This document shows positions 1-47,774 of a DNA stretch of 47,774 bases, in pieces. This stretch comes from an uncultured Gammaproteobacteria bacterium (GTDB lineage Bacteria; Pseudomonadota; Gammaproteobacteria; Pseudomonadales; Azotimanducaceae), in contig CAJWCW010000001.1 of assembly GCA_913030615.1 (NCBI GenBank), positions 1 through 47,774 of the forward strand, read 5' to 3'. How positions within the stretch are numbered: position 1 is the stretch's first letter; every line of letters starts with the position of its first letter. The position numbers and the translations under genes are program-made. The notes under the pieces are model-generated. The model was not told the origin of the DNA and ran no database searches. It was given only the letters and a program-made list of their open reading frames with translations.

Positions 1-799
1 TCGCGAGGTTTTTTCAGGAAGCGAAATACAAGAATTGCGCGATGCCGCCGCAGAAGTTCTATCGAGTCCAACACCGGGTACACCCGGTGTAGGCTTTGAT
101 CCCTGGACGAAAACGCCGGGCGATGAAATTAATCCGAATCGGGTGACCTACCTTAACGATATTTTTTTGATGCACGAAAGATTCGACGTGCATATGCGTA
201 CTAGTACGCTGACGCAAGTCTTTTGTGACCTTTACGGTCCGGATCTCAACGGATTTCAATCGGCTGCCGTGATTAAGACGCCTCAGCTGAACAACGATTT
301 TCATGGTTGGCACCAAGACGCACCGGACTACGTCCCGCTGTCAAATTACAAGAACGGTTGTGCCATTACCTATCTCCATGCGATGGGTCCAGATACTGGT
401 GGAACGTCACTCGTGCCCGAAAGTCACCGTGACGGTGTGTTTGAGCGAGGTTACGAGACTGTCGACGGATGGCCCGTGAAAAAACGTGTAATTGTTGGGT
501 TCGAGGCGTATGAGGAGCGTGCCACCGCCCCGGAATTTAAACCGGGGGATGTCTTAGTTTTTGACTCTTGGCTGATGCATCGAGCCAATTCGAACTATAC
601 GGACGAGAGCAAGGTGGGCCTGATCAATGTCTACCAGGCGAAGGATTGCATCGACCTTGAGAACCGCAATGCGTTTGGACCGGCGAACCTGCCTATCACT
701 CGGTCCGGTAATGTCTTGTCACCCGAAGAGAGCCGCCGAATGCGAGACGAAGAGACCACCGAGAGAAATGCCGTGGTTGAAGAACCCGGGGCTCGATAG
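1..799 (+). CDS. Phytanoyl-CoA dioxygenase (PhyH) family Fe(II)/2OG oxygenase, 5' end outside window
   Basis: The frame is open from position 2 (REVFSGSEIQELRDAAAEVL...), so the track start at 35 is an internal TTG. HxD...H pattern WHQDAPDY ... LMHRANSN. TAG stop at 797-799. Confidence 0.8.
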   Translation, partial: REVFSGSEIQELRDAAAEVLSSPTPGTPGVGFDPWTKTPGDEINPNRVTYLNDIFLMHERFDVHMRTSTLTQVFCDLYGPDLNGFQSAAVIKTPQLNNDFHGWHQDAPDYVPLSNYKNGCAITYLHAMGPDTGGTSLVPESHRDGVFERGYETVDGWPVKKRVIVGFEAYEERATAPEFKPGDVLVFDSWLMHRANSNYTDESKVGLINVYQAKDCIDLENRNAFGPANLPITRSGNVLSPEESRRMRDEETTERNAVVEEPGAR

Positions 800-817
800 C
801 TGCTTGAGGATTCATTA

Positions 818-1930
818 ATGTCGCGCTCCATCGATGAACTTGTTGAAGCTATTCAAACTCATGAAGTGGAACTTAACCGGACCGCCATGGAAGCGGATCA
901 GCTCGGAGCCGCCCCGGCATCGTTGGTGGACATCATGCGGACGATTAGAGTGCCCATGGTCAAGGTTCCAGCCGAGGCAGGTGGCGATAATTTGACCCTA
1001 TCCGAACAGGTGGAATTTTTCGCGGCACTTTCGTACGTGAATGCCACGGCCGGTTGGGTTGGGTTTAATCATGCGGGTGCCGCGAGTGCTGCCGCGGCGA
1101 AATTACCGGCGAAGGGTTTTGCCGAAGTATTTGGTGACGATGCCGTGCCATTTTTCGCCGGCGTTGCTGCACCAACCGGGCAGTACAAGACGGCCGATGA
1201 CGGTGTCGTGGTCAGTGGAAGATGGAAATTCGCTAGCGGATGTACCCATGCCGAGTGGGCCTTGTTAACGACGGTTGAAGTGGATGGTGGCGGCGGTATT
1301 TGTTCAGTTGTAATTCCGCAATCCGAGTTCGATGTTACGGGTGAATGGAATGTCATGGCGTTGAAAGGGACGGGGAGTCTTGATATTGAGTGCGACGACG
1401 TGTTCGTTCCTCTCCATCGAACCATTGAGGCGCAGAGCAATCCTGAACGTGGAGGACCTGAATACGCGATTCCTTACCCAGCATATGTCGCCGGGGAGAA
1501 TTTAGGCTTTACGCTTGGGGTTACCGAACGTTTTGTCGACGAGGCGATCCTCTACGCGAAGTCGAAATCACGAGGGTTTGGTTCACCGCTGGCGCGCAGG
1601 GGCGCGTTTGAATACGAGATTGGTAAAGCGCGAATGCAAATTGCGTCGGTACGCGCGTTAGGCATCGACACCATGACGAAAGCTTGGGACCAATGCCAGT
1701 CGCTGGGGATCATTGATAACCAGGGTATTGGTGGGATGATGGCTTGTGTGGCTTACGGCAGTGAACTTTGCGCTGAGGTCGTGTCTCACCTCTATCATTT
1801 CTTGGGTGCGTCGGCGATATTCGAGGGCAGTGTTCTCGCGCGCTGTTTTCGTGATGTACATGGATCGGTTCAACATCTAGTTGCGAGCAATGAGGCGTAC
1901 GATCGATTGGGTAACGATATTCTGACGTAG
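818..1930 (+). CDS. Acyl-CoA dehydrogenase-fold flavoprotein (ACAD type-2 / flavin monooxygenase oxygenase-component-like)
   Basis: 370-aa ORF. ATG at 818 with GAGGA 7 nt upstream. Layout and motifs (GWVGFNHAGA, SGRWKFASGC, helical C-terminal domain) resemble the ACAD fold. Family call is from memory only. Confidence 0.65.
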   Translation: MSRSIDELVEAIQTHEVELNRTAMEADQLGAAPASLVDIMRTIRVPMVKVPAEAGGDNLTLSEQVEFFAALSYVNATAGWVGFNHAGAASAAAAKLPAKGFAEVFGDDAVPFFAGVAAPTGQYKTADDGVVVSGRWKFASGCTHAEWALLTTVEVDGGGGICSVVIPQSEFDVTGEWNVMALKGTGSLDIECDDVFVPLHRTIEAQSNPERGGPEYAIPYPAYVAGENLGFTLGVTERFVDEAILYAKSKSRGFGSPLARRGAFEYEIGKARMQIASVRALGIDTMTKAWDQCQSLGIIDNQGIGGMMACVAYGSELCAEVVSHLYHFLGASAIFEGSVLARCFRDVHGSVQHLVASNEAYDRLGNDILT

Positions 1931-1963
1931 TTGCGTGCGTGACCCGGGTGATCCGAACCTTGC

Positions 1964-2929
1964 CTACAGGGTGGTTAGCGTAATGGCCGCCGTAGAAAAC
2001 ATGGTCACACTGAGTAGAAGGCCGTAGACGGCGGTCAGTGCAATGAACTTGATCGACGTTTTTAGCCAGGACTGGCGGTAGTACCGTCGTAGCGACAGGA
2101 AGTGGTAGACAAAGTACGCGAAGACCAAACCGGTTTGCAGCCAAAGCAACGCGGAGCTCGGACCGTTTCCTTGGGCGTTGACCAATGCGATACAGGCCAA
2201 CGTGGTTAAGACGAGAAAACCGACGCTATGCAAGTGCATCGAGAAAACCAAGTGTTCGATGTAGTAACGACGGCTAACACCGAGATAGAAAAGCTTCAGC
2301 ACCAGTGCGTACAACGGCAGGAATACGAAAATCGCGAGAGCGACGTTGTCGAGTAACACTTCAAACGTTCTTTTTGGCGAGACCAATGCGTCGACAACCA
2401 AAGGCAATAGAACGCTCGTGGGGTCCGAGTTTTTCAATTCGTCATCGGAATCGATAAGAGCGGCCCACTGCAAGAGAATGAGTCGTCCGACGCTGCCATT
2501 CCGTGCTTCAATCAAGGCGACCTTTGCTTGGTACTCGGCATCTAGATAGACGTTGAGCGGGCGCGTGTCGGCTTGAGCCGCGACGTCGGGTAGCTCGAAG
2601 TCGACAACCCTTGCCGTTTCCGAACGCGACCCAGCGCTGAACGCGAAGACAAAGAAAAAAAGCAGGCTGGTAAATAAGTACAGCCGTATAGCGGGAACGT
2701 ATCGAGCGCGCCGATTCGAGCTGAATTCCCGAGAAAGCTCCCCGGGCTTTAGGAGCAACAACTTAAGTGTATTCGCAAATCGCCCGTCGAAATGAAAACT
2801 TTCTTCGAGCACGTCGGCAAAAATAGACGGAAATGCTCGACGGTAGTCGCGCCCATCTTGGCCACATTGTGTGCAATACGGTCCGACTTTCTCAGCGAAG
2901 CAATTCGGACAGACAGGGTTAGGTTCTAT
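1964..2929 (-). CDS. DUF3667-type zinc-ribbon membrane protein (canonical-start ORF is only 1964..2812)
   Basis: The track ORF starts at GTG 2812. The same frame stays open upstream and encodes CPNCFAEKVGPYCTQCGQ, the family's N-terminal zinc ribbon. This is followed by LLLKPGELSREF...RYVPAIRLYLF and 4-5 TM segments. No ATG/GTG/TTG lies upstream. ATA at 2929..2927 with GAGGAA 6 nt upstream is my best start guess. Confidence 0.6.
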   Translation of the reverse strand: MEPNPVCPNCFAEKVGPYCTQCGQDGRDYRRAFPSIFADVLEESFHFDGRFANTLKLLLLKPGELSREFSSNRRARYVPAIRLYLFTSLLFFFVFAFSAGSRSETARVVDFELPDVAAQADTRPLNVYLDAEYQAKVALIEARNGSVGRLILLQWAALIDSDDELKNSDPTSVLLPLVVDALVSPKRTFEVLLDNVALAIFVFLPLYALVLKLFYLGVSRRYYIEHLVFSMHLHSVGFLVLTTLACIALVNAQGNGPSSALLWLQTGLVFAYFVYHFLSLRRYYRQSWLKTSIKFIALTAVYGLLLSVTMFSTAAITLTTL

Positions 2930-3022
2930 CGTTGTTTCCTCGCATGTGACCTCGTCTGCAGGCGCATGATACGCGGTCGTTAAACTAGATACGGATTTCT
3001 GGGTAGCGGCTTTAAGGTCGAA

Positions 3023-3835
3023 TCAGTTGATTGCTGGATTCTTCCGATAGAGATCTCGGATGTAGGGTTTTGCTTTACCCGCGTACGTTGGGTGTAGCGC
3101 TTTGACTCGGGTAGCGTTTACGACCGGCCAGTCAGCGGGTATTTTCTGGATCTTCGCCACCATTTGTGCCTTGACCCGGTCGGGTAGCGTGGCGTAGTCC
3201 GGCTGAAACCACAACGTGATGACCGTCCTCCATTCCGAGGACTTGTTGGCGTAGGCAGCGTGTAGCAGACGCGCGTCCCCGATCACGACGTCGCCCGCTC
3301 GGACGGGAACATCTACTTCATCAGGCCTTATTGAAAAGGCGAGTTGATCGAGATCCTCGGCGCGAGAAAGCATGCCCGAATGTGGATTATCGATGTGTTC
3401 GTGCAGCACGTTGTGGTGCCGATGCGAACCAGGAATGACGCGCAAACATCCATTGGCAACGGATGTATTCGAGAGGTAATACATCAAGAACACTTGTTGT
3501 GGCGATGTGTCGTAGGCTCTGGGGTCCTGCCAGGCGAACCAGTCGTAATGCCAGAACAACGGGGGACTTTGGGGCGGCTTGCTGATGATGTAGCCATCAG
3601 TAAACGTGGGATTCTCGAACCCCATCGAAGAAAGTCGATCGAGCGCAGGCGACCATGAGATTAGATCGGCAAATAGCGGGTGGGCCATGGCGCTCCGCAT
3701 TTCACCCTGGGCACGATGTGCCGTGCTCGGCCCGACGGGATCGCTTTGTTGAAGTTGCGTGACGACGTCGCATAGTTGTGACAGAAAGGGACGAGTAAGA
3801 ATGTCTTCAAAGACGCAATATCCCTCGTTAATCAA
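3023..3835 (-). CDS. Phytanoyl-CoA dioxygenase (PhyH) family Fe(II)/2OG oxygenase
   Basis: 270 aa. WHYDW (HxD), GCLRVIPGSHR, LLHAAYANKS. TTG start at 3835. The frame is open for 14 more codons upstream (see finding). TGA stop. Confidence 0.8.
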   Translation of the reverse strand: MINEGYCVFEDILTRPFLSQLCDVVTQLQQSDPVGPSTAHRAQGEMRSAMAHPLFADLISWSPALDRLSSMGFENPTFTDGYIISKPPQSPPLFWHYDWFAWQDPRAYDTSPQQVFLMYYLSNTSVANGCLRVIPGSHRHHNVLHEHIDNPHSGMLSRAEDLDQLAFSIRPDEVDVPVRAGDVVIGDARLLHAAYANKSSEWRTVITLWFQPDYATLPDRVKAQMVAKIQKIPADWPVVNATRVKALHPTYAGKAKPYIRDLYRKNPAIN

Positions 3836-3895
3836 ACGCGACGATTGAATCGTTTCGGTATTCAGGAACGTAACCTGTTAGAAAATAGTTGCGTC

Positions 3896-4264
3896 TTACG
3901 CGTTCGTGCTTTCATAAAAGCTGAGCAGCACGACCACAACGAGGACGACGCCGGCGGCGACCAACCACTTATTAAGACGTGGCGACGATGTTTGAACAGG
4001 GGCGCTTGAAGGTATCGCCTGCAGATTTACGCTTCGATCCGGTGTGCGGTCTTGGGGCTCGTGTATTTCGGGTACTGGTTCGTCGACATCGTTGCTTTGA
4101 TCGGCCGACCCCTCTGGGTCGTGAACTTTCGATCCGGCGCCGTACCAGTCAATTCGATCGTCGCGATTGGTTTGTTTCGCGGAAGCCTTAAAACGAAGCA
4201 GATAGAAGAACATAAACGCGGAAGCGGCTCCGAGAACGCCAACTAAAATGGTGGACGCTGACAC
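3896..4264 (-). CDS. Hypothetical small membrane protein (two terminal TM segments, acidic linker)
   Basis: This is the C-terminal part of track ORF 3896..4468. The long version overlaps the upstream gene. GTG at 4264 lies 3 nt after the BI-1 stop. Hydrophobic ends STILVGVLGAASAFMFFYLL and WLVAAGVVLVVVVLL. No family recognised. Confidence 0.3.
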   Translation of the reverse strand: MSASTILVGVLGAASAFMFFYLLRFKASAKQTNRDDRIDWYGAGSKVHDPEGSADQSNDVDEPVPEIHEPQDRTPDRSVNLQAIPSSAPVQTSSPRLNKWLVAAGVVLVVVVLLSFYESTNA

Positions 4265-4266
4265 AG

Positions 4267-5094
4267 CTACCGCGAACGAAGTTTGGCGAGGAGCCGGAGA
4301 ATTTCGATGTAGAGCCATATGAGGGTCATCACCAGCGCCATCGCTCCGAACCATTCGATGTATTTTGGTGCACCTCGTTCCGCTCCTTGCTCGATGATGT
4401 CGAAGTCGAGGACAAGGTTCAACGCGGCGATGGCTACGACCAGGAGACTGAATCCAATGCCCATCCAACCGTTGTCGGTAAGGACAAAAAATACGTTGCC
4501 GGTCACCAACGTATAGACAAGGTTGGCAAGGTACGTGAGAACAATGCCCATCGTGGCTGCAAACAGCATCAACAGGAAATTTCGATCGGGTTTGATGATG
4601 CCGGTTTTATAGGCTAGTAGCATCGACGTCGCGACGAAGAATGTGAGCGAAACAGCCTGGAGCACGATTCCAGGGAATTGCGCCTCGAAAGTTTGCGAAA
4701 TCAATCCGACCGCAAAGCCCATGCCAAGGGCGTAGATGGGTGCTGTTTTGGGGGCGAGATGGGGTCTTGGTTTCAAGATCCATCCGACGAAGAAGAAATA
4801 AAACCCAAACGTTGCAATCGCGGCAATAAACGCGGCCCCGATACCGATCATCGAAATCAAGCCCATGGCCGGCGTTTGGATATTCCAGCTCAACCCCGCA
4901 GTTAACACCGTCATCGCGAGGAGCATGCTGGTCTTGTTGACCGCTCCTTGGAGCGTCATTTTTTCGTCACCGGGGGCTGCTGTGGAATCGAATGCATTGG
5001 ACCGGATGAGTGGGTTTCCGGATCGCCCGAACGTATCTAAGGCAGCGTGTCTGGACATCGTTAAGCCCGTACGAAAAGCGCGATTATATCGCAC
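4267..5094 (-). CDS. Bax inhibitor-1/YccA-like (BaxI_1) integral membrane protein
   Basis: N-terminal GRSGNPLIRSNAF...MTLQGAVNKTSMLL followed by about 7 TM segments, typical of the BaxI_1 family. The start may be ATG 5058 instead of GTG 5094. Confidence 0.75.
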   Translation of the reverse strand: MRYNRAFRTGLTMSRHAALDTFGRSGNPLIRSNAFDSTAAPGDEKMTLQGAVNKTSMLLAMTVLTAGLSWNIQTPAMGLISMIGIGAAFIAAIATFGFYFFFVGWILKPRPHLAPKTAPIYALGMGFAVGLISQTFEAQFPGIVLQAVSLTFFVATSMLLAYKTGIIKPDRNFLLMLFAATMGIVLTYLANLVYTLVTGNVFFVLTDNGWMGIGFSLLVVAIAALNLVLDFDIIEQGAERGAPKYIEWFGAMALVMTLIWLYIEILRLLAKLRSR

Positions 5095-5275
5095 CGAGCG
5101 ACGAACGAATTCGTGTTGTTACTACCTCCTTTTCGTTTGATGCGGGCCGCACTTGGACCTAACCCAAAGTGACATCGACGTACAGATCGATAATATTGGG
5201 GTTTATGCAGCACGTGGTTGTGGCAGGCCACGACCACGTCGAAGTTGAATGACCGTTTGAGCGTAGAAGAGTGAG

Positions 5276-6013
5276 ATGCAGTTCGGAATAAAAACCGTGG
5301 TTGTTGCCGTCGTATTAAGCGTCGCCTTGGTATCGTGGTCGGCGGAAAGCGAGCTGTTTCCGAACATTCGAAAAGCACGCAAAGAAGCACAGAAATCTGA
5401 TCCGTCTTCGGTCGTCGTCGATGAAGAAATGATCGTTACCGCACCGAAGCCAAAACGAGGACATGTGCCACAGTTTGAATATCTTTTAGAGACGTATAAG
5501 GCACGAAGCAAAGGTTCGCTTCTATACCGTCAGGGAAAGTACGCGGAAGCTTTTCCGTACCTGCTGGTCGCCGCAAAGCGAGGATTTAAACTTGCCCAAG
5601 CCCGGGTAGGCTTTTTATTTCAACAAGGTCTGGGTACTGAGAGGGACGGTGAGGCGGCCATTGCATGGCTCGCACTCAGTTCCACGCCCGACACACTACC
5701 CGAGATTCGAAATTATTTTCGCCAGCAGTGGGCGAAGATTCCTCCCGAGTACTTGCCGTATCTCGAGGAAGTTATCGAAGAATACCGGGAAGAGTTTGGC
5801 GATCGTGAAAACCGAGTCGTGTGTGATATGTCGAGGAAAGCGGGTACCCACTTTGGAAAACTGACGTGTCGCTTTATGGATGAATCGTTCTATCAGGATT
5901 TCAGTGAAGCAATCAATTCTGATGAAGCGATTCCGCAAATTGGCGGCGGCGGTGCGAGTGGTTCCCAGTCGCAGGGAGGTGGTTATCCCGGTAGTGGGGG
6001 TGCTGGACAATAG
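5276..6013 (+). CDS. Sel1-repeat (TPR-like) exported protein with Gly-rich C-terminus
   Basis: Signal-like N-terminus MQFGIKTVVVAVVLSVALVSWSAE. Sel1-type repeats (YAEAFPYLLVAAKRGFKLAQARVGFLFQQGLGTERDGEAAIAWL). C-terminal GGGGASGSQSQGGGYPGSGGAGQ. Confidence 0.7.
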   Translation: MQFGIKTVVVAVVLSVALVSWSAESELFPNIRKARKEAQKSDPSSVVVDEEMIVTAPKPKRGHVPQFEYLLETYKARSKGSLLYRQGKYAEAFPYLLVAAKRGFKLAQARVGFLFQQGLGTERDGEAAIAWLALSSTPDTLPEIRNYFRQQWAKIPPEYLPYLEEVIEEYREEFGDRENRVVCDMSRKAGTHFGKLTCRFMDESFYQDFSEAINSDEAIPQIGGGGASGSQSQGGGYPGSGGAGQ

Positions 6014-6124
6014 GGTGGTCTACCCTGAAGGCGTTCGTTTCTTGACTAAGCCGAGCGCTGAACGTCCAAGGTCGGTTAAAGTGGTGCGTAATCAAAACCC
6101 GACGGGAGAAAACTAATCGCTACG

Positions 6125-6637
6125 ATGCTTTACGACGTAAGTATAAAAACGTACACGCAGGTTCTTGGGGCGGTGACTAAGTTCCTCGAGAAAGGAAGGG
6201 AACATTGCAACTCGAACGGTATTGATCTCGACGCTGTCGTTGAAACGAGCCTGTATCCGGACATGCTCCCGTTTCGATTTCAGATCGTCTCGGTGGCGCA
6301 TCACTCGCTAGGCGCTATCGAAGGCGTGCAGGCCGGAGTCTTCGGCCCCCCATCGATGGCGGCGGATCTTGACTACGAGGCGTTGCAGGCGATGGCCGGC
6401 GACGCACACGAAAAGATTCAGGCGTATACGCCGGATGTTGTGAATGCGCTCGAAGGGAGTGCCGTGGAGTTCAAAATCGGCGGACAAAGTATGCCGTTTA
6501 TCGCAGAAGACTTTTTGATGTCATTTTCGCTGCCTAATTTTTATTTCCACGCAACGACGGCCTACGACATCCTGCGCATGCAAGGCGTTCCGCTGGGCAA
6601 GCGCGACTTCTTGGGGCAAATGCGACTCAACATGTAA
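6125..6637 (+). CDS. DUF1993 domain protein
   Basis: 170 aa. C-terminal FYFHATTAYDILRMQGVPLGKRDFLG and the overall length match my recollection of the DUF1993 family. Confidence 0.7.
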   Translation: MLYDVSIKTYTQVLGAVTKFLEKGREHCNSNGIDLDAVVETSLYPDMLPFRFQIVSVAHHSLGAIEGVQAGVFGPPSMAADLDYEALQAMAGDAHEKIQAYTPDVVNALEGSAVEFKIGGQSMPFIAEDFLMSFSLPNFYFHATTAYDILRMQGVPLGKRDFLGQMRLNM

Positions 6638-6640
6638 AGG

Positions 6641-6689
6641 GCGAAACGAGCTGAGAGGACAGATCAAAGCCTGTCCTCGCTTCGTTTGG
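6641..6689. terminator. Candidate bidirectional intrinsic terminator between convergent genes
   Basis: Perfect 8-bp stem GAGGACAG (6655-6662) / CTGTCCTC (6671-6678) with an 8-nt loop. It is flanked by partly complementary GAAACGAG / CTTCGTTT, with GTTTGG following. Confidence 0.45.
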
Positions 6690-6714
6690 AATCAATGCGT
6701 CCGATGAGAACTGC

Positions 6715-7137
6715 TTATTTTATCGGATAGTAGACTCCCGTAACCGTCTCCTCGCGGAGGTCCAGTGTCCACTTGACGAAGTTTTGGGCTCCGTTCGAGA
6801 CGTTATCCAGAAAGTGGATGGTGACAAGGTGTCCCGCGCGCGACCAGTTGCCCATAAACGGCGAGCCCACCATAGATCCGTCATCAAGTAATGCGCGCCC
6901 TTGGCCGCCCAGGACGCCTTGGCTCCTATTGCTATCGGAACTCGTGAGTTCGAGCGTGGCCCAGACTTTCCCGTAACCTTCGACGGGTCCACTCGCCGTG
7001 ATGGTCGATCCGGTTTCATGCGAAATGACCGACGTAATACGCATCTCGACGGACGCCGAATCGCCGGAAATCTCGAACGCAAACCCCGAGGTTGTGGTCG
7101 CTAGAAATAGAAGTGCAGCTGCGAATTTCTTGGACAT
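6715..7137 (-). CDS. Hypothetical exported protein
   Basis: 140 aa. Clear signal peptide MSKKFAAALLFLATTTSGFAFE. Beta-rich composition. No family recognised. Confidence 0.55.
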   Translation of the reverse strand: MSKKFAAALLFLATTTSGFAFEISGDSASVEMRITSVISHETGSTITASGPVEGYGKVWATLELTSSDSNRSQGVLGGQGRALLDDGSMVGSPFMGNWSRAGHLVTIHFLDNVSNGAQNFVKWTLDLREETVTGVYYPIK

Positions 7138-7266
7138 TGTCGTGGCCTTCCCTTCATCATTATTGAAGGCGCCATGTTATGGTCGGGGTGTTTATTTGTC
7201 ATGATGCTAGACAGAAAATGTTGTGGCGCTGCATCTTAGGTCGCAGCGTGTGCCAAGATCACGAAG

Positions 7267-8229
7267 ATGCATTTCCACGGGAAAAAGGTTGTCGGATACA
7301 CCGTTGTGTTGCTGCTGGTCGGGATCGTCCTCGGACCTTTTCTGGTGCCTATCCCCGAGCTAGAAGATGTCCTGCCGGTTGCCGAGTTAGCGGGTGAGTC
7401 GGGGGCATTTCTTGATGTCAGGGGCGTTAACGTTTACTACGAGCGACGAGGGTCGGGCCCAACGGCCATCGTTTTACTACACGGTTTTGGCGCAAGTGTG
7501 TTCTCTTGGCGCGAAGTCTTTGCCCCGCTGTCGTCTCGATATACGGTCATCGCATACGACCGCCCTGCGTTTGGGTTCACTGAACGACCGGTGGAGTGGG
7601 GCGAATGGAATCCGTACGGATCCGAAGAGCAAGTGGATCTCTTGCTCGACATGCTCGATCAGATGTCCCTCACAGAAGTTGTTCTTATTGGGAATTCTGC
7701 GGGTGGAACCGTTGCCGCAAAGTTTGCTCTGCGTGCTCCGGAACGAGTTAAAGCGTTGATATTAGTCAGCCCGGCCATCTACACGACGGGCGGCGTGACG
7801 ACATGGCTGAGGCCTTTGTTGCGAACGCCTCAAATGCGGCATCTTGGCCCCAGGTTAGTCAGGGGGATAGCATCGAGCGGCGGCAACCTGATCAATCTGT
7901 CTTGGCACGATCCTTCCCGGATTAACTCCCATATTCTAGAGGGATACCGGCGTCCTCTAAGGGCCGAGAATTGGGATGTCGGTTTGTGGTCCTTCACGTC
8001 GTCGAGTCGACCGTACACGAATCTCTCAGTTGAGCTCGCGGAACTGGATCGACCGATACTCGTTGTGACTGGCGATGACGACCGAGTCGTTCCGACCGAA
8101 GATAGTGAACGGTTAGCTGAGGAAATCGATGCTCAGTTGCGGGTGATTGCGGCATGTGGTCACTTGGCCCAAGAAGAGTGCCCCACGGAATTCTTGCGAG
8201 TTGTCGACGAATTCTTGACCACGATCTAA
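7267..8229 (+). CDS. Alpha/beta-fold hydrolase (membrane-anchored)
   Basis: N-terminal TM segment, HGFGASVFSW oxyanion region, GNSAGG nucleophile elbow, C-terminal CGHLAQEE (His). Confidence 0.85.
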   Translation: MHFHGKKVVGYTVVLLLVGIVLGPFLVPIPELEDVLPVAELAGESGAFLDVRGVNVYYERRGSGPTAIVLLHGFGASVFSWREVFAPLSSRYTVIAYDRPAFGFTERPVEWGEWNPYGSEEQVDLLLDMLDQMSLTEVVLIGNSAGGTVAAKFALRAPERVKALILVSPAIYTTGGVTTWLRPLLRTPQMRHLGPRLVRGIASSGGNLINLSWHDPSRINSHILEGYRRPLRAENWDVGLWSFTSSSRPYTNLSVELAELDRPILVVTGDDDRVVPTEDSERLAEEIDAQLRVIAACGHLAQEECPTEFLRVVDEFLTTI

Positions 8230-8235
8230 TGAAAC

Positions 8236-9126
8236 TTGAAATCTGCGGTGCGGAGGCGGGATTTGGGCATTGATGGTTGGTTGGAACGCATAGAATCAGG
8301 TTCGATCGCACCGGTCATCTCGGATACCGAAGCCGCGTGGCGCGACACGTGGTTGAAGTACAAGGTGGACGAACTCGATTCGGCATCGATGGCCTTCGTG
8401 GGGGGCGCGTTGGCGGATCGATTGGCCTGGGTATTTCACTCAGGCTATCAAGCGATGATGCATCGCGCCTTCCCGTTTTGTCCCAAGGGCGGTTGGACGA
8501 GCTATTTAGTGGCCGAGGATCGCTCCGGTGCGTATCCCGCTACCGTCCTAGAGAAAACGACCGAAGGGAATCGGTTGTCGGGCTACAAGAGCTGGGTTGC
8601 GGCATCGGATCATGTTGATCACATGGTGGTTCGTTCATTTTGCGAAGATCACAACGAATACGTCTTGGTTGAGCGCGAAGCCCAGGGTGTTGGTTTGTCG
8701 AGTCGTGAATCGCCCGGCTTTCTCCCGGAGCTAAGCCAAGGGTTTGCGGCCTTTGATAACGTCGCCGTTAGCGAAGAGCAATTGTTCTCTCAGGAGGACT
8801 TGTCCAGCAATTTCTTGGGGGAGGAGCCGTACCACGTGTTGCTGGCGCTTGCCGCTTATATGGCTACGCAAACGGCTACGTATGGTGGTCCGTTGACCGC
8901 TGAGATCGTTGCCCCGATCCATCTGGCTCGTCAATTAGCTGAGAAAAAAGTCAAGGGCGATAAATTTATGAAGGGCGTGGCTCTACTCGATAAGGCAACC
9001 ACCAGAGCGGCTTTTCAATTCGGGCAATTTATCGAGCGTGAAAATAAGGAATTATTTCTCCGTTGGGAAAGGGACAAGCGTCTGGTCGAGATGTTCACAC
9101 GAGGATTGGAGAAAAGGACGAAATAG
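8236..9126 (+). CDS. Divergent acyl-CoA dehydrogenase-like protein
   Basis: 296 aa. The middle-domain-like segment GNRLSGYKSWVAASDHVDHMVV...VLVEREAQGVGLS...FDNVAVSEEQL resembles ACAD. The start is uncertain (TTG 8236). Confidence 0.5.
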   Translation: MKSAVRRRDLGIDGWLERIESGSIAPVISDTEAAWRDTWLKYKVDELDSASMAFVGGALADRLAWVFHSGYQAMMHRAFPFCPKGGWTSYLVAEDRSGAYPATVLEKTTEGNRLSGYKSWVAASDHVDHMVVRSFCEDHNEYVLVEREAQGVGLSSRESPGFLPELSQGFAAFDNVAVSEEQLFSQEDLSSNFLGEEPYHVLLALAAYMATQTATYGGPLTAEIVAPIHLARQLAEKKVKGDKFMKGVALLDKATTRAAFQFGQFIERENKELFLRWERDKRLVEMFTRGLEKRTK

Positions 9127-9555
9127 GTTCGTGAAAGAGGTGGTGTGCGGATGTGGGCAGCGACGGAAAGGACCGCGCGGTCGTTAACGGGGCTCGGGTG
9201 GTAGAGACTCGAAACATTGTCGACGGGTTCGCCTCGGTTGTTCGTCTGCGTTGGGCGGTCACCGGCCCAGATCCACCTTGGTTAATGCGAATTCGCGTTC
9301 TTGATTCTCTTGATAGCACCAACAAGCGGAATTTTACGACGAGTCGAAACGCGCATGTTCGCTTCAAGACTATTTGTTGTAGGGCTAATTGATCTTGCGG
9401 AAAACGTTCATATTTGGAATATGCTGTAGGACTATCGGTAGCTATCAGGACAGCAGGTGACTAGGGCCAGTTCGACGATATCCCTCAATCATGTTCTCGT
9501 AAAAGCGACGCTCTTAGGAACCCTAATGGTCTCTCTAAATGACGCTAGGGTTCGG

Positions 9556-9600
9556 ATATAAAAATTAAAATTAATCTAATTATCAATAATTTACATAACT
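9556..9600 (+). promoter_or_regulatory. Extreme AT tract directly abutting the CoA-transferase ATG (promoter/UP element or A/U-rich leader)
   Basis: 45 nt with 4 C and no G (atataaaaattaaaattaatctaattatcaataatttacataact). No Shine-Dalgarno motif before ATG 9601, although other genes here have GGAGG-type sites. Confidence 0.3.
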
Positions 9601-12006
9601 ATGTTATCTCCATATCGAGTACTTGATCTAACGACTGACGCGAGCATGTTTTGCGGGTATTTGCTTGCCCATCTGGGTGCAGAAGTCATATCGATCCCAC
9701 CGCCTGGTGAACCAATTAACCGACTGCTCAATCCAATGCTCGCCGGGTCCGAGCGCAGCCTGTGGTCCGAAGCGTACGCGAGGGGTCGAACACATCTTGA
9801 CCTGGATCTTGGCCGCGAGCCGGATCGAGGGGTGGTTCATGATCTAGTGGAGCACGCGGACATCGTGATCCACGGTTTTAACGAACGGGTCGCAGCCGAA
9901 AATGGGTTGGCGTACGACGTTCTCCGCTCGTTAAACCCGAGCGTCATCGTTGTCGCGATTACGGCGTTTGGCGGGACTGGCCCGAAAACCGAATGGCCGG
10001 CGACTGATTTGACGGTGTGGGCGTCTAGCGGCGCTCATTTCCTGGCCGGCGACTCTGACCGGGCGCCGGTACGTACCTCGGTACCGCAGGCGTTTTTCCA
10101 TGCGGGCGCCGATGCCGCCGGTGCCGCTCTCATTGCCCTTTATGAACGCCATCGGAGTGGCTTGGGTCAGCACGTGGACGTGTCAGCACAGCAGTCGTCG
10201 GCACAGGCTGCTTTGGCAGCTAATCTGGCAACGCCCAATGGTGGCGATTTGACCATTAATCGTACTGCGGGGGGGTTGGCGGGACTGTTTCCCATTCGGC
10301 TCACCTGGCCCTGCAAGGACGGGTATGTCGCCCTCACGTTTCTTTTTGGCCCACCATTTACTGAGCCAAATAAGCGGCTGCTTAACTGGCTATACGAAAA
10401 CGGTGCGTGCACGGAGGCCGAAGCGGGGTTGGACTGGGGTTTGGAAATTGCGGCGATGAATGCTGCAGGAAAATCGCCAGAACCATATTTTGCCTTATGC
10501 AACAAGATTGAACAGTTCACGTTGTTGCGAACGCAATCGGAGCTTTTTGAAGAAGGATTGCAAAGGGGTATTTACATCGCGCCAGCATTGGACATCGGTG
10601 GGTTGATGCAGGAAGAACATTTCAAGGCGCGGGATTTTTGGCACGCGATCGAAGTCAGCGGACGCGATGTCGTTGTTCCCGGCGCGTTCGCGAAATTTTC
10701 CGATACACCGCTCAAAATACCAGCTTCGGTCACGGCCCCTGTGCTGCCCGCCAGATTGAAAAAGCGGACTGGTCCGAAACCGACATCTGAGTCGCAGTCG
10801 AGTACCGCGCCGCCGTTAGCTGGACTTAAAGTTCTCGACTTTATGTGGGTCATCGCGGGTCCGTTCTTCACTCGAGTCCTGGCGGACTATGGCGCGACCG
10901 TCATTAAGATTGAGTCGAGCACGAAACTTGAGCCGGCGCGTGGTCAACCGACATTCAAAAACGGTGAACCAGGTCTTGAAGCAGGCGTTCCGTTCGCGAA
11001 CTTTAATGCCGGAAAGCTTGGGATCACTGTTGATCCGTCCAACCCTGCGGGACGCGAGGTGATTCTCGACCTAGTCCGTTGGGCAGACGTTGTGACCGAA
11101 TCGTTCTCGCCCAAAGCGATGAAAGCTTGGAATCTTGACTACGACGCGTTGCGTGAGGTGAACCCAAACATCATCATGGTTTCGAGTTGTCTTATGGGTC
11201 AAACGGGGCCGCGGGCGCAAGTTCCGGGATACGGAAATATGGCCGCAGCGCTTACTGGTTTTTACGATCTGACCGGTTGGTCTGACCGATCGCCCGCAGG
11301 TCCCTATCTTGCGTATACCGACGGCGTGTCGCCTCGGTTTATGCTGGCGTCGTTGTTGGCGGCATTGGATCACCGTCGACGAACGGGAAGAGGCCAACAC
11401 ATTGATCTGTCGCAGGCGGAAGCGGCCATGCACTTGTTAGTTCCTGCGATTCTTGATTATCAGTTGAATGATCATGTTTGGCACCGTGATGGGAATCGGG
11501 ATCTTGATCTATGCCCGCACGGTGTATATCCGGCTCTGGGCACCGATAGTTGGATCGCCATTGCTTGTCAAACCGATCGAGCATGGGTCGCGTTGCAGCG
11601 GGCAATAGGCTGGGTCGTGGACGAGTCCTTGACGACGGTAGATGCACGGCGTTTACATCAGGATGAACTGGATCAGCGCATCCAGGAATGGACCGTGACA
11701 CAAGACGCGCGGTCAATCGAGGCGATTCTGGTCGATGCTGGGGTGGCGGCTCACGTGGTGCAGAATTCAGCCGAGTGTTGGACCGATCCCCAGCTAGCGC
11801 ATCGGCAACACTTTGTTCGAGCGGAGCACTCGTCGTTGGGTGATCTCGTGGTCGAGGGATCACGATTCAAGCTCTCCCGTACTCCGGCCGATACCCACCG
11901 AGCGGGTCCGGAGCTTGGTGAACACAACGTTCATGTGCTAGAGACCATATTGGGTTACGAGCCAGATCGACTTGCCGATGTCTTCGCTTCGATGGCGATG
12001 GAATAG
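9601..12006 (+). CDS. Tandem-domain family III (CaiB/BaiF) CoA-transferase
   Basis: 801 aa with two complete CaiB/BaiF halves. Half 1: YRVLDLTTDASMFCGYLLAHLGAEVISI ... GADAAGAALIALYERHRSGLGQHVDVS. Half 2: LKVLDFMWVIAGPFFTRVLADYGATVIKIES ... YTDGVSPRFMLASLLAALDHRRRTGRGQHIDLS. Confidence 0.85.
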   Translation: MLSPYRVLDLTTDASMFCGYLLAHLGAEVISIPPPGEPINRLLNPMLAGSERSLWSEAYARGRTHLDLDLGREPDRGVVHDLVEHADIVIHGFNERVAAENGLAYDVLRSLNPSVIVVAITAFGGTGPKTEWPATDLTVWASSGAHFLAGDSDRAPVRTSVPQAFFHAGADAAGAALIALYERHRSGLGQHVDVSAQQSSAQAALAANLATPNGGDLTINRTAGGLAGLFPIRLTWPCKDGYVALTFLFGPPFTEPNKRLLNWLYENGACTEAEAGLDWGLEIAAMNAAGKSPEPYFALCNKIEQFTLLRTQSELFEEGLQRGIYIAPALDIGGLMQEEHFKARDFWHAIEVSGRDVVVPGAFAKFSDTPLKIPASVTAPVLPARLKKRTGPKPTSESQSSTAPPLAGLKVLDFMWVIAGPFFTRVLADYGATVIKIESSTKLEPARGQPTFKNGEPGLEAGVPFANFNAGKLGITVDPSNPAGREVILDLVRWADVVTESFSPKAMKAWNLDYDALREVNPNIIMVSSCLMGQTGPRAQVPGYGNMAAALTGFYDLTGWSDRSPAGPYLAYTDGVSPRFMLASLLAALDHRRRTGRGQHIDLSQAEAAMHLLVPAILDYQLNDHVWHRDGNRDLDLCPHGVYPALGTDSWIAIACQTDRAWVALQRAIGWVVDESLTTVDARRLHQDELDQRIQEWTVTQDARSIEAILVDAGVAAHVVQNSAECWTDPQLAHRQHFVRAEHSSLGDLVVEGSRFKLSRTPADTHRAGPELGEHNVHVLETILGYEPDRLADVFASMAME

Positions 12007-12045
12007 AGACGATCTAAAAAGCAAAAACTCGGGTTCATAGCACCT

Positions 12046-12408
12046 TTAGATCCATACGTCGTTCACTGCTGTTTGTTCGCCGCCGGCACTTCCGGTATTT
12101 ACGACGCCGCGTGGTTCGACAAGCAAGACTTTACATTCCTCAGTCGCAAAGGGTCGATGTAATCGGCCCCTTGGAACCACCGCCATTTCACCCTCATTTA
12201 ACTCAACGGTTTTATCGCTCAATTCGATACCCATACTGCCCTCGATCACGATAAAGACCTCGTCGGTTTCCGTATGGTTGTGTCGAACAAATGAGCCCTT
12301 GAGCTTAACGAGTTTGAATTGGTAGTCGTTCATTTCCGCGACGACTTTGGGTGACCAATGGTCGGAAAATAGATCAAACTTGGACAATAAATTGATGGGG
12401 TCGTTCAT
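12046..12408 (-). CDS. Cupin domain protein
   Basis: 120 aa. [21 protein letters not shown] ... [10 protein letters not shown] matches the cupin two-motif pattern. Confidence 0.75.
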
Positions 12409-12465
12409 AGGTTGAGCCTTCGATCGGTGTCGAGATTTGATGTCTTGAATTGTAGCGGGCGAGCT

Positions 12466-13110
12466 TTAGAGGCCGCTCGATTCGGACTCGGCTCGCGTTC
12501 GCTGGGAAATCGATCCGATGTCGGGGTAGAGGCTTCGTAACAAGCCGTTCTTTAGGCCGTAAATCCAGCCGTGAATCTGGAGGGAATTTTGATGTCGCCA
12601 CGCGTGTTCTATCGATGGTGTTCGGCAAAGTGACAACATTTGTTTACGTACATTGAGTTCCGTCATTCTGTCTTTGGCGGTTTCTAGACTGCCCTTCAAA
12701 AGATCACCTTTGTTGTGATCCCAAAGTGCGCGAACGCCATCGAGCCAATCGTCTAGGGGCCCCTGGGTGATGTCGCCCATCGCAGCATGGACGCCCGCAC
12801 AACCATAATGGCCGCAGACGATGACATGGCGAACCTGAAGCACGCGGACGGCGAAATCAACAACGGACATGCAGTTCAGATCGCTTTCATTGATGACGTT
12901 GGCGATGTTGCGATGAACGAACAACTGTCCCGGCGGCAGTCCTGTGATCTGATTGGGAGTCACTCGACTATCAGAGCAGCCGATCCAGAGATATTTTGGC
13001 GTTTGTTGAGACGCCGTTCGCACGAAAAAATCGGGATCTTCGCGCGTGACCTCCGCGACCCATTGCCGATTGTTCTTGAACAGAGTTTCAATTTCGTGAT
13101 CTTGGGACAT
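12466..13110 (-). CDS. can: Beta-class carbonic anhydrase
   Basis: WIGCSDSRV and VCGHYGCAGV zinc-ligand motifs. ATG 13110 (MSQDHEIETLFKNN...) gives the usual N-terminus. The track start 13137 is an upstream TTG. Confidence 0.85.
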   Translation of the reverse strand: MSQDHEIETLFKNNRQWVAEVTREDPDFFVRTASQQTPKYLWIGCSDSRVTPNQITGLPPGQLFVHRNIANVINESDLNCMSVVDFAVRVLQVRHVIVCGHYGCAGVHAAMGDITQGPLDDWLDGVRALWDHNKGDLLKGSLETAKDRMTELNVRKQMLSLCRTPSIEHAWRHQNSLQIHGWIYGLKNGLLRSLYPDIGSISQRTRAESESSGL

Positions 13111-13143
13111 CGTTGAACTCACCATGCTTATATACAAATTAGG

Positions 13144-14247
13144 TCAGTGCGGACTCTGGACCGGAGTGGGGTCATCCAGGAACTGGAAATGTGTCACCTC
13201 ACAGCGCGCATTGGTTCGCAATACTGGACCCCAAGTCCCCGTGCCAGGTGACACGTATAAACGCAGATCACCCACGTCGAACGATCCGTGCAAGCGCGGA
13301 TGAACTCGCTTGACGAGATAATTAAACGGAAATATTTGACCGCGATGTGTGTGGCCCGACACCATGAGTTGTATACCCCAATCTGCCGCGTCCTCTGCGC
13401 CCTCCGGTCGATGGTAAAGCAGAACTCGGTATCGATTGTTTAGCTTTGGCAGGTTGCGGAGACCTTTTTTCACGGTGTCCCTTGCTTCCGCGTCGTCGAG
13501 ACCAATGAACTGAAACGGATCGGCGTCCACGGCTTCGTTTCGTAACACAATGACATTGAGGGCTCTTAAATGCCTGATGATGCGCTCAGTGTCTGCATAA
13601 CGCTCGTGGTTACCGAGAATGAAATATGCCGTTGCGTCGAGCTCGGCCAAAGAGCGCAAATCGTCTTCGTCGATATCGTCGTCGACAAGATCGCCCGTGA
13701 TTAACACCGCGTCGGCTTGCAATTCGTTGACACGTTTAACAATCCGGCGCAAGAACGTTGGACGACGGGATCCAATGTGAACGTCAGTGATCTGTACCAG
13801 TGACCTGCCTTCTAAATTTCTGCCGGCGATCAGCGGAATAGGTCGAACCTTTAACAGTTGCGCGTTGATCAGTCCCCAACTACCTAATATCAAGATGGCG
13901 GTCAGGCCGATGAGGCCGACAGTCGTATCGTCGACGGGCACAATCAGACGAAAGATCTCTAGAACAACCACTACGGGTAAGAGTTGGAAACAAAGGCCCA
14001 TCCACGTCATGGCGAGGACGGCGACTCGCCGAGTCAAGGCCCCTGGGAATTTTGAAGAGACAACGCGGGCCGCTGGGGGCAGAACGAGAAGAACGAGTAA
14101 CTCTATCGTTCCGGGTTGCCAGTTTGGAATCAGCCAGTCGATCAGACGAATCAGCGGATAAATCAGCAGGGCAAAATAAAGCGTGGTAGCCACGAGGGTC
14201 GTAACGACGCGACGTCTTAGTGTACGAAGATTCAAGGAGAGCGCCAT
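13144..14247 (-). CDS. Membrane-anchored metallophosphoesterase
   Basis: N-terminal TM segments, then DVHIG, GDLVDD, GNHE, GHTHRGQ. ATG 14247 avoids overlap with the upstream gene. The track start 14352 is a TTG. Confidence 0.8.
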   Translation of the reverse strand: MALSLNLRTLRRRVVTTLVATTLYFALLIYPLIRLIDWLIPNWQPGTIELLVLLVLPPAARVVSSKFPGALTRRVAVLAMTWMGLCFQLLPVVVVLEIFRLIVPVDDTTVGLIGLTAILILGSWGLINAQLLKVRPIPLIAGRNLEGRSLVQITDVHIGSRRPTFLRRIVKRVNELQADAVLITGDLVDDDIDEDDLRSLAELDATAYFILGNHERYADTERIIRHLRALNVIVLRNEAVDADPFQFIGLDDAEARDTVKKGLRNLPKLNNRYRVLLYHRPEGAEDAADWGIQLMVSGHTHRGQIFPFNYLVKRVHPRLHGSFDVGDLRLYVSPGTGTWGPVLRTNARCEVTHFQFLDDPTPVQSPH

Positions 14248-14293
14248 AAGGAGAATAAGACGTTGATCGAAGCATGCATGTCTTGTCCAAAGA

Positions 14294-15517
14294 TCACGCG
14301 TCGTGAGCTCTGCGTTTGGCAGCCCGTTCGAGCTTGAAGGTTTTGAGAGCAAGCCGCGGTAAACCGAGCGGATTCTTAAGGAACTTGCGAAGGATCAATC
14401 GTCGCATGTGGGGGGTACCCGAGAATATGCTTTCTCGCTGGCCGTGGCCGGTATGGATCGCCAAGGTTGGTACGTCAATCACGTCAAGTTTCACGCGCAG
14501 TGAGAGTGTTTCGGTTTTCGGCAGGAGACAGATCGAGTCATCGCACGCCTGATAGCGAAGCACCACATTGATATCTGCTGTGTCCTGATCGAGGGGGCGC
14601 GTTTCACTTGCCAGCGAACCCACCGCGTAAAAGGGGACGACGATGTCGACTTCGCCACTCCATATCCGAAGCTCAATGTTGGTACTTTTCAGAATGAGTG
14701 TCTCTGCGGGTGGGAAAATGGGGTCTTCAAACACTAAACCTGCGGAGCCAGAAATAGTGACCGTGGTGGGGACCATATCGTTGGGTACGGGTTCCCCGTA
14801 GATATGGAGGCCCGAGGGCAATTCGAAGCGAGCAACAAGATGTCTAATGATTCCCTGTCGTATTGTGCCTCGGCCGCCGCGGACAGATATAGAAACTGGG
14901 ATTTCCGGATCCTTATTGCTTACGTTCGGCTCGTCGCCAGTCAGTTGAATCCTGCCCTCTGCCGCGTCGAGTAGGTTTTCGGGGCTGTCCCGCTTTTTGT
15001 AGGTGTCGTGAAAAAACTTTGCGGTGACGACGCCTGATTCGTCAGTAACGTACGCTCCTGGAAATGGAATGCCCTCAAGAAAGGCATCCCCGCGACCGAC
15101 CTGATCGTTGAGGATGCCGTAGCGGCGGATCACTTTAGAGTCGATATCCGAAAGGAGTGGGTACGGGATCTCCTGCTTTTGACTGAACTCGCGGAGTATC
15201 TCTTGGTCGTCGTAGGAGATGGCATAGAGTTTGATGCCCGCCGACTGGAATTTTGGGTATGCGTCGCGAAGCTCGCCGAGCTGCGTCCAGCAAGGCGGTC
15301 ACCAAACGGCCGATCGAAAAAAAACGACGACGGCTTTGCAGTTGGCACGACTCTGGTGGAAATCAATGAGATCACCGTACGCATTGGGCAGTTGGAAATT
15401 TGGGAGCCGCTCGCCAACCTCAGGACCGGTTAAGTGGCCGCGAGGTAGCCCTGCTCGACCGGGATGCCCCAACGGTGCGGGAGCATCGAAACCGTGGTGA
15501 TCGCGTTCTACCGTCAC
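14294..15517 (-). CDS. Predicted selenoprotein: AhpC/TSA-redoxin domain with U-P-P-C motif fused to a DsbD-alpha-like domain (in-frame TGA at 15299-15301)
   Basis: Track ORFs 15299..15517 and 14294..15133 share one frame. Codon-by-codon translation of 15134-15298 shows no other stop. The junction reads VVVFFRSAVW-TGA-PPCWTQLGELRDAYPKFQSAGIKLYAISYDD. The C-terminal half has VVLRYQACDDSICLLP. GTG start 15517 with GGGAG 4 nt upstream. 407 codons, U at residue 73. Confidence 0.75.
15265..15285 (-). promoter_or_regulatory. Candidate bacterial SECIS hairpin for the redoxin UGA
   Basis: The mRNA segment CGCAGCUC-GGC-GAGCU(UC)GCG forms 8 bp with a 2-nt bulge. The G-rich apical loop begins 21 nt after the UGA. 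Folded by eye only. Confidence 0.4.
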
Positions 15518-15671
15518 GTAACTCCCTTTTCTTCTGGTGCGTCAAACGACTGACATATCAAGTCTATCAATGTGTGGACGGGTTGTTGTGCCAGCGGGTC
15601 GTCGAGGCGTACGAGATCGTTGGATAAGGGCGAATCAGCGCAACCGTTACACCCATTTTAAGGGCCATCGA

Positions 15672-16967
15672 TCAATCAATGATGGCCTGTTGAACGGCAT
15701 TGCCGAAATCGTATTGCGCCGGCCTGTACGGTTGCTGAAGCATCAACACTGCCGCCAGTTCTTCGATCGGGTCGGTCCATGATTGTGTCCCGAATGCGCC
15801 ACCCCAGCCAAATGCGCCTGCGCTGCGGCGGCTGCCTGCAATGATGGGATCAATTACTACCGCAACCGTGTAACCGTACCCCATGCCGTTTTGGTTGCGA
15901 GAGAAACTTCGGTACAAATCGCCAATGTGATTGCTTCCCAAGGTTCTTACCGTTCTTGGACTTAGTAATTGTCGCCCAAACAATTGGCCGCCGCCGACCA
16001 GCATTTGTTCAAATCTAAGATAGTCTTCGGCAGTACTGGACAGTCCGCCTGAGGCGGAAAAAAAAGTTGTCAGGGGTCGGTTCGACCAGTTGGATCGATT
16101 GCGAATCACGACTCGTCGTGACGTTTTATGGTCGGGAACATTAAAATGGGTGTCTCGCATCCCTAACGGCTCGAATATGCGGTCGTGTACGAACTGGTTG
16201 AACGCTGTACCCGAAACGATTTCAACAATTCGAGCTACTACGTTGAGACCGATGCCGGGGCTGTACGACCAGCGGGAACCCGGCTGAAAATCGAGAACGT
16301 ACTGTGCGTACTTGGGGACTTCAGTAGCGAGTGTGGCGCTCGAATCCCTTCTGGGGCGCTTCGATATCGCGTTTCCCAATCCGCCGCTGGCTAAACCGGA
16401 CGTGTGGGTCAACAGATCGTGTATCGTAATTTCTCGGTTTGCTGGGACTAATCGATGTGCCGGAGGGTCTCGTCGATTGACTCTGACCGGACTGATGTCT
16501 TGGTCCAGGGGCTCGTTTAAGACAGCAACTTGCATCGCTTTGAATTCAGGGATGTATTTTGAAACGGGATCGCGAGGCCGCAAAAGACCTTCTTCAACCA
16601 ACATGAGCGTGGCCACACCAAGGATTGGCTTCGTCGAAGACGCCATCCGAAATATGGCGTCCGCTTCCATCGCCCGGTCATTGTCGACATCCATCAAGCC
16701 GTGTGTCTCAAAATGGACGACTTTGCCGCGTCGAGCCACGGCGGTGACAGCACCCTGTATTCGTCCCGTGTCGATGTGTCGTTGCATCGCGGTGGCGATA
16801 CGACGCAGACGTTGACTCGACATACCTACATCTTCAGGTCGAGCCGTTGGTAATGCCTGAGGGCGTTCTAACTGTGTCACCGACTTGGAAGCTAGTAAGG
16901 CACCTTGTTCGACGCCGGAGGCGGCAACAGCCCATCCCAATCCGATGATCAGCCAAAATTTGCTCAT
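15672..16967 (-). CDS. Serine hydrolase, beta-lactamase/PBP4-like (class C fold), exported
   Basis: Signal peptide MSKFWLIIGLGWAVAASG. S-x-x-K motif ASSTKPILG. HTSGL and WSYSPG motifs. Confidence 0.85.
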   Translation of the reverse strand: MSKFWLIIGLGWAVAASGVEQGALLASKSVTQLERPQALPTARPEDVGMSSQRLRRIATAMQRHIDTGRIQGAVTAVARRGKVVHFETHGLMDVDNDRAMEADAIFRMASSTKPILGVATLMLVEEGLLRPRDPVSKYIPEFKAMQVAVLNEPLDQDISPVRVNRRDPPAHRLVPANREITIHDLLTHTSGLASGGLGNAISKRPRRDSSATLATEVPKYAQYVLDFQPGSRWSYSPGIGLNVVARIVEIVSGTAFNQFVHDRIFEPLGMRDTHFNVPDHKTSRRVVIRNRSNWSNRPLTTFFSASGGLSSTAEDYLRFEQMLVGGGQLFGRQLLSPRTVRTLGSNHIGDLYRSFSRNQNGMGYGYTVAVVIDPIIAGSRRSAGAFGWGGAFGTQSWTDPIEELAAVLMLQQPYRPAQYDFGNAVQQAIID

Positions 16968-17104
16968 GGTCCCTGCGCTCCGATCGATCGGTTGCTTACG
17001 AAGTACAAACGTACGCTTGCGGGTACAAATTAATCAAACTGAAATGGACGCAAGATCGTGGCTTAATTAAGTGTTCCGTTCGGAGAGATGCCTAGATCAG
17101 CTCG

Positions 17105-18484
17105 ATGCCAATTGCGACACACGACAACGGCAGTTTCTGGTTTGATTCGCTTGAATCTTTGCCCGAACCCGAAAAACCATCTTCTTTGCCGAGAGCGACC
17201 GATGTGGCGATTATTGGAGCTGGTTTCACCGGTTTATGGACGGCGTACTACCTAAAGCAACGGCGGCCTGATCTCTCCATCGCTATTTTTGAAGCAGTAA
17301 CCGTTGGATATGGTGCTAGCGGCAGAAATGGTGGGTGGTGTATGGGGCTCGCCATGGGGATTGAAGATCTGTTGGCGAAACCTGAAACGCGGCACGTAGG
17401 GATTCAAGTTCTTCGGGCGATGCACGAAACTGTCGATGAGGTTGGTCGCGTTTGTCAGGCTGAGAACATCGATTGTCACTACCAAAAAGGCGGCACGCTC
17501 ACTGTCGCGACACTGCCTTTTCGTGCGAAACGTATGCGGGATCGGGTCGAACGCTTCCACAGCATGGGTTTCTCCAAAGACGATTACCGCTGGTTGCCCG
17601 CGAGTGAGGCAAAGAGGCACATCAACTGTGCATCAAATTATGGGGCTAGCTATACCCCGCATTGTGCGGCCATACACCCGGCGAGGTTAGTCAAAGGATT
17701 AGCCGAGCGAGTTCGAGAGCTGGGTGTGGCCATTCACGAGTTGACGCCTGTGACCAATTTCGAGCCCGGACGAATTCACACCGAAGTCGGATCAGTCGAC
17801 GCGTCGATCGTACTTCGTGCTACCGAGGGATATACCGATTCGCTAAGCAATCAAAAGCGCCGAGTTATGCCGCTCTATTCGATGATGGTCGCCACCGAAC
17901 CGTTAGAGCGCGGGATGTGGGAGGAAATTGGTTTAACCCAGCGGGAAACCTTCGGCGATGGACGTCGAGTCGTGACATATGGACAGAGGACGCTTGATAA
18001 CCGCATAGCATTTGGAGGTCGAGGCAGTTATTACTTTGGTTCTGAACGTAAACCGAGGATATCGCCCGAGGATCCAATGCTGGACGTCGTGGAGCAGAAC
18101 TTGCGCGATTTCTTTCCGATTCTTCACGATGTCGAAGTTACGCACCGATGGGGCGGATTGATGGGTGTCAGCAGACACTGGCGACCGAGCGTGTTGTTTG
18201 ATCGGCATACCGGACTCGGGAGCGCTGGTGGGTATGTGGGGGAAGGTGTTGCCGCAAGCAATCTGGCGGGTCGGACTCTTTCGGACCTGGTGACCGGAGA
18301 GAATTCGGATCTCGCTCGACTTCCATGGGTGGGTGACGACCCCGATCGTTGGGAACGCGAACCGCTACGCTGGGCCGGAGCCAAGGCGGTCAAGTTTTTC
18401 GGGGACCGCGCGGACCGAAAAGAACGAGATTCCAATGCTCCTTCTAGACTCTGGGGCGGATTATTTGATCGTTTGGTTGGCTAA
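17105..18484 (+). CDS. FAD-dependent oxidoreductase (DAO family, PuuB/OrdL-like)
   Basis: Rossmann motif DVAIIGAGFTGLWTAYYL. 459 aa, a length and layout typical of gamma-glutamylputrescine-oxidase-like enzymes. Confidence 0.85.
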   Translation: MPIATHDNGSFWFDSLESLPEPEKPSSLPRATDVAIIGAGFTGLWTAYYLKQRRPDLSIAIFEAVTVGYGASGRNGGWCMGLAMGIEDLLAKPETRHVGIQVLRAMHETVDEVGRVCQAENIDCHYQKGGTLTVATLPFRAKRMRDRVERFHSMGFSKDDYRWLPASEAKRHINCASNYGASYTPHCAAIHPARLVKGLAERVRELGVAIHELTPVTNFEPGRIHTEVGSVDASIVLRATEGYTDSLSNQKRRVMPLYSMMVATEPLERGMWEEIGLTQRETFGDGRRVVTYGQRTLDNRIAFGGRGSYYFGSERKPRISPEDPMLDVVEQNLRDFFPILHDVEVTHRWGGLMGVSRHWRPSVLFDRHTGLGSAGGYVGEGVAASNLAGRTLSDLVTGENSDLARLPWVGDDPDRWEREPLRWAGAKAVKFFGDRADRKERDSNAPSRLWGGLFDRLVG

Positions 18485-18600
18485 TGTAGGCTCGTCGGAC
18501 GGTCTCCTTATCTCCTTCAAGTAGTTACTCGATATGATGGGGCGAGTTAATCTAAGTCCTTGTTCCCAGCGACCAAAGCCAATTAGACGGAGAGTCATAG

Positions 18601-18996
18601 GTGAAGGTGACACGATTTTTTACGACCGAAGACGGCGGTTCGGCTTTTGATGAGTTGGACATTCCGGTGGTGATAAGTACTACCGATGCTTGGGCGAACG
18701 AGCTCCAATTTAGCGAAGCGTTTGCTTCTCCCAACGTTCGGATCTTTGAAGCTCCAGTGGACGCGTTCCAGGATTGGCATAACGCGCCGACCCGTCAACT
18801 GTGCATCATGCTGGAAGGCATTTGGGAGATCGGAACGACAGACGGGGACAAGCAACGTTGGGGTCCCGGCGAAGTCTTTATGCCTGACACCGTTGCGGGT
18901 CAGGGGCATACAAGTAGGGTCGTGGAGGGGCCGGTGAGGATGGTCTTTGTACCGGTCCCCGCTGAGGTAGACATAGCTTCGTGGCACATGGATTGA
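18601..18996 (+). CDS. Small cupin-like protein
   Basis: 131 aa. GTG start directly after an in-frame TAG. WHNAPTRQLCIMLEGIWEIGTTDGDKQRWGPGEVFMPDTVAGQGHTS resembles a cupin barrel. Confidence 0.55.
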   Translation: MKVTRFFTTEDGGSAFDELDIPVVISTTDAWANELQFSEAFASPNVRIFEAPVDAFQDWHNAPTRQLCIMLEGIWEIGTTDGDKQRWGPGEVFMPDTVAGQGHTSRVVEGPVRMVFVPVPAEVDIASWHMD

Positions 18997-19057
18997 CGGG
19001 GTGCTCCCGGTAAGAAATCGGTTTGCACGAACCAACGAATTTGTTAGGCGAAATGGT

Positions 19058-19084
19058 GAGCCCTCTACCGAACACCCAGGGCTC
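19058..19084. terminator. Weak candidate hairpin between convergent genes
   Basis: GAGCCCT (19058-19064) / AGGGCTC (19078-19084), a 7-bp stem with a 13-nt loop. The following tract is pyrimidine-rich, not a clean T-run. Confidence 0.25.
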
Positions 19085-19105
19085 CTTCTTCCTCACGAAA
19101 GCTGA

Positions 19106-21418
19106 CTAGTTAAAGCGGTTCCTGATGTCTTCCCGACGCTCTCGGATTTTGTTGGACTCCGACACGACGAAGGCGCGAATCGCCTCTGCTTGGTCGTCGT
19201 CGAGTGTGCCTTCGAAGCCCGCCATACCTTTATCCAGACGACTCCCCTGGAGAACGATGTCGGTGTATTGGTCGTGCGTATCCCGAGTCATCGCGCGGAG
19301 ATCTGGAATGGCGGTAGCGACGATGGATGTGACACCAATACCTCGATGACAGGTTGCGCAATGCGCATGATAGAGCGCGTCCCCCTGCTGAATTGTTTCC
19401 TCGGAAGCCTCGATGGTTGGTTGTTCTGGAATTTGCAGCTTTCTTTGTTCAGTCGACGCCATGACTTGATCGCCGCCTAGTTTGAACACAAGGACGGAAC
19501 CACGTAAATCGTAATTGTTGCCACTAACGACGGTGGCAACGTATTGAACACCGTCAATCATGTAGTTGATCAAAGACGACGAGAAACGACCGGATGTTTC
19601 ATAGCTCCAAATTGGCTCTCCGGTATCAGTATCCCGGGCCGTAAAACGGCCATTCCCCTCGCCTTGGAAAACGAGCCCCGTCGTTGTGGCCAAGACTCCG
19701 CCGTTGAATGCGGCGTCGAGCGGATGACGCCACTTGTGCTCGCCCGTCAATGGGTCGAACGCGGTTATGTATCCCTTGGTTTCGGGGCGAGGCCCGGCTT
19801 TGGCTTCGAGCGCTCGCCGATATTCGCCTTCTCCAATCCCGAGACTCAATCCCCTGGGCCGTATCTTGTATACCCCCGTTTTAACGAATGCCTCGTCGAG
19901 CGAATAGAAATTCGGGTAGTCGTGGTAATAGAAGTACATGACCCCGAGCGCTTGGTCCCAGGATTGCGGTTCCCAATTGTGGGCACCGGCGTTGGCGGGC
20001 AACATCCAATAACCGCTCTCTTCATAACGCGCTTCTGGATTTTCAACGGGTCGGCCCGTCTCCATGTCGATGTGGGTAGCCCAGTTGATTCCCTCGGTGT
20101 ATGGGTGCGCTCGTAGCAACGTTCCGTCGGTGCGATCAAGCACGTAAAAGAATCCGTTTTTCGGTGCTTGCAGAAGCACTTTGCGTACGACACCGTCGAC
20201 TTCCATTTCCGTCAGCGTCATATCCATGGCCGAGCTGTAATCCCAGTTATCGCCGGGTGTCGTTTGGTAGTACCAATTCATGCGACCGGTCTCAACGTTC
20301 ACTGAAACGATCGCCGTGAGAAACAGATCGTCGCCTCCACCTGGCGAGCGAATCGCCCGTGGCCACGGCGCTCCGTTGCCGACACCGATGTAGAGGCTGT
20401 TTAATTCTTCGTCATAGACGAGGGAATTCCACGCGGTACCACCGCCTCCGAACTTCCACCACTCGCCGCCCCATGTTTTCGCCGCCAGCTCCATTTCCGG
20501 ATGCTCGAAGGGCTTGCTCGGATCACCGGGCACTAAGTAAAAACGCCAATCGAGTTCGCCGGTATCGGCATCGTAGGCAGTTACGTATCCACGGCGTCGT
20601 CGGCTCTCTGAGCTACCTTGTCCGATGTAGATCTTGCCAGCTGCAGCCCTAGGTGCGCCGGTGATATTGAAGCGATCTAATGCGGACGGATGCCACGTGT
20701 CGACGCCCCAGACTTTCTCACCCGTACTGGCGTCAATTGCAAGCAGCCGACCGTCGAATGTGGCGACGTAGACCCTTCCTTTGTAGACGGCGACGCCGCG
20801 ATTAGTGGGTAGGTCGAACGCGTACTGAATGTAGCTTCGGTCCGTCTGTGGATCGAAGGTCCAAATTTCTTTCCCCGATATTGCGTCTATCGCGTAGACC
20901 ACACTTAAACCGTTGGTGACGTACATCACACCGTCAACCACTAAAGGGGTGGCTTGCATCCGCTCCATCGAGCCAATGGCCTTTGTCCAAGCGAGCCCCA
21001 AGTTAGAGACGTTGTCCTTATCGATTTGTGTGAGCATGGAAAATCGGTGCTCTTTGTACGTTTGACCGTAGGCTAGCCAGCTTCCTGGTTCGTTCGCGGA
21101 AGCCGCGACGATTCGTGCGTCGTCAACGTTACCGACCGACGACGTGACTATAGGTTCCGGTGTTTGTTCGGATCGTTCTCTTGTCGAAGATGACTCATCG
21201 GCGCAACTCGACAAGAAAGTTATTACTAGTCCGGCGATAACGCATCGAGAAAGTGGATCAAAGATCGTCAGTTTCACGGCTGCTTTTGGCGTTCCGATTC
21301 GTTCGATGTAATTGTCGAGAACAATATCAGAATACTTATTTGCGCGAAGAGGATGCGAGGTTGGCAGGGGAGATGGTTTGGACGTCGTTCTAGAAACATT
21401 CAACTTCGTCGGAAACAC
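19106..21418 (-). CDS. PQQ-dependent quinohemoprotein alcohol dehydrogenase (type II), probably lipoprotein-anchored
   Basis: Eight-bladed propeller-type sequence with W-rich repeats and GDNWDYSS. C-terminal cytochrome c domain with CATCH. A possible true start is GTG 21277 (KLTIFDPLSRCVIAGLVITFLSSC). Confidence 0.85.
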   Translation of the reverse strand: MFPTKLNVSRTTSKPSPLPTSHPLRANKYSDIVLDNYIERIGTPKAAVKLTIFDPLSRCVIAGLVITFLSSCADESSSTRERSEQTPEPIVTSSVGNVDDARIVAASANEPGSWLAYGQTYKEHRFSMLTQIDKDNVSNLGLAWTKAIGSMERMQATPLVVDGVMYVTNGLSVVYAIDAISGKEIWTFDPQTDRSYIQYAFDLPTNRGVAVYKGRVYVATFDGRLLAIDASTGEKVWGVDTWHPSALDRFNITGAPRAAAGKIYIGQGSSESRRRRGYVTAYDADTGELDWRFYLVPGDPSKPFEHPEMELAAKTWGGEWWKFGGGGTAWNSLVYDEELNSLYIGVGNGAPWPRAIRSPGGGDDLFLTAIVSVNVETGRMNWYYQTTPGDNWDYSSAMDMTLTEMEVDGVVRKVLLQAPKNGFFYVLDRTDGTLLRAHPYTEGINWATHIDMETGRPVENPEARYEESGYWMLPANAGAHNWEPQSWDQALGVMYFYYHDYPNFYSLDEAFVKTGVYKIRPRGLSLGIGEGEYRRALEAKAGPRPETKGYITAFDPLTGEHKWRHPLDAAFNGGVLATTTGLVFQGEGNGRFTARDTDTGEPIWSYETSGRFSSSLINYMIDGVQYVATVVSGNNYDLRGSVLVFKLGGDQVMASTEQRKLQIPEQPTIEASEETIQQGDALYHAHCATCHRGIGVTSIVATAIPDLRAMTRDTHDQYTDIVLQGSRLDKGMAGFEGTLDDDQAEAIRAFVVSESNKIRERREDIRNRFN

Positions 21419-21509
21419 TTGGCGACGATTACTTGGCTAAACCCCCATCCGGGCGATGACTTAGACTATATTGTCGGACTAGACGCTTTGGTAAAACAGT
21501 CGGTTCGAA

Positions 21510-22433
21510 GTGAAAGTCATAGTCAAAGTGGCCTTGTGGGCGCTCGGAATTATCGGCGTGTTGGCGATCGTGATAGTGGCGCTCGCCTCGTGGTGGTTTC
21601 GTCCCCTCGACCACACGGTGCCCCACGGGGATGAATGTCTCGATCAACCGCAGGGTACGTACGAACGGTGTTGGGATATTCTCGTGCCTGACGGTGTTGG
21701 AACGGAGGTTCCGCTGCTTCTCGATCTTCACGGTTACCTCGGCAACAAGGCGCAACAGCGGGGCTTATCAGGCTTCGAGGAAATTGCACAGCGGGAAGGA
21801 TTCATCGTCGCTTGGCCTCAGGGTATCCAAAGAAGTTGGAACGCGGGTGGTGTCCAATGGTTATCGGCGAATGAGGCTCCCGAGGTGCCCGGCCAAGGCT
21901 GTTGCGGTACGGCAATTTTCGAAGAGATCGACGATGTTGCCTTTATACGCGACATGGTGGTGCAACTGATGCGCCAATACTCGATCGATCGCGAGCGCGT
22001 TTATGTCTCGGGACTTTCTAACGGTTGTGCGATGACGCAGAGGTTGGCGGCGGAAGCGAGCGACGTTTTTTCGGGTGCCGCCTGCATGTCGATGTATTTA
22101 TTGAGCGATGTGCCGGCGACGTATACACCGATGCCCGTTATGGAAATACACGGTACTGCTGACAGGGTCGTGGATTACTACGAAGGCAAATGGAATGGAG
22201 CAATGAAAAACTTCGAGAATTGGAGAATTCGTAACGGGTGTTCAGGAGAGGGTGAAGTAGTTTGGCGGGAAGGTCGCCACGAACTTATGAGGGCGTCTGG
22301 GTGTATTAATGGCGCCGATGTCGCACTACTTAGCGTGTTCGAAGGCGGTCATCTACCGTACAAGGGTAGGTCGCTCGACTTGAACACCAGCGAAATAGCG
22401 TGGACTTTCCTTAAGGAAAACGCGCCGAGATAG
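21510..22433 (+). CDS. PHB-depolymerase-family esterase (LpqC/COG3509-like)
   Basis: N-terminal TM/signal segment. LLLDLHGYLGN, WNAGG..CCG, DDVAFIRDMV, and YVSGLSNGCAM as the nucleophile elbow. Confidence 0.75.
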   Translation: MKVIVKVALWALGIIGVLAIVIVALASWWFRPLDHTVPHGDECLDQPQGTYERCWDILVPDGVGTEVPLLLDLHGYLGNKAQQRGLSGFEEIAQREGFIVAWPQGIQRSWNAGGVQWLSANEAPEVPGQGCCGTAIFEEIDDVAFIRDMVVQLMRQYSIDRERVYVSGLSNGCAMTQRLAAEASDVFSGAACMSMYLLSDVPATYTPMPVMEIHGTADRVVDYYEGKWNGAMKNFENWRIRNGCSGEGEVVWREGRHELMRASGCINGADVALLSVFEGGHLPYKGRSLDLNTSEIAWTFLKENAPR

Positions 22434-22438
22434 TTTGT

Positions 22439-22732
22439 TTAATTTCGCCGACTGATTTCACAATCCACTTCAAGCCTCGCATTGGGAGAACAGTGTCCGT
22501 CCTTACACTCGACGGGCGTACGATAGGGATGGCATATCGTTTCGTCGGGGAAATAAACCTCGGATTTGTCATATTGGTGCGGCGTCGCACAGCCACTGCA
22601 TAGGAAAATGAGATATCCCCAAAGCCAACGGTTGTGGCCACTGCGCTTCAAGCCGTCAATGACCCATCTGGATTTCTGAGCGACCGCAGAATCTCCCGTA
22701 GTCCGTAATGCACCGAACGATCGTCGCCTCAT
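22439..22732 (-). CDS. Hypothetical small Cys-rich exported protein
   Basis: 97-aa ORF with hydrophobic WLWGYLIFLCSGC and 6 Cys. No family recognised. Start uncertain. Confidence 0.3.
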   Translation of the reverse strand: MRRRSFGALRTTGDSAVAQKSRWVIDGLKRSGHNRWLWGYLIFLCSGCATPHQYDKSEVYFPDETICHPYRTPVECKDGHCSPNARLEVDCEISRRN

Positions 22733-22875
22733 GTCTTGACCTGTTATTTAGCCTGGCAGTACCTATGGCGACTATAGCAACCGCCGATCGTAGGAGAACG
22801 CAGAGAACGAAATTTCTGGGATGAGGTCGAGCGTGTGGGGGGATGCGAACGTTTGCGATCTAGTATGATAAGTCG

Positions 22876-23091
22876 ATGATTATCTGTTACTGCTTTCAAG
22901 TAACGAAGGAAGACATCGAGTCTCGTATCGCGAACGGAGAAACGCTTGCAGGTATCCGTGCGACGACTGGTTTGGGCTACGGATGCGGTGGTTGCGCGTC
23001 GCTAGCCGAACGTGCCTGGGGTGAAGAGTCGGAGCCAGAAGCCACCAACGGTTCGAGGCCTCGGACTGTCGGAGTTAAGACTTTTCCATAG
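22876..23091 (+). CDS. BFD-like [2Fe-2S]-binding domain protein
   Basis: 71 aa. MIICYCFQVT ... GYGCGGCA gives the C-x-C ... C-x-x-C pattern of bacterioferritin-associated-ferredoxin-type domains. Confidence 0.75.
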   Translation: MIICYCFQVTKEDIESRIANGETLAGIRATTGLGYGCGGCASLAERAWGEESEPEATNGSRPRTVGVKTFP

Positions 23092-23143
23092 AACGGAGTC
23101 TCGGAGGGAGGTGGCCACAGAGGAGATCAGAACGCAAAAGTGG

Positions 23144-24286
23144 TTAACGATCCCCTGGTGCCATGTAGAACCAAATCGGTTGCTTCTCGCCGGCTTCGCG
23201 CATTGCAGATCGAGCTTCCAGCAAGAGCTTTCCACCTTCAGTGCTATCGAAAAACCAGCGGGTCCCTGACCAAGCAGCGGGAATGTGATCGCTAAGTCCT
23301 AAGGCGGCCGTCTCGTAATAACCGCGAATGTCTTGTGCGACGCGGGCAGGGATGCCCGGTATACCGGCTTTTTTCCAGGGGCTCCCGTTCGCGACTTGAA
23401 TTAACGATAGGAGAGCGTCTTCGATGCCGTCAGCGTCAACAACTCGCCCGGTCCCTGAGTGATTACCGAATTGTTTGACGGCTCTTTCGTACGCCGGGCG
23501 GAGGCCACGAGCTTCGTCGATGGCGGGAGGTAAATCAGCAGTACTACGCGGCGGCAACGGACAAGTGAGGAGCTCTGCTTCGTCGGTGACGGCCTCTCCA
23601 AAATCTTCCAAAACCGGGCCTTCAGCTTGCAGTAATCGGAACGCGTGTTCTAGCACTCGATGCTGGAACGCGGGATCGCCGGGTTTTCCTAAGGGTCGAC
23701 CTAGGGGGAAATCGCACCAGAGTCCCCGAGGAGGAGCGGCGCCTTCGAGTTGTTTTCTTATCGAGCCGAGCGCGACGGTTGCAATGCCGTGTGCTTCGAA
23801 GACGTGGGCAAGCGTACTCACGGTACGTGTACACAAGGGTCAGACCGGGGTCAGTAGAACGACGTCGACACCTTGCTTCTTCAATAGAGTGGCACCGGCA
23901 GGGCCACTATCCATTCGGATCGCTGTCAGATCAAACTGATTACCTGCGTACGATAGATGCGAATCGGACACTCGCCCGATGGTTCCTTGAGACGCGAGTT
24001 CGTCGAGCCGATCCAAGGGAATGATGGTGTTGATGTCGCTAGCAAAGCCGACACTGTCGAAATTTGGGCTCCAGTGGCCGGTTTGGTAATCGCGTCTTTT
24101 CCCGTCCAGTACACGGAATCCCGTATCGTTGGGAGCGAAATCGTCTTGGTCTGCGTGATGAAGGGAGGCCGACGTGACGATCGCCACATTGGCTTGGCTT
24201 AAATGGGGTGGCGTCGTGAAAGCGGTCGTGTCGAATATGGGCGCTTCGACATCTTCCGCCATCTCCTTTACCTGCCTGTCTGCCAT
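23144..24286 (-). CDS. Predicted selenoprotein: glycine/sarcosine/betaine/D-proline reductase selenoprotein B (GrdB/PrdB) family-like protein (in-frame TGA at 23840-23842)
   Basis: Track ORFs 23840..24286 and 23144..23836 share one frame and are separated only by TGA + CCC. The junction reads GVDVVLLTPV-TGA-PLCTRTVSTLAHVFEAHGIATVALGS. Upstream, DINTIIPLDRLDELASQGTIGRVS matches my recollection of the GRDB domain. Strong RBS AAGGAGGAAGGAG before ATG 24286. 380 aa, U at residue 149. Confidence 0.72.
23813..23827 (-). promoter_or_regulatory. Candidate SECIS-like hairpin for the GrdB-like UGA
   Basis: The mRNA segment CGUAC-CGUGA-GUACG forms 5 bp with a 5-nt loop containing G. The loop starts 17 nt after the UGA. 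It is a short stem and was folded by eye. Confidence 0.3.
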
Positions 24287-24373
24287 CTCCTTCCTCCTTG
24301 CGTAATCAATGCGTTGAAAGGTTCGTTCGTGTGGTGATCGTTACGTTTGCACTTGGTATCCAAAGCCAACGAC

Positions 24374-25471
24374 CTAAATCGGTTGACTGACACTGTAGGT
24401 ATTCGGTTCGAGCTTTTCTGCTATTTCTCTTGTCAGCTCGCCGACTGGGTTAAATGCACCGTTCTCCAGTTCTTGTCGAACCTTCAACGCGTTCTTGCTC
24501 AGGCCCATTCGACGCAACAGCTTATCGCTCGCGTTAGCGATGATGTCGGGGCTGACCATAAGCATCCAACTCTCTTGCTGACGGAGCCACGTCTTGTTAT
24601 TAGCTTGAGTCATTACGTAACGCCATTCTTTTGATCGGTTGGCGCCGGTGCCATGTAATGTCCTGCCATCAAAGAGCATCACGGTACCTGCCGGTGCTTC
24701 GAGATTGATTGCAGGAGGCAGCTTTCCAACCTCGCCACCACTTCCGGCTTCGGAAAGAATCCGGTGGGAGCTTGGGATCAATAGTGTTCCACCATTTTTT
24801 TCGTTGACGTCTTGGAGTATGTACATGGTGTTGACTAACACCGGCGATTGCGGCGTTTGCAGCGGCAGGATGGCCCCCTGGTCCTGGTGAAGTGTCTGTG
24901 GTTTGCAGCCCGGGTAGGAGATATTCCCTGCCATGCTGTAGCTGTACCAACGTGTACCTAGAAACTCGTTCAACAGTTGTTCGATGACACGGCCCCCTTG
25001 GATCCATTCTGGGTCGTGTTCAATGCAGCGCCGGAAACACTCCCCTTTGTTGATGAGATACCAGACGATTTGGAAGAACGGAGTGAAGTGGGCAATATTC
25101 GCGATGCGTTCAGCTTCGGCTTGTTCTTCGAGGCGAGCTCGAAGCACGGCACGGGATTCTTCGCCGATCGCGTCCTCGATTAGGCAAAAGCCCCAGTCGA
25201 AAAAGTCGTGTCGCAGTTGGTTCAGGTCTTTGGTCGGCGTGGGTAAATCGTAATTCTTCCAATAAGAATGCTTTCTGGGAACCGTCGTGTCGTAGAACTT
25301 ACCTTCTCCCCAAACAAGCTCGTCATCTTCTGCTGGGCCCTGAAGCCACGGGTTGTTGGCGAGCATCGACTTGTATGGTTCCTGGCATTCGAGAAATTCC
25401 TTGAACGGTAAAAAGGCTTCTGCAGACGCGGCCTCGATCGCCTCTTGAGTAAATTCTTGTGGAATTGACAT
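24374..25471 (-). CDS. Phytanoyl-CoA dioxygenase (PhyH) family Fe(II)/2OG oxygenase
   Basis: 365 aa. LHQDQG (HxD), GGTLLIPSSHR, RTLHGTGANRS. Confidence 0.8.
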   Translation of the reverse strand: MSIPQEFTQEAIEAASAEAFLPFKEFLECQEPYKSMLANNPWLQGPAEDDELVWGEGKFYDTTVPRKHSYWKNYDLPTPTKDLNQLRHDFFDWGFCLIEDAIGEESRAVLRARLEEQAEAERIANIAHFTPFFQIVWYLINKGECFRRCIEHDPEWIQGGRVIEQLLNEFLGTRWYSYSMAGNISYPGCKPQTLHQDQGAILPLQTPQSPVLVNTMYILQDVNEKNGGTLLIPSSHRILSEAGSGGEVGKLPPAINLEAPAGTVMLFDGRTLHGTGANRSKEWRYVMTQANNKTWLRQQESWMLMVSPDIIANASDKLLRRMGLSKNALKVRQELENGAFNPVGELTREIAEKLEPNTYSVSQPI

Positions 25472-25480
25472 GGTGGAATC

Positions 25481-26395
25481 CTAACCGCCTAGCGACGATT
25501 CATTGATTGACGAAGGGTGAAAGTCACTGGCTCGATGATCCGCGAAGGTTGGCGCAAGTTCGGATTCCGGCTCGCCAGAAATTCGTGATGCTCTGAGTAT
25601 TCGAGGTTGGTTGGTGTCGTACGGTCTCGCTCGATGCATGACGCAGCGATTATCCCAAACAACGATATCGCCGACGCACCAACTATGTTTATAGGTTCTT
25701 GGAGGCTGGCAGGCATTGTCCAAGAGATCGGATAGTAATGTTTCGGATGCGAGCGGGCTCATCCCCGGGATTCCATAGGCATGCCGACCGGTATAGATGG
25801 ATTTACGTCCGGTTTCGGGGTGCTTCTTAACGATGGGTCGAAGCGGAGCGCCTTTGTCATGAAACCCGTATACGTGATCGGTCGTGTGAACGTACCCGGC
25901 CGTCGATTGCGAGTAATAAAGCGAATGGTAGGCGGACATTCCTTGCAGTTGTTCTTGGGTGTCGGCGTCGAGCTTATCCCATGCAGCTCGCATGTCGGCG
26001 AATTCCGTTTCGCCATTTTCTGGCGGTACGACCAGTGCCGCTAGCATGCCGGCTTTCGCAGCAAGCGGCATGTAGGTACTGTCCGTGTGCCAACCTTCGT
26101 TTCCCTTCATGAGACGGAATCCTTGGTCGTCCGGTTTGACCGTTTCGCCATTGGGTTTTTGGTTCGAAAATTGTAGCGTTGGCCCCGCTTGTTTTGGATG
26201 TAACTTTTCGGTGTTGCCGAAACGTAAAGCAAATTTTCCCTGTGAGTCCTCGGACAAGTGCTGACCAGGGAAAATCAAAACGCCGTATTCCAGGAAGTTA
26301 GTGTGGATTGCTTGCCAAAGGTCATCCTTCACGTTCGCAAGGTCGACGTCAGTTATGACTGCGCCTAACGTGGCATCGGTAGGTATGACATTCAT
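25481..26395 (-). CDS. TauD/TfdA family Fe(II)/2OG dioxygenase
   Basis: 304 aa. WHTDSTY (HxD) and WDNRCVMHRA. There is a 9-nt gap to the downstream PhyH gene. Confidence 0.85.
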   Translation of the reverse strand: MNVIPTDATLGAVITDVDLANVKDDLWQAIHTNFLEYGVLIFPGQHLSEDSQGKFALRFGNTEKLHPKQAGPTLQFSNQKPNGETVKPDDQGFRLMKGNEGWHTDSTYMPLAAKAGMLAALVVPPENGETEFADMRAAWDKLDADTQEQLQGMSAYHSLYYSQSTAGYVHTTDHVYGFHDKGAPLRPIVKKHPETGRKSIYTGRHAYGIPGMSPLASETLLSDLLDNACQPPRTYKHSWCVGDIVVWDNRCVMHRARPYDTNQPRILRASRISGEPESELAPTFADHRASDFHPSSINESSLGG

Positions 26396-26626
26396 CGGCC
26401 ATGTCCATCATTATTCGAGACGAACCATTTTACCCACTTCGTCAGTCTTGCCGCGATCATTAGTCTTGTGGACCAGCGTATGCGTCTCACGCTCGATCGG
26501 CGGCAGGACAGTTTGAACGGTACCCAAGTCTGTATAGGAATACGCGGCCCGGAGCTCCGCTTTGACGGCGACCTAAGCCTGCAGTAATTTGAGACGCGGA
26601 CGCCGCTCCAAGCAGTGTCTGAAAAA

Positions 26627-26671
26627 GGGGCTCACAGGCGTTGGGAGGGGAGAGAGATACCTGTGAGCCCC
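26627..26671. repeat. Palindromic (REP-like) repeat, copy A
   Basis: GGGGCTCACAGG (26627-26638) and its exact reverse complement CCTGTGAGCCCC (26660-26671), separated by 21 nt. The same arms recur at 42110-42152. Confidence 0.7.
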
Positions 26672-26918
26672 GAACTGAATTTTCTTCTTGGTCAGTATTC
26701 GTTTCTAAAGACTTTGACCCGCTGACCGGTTAAAGGTTCCGCATTGCTCGCGTAGCAAACAGAGTTGAAACTGAGATGGGCGGACATGCGTCTCAGCTTT
26801 CGGGCGGGCAAGTTGATCGTATGACGAGGAGGGGTTCGCTTTCGTATGCTTACTTCGCGTCTTAATCGATGCGCGCGATGTATCGCGCAATCTTGGCATG
26901 AATAGTGGGAGGCATTCG

Positions 26919-27560
26919 ATGGCTGAAAACACAAACCTCAGTTTTTTCGACCTTGTTGGCAACGTTCGGGCGATGCGTAGGTTGAAACCTGATCCCGTTC
27001 CAATGGAATTGATATGGAAGATCCTTAATGCTGGGGTGCAGGCCCCCTCTGGCCAAAATACCCAGCCGTGGCGCTTTGTGTTGGTCTCAGAACCCGCGGG
27101 CAAAAAATGGTTTGCCGATCACTACAAGCGTGCGATTGAGAAACGGTCTGCGCTGACGCGAGGTGCTTCCCGGCGTAGGGAAGACCCCGGTCGCCAATTG
27201 AAGGCCCTCTATTATCAAATCGACCACATGCATGAAGTACCGTACCTATTATTTGTTTGTGGAAAATGCGACTGGCCGTTTAAGGTCCCGGAGCACGAAC
27301 GTGTTGGCGAGGGCCCGCCGAACTACGGCGCGGTCTATCCGTGTGTACAAAACATCCTATTGGCGTGTCGAGCTTTGGGCCTAGGAGCGGCGCTAACGAC
27401 CATGCACCAGGTATTCGAGGAAGAGCTACATACATATTTTAACATTCCTCGGGATTATGGCGTTGTGGTGACCGTGCCCATCGGGTACCCGATGGGCAAT
27501 TTTGGGCCGGTCACAAGACGCCCGGCTGAAGACCTTACTTTTATTGAACGTTGGGGATAG
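26919..27560 (+). CDS. Nitroreductase family protein
   Basis: RAMRRLKPDPVP ... APSGQNTQPWRFVLV. ATG 26919 has GGGAGG 7 nt upstream. The track start 26898 is an upstream ATG. Confidence 0.8.
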   Translation: MAENTNLSFFDLVGNVRAMRRLKPDPVPMELIWKILNAGVQAPSGQNTQPWRFVLVSEPAGKKWFADHYKRAIEKRSALTRGASRRREDPGRQLKALYYQIDHMHEVPYLLFVCGKCDWPFKVPEHERVGEGPPNYGAVYPCVQNILLACRALGLGAALTTMHQVFEEELHTYFNIPRDYGVVVTVPIGYPMGNFGPVTRRPAEDLTFIERWG

Positions 27561-27634
27561 GCTCGAAGAATCACTAGACACGCTCGATTGGCCTTGTCCA
27601 AATACCAGTCTTGCGACCGCCTTGCCGCTGCGGG

Positions 27635-28420
27635 CTAGATGGATATTTCGCCTTGCAGATATTTTTTTGTGTGGCCGCCAATGAATACTCGGGAACCGCT
27701 CAACTCGCAATAAAGGCGCCCAGATCGTTGCGACAGCTGCGCTGCGGTGAACTCGGTTTTGCCGGTTTTACGGGCCCAATAGGGCACCATGAGCGTATGT
27801 GTGGACCCTGTCACAGGGTCTTCCGGGACGCCCGTTCTCGGCGCGAAAAAGCGAGAGACAAAGTCCACTTGGTCCCCTGGCGCCGTGACGATAACGCCCC
27901 TGCACTCTAGTTTGGCAAGTAAACTGAAGTCCGGGTCGATGGCGTGAATGGCCTTCTCACTCTCAAAGACTGCAAGGAAATCGTCTTGGCCCTTGTAAAA
28001 CTCGACGGGTTCTGCGCCTAGTGCCTGCGCGAGGTTCTTGTTTTTTTTCTCGACCGTAGGTGTCTCCGCGGGAAAATCCAAGTAGATCAAGTCGTCCCTT
28101 TTGAACGCGCTGAGGGAACCTCTTTTCGCCGAGAAATTAACGCGTGAAGAATTCGGTGGTAGGTGGTCGTCAAAGAGAATGCGCGCGCTTGCGAGAGTCG
28201 CATGGCCACACAGATCAACTTCCACCAAGGGGGAAAACCAACGAATCGAGAATGGCATCGCCGCGACCAATACGAATGCCGTTTCTGACAGATTATTTTC
28301 GAAAGCGATGGATTGCATGGTCGCAGTGTCGAGGCTCTCTGTGACAGTAACGACTGCGGCAGGATTGCCTTGGAAAAGTTTCTCAGCGAATGCGTCAACG
28401 TAATAGATGGGCAATCTCAA
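27635..28420 (-). CDS. PhzF-family isomerase/epimerase-like protein
   Basis: MRLPIYYVDAFAEKLFQGNPAAVV from TTG 28420, and EDPVTGSTH near the C-terminus. The track ORF extends to 28792, but that N-terminal extension overlaps the divergent gene and looks non-coding. Confidence 0.8.
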   Translation of the reverse strand: MRLPIYYVDAFAEKLFQGNPAAVVTVTESLDTATMQSIAFENNLSETAFVLVAAMPFSIRWFSPLVEVDLCGHATLASARILFDDHLPPNSSRVNFSAKRGSLSAFKRDDLIYLDFPAETPTVEKKNKNLAQALGAEPVEFYKGQDDFLAVFESEKAIHAIDPDFSLLAKLECRGVIVTAPGDQVDFVSRFFAPRTGVPEDPVTGSTHTLMVPYWARKTGKTEFTAAQLSQRSGRLYCELSGSRVFIGGHTKKYLQGEISI

Positions 28421-28616
28421 TCTAGGATTCCATTTGATCAGGGTGCGTTCGCGTGGTGTGCAGTAATGTACCAGAGGATGATCTTGACCTGTTTGATCGG
28501 GAAGGACTTCGGGACGCAAACCGATTGTTTCGTAATAATGATGCAGACGCGCGCCAACTTGGCGCGTAGATTGACGACGTGTTGTTTCTGAGATCTTTGA
28601 ATTGGCGCGTAATTTC

Positions 28617-30281
28617 ATGCAACGATTAAAAGTGTTTACGGCAGCTCGGATCCGAACGATGGACCCGGGTCGACCGGTGGCCAACGCGGTTGCGGTTGGT
28701 GACGGAAAAATTGTATCGGTAGGGTCACTGGAATCAATGCGGCCGTGGTTGCGAAGGGTCCCCCACGACATTGATGAGACTTTTGCTGACAAAGTAATAC
28801 TGCCCGGGTTTATCGATCCCCATACCCACCTGCGTCTATCTGGGACCTATATGGGGCTGAATTACGTTGGTCCGATCGATTCAACCGACCCAAACGGGAA
28901 ACCCTTGAAGGGTTTGCCAAATCGAGAAGCCGTGCTTTCGCGATTGAATTCGTTAGCCAAAGATCGTACCGAAGCAGTTGTTGCATGGGGTTACGATCCA
29001 GGTATGCAGGACGGTCATTTGGATCGAGACATGCTCGACGAGATCTCCTCGGAGGTCCCGATATGGGTAATTGCGTACGCGCCGCACATTATTTACACCA
29101 ACACGCCGATGATCGAAAGGATAGGTGTTGACGAAAATACTAGGGTGCATGGAGTCGGGCGCTATTCCGACGGAAGGCTAAACGGCTGGTTTGTCGAAAC
29201 TGAGGCGACGGCACTTGCCTCAGGTCCCGTGAAAAAGGAAGTGTTTGGAAAGGGATTTGGCCTGGCGTCGTTAGAACTTCAGGGACGCGTCGCTGTCAAA
29301 AGCGGGGTGACGACGACTGCCGATATGATTTACGGCATTGATTCGTTTGAACGCGAGTGGGAAGACCATGCGGCTGCGATTGAACAAGAGTTGCTACCCC
29401 TACGCGTGATGTTGGTTCCGTTTGAATCTCGATTACGTAAACGGTTCGGGGATGACTTTCTTCGTTTTTATGAATCCATGAAAAACAAGTCCACGGACCG
29501 TCTCGCCATACACGGCGTTAAATTCGTCAATGACGGATCGTATCCGTCGATGACCTTGCGTTTGAATTTCCCTGGATACCTCGACGGCGAGATCGGTCTC
29601 ACCGGTGAAGTACCGTGGGAGGACATGTTCGACCGAATGTTGCCATTCTGGAGTAACGGAATTCAGATCCACTCACATGCCAACGGCGACGAAACCGTCG
29701 ACATGACACTCAACACATTAAATGCGCTACAAAACGCCGCACCTCGATTCGATCATCGTTTCACCGTGGAACACTACTGCATCAGTACCCCCGCCCAAGC
29801 GAGACGACTTGCGGCGTTGGGTGGCCTTGCTAGCGTCAATCCCTATTTTGTGCATTACCGGTCACAAATCCACGCGGACCATGGGTTTGGCCCTGACCGG
29901 ACCGAGACGACAGCGCGGTTAGGGTCTCTGGTTAACGCGGGTGCGACTTTCGCTCTCCATTCCGACTACAACTTGGTGGTCGCGCCGATGCATCCTTTGA
30001 CTGCGGCATGGATTGCCGTGAATCGTATAGCAGCCGACGGGAAAACTGTTGTTGGGCCCGGCGAACGGATCTCGGTTGACCGGGCAATTCGCGCGATCAC
30101 CGTGGACGCAGCATTTGTTCTTAATAGAGACGATAGTTTGGGCAGTATTGAGGTAGGTAAACATGCCGACTTTGCAGTGCTTGATGACGATCCCTACGAG
30201 GTTGAACCCGGAGCCTTGAAGGCCATCGGTATCCATGGGACTGTGCTTGGAGGGAACGTTCATATTGCCGGTACCCCATAA
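28617..30281 (+). CDS. Amidohydrolase-3 (YtcJ-like) metal-dependent hydrolase, copy 1
   Basis: PGFIDPHTHL (HxH), IHSHANGDE, HSDY, GKHADFAVLDDDP. ATG 28617 gives MQRLKVFTAARI. Confidence 0.85.
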   Translation: MQRLKVFTAARIRTMDPGRPVANAVAVGDGKIVSVGSLESMRPWLRRVPHDIDETFADKVILPGFIDPHTHLRLSGTYMGLNYVGPIDSTDPNGKPLKGLPNREAVLSRLNSLAKDRTEAVVAWGYDPGMQDGHLDRDMLDEISSEVPIWVIAYAPHIIYTNTPMIERIGVDENTRVHGVGRYSDGRLNGWFVETEATALASGPVKKEVFGKGFGLASLELQGRVAVKSGVTTTADMIYGIDSFEREWEDHAAAIEQELLPLRVMLVPFESRLRKRFGDDFLRFYESMKNKSTDRLAIHGVKFVNDGSYPSMTLRLNFPGYLDGEIGLTGEVPWEDMFDRMLPFWSNGIQIHSHANGDETVDMTLNTLNALQNAAPRFDHRFTVEHYCISTPAQARRLAALGGLASVNPYFVHYRSQIHADHGFGPDRTETTARLGSLVNAGATFALHSDYNLVVAPMHPLTAAWIAVNRIAADGKTVVGPGERISVDRAIRAITVDAAFVLNRDDSLGSIEVGKHADFAVLDDDPYEVEPGALKAIGIHGTVLGGNVHIAGTP

Positions 30282-30282
30282 G

Positions 30283-31329
30283 ATGCGGTCCCAATCCGAG
30301 CATTTAATGGCAGCATGGGAAACGTTATTGCTTACTCTAGGCGCGCCGCCATCCGAAACACTTCCGGAACGGAACGTCACAAAACGAAATCAGGGGGCGC
30401 GCGGAACAAAAATCCCTGTGACGGTGCTCAGTGGGTTTCTTGGATCCGGGAAAACGACGTTACTTCAGCAATTGCTCCAAAATTCCTCGACCGAAATTGT
30501 TGCTATCGTGAACGATATAGCGTCGATCAATGTCGATGCCGCGCTCATCCGCTCCACGAATGCTGAAACCATTGAGCTCCAAAATGGATGCGTGTGTTGT
30601 GTGCTCGGTTCTGACTTGTTCGACTCGCTCCGGAACATTGGTTTACGATCAAAATGGCCGGACGCAATCGTAATCGAATCTAGCGGTCTCTCAGATCCAA
30701 TGGGCATCGCACAGACCGTGGCCAATGTTGACACTATGTCGCTCGATGGAATAGTTACGGTTGTAGACGCGCTCTCGTTTCGAGAAAGAATCGCTGATCC
30801 GGTCACAGCCATGCTTTTTGAACGCCAGCTTGCGGCTGCTCATCTTATTGTGTTGACCAAGACAGCCACGCGCAAAGATGCTGATCTGCTCATTGAAACG
30901 TTGGCCGAGATGGTTCCAGGACGCCGGGTCATCGTTTCCGATCTTTTGATGGGAAACGATGGCGAATTAGCCAATGACCTTTTGTTAGGGGCTTCAACGC
31001 AGGGCGCTCGACCGCCTCTAGGCGTTAGCACTCACGATTACGATGGATTTTCAGTTGAGACGGTCGATCGCCCCGAGCCGATTCGCGCACGAATTTTTTT
31101 TTCGTTATTGGACCAAATACCGGACTCCGTCTATCGGATGAAAGGTGGAGTCCGTGTCCGAGAGGAGAGTCGAGAGCTTGAACATGTGGAAACGTATTCC
31201 GTGCAAGCTGCCGGAGCCCACTGGCGCGTTGTTCGACAGCCCACGGAGGGGGAGTTGGACCGGCTTATTGTCATTGGACGCAGGAACGATCCCGCGTTGG
31301 AGTCGTTCGTTCTCAAACTTCGCGAATAA
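30283..31329 (+). CDS. COG0523 (CobW/ZigA-type) G3E GTPase metallochaperone, copy 1
   Basis: Walker A GFLGSGKTT and the CxCC motif NGCVCCV. ATG 30283 lies 1 nt after the amidohydrolase TAA. Confidence 0.85.
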   Translation: MRSQSEHLMAAWETLLLTLGAPPSETLPERNVTKRNQGARGTKIPVTVLSGFLGSGKTTLLQQLLQNSSTEIVAIVNDIASINVDAALIRSTNAETIELQNGCVCCVLGSDLFDSLRNIGLRSKWPDAIVIESSGLSDPMGIAQTVANVDTMSLDGIVTVVDALSFRERIADPVTAMLFERQLAAAHLIVLTKTATRKDADLLIETLAEMVPGRRVIVSDLLMGNDGELANDLLLGASTQGARPPLGVSTHDYDGFSVETVDRPEPIRARIFFSLLDQIPDSVYRMKGGVRVREESRELEHVETYSVQAAGAHWRVVRQPTEGELDRLIVIGRRNDPALESFVLKLRE

Positions 31330-31344
31330 CGGTCATCTCTTTGG

Positions 31345-32265
31345 CTATGGGGATTTTCCGTTGGGGTGGCATCCAGTGGAGTCCTCTAGAATTCCATCAG
31401 GAAATTTAGGCGACAGCGATGTTGGCCAAATCACGACGATTTCGGTTTGCTTTGGACTTTTGCCCCAAGCTTCCCCCGTCGAAATGGCTCTTTGCCTTCC
31501 GACACCTTGAATGACCCATCGGTGTTTTGGGTCACCTGAATTGTAGAAAATTCCCTTTATTCGGTGTATTTCCGGGGGAAGACTGACAAGCCAACTCTCG
31601 ATGTCGTCCAGATCCAGGGAATCGCTCGTAGTGAATGTTTTCGATTCGAACATTATGTTGGCACTGCCTACTGAAGAATGGTTGGACGCAGAAATTTCGA
31701 ATAGGCGTTGCGAGGCAAATTCGTCGCTTTGCATGATAGAAACATCGGGTGCTTGCGCATTAATCCAACGTTGAAGTGATGGCCAGTCGTTGTCTTTGTC
31801 GAGTTTTGTGACTAGGACTCTGTCGGCTTGGCGGAGCTGCTCAATAATCAGCGGGCCAACGAACTTATCCATTGCCAAGAGTTGGATTCGGTTGGCGTCG
31901 GCCATAACAAGTGTTCCGCCAGGTGCCAGTCCGGGCCAGGTTTTTGCATATGAAGCAATCTTTGCTGGGTACGCGACACCGCTGGTTTCCACCAGTACCG
32001 CATCGAGGGTTGGCGTGACATTCAAGAGTGTCTCTATGCCTGAACCAAGCTCGTTACCGAGTCGACAACACACGCATCCGTTGGCGAGAGAAATCAATGG
32101 CCCTTCTTGACCCTGAATTAACTTTGCGTCGATGTTTATGGCGCCGAAATCATTGATTAGTACACCAACCCGCAGGCCATGATTGTCGCCAAGAATCTTG
32201 TTTATCAATGTCGTTTTCCCGGCCCCGAGGTATCCGCCGATAACGATAAAAGGGACCTCAGTCAT
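31345..32265 (-). CDS. COG0523 (CobW/ZigA-type) G3E GTPase metallochaperone, copy 2
   Basis: Walker A GYLGAGKTT and the CxCC motif NGCVCCR. ATG 32265 overlaps the upstream amidohydrolase TGA (ATGACTGA, 8-nt overlap). Confidence 0.85.
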   Translation of the reverse strand: MTEVPFIVIGGYLGAGKTTLINKILGDNHGLRVGVLINDFGAINIDAKLIQGQEGPLISLANGCVCCRLGNELGSGIETLLNVTPTLDAVLVETSGVAYPAKIASYAKTWPGLAPGGTLVMADANRIQLLAMDKFVGPLIIEQLRQADRVLVTKLDKDNDWPSLQRWINAQAPDVSIMQSDEFASQRLFEISASNHSSVGSANIMFESKTFTTSDSLDLDDIESWLVSLPPEIHRIKGIFYNSGDPKHRWVIQGVGRQRAISTGEAWGKSPKQTEIVVIWPTSLSPKFPDGILEDSTGCHPNGKSP

Positions 32266-33910
32266 TGATAAGGTAGGGGGTGCCTTTGAACACCGTTGCC
32301 GCAACATCGATATCCTTTAATCCCTCCCCACCAACAGCGTATGGATCGGTATCGAGAACGGTGAAGTCCGCGCTCTTCCCGGCTCGTAAACTACCAATCT
32401 CGTCCTCCATCCCGAGCACGTAGGCGGCTTCGATGGTGATGGCGGCAAGTGCTTGGTCCAAGGTTAGCGATTCCTCGGGACAAACGACGTCGCCGTCCAT
32501 ATTTTTTCGTGTTGACGCGACCCAGGCATTGTTTAAGGGAGATGCGGGAGCCATCGTAAAGTCCGAATGGATGGCCGTATGGATGCCAGCGCGGACGCAA
32601 GAACCGACACGGGCCATTTGATGCGCGCGTTCGTATCCAATCCCTTGCTGCGCGTAGATCGCTGAAAGTTCGTGTACGTAATACACGTTGGCGGAAACTG
32701 ACGCGCCTAGAGCTGCGATTCGTGCCACTTGTTCCGGCGTAGAGAATCCAAAATGCTCGATGGTGTACCGGTGGTCAAAGCGTGGTCGTTCCCACTGCAA
32801 GGTATCCAACGCATCGAGCGCAAGTTCTAGCCCTAGGTCGCCTGTGCAATGAACGTGAATCATATAACCGGCGTTCCAATATCGGCGGGCGATGTCGATG
32901 AATTGTTCGGGTGCGACCAACCATTCCCCGAGATGACCGTCAATGTATCCAGGTTCTTTGAGTTGAGCGAGTTGAGAGAAGAAGGCGCCGTCGGTGAATA
33001 GTTTGACGTGCTTTGGGAACAATAAACGCTCGGTACCGCGTTCAGCCAATCCATCCATGAAAGTTAGCGCTTGATCATGGCCCCCTTGTATCGACGCGAC
33101 GCTAGCCGCCGAGGGAACCAAAACGGTTCTGAACGGGGTATTTACGTCGTCCAACACGTCCTTGGTGCCTTGCCACTCCATGTCGAAATTGAACAAGCCC
33201 ACTGCCATGTCACCGAGCGTTGTGTGGCCTCCGTGATGCGCGACTTCTACAAGCCTCCGCAAGCCGTCTCGATAACGTTCGTTTGACAGAATATATGGGT
33301 TGAGTTTGACGATGGCGTAAGCGAGGCCGTTCTCATAAAACCGGCCGGCGGCGAAGTCGATTTGTTGTTTACCCTCGGTCTCGTTGGCCGTAATCCCAAG
33401 CCAAGCCATGGCACCGTCGTTCATGTATAGCTCGTGAAATGATCGATGCCAGACGATGATCGGTCTGTCGACGGACACGGCATTCAACAACGTCCGGTTC
33501 ATCGGACCATGCCAAAGTTGGTGGTAACCCCATGTAAAGAGTGGTTCGTCGGGCGCTTGTTCGCCGTGAAGTTCATGCAACCGCCGAAAGAAGTCTACGG
33601 GCGTAGTCACCGGTTGGACGGTTTCCCACGGCAGTTCCCAACGGGTAGCCGTGATAAATCGCATCGGCAATAACACCGCTGCCATTGAGGGATGCAAGTG
33701 CGGGTCGATGAATCCGGGAGCGACGACTTTATCTGCGAACTGATCGTTGATGCGATGTGGATGAGATTCCAGCCAGGGTTTGAGTGTTTCGAGTGTGCCC
33801 ACCTCCATTATCCTGCCGTTTTTGGTGGCAATTGCTGTGGCGTAAGGCCAAGAGCGATTCATCGTGATGACTTTTCTTGCTGTAAAAACCGTGAGCTCGT
33901 CTGTTCCCAT
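32258..33910 (-). CDS. Amidohydrolase-3 (YtcJ-like) metal-dependent hydrolase, copy 2
   Basis: PGFIDPHLHP, IHVHCTGD, HSDF, GKSADFTVLDTDP. A clear paralogue of 28617..30281: shared VFTA, VG(S/T)LE, PWL, FADKV blocks. Confidence 0.85.
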   Translation of the reverse strand: MGTDELTVFTARKVITMNRSWPYATAIATKNGRIMEVGTLETLKPWLESHPHRINDQFADKVVAPGFIDPHLHPSMAAVLLPMRFITATRWELPWETVQPVTTPVDFFRRLHELHGEQAPDEPLFTWGYHQLWHGPMNRTLLNAVSVDRPIIVWHRSFHELYMNDGAMAWLGITANETEGKQQIDFAAGRFYENGLAYAIVKLNPYILSNERYRDGLRRLVEVAHHGGHTTLGDMAVGLFNFDMEWQGTKDVLDDVNTPFRTVLVPSAASVASIQGGHDQALTFMDGLAERGTERLLFPKHVKLFTDGAFFSQLAQLKEPGYIDGHLGEWLVAPEQFIDIARRYWNAGYMIHVHCTGDLGLELALDALDTLQWERPRFDHRYTIEHFGFSTPEQVARIAALGASVSANVYYVHELSAIYAQQGIGYERAHQMARVGSCVRAGIHTAIHSDFTMAPASPLNNAWVASTRKNMDGDVVCPEESLTLDQALAAITIEAAYVLGMEDEIGSLRAGKSADFTVLDTDPYAVGGEGLKDIDVAATVFKGTPYLIND

Positions 33911-33915
33911 AATCG

Positions 33916-36393
33916 TTACTGCCTCACCCGCAAAGAATCTGGATCGTACATCGGCCTGAAGCTCGCGGCAGCTGGAAATCTGGTCCCAGCGATCTCTATT
34001 TCAAAATTACTGTCGTTGATAGACGCTTGGTTTAGGGGTTGCTTGGCGGCGATGTATCCGAGGGCTACGTTGCCGCCCAAGGTATGGCCGTAATTGGCTG
34101 ATGTGACATAACCTACCTGAACCCCGTCTCGAAAAATGGGTTCGTCGTGGTACGGCCGAGCCTCTTGGTCCGGTAAAAGAAATTGGGTCAAGCGGCGGTC
34201 GACGCCTTCGTCTCGTTGGCGCAGAAGCGCATCTTGACCGATAAAGGCAGTCTCTTTGTCAAATGCACAGGCAAAGCCTAGACCGGCCTCTAGTGGAGTA
34301 TCGCCGTCGGCAATATCGTGTCCCCAATGGCGGTAGGCTTTTTCGATCCGACACGAATCAAGTGCATGGTACCCGGCTAGGCCGATTCCGACCGATTTGC
34401 CTGCGTCGAACACTGCGCAAAAAAGCTCGAGTGCGGCGTTCCAGGGACAGTACAGCTCCCATCCAAGTTCACCCACGTAGGTGATGCGTTGGGCCCAACA
34501 AGTGATTCCGGTTATTTCAAGCTCTCGCCCGGTTCCAAATGGAAATGACTCGTTGTCGAGATTTGTGCGCGTCAACGAAGAAAGGAGCGTACGGCTTTGG
34601 GGACCCATCACGCCCAAAACAGCCCATTCTTCGGTGACATCGGATACAGAACAGTCCTTGCCCGTCGGAATATGGTTTAGCAACCAGTGCCAATCTTTAC
34701 GTCTAGTGGTCGGCGCTGTAATTACTCGAAAGGCGTGTTCGGCGATCCGCGTGACGGTGACGTCGGCTTCGATGCCAGCCCGTTCATTCAGCCAGGGAGT
34801 GTAGGTGATTGAACCTATATCTCGACCCACACTGTTTGCGCAGATTCGTTCCAATACGCATTCTGCATCCGGACCTACGACGTCAAATTTGGCAAATGAC
34901 GTTTGGTCGTAAAGCGCTACTCGTTCTCGTGTTGTCTCGTGCTCTTTTTTTTGGTTGTGGTACCAATTTTGTGGGCCGTAACTGTATTCGTATTTGGGCT
35001 TGGTTCCCGCATCGGCAAACCAGTTGGCCCGTTCCCAGCCGGCTAATTCGCCGAAGCAAGCTCCCTCGGATACGAGACGTTGATGAAGCGGACTGCAAAG
35101 CACATCCCGGCTTGTCGTGTATTGCCGATACGGCCAGTGCATGCCGTAGAGCATGCCCAGAGTTTCGCTGACTCGGTCGCGGAGATATAGGGATTCGTTT
35201 TGGAAAGGGAAAGTCCGTTGTATATTTACTTCCCAAAGATCCGGCGGTGGGTAGCCACGCATTATCCACTCGGCGATCGCCAGGCCAACGCCGCCCGCGG
35301 ATTGAATACCGATGGAGTTGAATCCGGCGGCGACGAAGTAGCCTTTTAGTTCTGGCGCTTCGCCGATGAGGTAGCGATTATCGGGTGTGAAACTCTCCGG
35401 CCCATTAAAAAAACGCGATAGACCCGTTTCCCTAATTCGGGGTACGCGTCGGGTTGCGCCTTCGAGAATGGGCGCCACATGGTCGAGGTCTTCCGGCAGT
35501 TCGCCAAAGGAGAAGTCGTTCGGTATCCCATTCATTCCCCAAGGTTTACCGACAGGTTCGAAGGCTCCAATCAGGAGCTTTCCCGCGTCTTCCTTGAAGT
35601 AGGCGCAACCGTCAAAGTCTCGCAATATCGGGAGATCCGAGGGCAGATCAGCGATAGGTTCCGTCAGGCAATAGAAGTGTTCGCACGCATGCAACGGAAC
35701 GTTGACGCCTGAGGCTTGAGCCAATTCTCGCGCCCACATGCCTGCGCAATTAACGATTATTTCCGAAGCGATGTAACCGACCGACGTTTCCACCCCTCGG
35801 ACTTGGCCATCTTGTTGTACGACACCGATGACAGGTGTCTTCTCCATAAGACGCGCACCAAACAGCCGAGCACCCTTCGCGAGCGCCATCGTGACGTCGA
35901 CGGGATTGATCTGCCCATCGTTCGGATAGTAGATCGCGCCGACCAAGTCATTAGTCTGGGCTAGTGGCCATAATTGCGCGACGTCCCTTGAGGTTGCTTC
36001 CTCTGCTTCGATGCCAAGACTGCGCGCCACTGTCGCGCCACGTCGCAGTTCTCCCCAGCGGTCTTGATCGGTGGCGATCGCAATGCTGCCGTTGCGTTTT
36101 AATCCAGTCGCCTGTCCTGTCTCTTCGGTGAGTTTTTCGTAAAGCGATACGGAATATCGAGCCAATTCAGTTAACGCGCGAGTTCCACGGAACTCTGAAA
36201 GAAGACCGGCCGCATGCCACGTGGTCCCGCTGGTAAGCCGGTCACGCTCAAGAAGAAGAACGTCTTCCCCCAGTTTCGCTAGGTGGTAGGCGACGCTGCA
36301 ACCTACCACGCCTCCACCCAAAACGATGACGCCTGCGGTCGTCGGCTGTTCCTGGGTTTCGAGTTCTTTATGATTGTCGGTACGTTGTTTCAA
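33916..36393 (-). CDS. Dimethylglycine/sarcosine dehydrogenase-like FAD oxidoreductase fused to a GcvT (folate-binding) domain
   Basis: 825 aa. GGGVVGCSVAYHLAKLG, and TSGTTWHAAGLL, which is the covalent-flavin His context of the DMGDH/SDH family. C-terminal aminomethyltransferase-type domain. Confidence 0.85.
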   Translation of the reverse strand: MKQRTDNHKELETQEQPTTAGVIVLGGGVVGCSVAYHLAKLGEDVLLLERDRLTSGTTWHAAGLLSEFRGTRALTELARYSVSLYEKLTEETGQATGLKRNGSIAIATDQDRWGELRRGATVARSLGIEAEEATSRDVAQLWPLAQTNDLVGAIYYPNDGQINPVDVTMALAKGARLFGARLMEKTPVIGVVQQDGQVRGVETSVGYIASEIIVNCAGMWARELAQASGVNVPLHACEHFYCLTEPIADLPSDLPILRDFDGCAYFKEDAGKLLIGAFEPVGKPWGMNGIPNDFSFGELPEDLDHVAPILEGATRRVPRIRETGLSRFFNGPESFTPDNRYLIGEAPELKGYFVAAGFNSIGIQSAGGVGLAIAEWIMRGYPPPDLWEVNIQRTFPFQNESLYLRDRVSETLGMLYGMHWPYRQYTTSRDVLCSPLHQRLVSEGACFGELAGWERANWFADAGTKPKYEYSYGPQNWYHNQKKEHETTRERVALYDQTSFAKFDVVGPDAECVLERICANSVGRDIGSITYTPWLNERAGIEADVTVTRIAEHAFRVITAPTTRRKDWHWLLNHIPTGKDCSVSDVTEEWAVLGVMGPQSRTLLSSLTRTNLDNESFPFGTGRELEITGITCWAQRITYVGELGWELYCPWNAALELFCAVFDAGKSVGIGLAGYHALDSCRIEKAYRHWGHDIADGDTPLEAGLGFACAFDKETAFIGQDALLRQRDEGVDRRLTQFLLPDQEARPYHDEPIFRDGVQVGYVTSANYGHTLGGNVALGYIAAKQPLNQASINDSNFEIEIAGTRFPAAASFRPMYDPDSLRVRQ

Positions 36394-36439
36394 ATAATCC
36401 TGAGGACGCTTGGAAAAGATTACTTAGCGACGTTGACAG

Positions 36440-37339
36440 CTAGTGGTTCACGCGCGAAGAGCCGGTGGGCGTGAGTGCATCCAGCGAGACTCGAAAAATC
36501 GCTCGATTTTCGTTGGTGATTAAAAGCGATTCGTTGGTTTCCCACGCTACCGCTTCATTTTGCTGCACCAAGTTGGGGTCAAGATCCAATACCTGTGCGG
36601 TAGATTGCAGCCATTTATCTTCGCGCGCGGGACGATCAAATACCCACAGGCGGGTGTAGGTCAGAATCGCCAAGCGATTTGAGTCGGGAGAGACGTCCGC
36701 TCCAGTGGCTAAGGAGATTTCGCGATGGTGGTCCACAAGCGTTAATACATTCTCTCGATCCGTGTGGCGGGTATCGAGTCGGTAGAGTTTGGTACCAGCC
36801 TCCCAAGCCATGGGCTTTCCGGGTTGCCTGTGCTTGGTCAGGAAATAGAGATTTCCTTCGAACGTAAAGACAGCTTCGCAATCGAAGTGCCATTGTGTTG
36901 CTGGATATTGGAGTTGGTCCGGATAGCGGATGGGTAAGAACCCAGCTGCTCGGGCCTTGTGAACATAGTACGGGTTGGGTTCGTTAACAACGTAGACGCC
37001 GAGGTCCCGCCTCGCGTTCTCGTTATTTCCAACATCGGCAATGAAAATCGTGCCGTCCGCGATCGCAATGTCCTCCCAATCGTGATGCCACGCATTGTCG
37101 ATGGAATAGCCTTCCCAGGCATCGGATGATCGATTAGGGAAAAAGGTAGTTACGAGGCGTGGTAATACCACACTTCCGTCGGCTTTGATCGCGAAGATCC
37201 TCGAGCTATCGCCCGAGTCGTTGTGTACCCAATAGACGTCGTCAAACGTTGACGCAACGATCCCACTCATTTCGCCGATTCCCGGATGCGTGACTTCGGC
37301 AATTTGTTGGACGCCAGCGGCGAATATCGGACAGATCAA
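36440..37339 (-). CDS. Hypothetical exported protein (possible beta-propeller)
   Basis: 299 aa. EMSGIVAS...VYWVHNDSGD repeats of propeller-like character. The hydrophobic signal core continues upstream of the TTG start (see finding). Confidence 0.55.
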   Translation of the reverse strand: MICPIFAAGVQQIAEVTHPGIGEMSGIVASTFDDVYWVHNDSGDSSRIFAIKADGSVVLPRLVTTFFPNRSSDAWEGYSIDNAWHHDWEDIAIADGTIFIADVGNNENARRDLGVYVVNEPNPYYVHKARAAGFLPIRYPDQLQYPATQWHFDCEAVFTFEGNLYFLTKHRQPGKPMAWEAGTKLYRLDTRHTDRENVLTLVDHHREISLATGADVSPDSNRLAILTYTRLWVFDRPAREDKWLQSTAQVLDLDPNLVQQNEAVAWETNESLLITNENRAIFRVSLDALTPTGSSRVNH

Positions 37340-37442
37340 AATGACCGAGAGGCACTTGAGAAAGGGGTTTATATATGGGCGGATATTGGGACCACTTTGT
37401 TGGGCTGATTATCGTATTCAAACATCGCGGGCGGGATAGGCG

Positions 37443-38258
37443 CTATTCAAAAAGGCAGGTTGCTCGTACTTCGATACTTTTACGAGCAGGATTACCGACG
37501 GACACATTTGGATCGTGAAAGGCCGAGTGGGGTGTCCAGAAAGGTTTGCCTAAGGCCGCTCTTTCACTGTCATAGGTTCGTAACGTCAATACTTCTTGGG
37601 CTGTCATTTCGGGAAAAGTAAACCATCGGTGCTGATCATCGGTTCTCGGTGCTAGTACGCCGAACGTGTCAAAACCGAAATCGCCGCCTGCGTAGCTGGA
37701 CACATGGAAGTCCTGAAGCTCTTCGCGGGAAACGGACTCCGCATCACAAATCGCCAGAGGTAGGTCCATTCGTGGCTCACCCACGTTGCGCCAGAACTGC
37801 AGGATGAGTATGCGTTTCGAGGCGCGCACTGCCTCAGGCGCAACATTAGCTCTTTTCAATGCGTTTCGCGGCCCATCTTCATCGCTTTCGTAGTAATCAC
37901 AAATCGCTTTCCCATACGTTTCTGTGAAATCTGAATGCACAAACTGAATGGGCGCGTAGTCTGGGTGTACTACCGCTTGGTTGGGATTTCGGTTGATATG
38001 ACCTTCCATTAAGGCATGCGTACAACCCGATAGGGCTTTTGCTAACGAAGTCATTTCCCGGTAGTAAAGGTTGGCGACTTCGTTGTCGTCATCCCAATTC
38101 AACACGTTCGAGTGGTGAGCAAATAACTCGAAGCCCCGGCGTTCCCAACCGGCGCCGCTAGCTGACATTCTGCCGTTGAGAATGGTGACGTCTTTGGGCT
38201 CGATACCCTGGGCGGTTACATAGTTGAGCTCTGTTTGGCAAAAAACTTCGTCGGACAT
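37443..38258 (-). CDS. CmcJ/NvfI-like oxygenase family protein
   Basis: From ATG 38258 (MSDEVFCQTELNYV). FVHSDFT (HxD) and RKSIEVR near the C-terminus. The family call is from memory and moderately uncertain. Confidence 0.5.
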   Translation of the reverse strand: MSDEVFCQTELNYVTAQGIEPKDVTILNGRMSASGAGWERRGFELFAHHSNVLNWDDDNEVANLYYREMTSLAKALSGCTHALMEGHINRNPNQAVVHPDYAPIQFVHSDFTETYGKAICDYYESDEDGPRNALKRANVAPEAVRASKRILILQFWRNVGEPRMDLPLAICDAESVSREELQDFHVSSYAGGDFGFDTFGVLAPRTDDQHRWFTFPEMTAQEVLTLRTYDSERAALGKPFWTPHSAFHDPNVSVGNPARKSIEVRATCLFE

Positions 38259-38607
38259 GAACTTTCTCAAAGCGTTTATGTAACTGAGTTTGCGCAGTAC
38301 GACCCTGCGGAATTTGCCGCAGGAACGTGCAAACGCCAAACCTACGCCGCTATGCCTGATCTGTCACGTCTCGTGCTAGACATTGAGCTAAGAAATCTAT
38401 GTGAAGCAGTATGTATTAAGAAAAGACCGACTGGTTGAGAATAGCGCCATGGTTGGAGAGTCGGTGGTGTTCGCTACCGAAAGCGATCGTCCCAAAGCGA
38501 GCTCAACAGACGCTGCCGATGCAGAACAAAGACTGGAGCGTATGGCATGGGTATTATTGTTCGTAGGCGTAAGCCTCTTTGTTTGGCTCGCAATAACTAG
38601 GATTCGT

Positions 38608-40242
38608 ATGAGCAAGGTTCAACAGACGGAGTCGACAGACGTATTGGTTGTTGGCGCGGGGTTTGCCGGAATGTATATGTTGTACCGGCTTCGCGCTTTG
38701 GGTTTATCGGCACAAGTGTTGGAAGCTGGAAGCGGGGTCGGCGGTACCTGGTACTGGAATCGGTACCCCGGCGCACGCTGTGATGTGCCGAGCATGGAGT
38801 ATTCGTTTAGTTTTTCCGAGGAGCTTCAGCAGGACTGGAATTGGTCCGAAGTTATGGCGGGCCAGCCCGAAATTCTGGACTACGCGAACCATATTGCTGA
38901 GCGATTCGATTTGTTACCGTCAATACGTTTTGATACTCGGGTAACAACCGCGACGTACAACGAGGATACTCGTCGATGGCTGGTCAATACTGACGCCGGG
39001 AAGTCATACGAAGCACGGTATTGCGTGATGGCGACCGGCTGTTTATCGGTGCCGAACACGCCGTCGATAGACGGCGCAGATAATTTTCGAGGCCCTGTCT
39101 ATCACACCGGACGCTGGCCGCACGAGGGCGTGGACTTTACGGGCGTGAGAGTTGGTTTGATCGGCACAGGTTCTTCCGGGATTCAATCGATTCCCGTGAT
39201 TGCGGAGGAAGCGCTGCACCTAACCGTGTTCCAGCGCACGCCGAACTACACGATGCCCGCGAACAACCGACCACTCTCGGAGGAGTTCCGAGCTGAGGCG
39301 AAGGCAAATTACGACGAAATCCGGCAACAACAACGTGAATCCCTGGCGGGAATCATAGGTTATGGCTTTGGCTTCGGTGGTGCCGACAACGCCCCTCCAA
39401 CGGATTCAATACTCGAGACGACGGCTGAACAGCGTAAATCTGCGCTGGATCGGGACGGTTTTGCTGCGATCAGTCGTTATCTCGATATCGGCCTCGATCC
39501 GAATGCCAATGAGCTTGCTTGTGAAATGTATCGAGAACAGGTGGCTCGAGTAATCGATGACCCCGATGTTGCGGATCGGCTGATGCCCCGCGACTATCCT
39601 ATTGGTTGCAAGAGGCCGGTGATCGATAGCCATTATTACGATGCCTTTAACCAAGACAACGTCACCTTGGTCGATCTTCGTCAAGGCGGCATCAAAAAGA
39701 TCAGCGAAAGGGGCGTGGAGACTATGCAGAGATCGTACGAGTTCGATGCTCTGGTCTATGCGACGGGATTCGATGCGATGACGGGTGCGTTGTTGAATGT
39801 CGACATCGCAGGCCGAGATGGAGCGCGTCTTGCCGACGTTTGGGATGCGGGCCCGCGAACCTTTCTGGGATTGCAGGTGCATGGGTTTCCAAACATGTTC
39901 ACGATCACGGGACCTGGAAGCCCGTCAGTGCTAAGCAATATGCTTGTATCTATCGAGCAGCACGTCGATTGGATTAGCGATTGCATCTCACATATGGATC
40001 GACACCAGCTTCGTTCCATCGAACCTACCGCTGAAGCCGAGCAAAATTGGATTGAGCACGTCAACGAAGTCGCCAAGGGTACGATGTTTACCGCGCCCAG
40101 TTGTAATTCGTGGTACTTGGGCGCAAATATTCCGGGCAAACCCCGAATATTCATGCCCTATGTCGGGGGTGTCGGCACCTATCGGAAAAAGTGTGACGAT
40201 ATTGCGGCGAAGAATTATGAGGGATTCGTGCTGTCTGCCTAG
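38608..40242 (+). CDS. Baeyer-Villiger (type I flavin-containing) monooxygenase
   Basis: VVGAGFAGMYMLYRLR, GVGGTWYWNRYPGARCD, the BVMO fingerprint FRGPVYHTGRWP, and a second Rossmann GLIGTGSSG. The ORF is open upstream to 38401 (see finding). Confidence 0.85.
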   Translation: MSKVQQTESTDVLVVGAGFAGMYMLYRLRALGLSAQVLEAGSGVGGTWYWNRYPGARCDVPSMEYSFSFSEELQQDWNWSEVMAGQPEILDYANHIAERFDLLPSIRFDTRVTTATYNEDTRRWLVNTDAGKSYEARYCVMATGCLSVPNTPSIDGADNFRGPVYHTGRWPHEGVDFTGVRVGLIGTGSSGIQSIPVIAEEALHLTVFQRTPNYTMPANNRPLSEEFRAEAKANYDEIRQQQRESLAGIIGYGFGFGGADNAPPTDSILETTAEQRKSALDRDGFAAISRYLDIGLDPNANELACEMYREQVARVIDDPDVADRLMPRDYPIGCKRPVIDSHYYDAFNQDNVTLVDLRQGGIKKISERGVETMQRSYEFDALVYATGFDAMTGALLNVDIAGRDGARLADVWDAGPRTFLGLQVHGFPNMFTITGPGSPSVLSNMLVSIEQHVDWISDCISHMDRHQLRSIEPTAEAEQNWIEHVNEVAKGTMFTAPSCNSWYLGANIPGKPRIFMPYVGGVGTYRKKCDDIAAKNYEGFVLSA

Positions 40243-40360
40243 CCAGGAAGACGACGTCAAACTGCGAAGGATTAATGCAGAGCGAAACGTTGTAGGTAGT
40301 GATTTAGTTGGAAGAATGTTTGGCGGTAGCTGATCGTTTCGCTAATTGACTAGAGCTTAT

Positions 40361-41830
40361 TTAAGAGTTTTCCCAATAACTGTGGGTGCCGACACATATT
40401 CGCTCCGGCAGTTTGATCGACGCAAGCGGGCCGCTTAGTAGGTCATCGGCGCTAAATACGAGGCAGCTTGAGGAATCTTCGTTCGTATCTGAGATTATTG
40501 TGACGACGTAACCACCGTCTTCACGATCGTTTTTACGTGCCGGTACCACAGGGCTTTCGCTTGCGTAGACTCCGGGTCGAAACTGATAGCCTTGGCGCTC
40601 GCCCGTTTTCACGTTGAGGCGTGTGATGCCGTTGAAAAGGAACCATCCGGGTTGGGTATTCATCTCCCATACGTACTGGTATGGCTTACCCGCAAAATCT
40701 GGATTGATCATGCCAAATTCCGAAATCGCGTCGTCCAGAGGTTGTTCGGAGACGGAACCGGTTTGCATATTGAACCGCCACCGATATGCCCGGGCCCCGA
40801 CGGAATGAATATCCAACATTTGATATGGGATCAGATTTTTAGGTAAATCGACGTTGGAGGCTTTCGATGGGTCCTGGCGGTATCCGTCGAGAATGACTTC
40901 GTTGCCTTCCTCATACGCATTGATCCAGTGCAGGACGTAGGTTGGTTCTGCTTCAAACCACCGGATATCGCTTGGTTGCCCACGTCGCGGAATAACTGCA
41001 AAGCGGCTTGGCATATCTCTGAAGAAACGGACAGCATGTGCGCCGTGACTGAGGGCTTCAGGGTCCCAGAAAAGCGGCATATCGTTCAGGATCGCAAAAT
41101 TTTTCGTGAACGCCATGTCGTGCGGCAGTCGAGGTCCAGGCAACTCGATCGGAACGTAATGCACAAGTTTTCCATCAGAATCGACCACGCCGTAGTGCAT
41201 GTACGGTTTCTGTTTTGAGTAATTGAAAAACAGCATCTCACCGGATGAAGGATCGACCTTTGTGTGTGCCGAAACTCCCCAACCGGGGGTGACGTCTTTT
41301 GTCCAGGACGCCTTGCCCAATTGATGGAGCGTTTTGGGGTCAAGCTCGTAGATATCGCCGCATTGGTAAAAACTCGTCGCGGCGCGACCTCGGTGGACGA
41401 CCACGTCTGTACTCGAGGAGTCTTTCAGGCCCGTTCGGGCACCCCAGCCCTCTCGTTTTGACTTCTGGGGATTTTCCATTAAGCCAGCCCAAAGCGGTGT
41501 CCCCGATTCAAGCTCGGCATTGAATCCATCGGTTCGGATATAGCGATTGTGATATTCGACCTTTCCGGAGTCGAACGAGATGGAATGCAACATGCCGTCG
41601 CCATCAAACGGATGGTAACGCCCGATTGCTCCGTGCAACGGGTTTTCGGTGTTCCTCAAATACACGCCGTTGAGGTCGTGAGGTAATTCGCCAACCACTT
41701 CTAAGTCGAAGGCGTCGAACTCGCGCGTGTTTGGCTTCCACGGACCGGTACGGTACGGATGCTCGTCGTCGAGGGGAAGGTTTCCGCGAACTTCGTCTAC
41801 TAGTTGAATCTTCATTCCCTGGTCATACAC
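40361..41830 (-). CDS. Carotenoid oxygenase family (CCD / lignostilbene-dioxygenase-like)
   Basis: 489 aa. Conserved His contexts (SAHTKVDP, LPHDMAFT, VLHWINAYE, VGTHSYW) and the overall seven-blade-type layout. Confidence 0.85.
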   Translation of the reverse strand: MYDQGMKIQLVDEVRGNLPLDDEHPYRTGPWKPNTREFDAFDLEVVGELPHDLNGVYLRNTENPLHGAIGRYHPFDGDGMLHSISFDSGKVEYHNRYIRTDGFNAELESGTPLWAGLMENPQKSKREGWGARTGLKDSSSTDVVVHRGRAATSFYQCGDIYELDPKTLHQLGKASWTKDVTPGWGVSAHTKVDPSSGEMLFFNYSKQKPYMHYGVVDSDGKLVHYVPIELPGPRLPHDMAFTKNFAILNDMPLFWDPEALSHGAHAVRFFRDMPSRFAVIPRRGQPSDIRWFEAEPTYVLHWINAYEEGNEVILDGYRQDPSKASNVDLPKNLIPYQMLDIHSVGARAYRWRFNMQTGSVSEQPLDDAISEFGMINPDFAGKPYQYVWEMNTQPGWFLFNGITRLNVKTGERQGYQFRPGVYASESPVVPARKNDREDGGYVVTIISDTNEDSSSCLVFSADDLLSGPLASIKLPERICVGTHSYWENS

Positions 41831-42109
41831 GCTCCGACTCTGAGCGTCAATGAACGTAGGTTTATGGGACCCGAGCGGTAATCTCAGAAGCCCTTAATGG
41901 GAAACTCGTAAAGAGGGGCTGATGGCCAATCGACGCCGATGTCACCGAATATGTACGAGGGTGTACCGTTACTGGACTGTTTCAATCTATCCGCGTTCTT
42001 ATTGTACGGTCAGGGGACCGTGGGACGCCTGGTCTTATCCTGAGTTTCGTTGTGAATGTTGAAACTCTGGATAAACTCGACCCACCCGGCGGATACGCGT
42101 GGGGAGAGA

Positions 42110-42152
42110 GGGGCTCACAGGTGTGTTGAGGAGATAACTGCCTGTGAGCCCC
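42110..42152. repeat. Palindromic (REP-like) repeat, copy B
   Basis: GGGGCTCACAGG (42110-42121) / CCTGTGAGCCCC (42141-42152) with a 19-nt spacer. The spacer shares a GAGGAGATA-like core with copy A. GGGGAGAGAG abuts the 5' arm. Confidence 0.7.
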
Positions 42153-42413
42153 TAACCATGTGTTCATGGATGTAGACTTCTACCGATCTTCCAGTTTGGA
42201 GTAATCCGGGGACGGCGGGTTTCCGCATCGCCAGTTGCGTACTATCAACCGAACGTAGTTAACACGCACTCTTTAATTCGATATGAAAAGAAATACCGGG
42301 GTGTTTCGATGGGACATCTCCGCGTTTTGTGCGTCAAGAAAACTACGCTGAAGACCAATGACAGCATCGGGCGACAGGCGTACGTTTAGGAACAAATATT
42401 GCGGACGATCAAG

Positions 42414-42983
42414 ATGAAGGGGCAAAAGGCGACGCTGATCTCGGTGTCGATTGGAACCAGCGACGATATGGCAAAGCACGTACGAGAATACGTCATGGCG
42501 GATCTTGACGGCTTTGTCGACGACAAGCATCGCGGATTCAGCCGCGTCTGTTATGAGGGGGATACGGAGCCTGTGGGAACCGTGCGGAGAAACAATCGTC
42601 AATGGTCGGGTATGTCGCAAGAGGAAGCGCAGGAGATCCAAGAGGCGCTGAATCTCGATCAGCCGCTGCTGCCCGTAGATCTTGGCGTTAACGTCTTCGT
42701 CGAAGGAATCAGGGATTTCTCCAAACTCCCGAAAGGTTCGAAGCTGGTTTTTCCTTCAGGCGCTGTGTTGGTTGTCGAGGATTTCAATCCACCGTGTACG
42801 TACATGGCGGACAAGATAGTAAGCCGTTATGTAACACGCTCGGGCAAGCCGCTAACGCGCCGACGGTTTCTGATTGAGGCAAAACGAAAGCGTGGGGTGG
42901 TCGGGGTCGTGGACGTACCCGGAAAGATTTGCAGCGGTGATGTGATCGACGTGAAACGCTACAAATCGCCCAAGCTAGGATAA
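42414..42983 (+). CDS. MOSC domain protein
   Basis: MKGQKATLISVSIG...LDGFVDDKH ... VVEDFNPPCTYM pattern. ATG 42414 is preferred over the track TTG 42399. Confidence 0.7.
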   Translation: MKGQKATLISVSIGTSDDMAKHVREYVMADLDGFVDDKHRGFSRVCYEGDTEPVGTVRRNNRQWSGMSQEEAQEIQEALNLDQPLLPVDLGVNVFVEGIRDFSKLPKGSKLVFPSGAVLVVEDFNPPCTYMADKIVSRYVTRSGKPLTRRRFLIEAKRKRGVVGVVDVPGKICSGDVIDVKRYKSPKLG

Positions 42984-42985
42984 AT

Positions 42986-43525
42986 TTGATACCGCAACGG
43001 TCACGCGTCAAGATCAACACGCCGATTTTCGAGGTGCAATCTCCTACAGATATTCGTCGACTGTTGGTTTTGCTGACCCTTGGCGTGCTGGTTGCGGGTT
43101 GTGAACCACAGGACGTTCGACCGGGACTCTGGCTTGGTGGCGAGAACGTATCTTCGCCAGTCGAGGATTGGCGATTCACCGATCAAATTGAGGAAGTATT
43201 CATTGAAACCCGACCCTGGTATGGGATTCCACATTCCACCACCATTTGGTGTGTACAAGTCGGTAATGAGCTCTTTATTGGGTCGTATGGAGAAAAAAAG
43301 AAATTCTGGGAAATCAATATCTTACGAGACTATCGTGCGAAGATAGGTATCATGGGTAAGATCTATGACGTGGCGGTCACAAGACTGGACGACGCGGCGG
43401 TGCATCGTTCCGTAACCATGGCTTATCAACGAAAATACGATATGGCCGAGGTTTTTGGTAAAAAGATTCCAGCGTGGTCGTTTTATCGAGTGGAGCAGGA
43501 AGGAAATGAAAAACCCTCTACATAA
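42986..43525 (+). CDS. Hypothetical lipoprotein
   Basis: RRLLVLLTLGVLVAGC lipobox-type signal. No family recognised. The start may be GTG 43034. The 3' end overlaps the aminotransferase start by 20 nt. Confidence 0.5.
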   Translation: MIPQRSRVKINTPIFEVQSPTDIRRLLVLLTLGVLVAGCEPQDVRPGLWLGGENVSSPVEDWRFTDQIEEVFIETRPWYGIPHSTTIWCVQVGNELFIGSYGEKKKFWEINILRDYRAKIGIMGKIYDVAVTRLDDAAVHRSVTMAYQRKYDMAEVFGKKIPAWSFYRVEQEGNEKPST

Positions 43526-44831
43526 CGAGTTAGACCTCTCGGCTTACTGGATGCCGTTTACGGCTAACCGAGCTTTCAAAAACGAGCCCCGGCTCATGAA
43601 AAGCGCTCAAGGTATGTATTACACCACCGTCGACGATCGCCAAATTATGGATGGGATGTCGGGGCTCTGGTGCTGCAACGCGGGTCATTGTCATCCTCAC
43701 ATCGTTGAAGCCATTCGCCAGGCGGCGGGTGCGCTCGATTATTCTCCAGCTTTTCAAATGGGTCATCCCGAAATTTTTCGCCTCGCTGAACGTCTAGCGA
43801 ACATGATGCCCGACGGCATGGACGCTGTGTTCTTTACTAACTCCGGATCAGAATCCGTTGATACTGCGCTCAAGATTGCACTGGGCTATCACCATGCCCG
43901 TGGGGAAGCCCAACGGACCCGTTTGGTGGGACGGCAACGTGGGTATCACGGTTCTGGGTTTGGTGGGACCAGTGTCGGCGGCATCGGCAACAACCGTATT
44001 GCGACTGGGCCCTTGCTTCCTGGCGTGTTCCATCTTCCGGAAACCTACGATCTAGAGCGTCAGGCATTTAGCAAAGGCCAACCCTCCTGGGGAGCTCATC
44101 TCGCGAATGATCTTGAACGCATTATTGCGAGCAACCACGCGAGTACCATCGCGGCGGTCATTGTTGAACCGTTCGCCGGCTCAGGCGGTGTATTGGTACC
44201 GCCCATCGGCTATCTGGAGCGACTTCGTGAAATCACGGAAGAGCATGGAATCTTGCTCATCTTTGATGAAGTGATTACCGCATTCGGGCGACTTGGTTGG
44301 GGCTCAGCGGCGGAGAGACTAGGTGTCGTGCCTGACATCATGTGTACCGCGAAGGGACTGACCAGCGGTACGGTGCCGATGGGAGCGGTAGTAGTTCAGG
44401 AGCAAATTCGAGAAGCCTTTATGCAAGGCCCCCCCGCGGCGATCGAATTTTTTCACGGCTACACCTATTCAGGACATCCTCTGGCGGCCGCGGCAGCGAA
44501 TGCGGCATTGGACGTGTATGAAAACGAAAATTTGTTTGAACACGTTCGCGGACTCGAAGCCAATTGGGAGGCGGGGTTGCACGCGCTCGCCGATAAGCCG
44601 CACGTCATCGACGTGCGTAATTTTGGTCTCGCGGGTGCGGTGGAATTGCGTCCGCGAGATGGCGCTCCGACCCAGCGTGCGATGTCCGTCTTTCGTGAGG
44701 CGTTTGATCGCGGCCTTCTTGTTCGCACCACGGCGGAAATTGTTGCGCTCGCGCCCCCGCTGGTAATTAATGAAACCGAGATCAAGCAAATGCTCGGGAT
44801 ACTCGGTGACGTATTGGATGAAATTATCTAG
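43506..44831 (+). CDS. Class III (omega) aminotransferase, beta-alanine/omega-amino acid:pyruvate type
   Basis: YWMPFTANRAF N-terminus, FTNSGSESVD, DEVITAFGRLG, and PLP-Lys context DIMCTAKGLTSG. Confidence 0.85.
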   Translation: MKNPLHNELDLSAYWMPFTANRAFKNEPRLMKSAQGMYYTTVDDRQIMDGMSGLWCCNAGHCHPHIVEAIRQAAGALDYSPAFQMGHPEIFRLAERLANMMPDGMDAVFFTNSGSESVDTALKIALGYHHARGEAQRTRLVGRQRGYHGSGFGGTSVGGIGNNRIATGPLLPGVFHLPETYDLERQAFSKGQPSWGAHLANDLERIIASNHASTIAAVIVEPFAGSGGVLVPPIGYLERLREITEEHGILLIFDEVITAFGRLGWGSAAERLGVVPDIMCTAKGLTSGTVPMGAVVVQEQIREAFMQGPPAAIEFFHGYTYSGHPLAAAAANAALDVYENENLFEHVRGLEANWEAGLHALADKPHVIDVRNFGLAGAVELRPRDGAPTQRAMSVFREAFDRGLLVRTTAEIVALAPPLVINETEIKQMLGILGDVLDEII

Positions 44832-44864
44832 TTTTTGGATTCAGGAAGGTTAGCGGAGGGAGAG

Positions 44865-46373
44865 TTGGCACAAGCAGAGATCACGGGACATTTCATTGGC
44901 GGCAAACCGGACATGGGTGGTTCGCGGAAGCTCGAGCGATTTGATCCGGCAACCGGTGAACAAATGGGTTACGTCGCGCTTGCAGATGAAACGACGGTCA
45001 ATGCAGCTGTCGATTCGTCGAAAAACGCATACCAAGACTGGCGAGTCGTCGAGCCGGCAAAACGTGCAGTAATTCTCCGGCGATTTTGCGAGTTGGTGAA
45101 CGTCCACGGTGATGAACTTTGCCAACTGATTACCCGTGAACACGGCAAAACACTATTGGATTCTCAAGGCGAGCTGCAGCGCGGGATAGAGAATATTGAA
45201 TATGCCACGGGAATAGCCGAACACTTAAAAGGCGAACACAGCAAGGCAGTTGGGCCGGATATCGACAGTTGGAGTGAGCTGTTGCCCTTAGGTGTCGTTG
45301 TCGGTATCACACCGTTTAACTTTCCTGTCATGGTTCCCATGTGGATGTTCCCTCTAGCCGTTGCGTGCGGGAACGCATTCATCTTAAAACCTTCGGAGAA
45401 AGTTCCGACGGCCGGATACCGATTGGCGGAACTATTCTCGGAGGCGGGACTCCCTGATGGCGTTTTTAACGTTGTTCAAGGCGACCAAGAGACTGCCGGA
45501 TCATTAATGCAGCATCCGGACATAAAGGCGGCGAGTTTTGTTGGTTCAACGCCGGTTGCGCGATCCATATACAAGGCTTCAGGCGACACGGGTAAGCGAG
45601 TTCAGGCTCTTGGCGGCGCAAAAAATCATGCGGTCGTGCTTCCCGATGCAGACGTTGAATCCGCGACCAACGCTATTATGGGGGCAGCATACGGTTCGTG
45701 TGGCCAGCGCTGCATGGCGTTGTCGGTGGTCGTATCGGTGGGTGATGAGACGGCGGACGCGGTTGCCGAAGTATTGAACAAGAAGGTGTCCGAACTAAAC
45801 ATCGGGCCGGGTGTGGATAATCTCGATATGGGACCCCTGAACAGCGCTCCCCAACGTGATCGAATTGTTGATTTGATCCAAGAGGGTGTGGATCAAGGTG
45901 CGACCATACTGGTTGATGGACGAAGACATGCCAGTTATCAACAGCCCGGTTTTTATCTCGGCGGAACACTCTTTGACCACGTTCAACCCGGCATGTCGAT
46001 TTATGACGAGGAAATCTTCGGGCCTGTCCTTTGCCTTGTTCGTGCTAAAACAGCGAACGATGCGATGCGCATAATCAACGACAGTCAGTACGGGAACGGG
46101 ACCTGTATTTTTACTCGAGACGGTTACTCGGCGCGCACCTATGCGAACGAAGTGGAGGCTGGCATGGTCGGGATCAATGTGCCCCTGCCTGTCCCGGTTG
46201 CCAACCACAGCTTTGGTGGTTGGAAGGATTCAAGATTTGGTGACCTTGCCGCGTACGGCCCGGACGGAATTCGGTTCTACACGCGTCGCAAGACCATCAC
46301 AGAACGCTGGACCTCGGCCCCGGACGATAAGGGTATCGACTTCGCGTTCCCAGGTTCACGGTCTTCGGGATAG
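44865..46373 (+). CDS. mmsA: CoA-acylating methylmalonate-semialdehyde dehydrogenase
   Basis: ALDH fold with FNFPVMVPMWM, ALGGAKNH, and catalytic Cys in CGQRCMA. TTG 44865 has GGAGG 5 nt upstream. The track start 44835 is an upstream TTG. Confidence 0.85.
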   Translation: MAQAEITGHFIGGKPDMGGSRKLERFDPATGEQMGYVALADETTVNAAVDSSKNAYQDWRVVEPAKRAVILRRFCELVNVHGDELCQLITREHGKTLLDSQGELQRGIENIEYATGIAEHLKGEHSKAVGPDIDSWSELLPLGVVVGITPFNFPVMVPMWMFPLAVACGNAFILKPSEKVPTAGYRLAELFSEAGLPDGVFNVVQGDQETAGSLMQHPDIKAASFVGSTPVARSIYKASGDTGKRVQALGGAKNHAVVLPDADVESATNAIMGAAYGSCGQRCMALSVVVSVGDETADAVAEVLNKKVSELNIGPGVDNLDMGPLNSAPQRDRIVDLIQEGVDQGATILVDGRRHASYQQPGFYLGGTLFDHVQPGMSIYDEEIFGPVLCLVRAKTANDAMRIINDSQYGNGTCIFTRDGYSARTYANEVEAGMVGINVPLPVPVANHSFGGWKDSRFGDLAAYGPDGIRFYTRRKTITERWTSAPDDKGIDFAFPGSRSSG

Positions 46374-46541
46374 GGTCAACTCGCGACGGGCTATGGGGCG
46401 AATCAGGTGGGTCCGGGTTGGGAATGCCGAAGCGTCGCGCATGCGAACGTAACGAGTTTGTCGGCGGTCAGCCTTCGATTTGTTGAAAACGACTGGTGGA
46501 TTTTGTCCCAGCGCTAACCGCGGTGCAGCGGCGACGGTGTA

Positions 46542-47744
46542 TTAAAAGTCCCCAGCTGGTGTCGCCCGTGCTCTGGCTGGTGCCCAGAAAGGTTCCTGTT
46601 TGATGCAGCATTTAGCTACTTTGCTGTACTGCCTGAGTTCCTTTTCATAATAGATTTCGGACCAAATTTCTCCGTCGAGATACTCGGTCTCGATCATCGC
46701 AAGTGCAATATTCGCCTTTGCCGCTGGCGACCACATGCCTGAAGTGACGTAACCAATTTCGTCCGTGCAACGCTTACTGCTGTAAACGAACGAACCTTCG
46801 GCAGGCTTGTTGCCCTCGATATCCAGCTTGGTCAAGGTGTACGTTGGACCGCGTTGTTGCTCGGCCCACAAGGCGCGCCGGCCATTGAAGTGAGGCTTCT
46901 TGAAGTCGACCAACCAACCCAGATTGAGTTCGAACGGTGTCTGATCGTGCTCAAAATGGACCGTTTTTAGAGCTTCGTTGAATTCGTACCCGGGCATAAT
47001 GAAGCCGGCTTCGAGCCGCAACATATTGGTCGCCTGGTCGCCATAGGGATGAATACCTAGATCGCGGCCGGCTTCGTAGACCGCGTCCCACAGCTGGATA
47101 GCGAGTTCGTGGTCTATCCATAGTTCGTAACCAAGATCGCCGGTGAAACCCGTTCTGGACACCATGAGTCTGTCACCGTGAAAATCGAAATAGTTGATCG
47201 AGAACGGCTTTGCGTTCTCGATGTTGGTAAGGCCCATGCGTTTAAGTACAGCGCACGAGGTTGGCCCTTGCAGCGCCATTGCAGCAATCTCGTCGGTTTT
47301 GTCGACAATGGTGGTGTTAAATCCAAAGGCGCTTTTGTCCAGCCAGGCTGTGCAGGGACTACCACAATTCAAAACGAATTGGTCGTCGGCTAGTTTGAAA
47401 ATGGTGCCGTCGTCGATCAGGCGCCCCTCATCGTTGCACCACACCACGTAGCTAGCGCGATTGGTCCGCATCTTCGTTACGTCGCGGGTCACCATCCTGT
47501 TGAGCATTCTCTCCGCATCTGGACCGCTGATGAGGTATTTCTGCATCGGGCAAATGTCGTAGGTGCCACAGGTATTGCGAACGCAGAAATATTCGTACTC
47601 CACGTCGTAAAAGTACTCTGCGAATTTGTAACCGTTCCATGAAGACCAAGCGTCGTGAATATTGAGTTCGTCTTGGCGTTGCTGGAAGTGGCTGGGCTTA
47701 GGACGCTCACTTGAAAAATCGTAGTCACTCATCGTCGAAGTCAT
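46542..47744 (-). CDS. GcvT-family aminomethyltransferase (folate-dependent demethylase-like)
   Basis: About 400 aa. MALQGP, RTGFTGDLGYELW, and C-terminal barrel. The start is ATG 47744 or 47732. Substrate not inferable. Confidence 0.8.
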   Translation of the reverse strand: MTSTMSDYDFSSERPKPSHFQQRQDELNIHDAWSSWNGYKFAEYFYDVEYEYFCVRNTCGTYDICPMQKYLISGPDAERMLNRMVTRDVTKMRTNRASYVVWCNDEGRLIDDGTIFKLADDQFVLNCGSPCTAWLDKSAFGFNTTIVDKTDEIAAMALQGPTSCAVLKRMGLTNIENAKPFSINYFDFHGDRLMVSRTGFTGDLGYELWIDHELAIQLWDAVYEAGRDLGIHPYGDQATNMLRLEAGFIMPGYEFNEALKTVHFEHDQTPFELNLGWLVDFKKPHFNGRRALWAEQQRGPTYTLTKLDIEGNKPAEGSFVYSSKRCTDEIGYVTSGMWSPAAKANIALAMIETEYLDGEIWSEIYYEKELRQYSKVAKCCIKQEPFWAPARARATPAGDF

Positions 47745-47774
47745 CTGCGGGAACACTATTGGGTCGCTTAAGAT

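Follow-up and report, generated by a model that had tools for sequence, protein, structure and literature searches.

A single gene on the minus strand of the window (the whole 47.8-kb stretch of DNA analysed here) most probably encodes a 407-residue selenoprotein, with the UGA at 15301..15299 decoded as selenocysteine (Sec) and a UxxC redoxin fused to a DsbD-alpha-like domain. We assign this reading a probability of roughly 0.85. Comparison with homologues shows that the in-frame UGA is conserved and selected, together with a conserved hairpin, and Sec would be the residue inserted at this codon. The features of the gene are listed below.

14294..15517, minus strand: predicted selenoprotein gene, complete, with 407 codons plus a terminal TGA and one internal Sec-TGA
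15522..15526, minus strand: Shine-Dalgarno-like GGGAG, 4 nt upstream of the GTG start
15419..15517, minus strand: N-terminal extension (aa 1-33), M-x-V-E-R-D-x-x-G-F-D-A-P-A-P-L-G-H-P-G-R, conserved in the window's clade
15020..15418, minus strand: AhpC/TSA redoxin domain with a thioredoxin fold (aa 34-166), Pfam PF00578, E 5.4e-30
15299..15301, minus strand: predicted Sec codon TGA, residue 73, first position of U-P-P-C
15265..15285, minus strand: candidate bSECIS hairpin, from homologue covariation and the local minimum free energy (MFE) fold
14501..14842, minus strand: DsbD-alpha-like immunoglobulin-fold domain (aa 226-339), Pfam PF11412 (DsbD_N), 29.1 bits against a cut-off of 25
14300..14416, minus strand: basic C-terminal tail (aa 368-406), two predicted helices
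14294..14296, minus strand: terminal stop TGA, from translation

Translation of the minus strand from 15517 to 14294 gave one frame of 407 sense codons with a single internal stop, followed by the terminal stop. The sole internal stop is the TGA at 15301..15299, in the context FFRSAVW*PPCWTQLGELR, and the remaining Cys of the U-P-P-C motif, Cys76, is encoded at 15292..15290. The first-pass annotation had proposed that two ORFs, 15299..15517 (72 aa) and 14294..15133 (279 aa), are joined through this codon, and the full translation bears this out, as both lie in a common frame with no further stop between them. It had also predicted that standard gene calling would split the gene in two, which is what gene callers do here and what public predictions do likewise. 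The start codon, GTG at 15517..15515, is well supported, and homologues share the start position (M-x-[VI]-E-R-D), often with ATG. TGA is read in two ways in the one mRNA, as the internal Sec codon and as the terminal stop.

The internal TGA was conserved across distant relatives. We compared 80 related genes from Gamma- and Alphaproteobacteria, Myxococcota, Actinomycetota, Chloroflexi and Acidobacteriota (at least six phyla, in independent assemblies), and the codon at the R[ST]xxW-?-PxC column was TGA in 79 of them and TGC in one, which encodes W-C-P-Y-C (L043). Assembly error at this position is therefore ruled out. The frame was open on either side of the TGA in most related loci, with frameshifts or truncation in five, and the AhpC/TSA domain spans the codon; the two halves were never found as separate genes. 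Differences between the window gene and two relatives (L001 and L002, respectively) were concentrated at third codon positions both upstream of the TGA (1/2/11 and 13/5/32 substitutions at the three codon positions) and downstream of it (22/11/59 and 43/23/152). Judged from these comparisons, the coding frame downstream of the TGA is under purifying selection.

Cysteine-containing forms place the TGA at a redox-active position. In addition to L043, TGC is found at the Sec column in L081, and the column reads RSAAWCPYC in P0335. Among 25 full-length forms in a further alignment (A3), 20 carry W-C-P-x-C and three carry W-C-V-x-C. The alignment of the TGA with the first Cys of CxxC, an expectation of the first-pass annotation, thus holds in L043, in L081 and in most of the full-length forms. 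Within the window's clade, Cys forms are rare, with one such form compared with about 100 truncated clusters of the Sec type.

A hairpin lies within the coding sequence downstream of the UGA. A search with Rfam at gathering thresholds gave no match in the window among curated families, and the hairpin was therefore tested by homologue comparison. Its conserved 7-bp helix, in which 15284..15278 pairs with 15274..15268, begins 14-16 nt downstream of the UGA, and the apical loop, GGC at 15277..15275, starts 21 nt after the UGA. The window's copy contains one C.U mismatch (CTT where CTG is expected), equivalent to a UC bulge. Folded locally, 15288..15264 adopts at its energy minimum (-8.2 kcal/mol) the hairpin drawn earlier, CGCAGCUC-GGC-GAGCU(UC)GCG. 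The published bSECIS model specifies a loop of 3-9 nt with G in the first two loop positions, an upper stem of 4-16 bp, a UGA-to-loop distance of 16-37 nt, and an MFE of -7.5 kcal/mol or lower (PMC13188914). The window agrees with all of these values, with the loop GGC, an upper stem of 5 bp plus a lower stem, a distance of 21 nt, and an MFE of -8.2 kcal/mol.

Support for the hairpin comes only from the comparison of homologues. Across homologues, 87% of cells in the helix were paired, compared with 25%-40% when the helix was slid along the alignment, and 75 of 76 homologues had a local hairpin energy of -7.5 kcal/mol or lower. Compensatory changes were seen (pair 18-34 is GC in 43 and CG in 27; pair 21-31 is GC in 59, AU in 13 and UA in one), and none of 500 shuffles reached the observed covariation score. 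One relative (L028) carries a compensatory pair in the helix, CAU...AUG, that is non-synonymous. The hairpin was lost or degraded in the two Cys genes examined (local MFE of 0.0 and -4.3 kcal/mol), and the motif QL[VG]EL was present in 70 of 79 Sec forms versus two of 22 Cys forms. When the window sequence was folded alone (15240..15301 and shorter pieces), the hairpin did not stand out from chance (z = -0.2 to -0.9), and a competing fold was slightly more stable in contexts of 47-62 nt. We rejected this competing MFE fold, as only 58.6% of its cells were paired across 76 homologues, against a shuffled mean of 59.4%. The hairpin proposed in the first-pass annotation thus shows compensatory changes and fits the published geometry; folding of the single sequence does not single it out.

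Genes for Sec synthesis and insertion were sought in the window and near the relatives. We found none of selA, selB, selC or selD in the 47.8-kb window, and no tRNA; the large ORFs of a length similar to selA, selB or selD are unrelated enzymes. In two alphaproteobacterial relatives (L017 and L018), a tRNA-Sec is located within 11 kb of the orthologue, and the flank of L018, the only one of the two for which flanking ORFs were examined, also contains selD and a gene for an AhpD-related selenoprotein. The window itself contains a second gene with an in-frame TGA, which is PrdB-like and has its TGA at 23842..23840. The presence of two predicted Sec genes in 48 kb indicates that the source organism probably uses selenocysteine. 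Decoding would be of the SelB type, directed by the hairpin inside the coding sequence. No conserved partner gene was found in the neighbourhoods of the 80 loci, and therefore no operon-based inference of function, substrate or reductant is drawn.

Two other explanations of the TGA itself were considered. The codon could be a genuine stop, could result from faulty sequencing or assembly, or could mark a pseudogene lesion, in which case the ORFs would be fragments or separate genes, as the two ORFs from gene callers and the lack of sel genes in the window would suggest. This explanation is effectively refuted by the occurrence of TGA in the same column in 79 of the 80 genes, which come from independent assemblies and span phyla, by about 100 cluster representatives that end exactly at R[ST]xxW, and by an intact frame, with purifying selection downstream of the TGA and a Pfam domain that spans the codon. 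Alternatively, the UGA could be read as Trp, Cys or Gly by a reassigned code or by near-cognate suppression, and one public gene call did render the homologous TGA as W (P0207, L082). TGA is also the least-used stop in the window, ending five of 32 long ORFs. We consider such a reading very improbable, because TGA also serves as the terminal stop here and in four other long ORFs. In addition, alignment places the codon opposite a redox Cys and not opposite a Trp, the hairpin with its compensatory changes accompanies only the TGA forms, and relatives have a linked tRNA-Sec (in two) and selD (in the one checked). Reassignment of UGA is not known in these lineages.

The N-terminal part of the predicted selenoprotein is an AhpC/TSA redoxin, as had been proposed, with a Pfam match that spans the TGA when U is replaced by C. 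Apart from AhpC-TSA and DsbD_N, the protein matched only overlapping thioredoxin-fold families in Pfam. A two-domain AF2 model of a Cys orthologue (P0121) was confident (pTM 0.86), and its Foldseek matches were all of the peroxiredoxin fold, the top ones including Bcp/PrxQ and a ResA-like structure (4nmu), with no match to DsbD-alpha. A sequence profile searched against the PDB likewise matched Bcp-type peroxiredoxins only, with no DsbD-alpha match. The domain shares its fold with Bcp/PrxQ and with TlpA/ResA/CcmG, which give the best structural and profile matches, and its W-U-P-P-C is of the W-[C/U]-x-x-C type of TlpA/ResA/CcmG. It differs from both groups in having Sec in place of the first Cys, as well as an additional DsbD-alpha-like domain and tail. 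All curated NCBIfam cut-offs were missed: the ResA model NF002854 scored 46 bits against a cut-off of 170, with the window protein also lacking an export signal, and PrxQ, AhpC and PrxU were far below theirs. We rejected membership in the peroxiredoxins on the absence of P-x3-T and a BCP score of 59 bits against a cut-off of 140.

The C-terminal part resembles the alpha domains of DsbD and ScsB (PF11412; 1l6p, 1jpe, 3pfu, 1vrs, 1z5y, 1jzd, 6dps, 6c29). Pfam and the fold search agree on the DsbD-alpha-like module named in the first-pass annotation: the top 17 Foldseek matches of the C-terminal ORF model were all DsbD or ScsB N-terminal domains (E 4.5e-6 to 1.4e-4). Target TM-scores ranged from 0.55 to 0.62 among the DsbD alpha domains, and the larger ScsB domain scored 0.40. 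The likeness extends to the immunoglobulin-like beta-sandwich and to an invariant Cys pair in a Y-Q-x-C...C-x-x-P segment, and such alpha domains are known to partner with CxxC proteins of the thioredoxin fold. Here the pair is an invariant Cx4C in our alignments, formed by Cys325 (14545..14543) and Cys330 (14530..14528) in the motif R-Y-Q-A-C-D-D-x-x-C. Unlike in DsbD and ScsB, the alpha-like domain follows its presumed thioredoxin-fold partner in one polypeptide and has no DsbD-beta membrane domain attached, the Cys spacing is Cx4C, and identity to the solved structures is 13%-18%. The protein was rejected as a DsbD/ScsB transporter, as it lacks an export signal, the membrane-embedded beta domain and the C-terminal gamma domain.

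We infer that the protein acts as a thiol/selenol-disulfide oxidoreductase and not as a canonical peroxiredoxin. The thioredoxin-fold W-U-P-P-C centre would hold Sec at the exposed nucleophilic position. Tentatively, the two domains could form an intramolecular selenosulfide/disulfide relay, a mechanism that we regard as possible but short of probable. Sec73 would attack a disulfide, sulfenate or peroxide as its oxidised substrate, giving a Sec73-Cys76 selenenylsulfide that would exchange with Cys325/Cys330 of the fused DsbD-alpha-like domain, and this Cys pair would be recycled by an external reductant. DsbD-alpha performs an equivalent exchange in trans with CcmG, DsbC and DsbD-gamma. A DsbD-family alpha domain also supplies electrons to AhpC/TSA-fold envelope proteins in Caulobacter, from ScsB through TlpA to PprX and from ScsB to PrxL (Cho et al. 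2012, PMC3322552). The components of that pathway are separate, Cys-only, periplasmic and fed by a membrane transporter, whereas the window gene encodes one polypeptide that is predicted to be Sec-dependent and is apparently cytoplasmic in its clade.

The same arrangement of residues could also serve a Sec-dependent peroxidase of the GPx or Prx-like type, in which Sec73 is peroxidatic, Cys76 is resolving and the DsbD-alpha-like domain only recycles the centre. In favour of a peroxidase, GPx likewise has Sec in the first position of a motif derived from CxxC. The nearest solved structures and NCBIfam models are also Bcp/PrxQ thiol peroxidases, and ScsB-alpha feeds a periplasmic peroxiredoxin pathway in Caulobacter (PMC3322552). 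We nevertheless consider a peroxidase somewhat unlikely, since P-x3-T-x2-C is replaced by S-A-V-W-U-P-P-C, with Pro changed to Ser and Thr to Sec, the BCP model (NF006960) falls far short at 59 of 140 bits, and Caulobacter PrxL, which is without conserved Prx residues, showed no detectable peroxidase activity (PMC3322552). Electrons could instead flow in the reverse direction, as from DsbD gamma to alpha, so that the UxxC domain takes up electrons and passes them to a substrate-facing DsbD-alpha-like domain, which reduces other proteins. The domain order, thioredoxin fold and then alpha-like, mirrors the gamma-to-alpha step (1vrs, 1z5y and 1jzd are among the matches), and DsbD and ScsB both use the alpha domain as the hub that binds client proteins. 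However, Sec is normally found at a catalytic, substrate-attacking site and not at a relay site, and conserved partner genes are missing nearby, so that reversed flow appears unlikely.

For the oxidoreductase that we favour, the cellular location may differ between clades. We found no hydrophobic signal peptide and no N-terminal or internal transmembrane segment in the window's clade, and proteins of this clade are therefore probably cytoplasmic. Acidobacterial relatives carry signal peptides, and these would therefore work in the periplasm. Proteins of the window's clade have the basic tail, which those of the signal-peptide clade lack. AF2 modelling of the window's 279-aa ORF places the helices of the tail at ORF residues 240-253 and 257-278, and a conserved H-x-G-H-G-Q-R-E motif (aa 355-362) precedes the tail. 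The basic, amphipathic tail may hold the protein at a surface, and the motif and basic helices together might target a particular substrate or surface. It is conceivable, though doubtful, that the marine clade has an autonomous cytoplasmic two-centre redox machine, in which a Sec redoxin is wired to a DsbD-alpha-like relay outside the DsbD/ScsB membrane systems. If so, this would be the first DsbD-alpha-like fold to work in the cytoplasm, and its chemistry would lie beyond the reach of cysteine, given about 100 Sec-type clusters to one Cys form in the clade.

The gene family is already known, as it was catalogued among selenoproteins in the 2008 dataset of the GOS marine selenoproteome (Zhang & Gladyshev 2008, PMC2398784). 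That study describes a 'Prx-like 1' family (pfam00578, UxxC), which pools 225 heterogeneous UxxC sequences and for which 2,740 Cys homologues were reported (PMC2398784). Under the '#Prx-like 1' header of its Dataset S1, we found near-identical orthologous reads with U annotated (PMC2398784), in line with the view of the first-pass annotation that UxxC redoxins are an established selenoprotein class. JCVI_READ_1095899084694 is an orthologue, with MVVERDHHGFDAPAPLGHPGRASLPEGHSTGPEIGERLPDF...VVVFFRSAVWUPPCWTQLGELRD, JCVI_READ_1947008 is a further orthologous read, and JCVI_READ_1599685 is an acidobacterial-type form with ...LDYQACDDAICYLP (Dataset S1). The window protein shares with 'Prx-like 1' its Pfam domain, its UxxC motif (here U-P-P-C) and a marine origin, but the paper singles out neither this subfamily, nor the DsbD-alpha-like domain, nor near-exclusive Sec use (PMC2398784). 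In the literature that we searched, we also found no discussion of the DsbD-alpha fusion in these selenoproteins, of the clade's near-exclusive use of Sec, or of the systematic way in which databases truncate the gene. With the family on record since 2008, the gene leaves knowledge of selenoproteins unchanged.

The gene does provide a clean example of a systematic annotation error, in which database entries are cut at the Sec codon. All of the best 120 database homologues were N-truncated just past the U position, and orphan N-terminal fragments, roughly 40-135 residues long, stand as the representatives of about 100 separate clusters. As a result of this truncation, most public predictions lack the active site. 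Within the broad 'Prx-like 1' family, this sub-family is almost never Cys-containing and has a built-in DsbD-alpha-like partner, so that the need for Sec in a UxxC centre can conveniently be studied in it. Its members are distributed across marine Proteobacteria and Myxococcota, Actinomycetota and Chloroflexi, and Acidobacteriota from bog, soil and groundwater samples.

Translation of the minus strand from 15517 to 14294 gave 407 sense codons and a single internal stop, and the two mechanical ORFs, at 15299..15517 (72 aa) and 14294..15133 (279 aa), share one common frame. We put the probability that this gene encodes a selenoprotein at roughly 95%. With selenocysteine (Sec, U) written as C, Pfam placed AhpC-TSA at residues 34–166 (E 5.4e-30), so that this domain is continuous across the TGA. 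The Redoxin family matched over the same stretch, and DsbD_N was found at residues 226–339 (29.1 bits, cut-off 25). The start position, M-x-[VI]-E-R-D, is shared by homologues, many of which use ATG. The frame, TGA, ORFs and domains described in the first-pass annotation were all verified by translation and Pfam, and its reading of the gene as a selenoprotein is supported. The gene has the following features:

15517..15515, minus strand: GTG start, with GGGAG upstream at 15526..15522
15301..15299, minus strand: internal TGA, between KAVVVFFRSAVW and PPCWTQLGELRDAYPKF
15285..15265, minus strand: predicted bacterial Sec-recoding hairpin (bSECIS), loop GGC, 21-nt spacing, -8.2 kcal/mol
14433..14456, minus strand: invariant H-x-G-H-G-Q-R-E motif (aa 355–362), C-terminal to the DsbD-alpha-like domain
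14300..14416, minus strand: two strongly basic amphipathic helices past that motif (AF2 model)
14296..14294, minus strand: terminal TGA

Comparison across genomes shows that the UGA is conserved and selected at a redox-Cys position, and that two invariant redox centres lie in one chain. Scanning one genome per species, we recovered 80 loci from MAGs and one single-cell genome, labelled as Gammaproteobacteria/Pseudomonadales, Alphaproteobacteria, Myxococcota/Deltaproteobacteria, Actinomycetota, Chloroflexi/Dehalococcoidia and Acidobacteriota. The column R[ST]xxW-?-PxC held TGA in 79 loci, including the window, and TGC in one, with no TAA or TAG. At most loci the TGA was the sole stop and the frame was open on both sides, while five carried frameshifts or truncation. 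Relative to the two closest loci (L001 and L002, respectively), substitutions at first, second and third codon positions numbered 1/2/11 and 13/5/32 upstream of the TGA and 22/11/59 and 43/23/152 downstream. This third-position excess on both sides shows that both halves are translated in the same frame. Given TGA conservation, the open frame and the third-position bias, we dismissed an artefact of assembly, a pseudogene and a pair of independent genes as explanations.

Protein databases carry the mark of the same TGA. A homologue search returned 745 proteins, and the best 120 were all 277–334 residues long and began directly past the U position (M/L/V-RDAYxKF... or MTQLVELQ...), as expected of gene-caller output at an in-frame TGA. 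The 72-residue N-terminal fragment had 139 matches among 1.84 billion cluster representatives; 97 ended exactly at R[ST]xxW, four further ones ended at near variants, and the only true full-length Cys form was P0335 (RSAAWCPYC, 341 aa). More distant Cys forms, mostly from Acidobacteriota, read W-C-P-Y-C in the aligned column, in agreement with the pairing of the TGA with a homologous Cys that the first-pass annotation had anticipated. One public JGI protein (P0207, L082 128..1168) reads W-W-P-Y-C, although its DNA carries TGA with the conserved hairpin after it; the Trp is an artefact of annotation and might pass for a variant with neither Cys nor Sec.

The predicted hairpin directly downstream of the UGA is maintained by compensatory changes, as judged from 76 distinct Sec-type sequences, aligned and numbered so that column 1 is the T of TGA. 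Columns 18–24 pair with 28–34, and a tested 8-pair helix (columns 17–24 with 28–35) had 87% of cells paired, falling to 25–40% when the 3' partner was slid by 1–3 columns. Pair 18–34 was G-C in 43 sequences and C-G in 27, and pair 21–31 was G-C in 59, A-U in 13, U-A in one and G-U in two; none of 500 shuffles matched the observed covariation. Part of the changes were synonymous (e.g., CAG/CUG versus CAA/UUG), and others coupled a wobble base with the choice of amino acid further downstream. One locus, L028, retains the pair because both sides changed non-synonymously, Gln to His (CAU) and Leu to Met (AUG). The hairpin-encoding Q-L-[VG]-E-L was present in 70 of 79 Sec forms versus two of 22 true Cys forms, which drift to QLVDL, ALVQL, QMVDL and others.

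The bSECIS model specifies a loop of 3–9 nt, an upper stem of 4–16 bp, G in the first two loop positions, a UGA-to-loop distance of 16–37 nt and MFE <= -7.5 kcal/mol (PMC13188914). Folding energies were at or below -7.5 kcal/mol in 75 of 76 homologues (median -11.5), and the two Cys genes with DNA, which serve as controls, gave 0.0 and -4.3 kcal/mol over the hairpin stretch. The hairpin drawn in the first-pass annotation is identical to the local minimum-energy fold of the window element, which includes a C.U mismatch (CTT for CTG) common to L001, L002 and L022. By single-sequence folding the window hairpin was not exceptional (z = -0.2 to -0.9), and a rival fold of the window sequence was more stable in a context of 47–62 nt. 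We rejected the rival fold, since comparative support was absent: its share of paired cells, 58.6%, did not exceed the 59.4% average of the shuffles.

The N-terminal domain has the thioredoxin fold of the AhpC/TSA type. P0121, a Cys orthologue, was modelled with AF2 (pLDDT 91.5, pTM 0.86), and the model matched Bcp/PrxQ peroxiredoxins and a ResA-like oxidoreductase in a fold search. However, the canonical peroxiredoxin signature P-x3-T-x2-C is replaced by S-A-V-W-U-P-P-C, and BCP, the top-scoring model in NCBIfam, gave 59 bits (cut-off 140); on these grounds a canonical peroxiredoxin was ruled out. We take Sec to occupy the N-terminal, nucleophilic position of a CxxC-derived motif (compare TxxC in Prx and WCxxC in TlpA/ResA/CcmG).

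An AF2 model of the C-terminal ORF (pLDDT 87, pTM 0.78) found DsbD (E. coli, Neisseria) or ScsB N-terminal domains as all 17 of its best PDB matches (E 4.5e-6 to 1.4e-4), with target TM-scores of 0.55–0.62 (DsbD alpha domains) and 0.40 (the ScsB domain, which is larger). Cys325 and Cys330 (R-Y-Q-A-C-D-D-x-x-C) were invariant in every alignment made. The H-x-G-H-G-Q-R-E motif and basic helices, which might serve in metal binding, surface anchoring or as a cap over the Cx4C pair, are confined to the clade without a signal peptide. This is the window's clade, and it has a conserved, non-hydrophobic N-terminal extension. The Acidobacteriota-type clade (L039–L080, except L065 and L071) lacks the basic tail and has clear hydrophobic signal peptides (e.g., MKLFALAAFASLLVAQ), so its Sec orthologues are predicted to be exported selenoproteins. 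Tandem forms also occur (P0122–P0129, ~616 aa), in which a Sec-type redoxin and DsbD_N unit, once more with its database entry cut at the TGA, precedes a second unit; in P0125, the one examined, this second unit has a redoxin motif decayed to W-D-F-Y-S and retains a DsbD_N-like F-Q-A-C-D-E-R-T-C. No neighbouring genes were conserved across loci.

The most likely mode of action is a putative intramolecular relay. SelB and tRNA-Sec would decode the UGA, and Sec73 would act as nucleophile on an oxidised substrate to give a Sec73–Cys76 selenenylsulfide. That bond may then exchange with the Cx4C cysteines of the attached DsbD-alpha-like domain, and an external reductant would complete the cycle. 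DsbD-alpha performs the same exchange but in trans, with CcmG, DsbC and DsbD-gamma as partners, and the disulfide-linked complexes 1z5y, 1jzd and 1vrs were among the fold matches. As a precedent, alpha domains work for proteins of the AhpC/TSA fold in the Caulobacter system of ScsB and TlpA/PprX/PrxL (PMC3322552). We propose the relay as a whole tentatively, and both a peroxidase variant and a reversed, gamma-to-alpha-like electron flow are live alternatives to it.

The feature is real, and the selenoprotein family to which it belongs has been catalogued before. Clear orthologues, annotated with U, appear as '#Prx-like 1' in Dataset S1 of the 2008 ocean metagenome (GOS) selenoproteome, where JCVI_READ_1095899084694 starts MVVERDHHGFDAPAPLGHPGR and includes VVVFFRSAVWUPPCWTQLGELRD, and another read carries a DsbD-like Y-Q-A-C-D-D-A-I-C segment (PMC2398784). 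In a 2026 review, 'Prx-like thiol:disulfide oxidoreductase, PF00578, UxxC' is still among the families predicted with high confidence. In the literature searched, we found no mention of the DsbD-alpha-like fusion in the Prx-like 1 family, no remark on the near Sec-only character of the sub-family and no experiments on it. In NCBI and JGI records, the truncated ORFs go under 'redoxin domain-containing protein', 'hypothetical protein' or 'AhpC/TSA family/Thiol:disulfide interchange protein DsbD, N-terminal'. The value of the finding is an annotation correction and, more modestly, a pointer to an unstudied Sec-redoxin/DsbD-alpha fusion.

A second TGA gene in the window, tRNA-Sec in two relatives with selD in one of them, and the use of TGA as a stop are indirect lines that agree on Sec use by the source organism. 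We found no tRNA genes in the window, and its ORFs of selA-, selB- or selD-like size encode unrelated enzymes. The relevant features are:

Window 23144..24286, minus strand: second in-frame-TGA gene, TGA at 23842..23840, ORFs 23840..24286 and 23144..23836 in one frame
L017 20705..20798: tRNA-Sec near the orthologue
L018 19653..19746: tRNA-Sec near the orthologue
L018 20119..21105: selD (TIGR00476)
L018 17933..18736: AhpD-related gene (NF041238)

The second gene reads VDVVLLTPV-U-PLCTRTVS, scores 27.5 bits with Pfam GRDB (cut-off 22) and has a 5-bp hairpin downstream with its loop 17 nt past the UGA. It matches GOS '#Proline reductase' (PrdB-like) selenoproteins, and LLTPVUPLC occurs 18 times in that dataset. 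In the alphaproteobacterial MAGs L017 and L018, tRNA-Sec and the orthologue are 9.5–10.7 kb apart. In L018, the one of the two whose flanking ORFs were examined, selD (333 bits) and an AhpD-related (seleno)protein gene (271 bits) lie beside it, and the region looks like a small selenium gene neighbourhood. Since TGA still ends five of 32 long window ORFs, the gene under study among them, the code is not globally reassigned and the internal UGA requires a local signal.

Although TAG is normally the rarest stop, it ends 18 of these 32 ORFs and TAA nine, which is unusual for a bacterium of 53% GC. Additionally, a CobW/ZigA-like GTPase ORF at 30235..31329 (plus strand) has a weak, sub-threshold NCBIfam match to 'CobW-related selenoprotein' (46.9 bits, cut-off 180).

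Follow-up and report, generated by a model that had tools for sequence, protein, structure and literature searches.

The minus strand of the window (the whole stretch of DNA that was analyzed, 47.8 kb in length) contains a reading frame that starts with the ATG at 24286, ends with the TAA at 23146..23144 and is interrupted by a single in-frame TGA at 23842..23840. Translation of the minus strand gives a joined product of 380 residues, with the in-frame stop as residue 149. The TGA is followed by CCC and then by the TTG that begins the mechanically listed ORF 23144..23836. It had been noted in a first-pass annotation that the two listed ORFs lie in one frame and are parted by the TGA and the CCC codon only; both the frame and the joined sequence quoted there are exact. 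Around the TGA, the joined translation reads ...GVDVVLLTPV-*-PLCTRTVSTLAHVFEAHGIATVALGSIRKQ, with a shorter reading ...VVLLTPV-*-PLCTRTVSTLAHVFEAHGIATVALGS.... The features of this locus are listed below.

23144..24286, minus strand: complete predicted selenoprotein gene, 380 codons plus stop, with the TGA at codon 149 read through (tblastn matches from 80 species loci extend over residues 1-380, and each Cys homologue is one uninterrupted polypeptide)
24287..24299, minus strand: Shine-Dalgarno-like purine tract AAGGAGGAAGGAG, which abuts the ATG on its 5' side (direct sequence reading)
23840..23842, minus strand: in-frame UGA, predicted Sec codon, residue 149, which opens the U-P-L-C redox motif (TGA column conserved; Cys in homologues; PrdB profile position 148)
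23627..24271, minus strand: PrdB/GrdB-like domain that spans residues 6-220 and contains the CDFPLGRPLGKPGD segment as well as two invariant Cys, C152 and C191 (profile matches; AF2 model of the Cys homologue P0015)
23147..23626, minus strand: family-specific C-terminal domain, mostly helical, residues 221-380, with invariant C242 (without a Pfam or NCBIfam match and with no fold match in the PDB)
23812..23828, minus strand: putative SECIS upper hairpin, 17 nt, with the 5' arm at 23828..23823, the loop CGUGA at 23822..23818 and the 3' arm at 23817..23812 (compensatory changes, frozen synonymous sites)
23808..23832, minus strand: putative extended SECIS, with a 2-bp lower helix (G23832-C23808, U23831·G23809) and a 2x2 internal loop below the upper hairpin (alignment pair counts)

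A scan of one genome per species yielded 566 related stretches, of which the best 80 were analyzed. In all 80 of these best relatives, each from a different species, the TGA is found at exactly the same column. These sequences are 65-93% identical to the window protein and align with it over residues 1-380, on both sides of the TGA; they come from Gammaproteobacteria/Pseudomonadales MAGs of uncultured marine bacteria that clearly belong to the clade of the window itself (93-88% identity) and from many Acidimicrobiia (65-75% identity). The closest MAGs are CAJWQX01, JAKUTH01, PBGU01 and PBAA01, and complete Acidimicrobiales/Poriferisodalis chromosomes, OZ220472 and NZ_OZ242342 among them, likewise contain the gene. 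The TGA is flanked in this set by (L/F)TP(V/I) on the N-terminal side and by P(L/M)CTRT on the C-terminal side. Public gene calls break at the TGA: of the 120 best matches to the N-terminal half, 118 have a length of exactly 148 aa, and 114 of the 120 best matches to the whole protein are C-terminal pieces of 220-234 aa. Six full-length homologues (387-458 aa, ~50% identity) have the motif PV-C-PxC-[T/S]RT, with the Cys exactly at the TGA column, in agreement with the initial placement of Sec. TARA, ALOHA and further marine assemblies are the sources of the relatives, which include both Sec and Cys forms, and the window's own N-terminal fragment was found on 95 contigs. Given that TGA is the ordinary stop for 6 of the 39 window ORFs, the code has not been globally reassigned. 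The conserved TGA column, the split gene calls, the Cys homologues and the normal use of TGA as a stop, taken together, exclude for practical purposes the pseudogene, sequencing-error and two-gene readings. Judging from these alignments, the TGA is a selenocysteine codon and not a pseudogene lesion.

A short hairpin had been claimed to place its loop 17 nt after the UGA, and such a hairpin was located at 23828..23812 with precisely this spacing, its first nucleotide lying 11 nt past the UGA. In the window, it reads ACGUAC-CGUGA-GUACGC, with five Watson-Crick pairs and an A·C at the stem base; most of the relatives have GCGUAC-CGUGA-GUACGC, with a G-C at the stem base and hence a 6-bp stem and a 5-nt loop. 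In size and spacing, this hairpin resembles the minimal E. coli fdhF element that Liu et al. reportedly delineated in 1998, which is said to be 17 nt long and to lie 11 nt after the UGA. In the window alone, the 76-nt fold downstream of the UGA is no better than chance (z = +1.68; z +0.59 in a second folding run), and the hairpin by itself, at -4.5 kcal/mol, is equaled by 36 of 200 shuffles. Folding of a single sequence is thus uninformative, and the significance of the hairpin comes only from comparison among the relatives. No Rfam family reached the gathering threshold in the window.

This comparison shows that the hairpin codons +4 to +9 (ACG CGT ACC GTG AGT ACG) are almost invariant at the nucleotide level, whereas adjoining codons for equally conserved residues vary freely. 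For residues that are shared by at least 90% of the sequences and whose codons are 4- or 6-fold degenerate, synonymous codon entropy is 0-0.42 bits in the six hairpin codons, compared with 0.88 to ~2.3 bits (median 1.8) in the 78 other conserved codons of the gene (Mann-Whitney p = 2.5e-5). Compensatory changes are seen within the stem: four distinct sequences have C-G in place of U-A, and one has A-U in place of G-C. In the lower helix, 63 of the 64 distinct sequences have G-C at column pair 14-38; at column pair 15-37, 48 have C-G and 16 have U-G. The DNA of the Cys homologues (two independent sequences only) encodes T-R-T-V-G/S-T by different codons, from which the hairpin cannot be built. 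By both synonymous sites and pair changes, no other part of the gene is as constrained at the RNA level as the proposed SECIS hairpin.

In bacterial SECIS elements, the distance from the UGA to the apical loop is 16-37 nt (PMC10778597); the 17 nt found here falls inside this range, and the loop CGUGA contains G and U. Like the bacterial SECIS of the E. coli fdhF type (bSECIS model; Zhang and Gladyshev, 2005), the element is an in-ORF hairpin located right after the UGA, with G/U in the apical loop. Unlike it, the hairpin in the window has no bulged U in the stem and has a 5-nt CGUGA loop, and the hairpin sequence of the present family is almost invariant across two phyla. In the mechanism that we propose, the ribosome would decode UGA-149 as Sec, and the 17-nt hairpin within the coding sequence, with its GU-containing loop, would recruit SelB·GTP·Sec-tRNASec. 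The near identity of the SECIS in the two phyla suggests that the gene may have been transferred horizontally between Gammaproteobacteria and Acidimicrobiia together with its decoding signal.

No selA, selB or selD gene and no tRNA-Sec (searched for with ARAGORN) was detected in the 47.8-kb window or in the 97 fetched loci. The window ORF 38401-40242 does not encode SelB; Pfam assigns it to a flavin monooxygenase-like protein. The second in-frame TGA reported for the window in the first-pass annotation does exist, at 15301..15299 on the minus strand (...FFRSAVW-*-PPCWTQLGEL). It sits at another UxxC motif, the W-U-PPC of an AhpC/TSA-like region that is followed by a DsbD_N-like region, and lends indirect support to a Sec-competent host.

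These data bear on three other readings of the TGA. Gene callers and NCBI annotate two ORFs at such loci, as would be expected if the TGA were a real stop without read-through, either in a pseudogene or as the result of a sequencing or assembly error. This reading is refuted by the presence of the same TGA in all of the best 80 of the 566 loci, which come from independently assembled species genomes, and by the synonymous-site conservation of the downstream RNA; it is also at odds with the strong protein-level conservation of both halves and with the occurrence of the N-terminal fragment on 95 contigs, and we consider its probability negligible. Alternatively, two proteins could be produced, one of 148 residues and another of ~225 residues re-initiated at the conserved GTG codon +7, with the conserved nucleotides serving as a re-initiation signal. 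This GTG is indeed invariant, and callers start the second ORF there (M/VSTLAHVFE). Such an arrangement is nevertheless very improbable: it would break the U/C-x-x-C motif and lose the invariant Cys152, there is no purine-rich Shine-Dalgarno sequence ahead of the GTG, and the compensatory changes preserve base pairing rather than sequence. Furthermore, the Cys homologues are uninterrupted single chains, and AF2 folds the region as one domain in which strand 143-147 is contiguous with helix 151-166. The failure to find Sec machinery in the window or the fetched loci would fit with decoding of the UGA as Trp or Gly (genetic codes 4 and 25), or as Cys by near-cognate suppression. The chance of this is similarly slight, because TGA terminates 6 of the 39 window ORFs, the homologues have Cys rather than Trp or Gly at this column, a SECIS-like hairpin under selection follows the UGA in the TGA forms only, and the second UGA of the window also falls on a UxxC motif. 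In addition, two metagenomic surveys list the family among selenoprotein families (PMC1088965, PMC2398784). We therefore retain selenocysteine as the product of UGA-149.

The joined product had been assigned to the GrdB/PrdB family, with a GRDB-domain search suggested as the means to verify this, and such a match was indeed obtained. Pfam GRDB (PF07355) scores 27.5 bits against a gathering cut-off of 22 (E 2.5e-6), with residues 12-146 matching profile positions 205-345 of 347, so that the match ends two residues before Sec; precomputed PF07355 matches are also present on most of the 148-aa fragments of the relatives. The best NCBIfam match is PrdB, TIGR04483 (E 8.9e-30), which aligns residues 6-220 with profile positions 3-219 of 238, although its score of 103.9 bits does not reach the equivalog cut-off of 300. 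The selenoprotein-B subfamily model TIGR01918 also stays below its cut-off (39.6 bits versus 65.45), and the GrdF/GrdH/GrdB models are matched in their C-terminal third only (profile positions ~200-372 of 431). No model in the NCBIfam release scanned names a marine PrdB-like family.

Profile coordinates were obtained by scanning the two halves separately. In this split-query scan, residues 6-146 correspond to PrdB profile positions 3-145, and the fragment from residue 149 corresponds to positions 148-219, which puts Sec at profile position 148, consistent with U151 of Clostridioides difficile PrdB (PMC11229817). The PrdB family has the motif UxxC (PMC13188914, PMC2398784), and GrdB has UxxCxxC (PMC13188914). 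In the U-P-L-C-T-R-T of the window protein, Sec149 takes the Sec position of UxxC, and a Thr stands where the third Cys of GrdB would be. The family match and the position of Sec in a U-x-x-C motif thus hold, but the motif is of the PrdB type rather than the GrdB type.

Compared to PrdB of Clostridium sticklandii and C. difficile (TIGR04483), the window protein is collinear over ~215 residues and has Sec at the equivalent position of UxxC. It differs from the clostridial protein in being 380 aa long, against 25.7 kDa for PrdB, owing to the family-specific C-terminal domain. The genes prdA, prdC and prdH were not found in its vicinity, and the hosts, which are uncultured marine members of the Gammaproteobacteria and Acidimicrobiia whose neighbor genes are of the aerobic type, are not Stickland fermenters. 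With GrdB/GrdF/GrdH (TIGR01917/01918, PF07355), the protein shares the C-terminal third of their ~430-aa length. As opposed to GrdB, it lacks the N-terminal ~200 residues, has UxxC in place of UxxCxxC and scores below the subfamily cut-off, and no grdA, grdE or grdC gene was found.

Neither Pfam nor NCBIfam has a model that matches residues 221-380. When the C-terminal domain was searched with HMMER against all 1.84 billion representatives, 198 matches were obtained at E<=1e-3, nearly all of them either fragments from behind the TGA or full-length Cys forms that belong to the same family; on this evidence, the 160-residue domain appears to be almost confined to the present family. Structure prediction was performed for the Cys homologue P0015 in place of the window protein, and this AF2 model (pLDDT 92.9, pTM 0.92) consists of an alpha/beta domain with alternating strands and helices followed by a helical domain. 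Strand 143-147 and helix 151-166 are joined by a loop that carries the Sec-equivalent Cys150, and the first turn of the helix contains Cys153, i.e., the predicted placement of the two residues is the classic redox CxxC setting. A Foldseek comparison of the P0015 model with the PDB gave nothing at E<=1e-3 (the best hit is a photocobilin protein, TM 0.30), and no relative was found by sequence search of the PDB. Two further Cys residues, C191 and C242, are invariant beside Sec149 and Cys152. By inference from the model, Sec149 and Cys152 at the strand-to-helix junction of the PrdB/GrdB-like alpha/beta domain would form a selenol/thiol redox pair, and the helical family-specific domain that carries C242 would follow the alpha/beta domain with C191. 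Alternatively, the four invariant Cys/Sec residues could bind a metal or an Fe-S cluster.

In the window, the PrdB-like gene is the last in a co-directional row that consists of TauD-family, PhyH-family and PrdB-like genes, and is followed by a small convergent gene for a BFD-type [2Fe-2S] protein. The region also encodes DAO-FAO_M-GCV_T, amidohydrolase, CobW, PQQ-dehydrogenase and nitroreductase proteins. The presence of a PQQ dehydrogenase, a cytochrome c domain and members of Fe(II)/2OG dioxygenase families gives the gene context an aerobic look. Neighborhoods of the relatives were examined in Pfam-annotated contigs and in a Pfam census of 150 immediate neighbors from 78 species loci. Neighborhood clustering of naive ORFs was swamped by long antisense ORFs in the high-GC Acidimicrobiia, and Pfam annotation was used instead.

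Another gammaproteobacterium has a PLP decarboxylase upstream and SelO downstream of the PrdB-like gene; in Acidimicrobiia, the neighbors are TRAP or MFS/EamA transporters and SDRs, and the Cys forms adjoin either GcvH or another GRDB-like paralogue that is accompanied by a thioredoxin-reductase-like gene. Roughly 24-28 of the 80 loci, in both phyla, have a PhyH-family gene upstream in the same orientation, and Fer2_BFD, TauD and esterase neighbors occur only in the window's own clade. The commonest among the 150 immediate neighbors are MFS_1 (28), EamA (13), SDR (10) and DctM (4). The search for a conserved partner gene across the loci revealed only lineage-specific synteny and, given that the neighborhood differs between lineages, any specific substrate is a guess; the neighboring genes would point to betaines, hydroxylated amino acids and amines as candidates.

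The true Prd activity requires the pyruvoyl subunit PrdA and the maturase PrdH, and in Clostridia prdA and prdB belong to one gene cluster (PMC11229817). Genes of the PrdA/GrdE/GrdA/PrdC type (Gly_reductase, GRDA and PrdC families) are absent from the 47.8-kb window, none was found in the contigs with Pfam annotation that carry other Sec or Cys members, and this type is not among the 25 commonest Pfam families of the 150 immediate neighbors in 78 species loci. It could be argued that the gene encodes a genuine B subunit of a D-proline (or glycine, betaine or sarcosine) reductase, with the pyruvoyl subunit encoded elsewhere in the genome. Indeed, PrdB is the best family match, the UxxC motif and the Sec position are those of PrdB (PMC13188914), and JGI labels the fragments "D-proline reductase (dithiol) PrdB". 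We nevertheless regard this as unlikely, given that both NCBIfam scores fall well short of their cut-offs, that the partner genes are missing from the window and the annotated neighborhoods even though prdA clusters with prdB in Clostridia, and that the protein has an extra 160-residue domain and an aerobic-looking gene context. The sub-cut-off scores, the additional domain and the failure to find a PrdA/GrdE/GrdA/PrdC gene lead to the conclusion that the protein is PrdB-like and not a bona fide PrdB or GrdB, so that the first-pass family name stands as a statement of homology, in the narrower PrdB-like form.

Thus, the locus contains one real gene for a Sec-containing enzyme related to subunit B of the clostridial proline/glycine reductases. 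Our joint reading, to which we assign a probability of about 0.85, is that of a single 380-residue selenoprotein gene in which UGA-149 is decoded as Sec via the hairpin and whose product is a self-contained Sec-dependent reductase rather than a Prd/Grd B subunit. The pattern of neighbors, with transporters as the commonest adjoining genes, favors an imported molecule as the substrate, and the protein is most likely a self-contained Sec/Cys reductase of an imported small molecule, the identity of which, like the chemistry, we infer. Under this proposal, the enzyme would reduce a small imported metabolite in aerobic marine heterotrophs and would not serve as subunit B in a pyruvoyl-dependent complex that reduces D-proline or glycine. 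More tentatively, and with rather less than even odds, one could envisage a self-sufficient two-domain selenoenzyme, distinct from the proline/glycine reductase subunits, in which the C-terminal domain replaces the pyruvoyl subunit, and which, in oxic seawater, would cleave an imported metabolite by a reductive reaction that has not been described, having spread with its SECIS between Gammaproteobacteria and Acidimicrobiia by horizontal transfer.

Selenoproteins of this kind have been reported from the ocean before. In the Sargasso Sea survey of Zhang, Fomenko and Gladyshev (2005; PMC1088965), Proline reductase (PrdB), with the UxxC motif, is the third most abundant selenoprotein family, with 42 Sec genes. 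The GOS analysis of Zhang and Gladyshev (2008; PMC2398784) places PrdB among the top families, with 235 Sec and 110 Cys homologues (pfam07355). The PrdB selenoprotein family also appears in reviews up to 2026 (PMC9312934, PMC13188914). The present family has pfam07355, a Sec motif of the UxxC form, an origin in marine metagenomes and a high abundance in common with the marine family of these papers; domain, motif, habitat and abundance are the grounds on which the two are equated. The window gene is accordingly a further member of a marine family known since 2005, i.e., the find is sound but not new. In their accessible parts, the 2005 and 2008 papers treat the family as proline reductase and mention neither the missing PrdA nor the extra C-terminal domain, and a literature search for PrdB-like or GrdB-like proteins returned Synergistota fluoroacetate papers only. 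The missing partner, the near-exclusive C-terminal domain and the near-identical SECIS in two phyla are not settled in the literature read.

An abundant selenoprotein family of the ocean is thus still called "proline reductase" despite the lack of a detectable PrdA at the loci studied here, the aerobic-looking neighbors and the near-exclusive domain, and these three observations make the chemistry of the family a testable question. Hundreds of public protein clusters represent the gene as two separate hypothetical ORFs (148 aa and ~226 aa), and a correct family model would mend many marine MAG annotations and selenoproteome counts. The putative 17-nt SECIS, nearly invariant in two phyla, offers a compact element for studies of SelB recognition and of selenoprotein gene transfer.

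The copies of the PrdB-like selenoprotein in Acidimicrobiia (L008-L080) share 65-75% protein identity with those in Gammaproteobacteria (the window gene and L001-L007), and the 20-nt core of the SECIS, the hairpin within the gene, is almost identical between the two groups. The combination of this near-identical core with that level of protein identity suggests that the gene moved horizontally along with its decoding element. In one MAG, FRAM_RAS_F4_03_2017_2-MAG_24, the gene is present on three contigs (L028, L029 and L031) with near-identical flanking ORFs, and in each of them the SECIS stem (GCGCAC...GUACGC) contains a mismatched C·A pair. Paralogy, strain variation and redundant assembly are all possible explanations for the three copies.

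The following features accompany the PrdB-like gene in the window:
22876..23091 (+), BFD-like [2Fe-2S] protein gene (71 aa), convergent to the selenoprotein gene
24374..25471 (-), PhyH-family Fe(II)/2OG dioxygenase gene, upstream on the same strand
25481..36393 and 46542..47756, gene cluster, putatively for methylated-amine or osmolyte catabolism

The PhyH-family dioxygenase may be a functional partner of the PrdB-like protein. A same-strand upstream gene of this family is found in ~24-28 of the 80 species loci (the best 80 of 566 related loci). Loci with this arrangement come from Gammaproteobacteria and several Acidimicrobiia clades; in L040-L077, the gene lies ~1.3-3.2 kb upstream of the PrdB-like homologue, and identity of the PhyH-family proteins between the two phyla is only ~30%. 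The BFD-like gene, located 52 nt past the stop of the selenoprotein gene, is kept only within the window's own clade (L001-L004). The cluster encodes a TauD-family dioxygenase, PhyH, a DAO-FAO_M-GCV_T fusion (825 aa), two Amidohydro_3 and two CobW proteins, a GCV_T protein, an aminotransferase and an aldehyde dehydrogenase, a gene content suggestive of catabolism of methylated amines or osmolytes.

Other neighbors are found on further contigs with Sec or Cys members of the family:
L088 9236-9628, glycine-cleavage H (lipoyl carrier) protein gene, adjoining a Cys-form homologue
L090 1877-2863 and 6126-7088, second GRDB-like paralogue (320 aa) and thioredoxin-reductase-like flavoprotein, adjoining a Cys-form homologue
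L085-L087 9152-10675, SelO gene, starting 5 nt after the PrdB-like gene

The H protein and the L090 neighbors are possible electron donors. In L085-L087, which represent a widespread gammaproteobacterial lineage (N-terminal fragment on 142 contigs), a PLP-dependent decarboxylase gene ends 28 nt upstream of the PrdB-like gene.

The family-specific C-terminal domain is also matched in proteins of different domain architecture, namely P0254 (1019 aa; segment 685-825) and P0376 (1745 aa; 11 stretches), which could be fusions, repeats or mis-assemblies.

The window contains a second in-frame TGA:
14294..15541 (-), ORF with TGA at 15301..15299

The context read from the window, ...AVVVFFRSAVW-U-PPCWTQLGEL..., includes a UxxC motif of the AhpC/TSA (Prx-like) type, and ~334 further codons follow in frame; public gene calls give a 279 aa product after the TGA, with a weak DsbD_N match. 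This is probably a further selenoprotein, cut in two by annotation.

Follow-up and report, generated by a model that had tools for sequence, protein, structure and literature searches.

A candidate stand-alone selenoenzyme related to PrdB and its variable gene neighbourhoods in aerobic bacteria

Results and discussion

A gene on the minus strand of the window (the whole stretch of 47.8 kb that was analysed) encodes a 380-residue protein with the redox motif U149-P-L-C152, where U is selenocysteine. We put at roughly 0.6 the probability that the product is a stand-alone, two-domain UxxC selenoenzyme of the GrdB/PrdB superfamily, which different lineages of bacteria would place in different aerobic catabolic and uptake cassettes. 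The gene and the features around it are listed in Table 1.

Table 1. Location of the genes and sequence elements discussed in the text (positions refer to the window)
Feature	Position	Strand	Basis or remark
BFD-like [2Fe-2S] ORF, convergent neighbour	22876..23091	+	Pfam PF04324, 42 bits
PrdB-like selenoprotein gene	23144..24286	-	380 codons and stop, single in-frame UGA
C-terminal all-helical extension, residues ~232-380 (predicted)	23147..23593	-	Without Pfam or NCBIfam match; AF2 model of P0015
PrdB-homologous alpha/beta domain, residues ~6-220	23627..24271	-	TIGR04483 alignment; AF2 model of P0015
SECIS-type hairpin (predicted)	23812..23828	-	+15..+31 after the U of UGA; comparative analysis
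Cys152 of the U-P-L-C motif	23831..23833	-	
UGA codon 149, read as Sec, at the start of the U-P-L-C redox motif	23840..23842	-	TGA in 80/80 relatives
Shine-Dalgarno-like AAGGAGGAAGGAG	24287..24299	-	End of the 87-nt gap, abuts the ATG at 24286; sequence reading
PhyH-family Fe(II)/2-oxoglutarate dioxygenase	24374..25471	-	Pfam PF05721, 69.8 bits
TauD/TfdA-family Fe(II)/2-oxoglutarate dioxygenase	25481..26395	-	Pfam PF02668, 190 bits

The selenocysteine codon and the downstream hairpin

The gene had been described in an earlier note on this DNA as encoding a GrdB-like selenoprotein, and comparison with its relatives confirms a genuine selenoprotein, of the GrdB/PrdB superfamily. Codon 149 is TGA in all 80 of the closest genomic relatives, which span several phyla (Gammaproteobacteria, Acidimicrobiia, Binatia, Entotheonella and Planctomycetaceae); judged from the alignments, an in-frame TGA of this kind is far beyond chance. 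Across 101 aligned sequences, position 149 is occupied by Sec in 80, Cys in 20 and Gly in one, with the Cys forms reading CPxC at the motif, and Cys152 is invariant.

The codon is followed by a hairpin with the consensus GCGUAC-CGUGA-GUACGC, of which CGUGA forms the loop. Third-codon positions from +12 to +30 are 87-100% invariant among 76 unique sequences from genomes of 44-73% GC, while the remaining third positions from -6 to +75 are 30-74% invariant in the same set. The pair formed by positions 18 and 28 is U-A in 68 sequences, C-G in seven and C-A in one, which amounts to one compensatory pair. The window has an A at +15, and five base pairs remain. The hairpin also appears in single-sequence folds of relatives, but the window's own 68 nt after the UGA fold no more stably than shuffled sequences (z = 0.98); a single-sequence fold can therefore not show the SECIS element here, and it was the comparative analysis that did. 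That analysis shows that UGA149 is decoded as selenocysteine, aided by the hairpin 15-31 nt downstream. Rfam scans for the RNA element returned no matching model, and neither tRNA genes nor selA, selB, selC or selD were found in the 47.8-kb window.

Public gene callers split the gene in well over 1000 database entries, as if it consisted of two ORFs (148 and 226-230 amino acids) separated by a true stop; a pseudogene or a sequencing error would be variants of this reading. It is effectively refuted: all 80 independent assemblies have the same TGA, purifying selection acts strongly on both halves, the frame is continuous, full-length Cys homologues exist and the hairpin is conserved. The databases hold more than 1400 relatives of the N-terminal half and more than 1100 of the C-terminal half, and 577 genomic loci of the family.

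Relationship to PrdB and GrdB

The best family match is the NCBIfam model for PrdB (TIGR04483; 103.9 bits, E = 9e-30), with residues 6-220 aligned to model positions 3-219 of 238. The score is about one third of the equivalog cutoff of 300 bits, which leaves the protein outside the PrdB equivalog. The Pfam family GRDB (PF07355) is matched at 27.5 bits, above its gathering threshold of 22, with the match confined to model positions 205-345 of 347, and the protein lacks the N-terminal half of GrdB. The scores for TIGR01917 (34 bits, cutoff 602), TIGR01918 (39.6 bits, cutoff 65.45), GrdF (43 bits, cutoff 800) and GrdH (38 bits, cutoff 775) all lie below their cutoffs, and the GrdB, GrdF and GrdH models cover residues ~8-176 with model positions ~200-377 only. 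The earlier label "GrdB-like" needs correction: the closest family is PrdB, and GRDB is matched only in its C-terminal third.

Homology to PrdB of Clostridioides difficile and Clostridium sticklandii extends across nearly the whole model, with Sec149 corresponding to Sec151 of the C. difficile protein (PMC11229817). D-proline reductase is also listed with a U-x-x-C motif (PMC13188914). GrdB, GrdF and GrdH (PF07355, TIGR01917/01918) likewise have selenocysteine in a UxxC context, but the motif of GrdB is UxxCxxC (PMC13188914), whereas the window protein reads U-P-L-C-T-R-T. Canonical PrdB, of ~240 residues (26 kDa), ends after the PrdB domain, while the window protein continues for a further domain.

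Another abundant marine orphan family of UxxC selenoproteins, UGSC (PF24696), gives a weak, sub-threshold match to the PrdB-domain relative P0383 in the region after the redox motif, and no match to the window protein itself; any kinship between UGSC and the window family would be distant. For the apparent fusions among distant relatives, P0325 and P0384, Pfam gave either nothing or domains that have no connection with the family.

Domain architecture and predicted structure

An AF2 model was made for P0015, a Cys homologue that is 49% identical to the window protein. The model (pLDDT 85, pTM 0.82) has two domains, a beta/alpha domain formed by residues 1-230 and a set of helices, residues 257-387, predicted at high pLDDT. 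The C-terminal extension of ~150 residues has no counterpart in the PrdB model, whose last position is 238, and contains the conserved residues D319, Y324, W344 and T349. Residues invariant throughout the family, apart from UxxC, are the H71/S73/N75/D77 block, R154, the F193-D204 block (consensus FPLGRPLGKPGD), C242 and E258. These invariants suggest a defined active site. The helical domain might help to form the substrate site; this is a guess, because no solved structure resembles the model. A Foldseek search of the PDB with the P0015 model gave a best TMq/TMt of 0.28/0.31, with weak resemblance to Rossmann-like or B12-binding domains, and searches of PDB sequences with the protein and with the family profile gave no real match.

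The three-gene run in the window

The order, coordinates and spacing of the TauD, PhyH and selenoprotein genes were all reproduced as described earlier, as was the ribosome-binding site directly before the ATG. The motif H103-x-D105 with H254 is present in the TauD/TfdA product, which scores below every NCBIfam equivalog cutoff, and H195-x-D197 with H273 in the PhyH product. TauD is the first gene of the putative transcript and PhyH lies between it and the selenoprotein gene. Since the gaps are 9 and 87 nt, and no minus-strand terminator or promoter consensus was found inside the cluster, the three genes are probably co-transcribed in this genome. The context of O2-dependent enzymes ascribed to the selenoprotein gene is present. 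The convergent BFD-like ORF is also real, but there is no evidence for the role of redox partner suggested for it, and it is kept only in L001 and L002, two close relatives.

The earlier note raised the possibility of a three-gene module. As a dedicated pathway, it would have TauD, PhyH or both hydroxylate a quaternary amine or similar substrate, whose activated C-N or C-X bond the selenoprotein would then cleave reductively. The tight same-strand spacing and uninterrupted cluster would suit such a pathway, but the conservation of the trio does not. It occurs in L001 and L002 alone, where the selenoprotein is 92-93% identical; the relatives next in line, at 78% and 76% identity, have different genes around it, and no PrdB-like gene adjoins the orthologues of the window PhyH at 71%, 61% and 55% identity. 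PhyH genes are frequent in this genome, a Pfam scan finding three in the 47.8 kb, so adjacency to PhyH is weak evidence. Judged by gene order in the relatives, the trio is an arrangement specific to a narrow clade (at least 92% identity) rather than a conserved module, and is therefore not to be generalised.

What does recur is the proximity of oxygenases. In L007, TauD lies 34 nt downstream of the selenoprotein gene; sub-lineages of Acidimicrobiia, with selenoproteins ~70% identical to each other, have the order PhyH-SDR-gene-MFS; and Poriferisodalaceae have AurF-like-SDR-gene. The Acidimicrobiia PhyH is only ~26% identical to that of the window and therefore belongs to a different subfamily. 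Matches to TauD and PhyH are ~12 times denser within 2.5 kb of the gene than at 2.5-8 kb, and 20 of the 20 proximal matches are on its strand, both figures being uncorrected for relatedness; collapsed to lineages, the enrichment corresponds to three or four independent events, and about three quarters of the loci have no TauD or PhyH within 8 kb. Because oxygenases recur in other lineages, a looser link between oxygenases and selenium-dependent reduction may exist, while the dedicated three-gene pathway appears unlikely.

Neighbourhoods and partner genes across relatives

Around each relative, ~17 kb were examined. Once the gene's own ORFs and an antisense artefact are set aside, each neighbour cluster occurs in at most about a quarter of the 81 loci, and the gene-called neighbours are wholly different between lineages. 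One set comprises aminotransferases, a PLP decarboxylase and SelO; others are UbiT/U/V, TAXI-TRAP, PhyH-SDR-MFS-IOR, and EthD with GcvH. Neighbour ORFs were called with a codon-position GC filter, which guards against long antisense ORFs in high-GC loci; antisense artefacts persisted (clusters c1, c21 and c53), and PhyH and TauD were therefore recounted by tblastn. Three copies in one metagenome-assembled genome (L020, L021 and L024) were considered as paralogues, but they are 99% identical and represent assembly redundancy. The contigs of the Cys forms P0015 and P0019 are too short to show their context.

The absence of reductase partners noted for the window extends to the neighbourhoods of the relatives examined. 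None of the GrdA, GrdE/PrdA, GrdC and GrdD families was found by Pfam among the 41 ORFs of the window, and no common Grd/Prd partner lies beside the gene in the 80 relatives; prdA (the pyruvoyl subunit), prdH, prdC and other prd genes are not near it in any lineage examined, nor are grdA, grdE, grdC and grdD. This bears on whether the protein is a canonical B subunit of D-proline (or glycine/betaine) reductase, with PrdA/GrdE, GrdA and GrdC/D encoded elsewhere in the genome. Such a subunit would explain the homology over the whole length of PrdB, the equivalent position of the selenocysteine and the PrdB label given by public pipelines. It is nevertheless very improbable, given the 104 bits against a 300-bit cutoff, the partial GrdB, GrdF and GrdH matches (34-43 bits against cutoffs of 602-800), the extra C-terminal domain and the lack of an adjacent partner gene in the 81 loci or in gene-called, Pfam-annotated contigs. 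Among the genes of the hosts, moreover, are those for O2-dependent oxygenases and for a cytochrome-c-linked PQQ dehydrogenase; the hosts are aerobic marine or sponge-associated bacteria, whereas the hosts of PrdB are Stickland fermenters.

The variability of the neighbourhoods would also be expected of a general thiol/selenol redox or antioxidant protein, acting like thioredoxin on disulfides, peroxides or proteins. Redox selenoproteins typically have a UxxC motif, and the Sargasso Sea survey groups PrdB with those that are thiol-dependent and carry UXXC (PMC1088965). The gene family is very abundant in oxic surface-ocean data and adjoins SelO in an abundant gammaproteobacterium; one Cys-form locus has GcvH next to the gene, and another a thioredoxin-reductase-like gene a few kb away. 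However, the fold predicted for P0015 is not thioredoxin-like by Foldseek, the length of 380 residues and the many invariant charged and aromatic residues suggest a pocket for a small molecule, and the recurring neighbours, where there are any, are transporters and catabolic enzymes. We regard a general redox role as fairly improbable.

Proposed mechanism

For the stand-alone selenoenzyme, which we favour, a mechanism can be transposed from PrdB by homology. Sec149 would act as the nucleophile, Cys152 would resolve the selenium adduct by forming a Se-S bond, and a cellular dithiol system would reduce this bond again, so that, overall, a small-molecule substrate would be reduced by two electrons or cleaved reductively. 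The enzyme would work outside any glycine or proline reductase complex, because a partner gene is not conserved in the ~17 kb around the relatives and a helical domain, itself conserved, is present where PrdB ends; a partner encoded elsewhere in the genome may nevertheless exist. In canonical PrdB, substrate activation depends on the pyruvoyl group of PrdA (PMC11229817); without this group, the reaction may be something other than reductive C-N cleavage.

A more specific and rather doubtful proposal is that PrdB-type selenium chemistry without a pyruvoyl partner serves an aerobic route for abundant marine or host-derived solutes, in which the substrate is oxidised and then reductively cleaved. 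A TauD, PhyH or AurF-like oxygenase, often with an SDR, would install a carbonyl beside a C-N, C-O or C-S bond; attack by Sec149 at the alpha-carbon would next expel the leaving group, and the enolate would be freed by Cys152. If correct, this would provide a function for a family that marine surveys count among the most abundant selenoproteins of the ocean.

Occurrence in marine surveys

The novelty implied earlier was overstated. The Sargasso Sea survey (Zhang, Fomenko and Gladyshev, 2005) already enters the family under the name "proline reductase PrdB" (PMC1088965). Later marine surveys describe a family with this label as abundant (PMC2398784, PMC9402790), and the GOS survey (Zhang and Gladyshev, 2008) counts it among the most abundant marine selenoproteins; in one survey it makes up ~6% of marine selenoprotein genes. 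In their available text, the surveys assign the clostridial PrdB function by name and mention neither the missing PrdA, nor the extra domain, nor the gene contexts. No functional study of the marine PrdB-like family was found in the literature.

Since 2005, surveys have placed a family labelled "PrdB" among the most abundant selenoprotein families of surface-ocean metagenomes. The label belongs to an anaerobic enzyme of clostridia, and the partner that defines this enzyme is missing here. If the protein is a self-sufficient selenium-dependent reductase of aerobes, the name "D-proline reductase" on more than 1000 split ORFs of the protein databases searched is misleading, and part of the biological selenium demand of the ocean would serve an uncharacterised reaction. 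The contexts of oxygenase, SDR and transporter, of PLP decarboxylase with aminotransferases, and of TAXI-TRAP would then be leads to the substrate.

At least part of the marine set belongs to the window family. Over 172 residues, a stretch that takes in the beginning of the C-terminal extension, the Sargasso sequence AACY01584242 shares 51% identity with the window protein. It reads VVLLTPVuPLCTRT...FPLGRPLGKPGD, in which TPVuPLCTRT and FPLGRPLGKPGD are identical in the window protein; by this comparison, the two are members of the same family. The marine "PrdB" set and the window family also share UxxC, the assignment to pfam07355 and an excess of Sec over Cys forms. The Sargasso set contains other subfamilies as well, for example one with the motif LVPSuGLCNQT.

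Gene cluster in the window

The gene order, the spacing and every coordinate given in the earlier note were borne out by re-reading of the sequence and by Pfam matches (Table). Both oxygenases keep the H-x-D...H iron ligands, His103, Asp105 and His254 in TauD and His195, Asp197 and His273 in PhyH. No sigma-70-like promoter or intrinsic-terminator consensus was found on the minus strand within the cluster. A single transcript for the TauD, PhyH and selenoprotein genes would be compatible with the sequence, which is weak evidence for it.

Table. Features of the window
Feature	Position	Strand	Remarks
TauD/TfdA-family gene	26395..25481	-	PF02668, 190 bits
PhyH-family gene	25471..24374	-	PF05721, 70 bits; 9-nt gap after TauD
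Selenoprotein gene	24286..23144	-	single frame, 380 codons, ATG at 24286; 87-nt gap after PhyH
In-frame TGA	23842..23840	-	codon 149, the only one in the selenoprotein frame
AAGGAGGAAGGAG	end of 87-nt gap, abutting ATG 24286	-	read from sequence
BFD-like [2Fe-2S] domain ORF	22876..23091		convergent to selenoprotein gene
PhyH-family gene	35-799	+	Pfam
PhyH-family gene	3023-3835	-	Pfam
Dimethylglycine/sarcosine-dehydrogenase-like gene	33916-36393	-	DAO + GCV_T, 825 aa
Stand-alone GcvT-like aminomethyltransferase gene	46542-47756	-	
Class-III aminotransferase and aldehyde dehydrogenase genes	43455-46373	+	
Two CobW/G3E-family GTPase genes	30235-32307		
Two Amidohydro_3 genes	28602-30281, 32258-33910		flank the GTPase genes
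PhzF-like ORF	27635-28792	-	

Selenocysteine at residue 149

Three independent lines of evidence, namely the TGA kept in relatives, the Cys homologues and the frozen hairpin sites, show that UGA149 encodes selenocysteine (Sec), inserted at residue 149. A scan of one genome per species yielded at least 577 confirmed loci of the selenoprotein gene. In the best 80 of these, from Gammaproteobacteria, Acidimicrobiia (including Poriferisodalis), Binatia, Entotheonella and Planctomycetaceae, TGA is present at exactly codon 149 without exception (80/80), within the motif T-P-V-U-P-L-C-T-R; full-length Cys-form homologues have P-V-C-P-x-C instead. Of 101 aligned sequences, 80 have Sec at residue 149, 20 have Cys and one has Gly; Cys152 is invariant, and the U/C149-x-x-C152 pair is essentially so across the family.

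Downstream of the UGA, third-codon positions from +12 to +30 are 87-100% invariant in a comparison of 76 unique sequences (genomic GC 44-73%), against 30-74% for the remaining third positions between -6 and +75. These frozen bases build the hairpin GCGUAC-CGUGA-GUACGC at +15 to +31. Its pair 18-28 is U-A in 68 sequences, C-G in seven and C-A in one; the C-G variant, seen in both Gammaproteobacteria and Acidimicrobiia, combines a synonymous Arg-codon change with replacement of Thr by Ala or Val. In the window an A at +15 leaves a stem of 5 bp, and this stretch, folded alone, is no more stable than shuffled sequence. No Rfam model covers the hairpin. The earlier claim of a genuine selenoprotein thus stands on the TGA, the Cys homologues and the conserved hairpin, and a real selenoprotein gene is well supported.

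A PrdB-like protein with an additional domain

Judged from profile matches, the protein is classed as PrdB-like, not GrdB-like. The NCBIfam PrdB equivalog aligns residues 6-220 with model positions 3-219 of 238 (E = 9e-30); its score, 103.9 bits, lies below the cutoff of 300. Matches to the GrdB, GrdF and GrdH models are limited to the final 170 or so positions (34-43 bits). The earlier description as GrdB-like holds for membership of the GrdB/PrdB superfamily, the Pfam GRDB threshold of 22 being passed with 27.5 bits over only the C-terminal third of that model, but not for resemblance to GrdB, since the PrdB model matches best.

Residues from about 232 to 380 have no match in Pfam or NCBIfam, and the protein has no sequence match in the PDB. 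An AlphaFold2 model of a Cys homologue, 49% identical (pLDDT 85, pTM 0.82), has two parts, an alpha/beta domain and, after it, an all-helical one; a fold search of the PDB with this model revealed no resemblance (best TM 0.31). Invariant polar residues outside the motif are His71, Ser73, Asn75, Asp77, Arg154, Arg187, Arg197, Asp204, Gln208, Cys242 and Glu258. In one relative (P0383), residues 255-314 give a weak, sub-threshold match to Pfam UGSC (PF24696, E about 1e-3). UGSC, the other abundant orphan family of UxxC selenoproteins in marine metagenomes, may have a fold in common with this one.

Canonical PrdB (26 kDa) carries its selenocysteine at position 151; it depends on the pyruvoyl group that PrdA supplies, and replacement of Sec by Cys (U151C) abolishes activity (PMC11229817). 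Homology to it spans the first domain of our selenoprotein, whereas the helical residues from about 232 to 380 lie beyond the PrdB model. In the likeliest mechanism, the Sec149 selenolate would attack a small substrate at an electrophilic centre, Cys152 would resolve the adduct to form an Se-S bond, and a cellular dithiol system would recycle this bond. The extra helical domain may stand in structurally for the contribution of PrdA in the clostridial enzyme. The overall reaction could be a reductive cleavage of a C-X bond like that of PrdB, or a different two-electron reduction.

The family has previously been catalogued as a predicted selenoprotein. In the relevant passages of marine surveys, "Proline reductase PrdB" (UxxC) ranks as the third most abundant selenoprotein family of the Sargasso Sea, with 42 Sec and one Cys sequences (PMC1088965), is represented by 235 Sec and 110 Cys forms in the GOS data (PMC2398784) and accounts for 6.4% of the selenoprotein genes in a later survey (PMC9402790). 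The Sargasso supplement sequence AACY01584242, which reads VVLLTPVuPLCTRT...FPLGRPLGKPGD, shares 51% identity with the window protein across 172 residues, a stretch that reaches into the beginning of the C-terminal extension. The same passages assign the clostridial function by name; neither the absence of PrdA nor the extra domain nor the genomic contexts come up in them (PMC1088965, PMC2398784, PMC9402790).

No functional study of the family was found in the literature searched. Public gene callers split the gene into ORFs of 148 and 226 residues (well over 1000 entries), labelled "hypothetical protein" or "D-proline reductase PrdB". Among 1.84 billion cluster representatives searched, 2785 were relatives at E up to 1e-3, a number that falls to 167 with the limit set at 1e-30. 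The family is a known branch of the PrdB/GrdB superfamily, without PrdA, structurally distinct and functionally uncharacterised. The finding reveals no new kind of system; it sharpens a twenty-year-old question, the role of the ocean's abundant "PrdB".

Genomic neighbourhoods

Neighbouring ORFs were clustered across 81 loci and annotated either from precomputed gene calls on the contigs or by scanning cluster representatives with Pfam. Beyond the window, the TauD-PhyH-selenoprotein trio occurs only in L001 and L002, where the selenoprotein shares 92-93% identity with that of the window; at 78% and 76% identity, the relatives are flanked by different genes. Reciprocally, orthologues of the window PhyH (71, 61 and 55% identical) lie next to SDR, luciferase-like monooxygenase or unknown genes, and no PrdB-like gene was found beside them. 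The trio is a narrow-clade arrangement and not a conserved module. The BFD-like ORF, named in the earlier note as a candidate redox partner, is likewise kept in L001 and L002 only. With three PhyH genes in 47.8 kb the chance of a PhyH gene adjoining the selenoprotein gene is not small, and this expansion of the family in the window genome weakens any argument from their adjacency.

Leaving aside an antisense artefact and the two ORFs of the gene itself, each neighbour cluster is confined to about a quarter of the 81 loci at most. A conserved adjacent partner is excluded, though one encoded elsewhere in the genome may exist; neighbourhoods vary from lineage to lineage. In Acidimicrobiia, PhyH and SDR genes lie upstream, and an MFS gene and an IOR-like enzyme (1187 residues) downstream. 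Another neighbourhood has a molybdopterin oxidoreductase downstream. In L084-L086 (6001-8675) a PLP decarboxylase and three aminotransferases are upstream and a SelO-family gene is directly downstream. Their host is a very widely sampled marine gammaproteobacterium, and the N-terminal fragment of its variant is found in 269 contig-collection blocks. A PLP decarboxylase also adjoins the selenoprotein gene in two Acidimicrobiia loci (L010, L012).

In a further gammaproteobacterial lineage (L087-L090, 3370-5793), SCP2 and two U32-peptidase genes are directly upstream; we take these to be UbiT, UbiU and UbiV, the O2-independent ubiquinone hydroxylation set. One lineage has a TAXI-TRAP transporter upstream, a locus found on three contigs of MAG CAXYEH01 (L020, L021, L024); at 99% identity these reflect strain-level assembly redundancy, and paralogues are ruled out. 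Among Cys-form neighbourhoods, one type has EthD upstream and GcvH downstream, the GcvH-like lipoyl-carrier gene lying 33 nt downstream in L081 (8001-9628) and L082. L083 (1877-9200) contains a cluster with a thioredoxin-reductase-like gene and a second PrdB-like paralogue, which is shorter (320 aa). These GcvH-like, thioredoxin-reductase-like and paralogous neighbours could be reductant candidates or form a heteromer.

O2-dependent oxygenases are nevertheless found next to the gene repeatedly. In L007, a TauD-family gene follows it after 34 nt. The Acidimicrobiia PhyH belongs to a different subfamily, about 26% identical to the window PhyH, and its arrangement with SDR spans sub-lineages whose selenoproteins share only about 70% identity with each other, as distant as the phyla are. 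In small-genome Poriferisodalaceae (L044, L045 and L064, upstream 3 kb), the place of PhyH, upstream of SDR and the selenoprotein gene, is taken by an AurF-like di-iron oxygenase together with a 243-residue protein that has no annotation. TauD/PhyH matches are about 12 times denser within 2.5 kb of the gene than at 2.5-8 kb, and all 20 proximal matches are co-oriented with it. Once related loci are collapsed, the enrichment amounts to three or four independent events and is therefore suggestive only. Of the aerobic oxygenase context noted earlier, the presence of O2-dependent oxygenases recurs in other lineages, the window's exact trio only in its narrow clade; a looser tie of the selenoprotein to oxygenase-initiated catabolism is possible, if unproven.

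Other genes in the window

Pfam scans of the 41 ORFs in the window found no GrdA, GrdE/PrdA or GrdC/D, confirming the absence of GrdA/C/D/E from the 47.8 kb claimed in the earlier note, and no sel genes. They showed a window rich in O2-dependent or aerobic-type enzymes; besides the three PhyH genes, the TauD gene and the dimethylglycine-dehydrogenase-like gene, these include an FMO/BVMO-type monooxygenase, an RPE65-type oxygenase and a PQQ dehydrogenase with a cytochrome c domain. The DAO/GCV_T, GcvT-like, aminotransferase and aldehyde dehydrogenase genes hint at aerobic catabolism of methylated amines or amino compounds. A similar DAO-GCV_T gene is located about 5 kb from the selenoprotein gene in L087.

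Just past the cluster, the CobW/G3E-family and Amidohydro_3 genes may represent a pairing of metal chaperone and amidohydrolase. No domain matches the first 130 or so residues of the PhzF-like ORF, which as listed runs over the beginning of the amidohydrolase ORF on the opposite strand; the PhzF-like gene probably starts further downstream.
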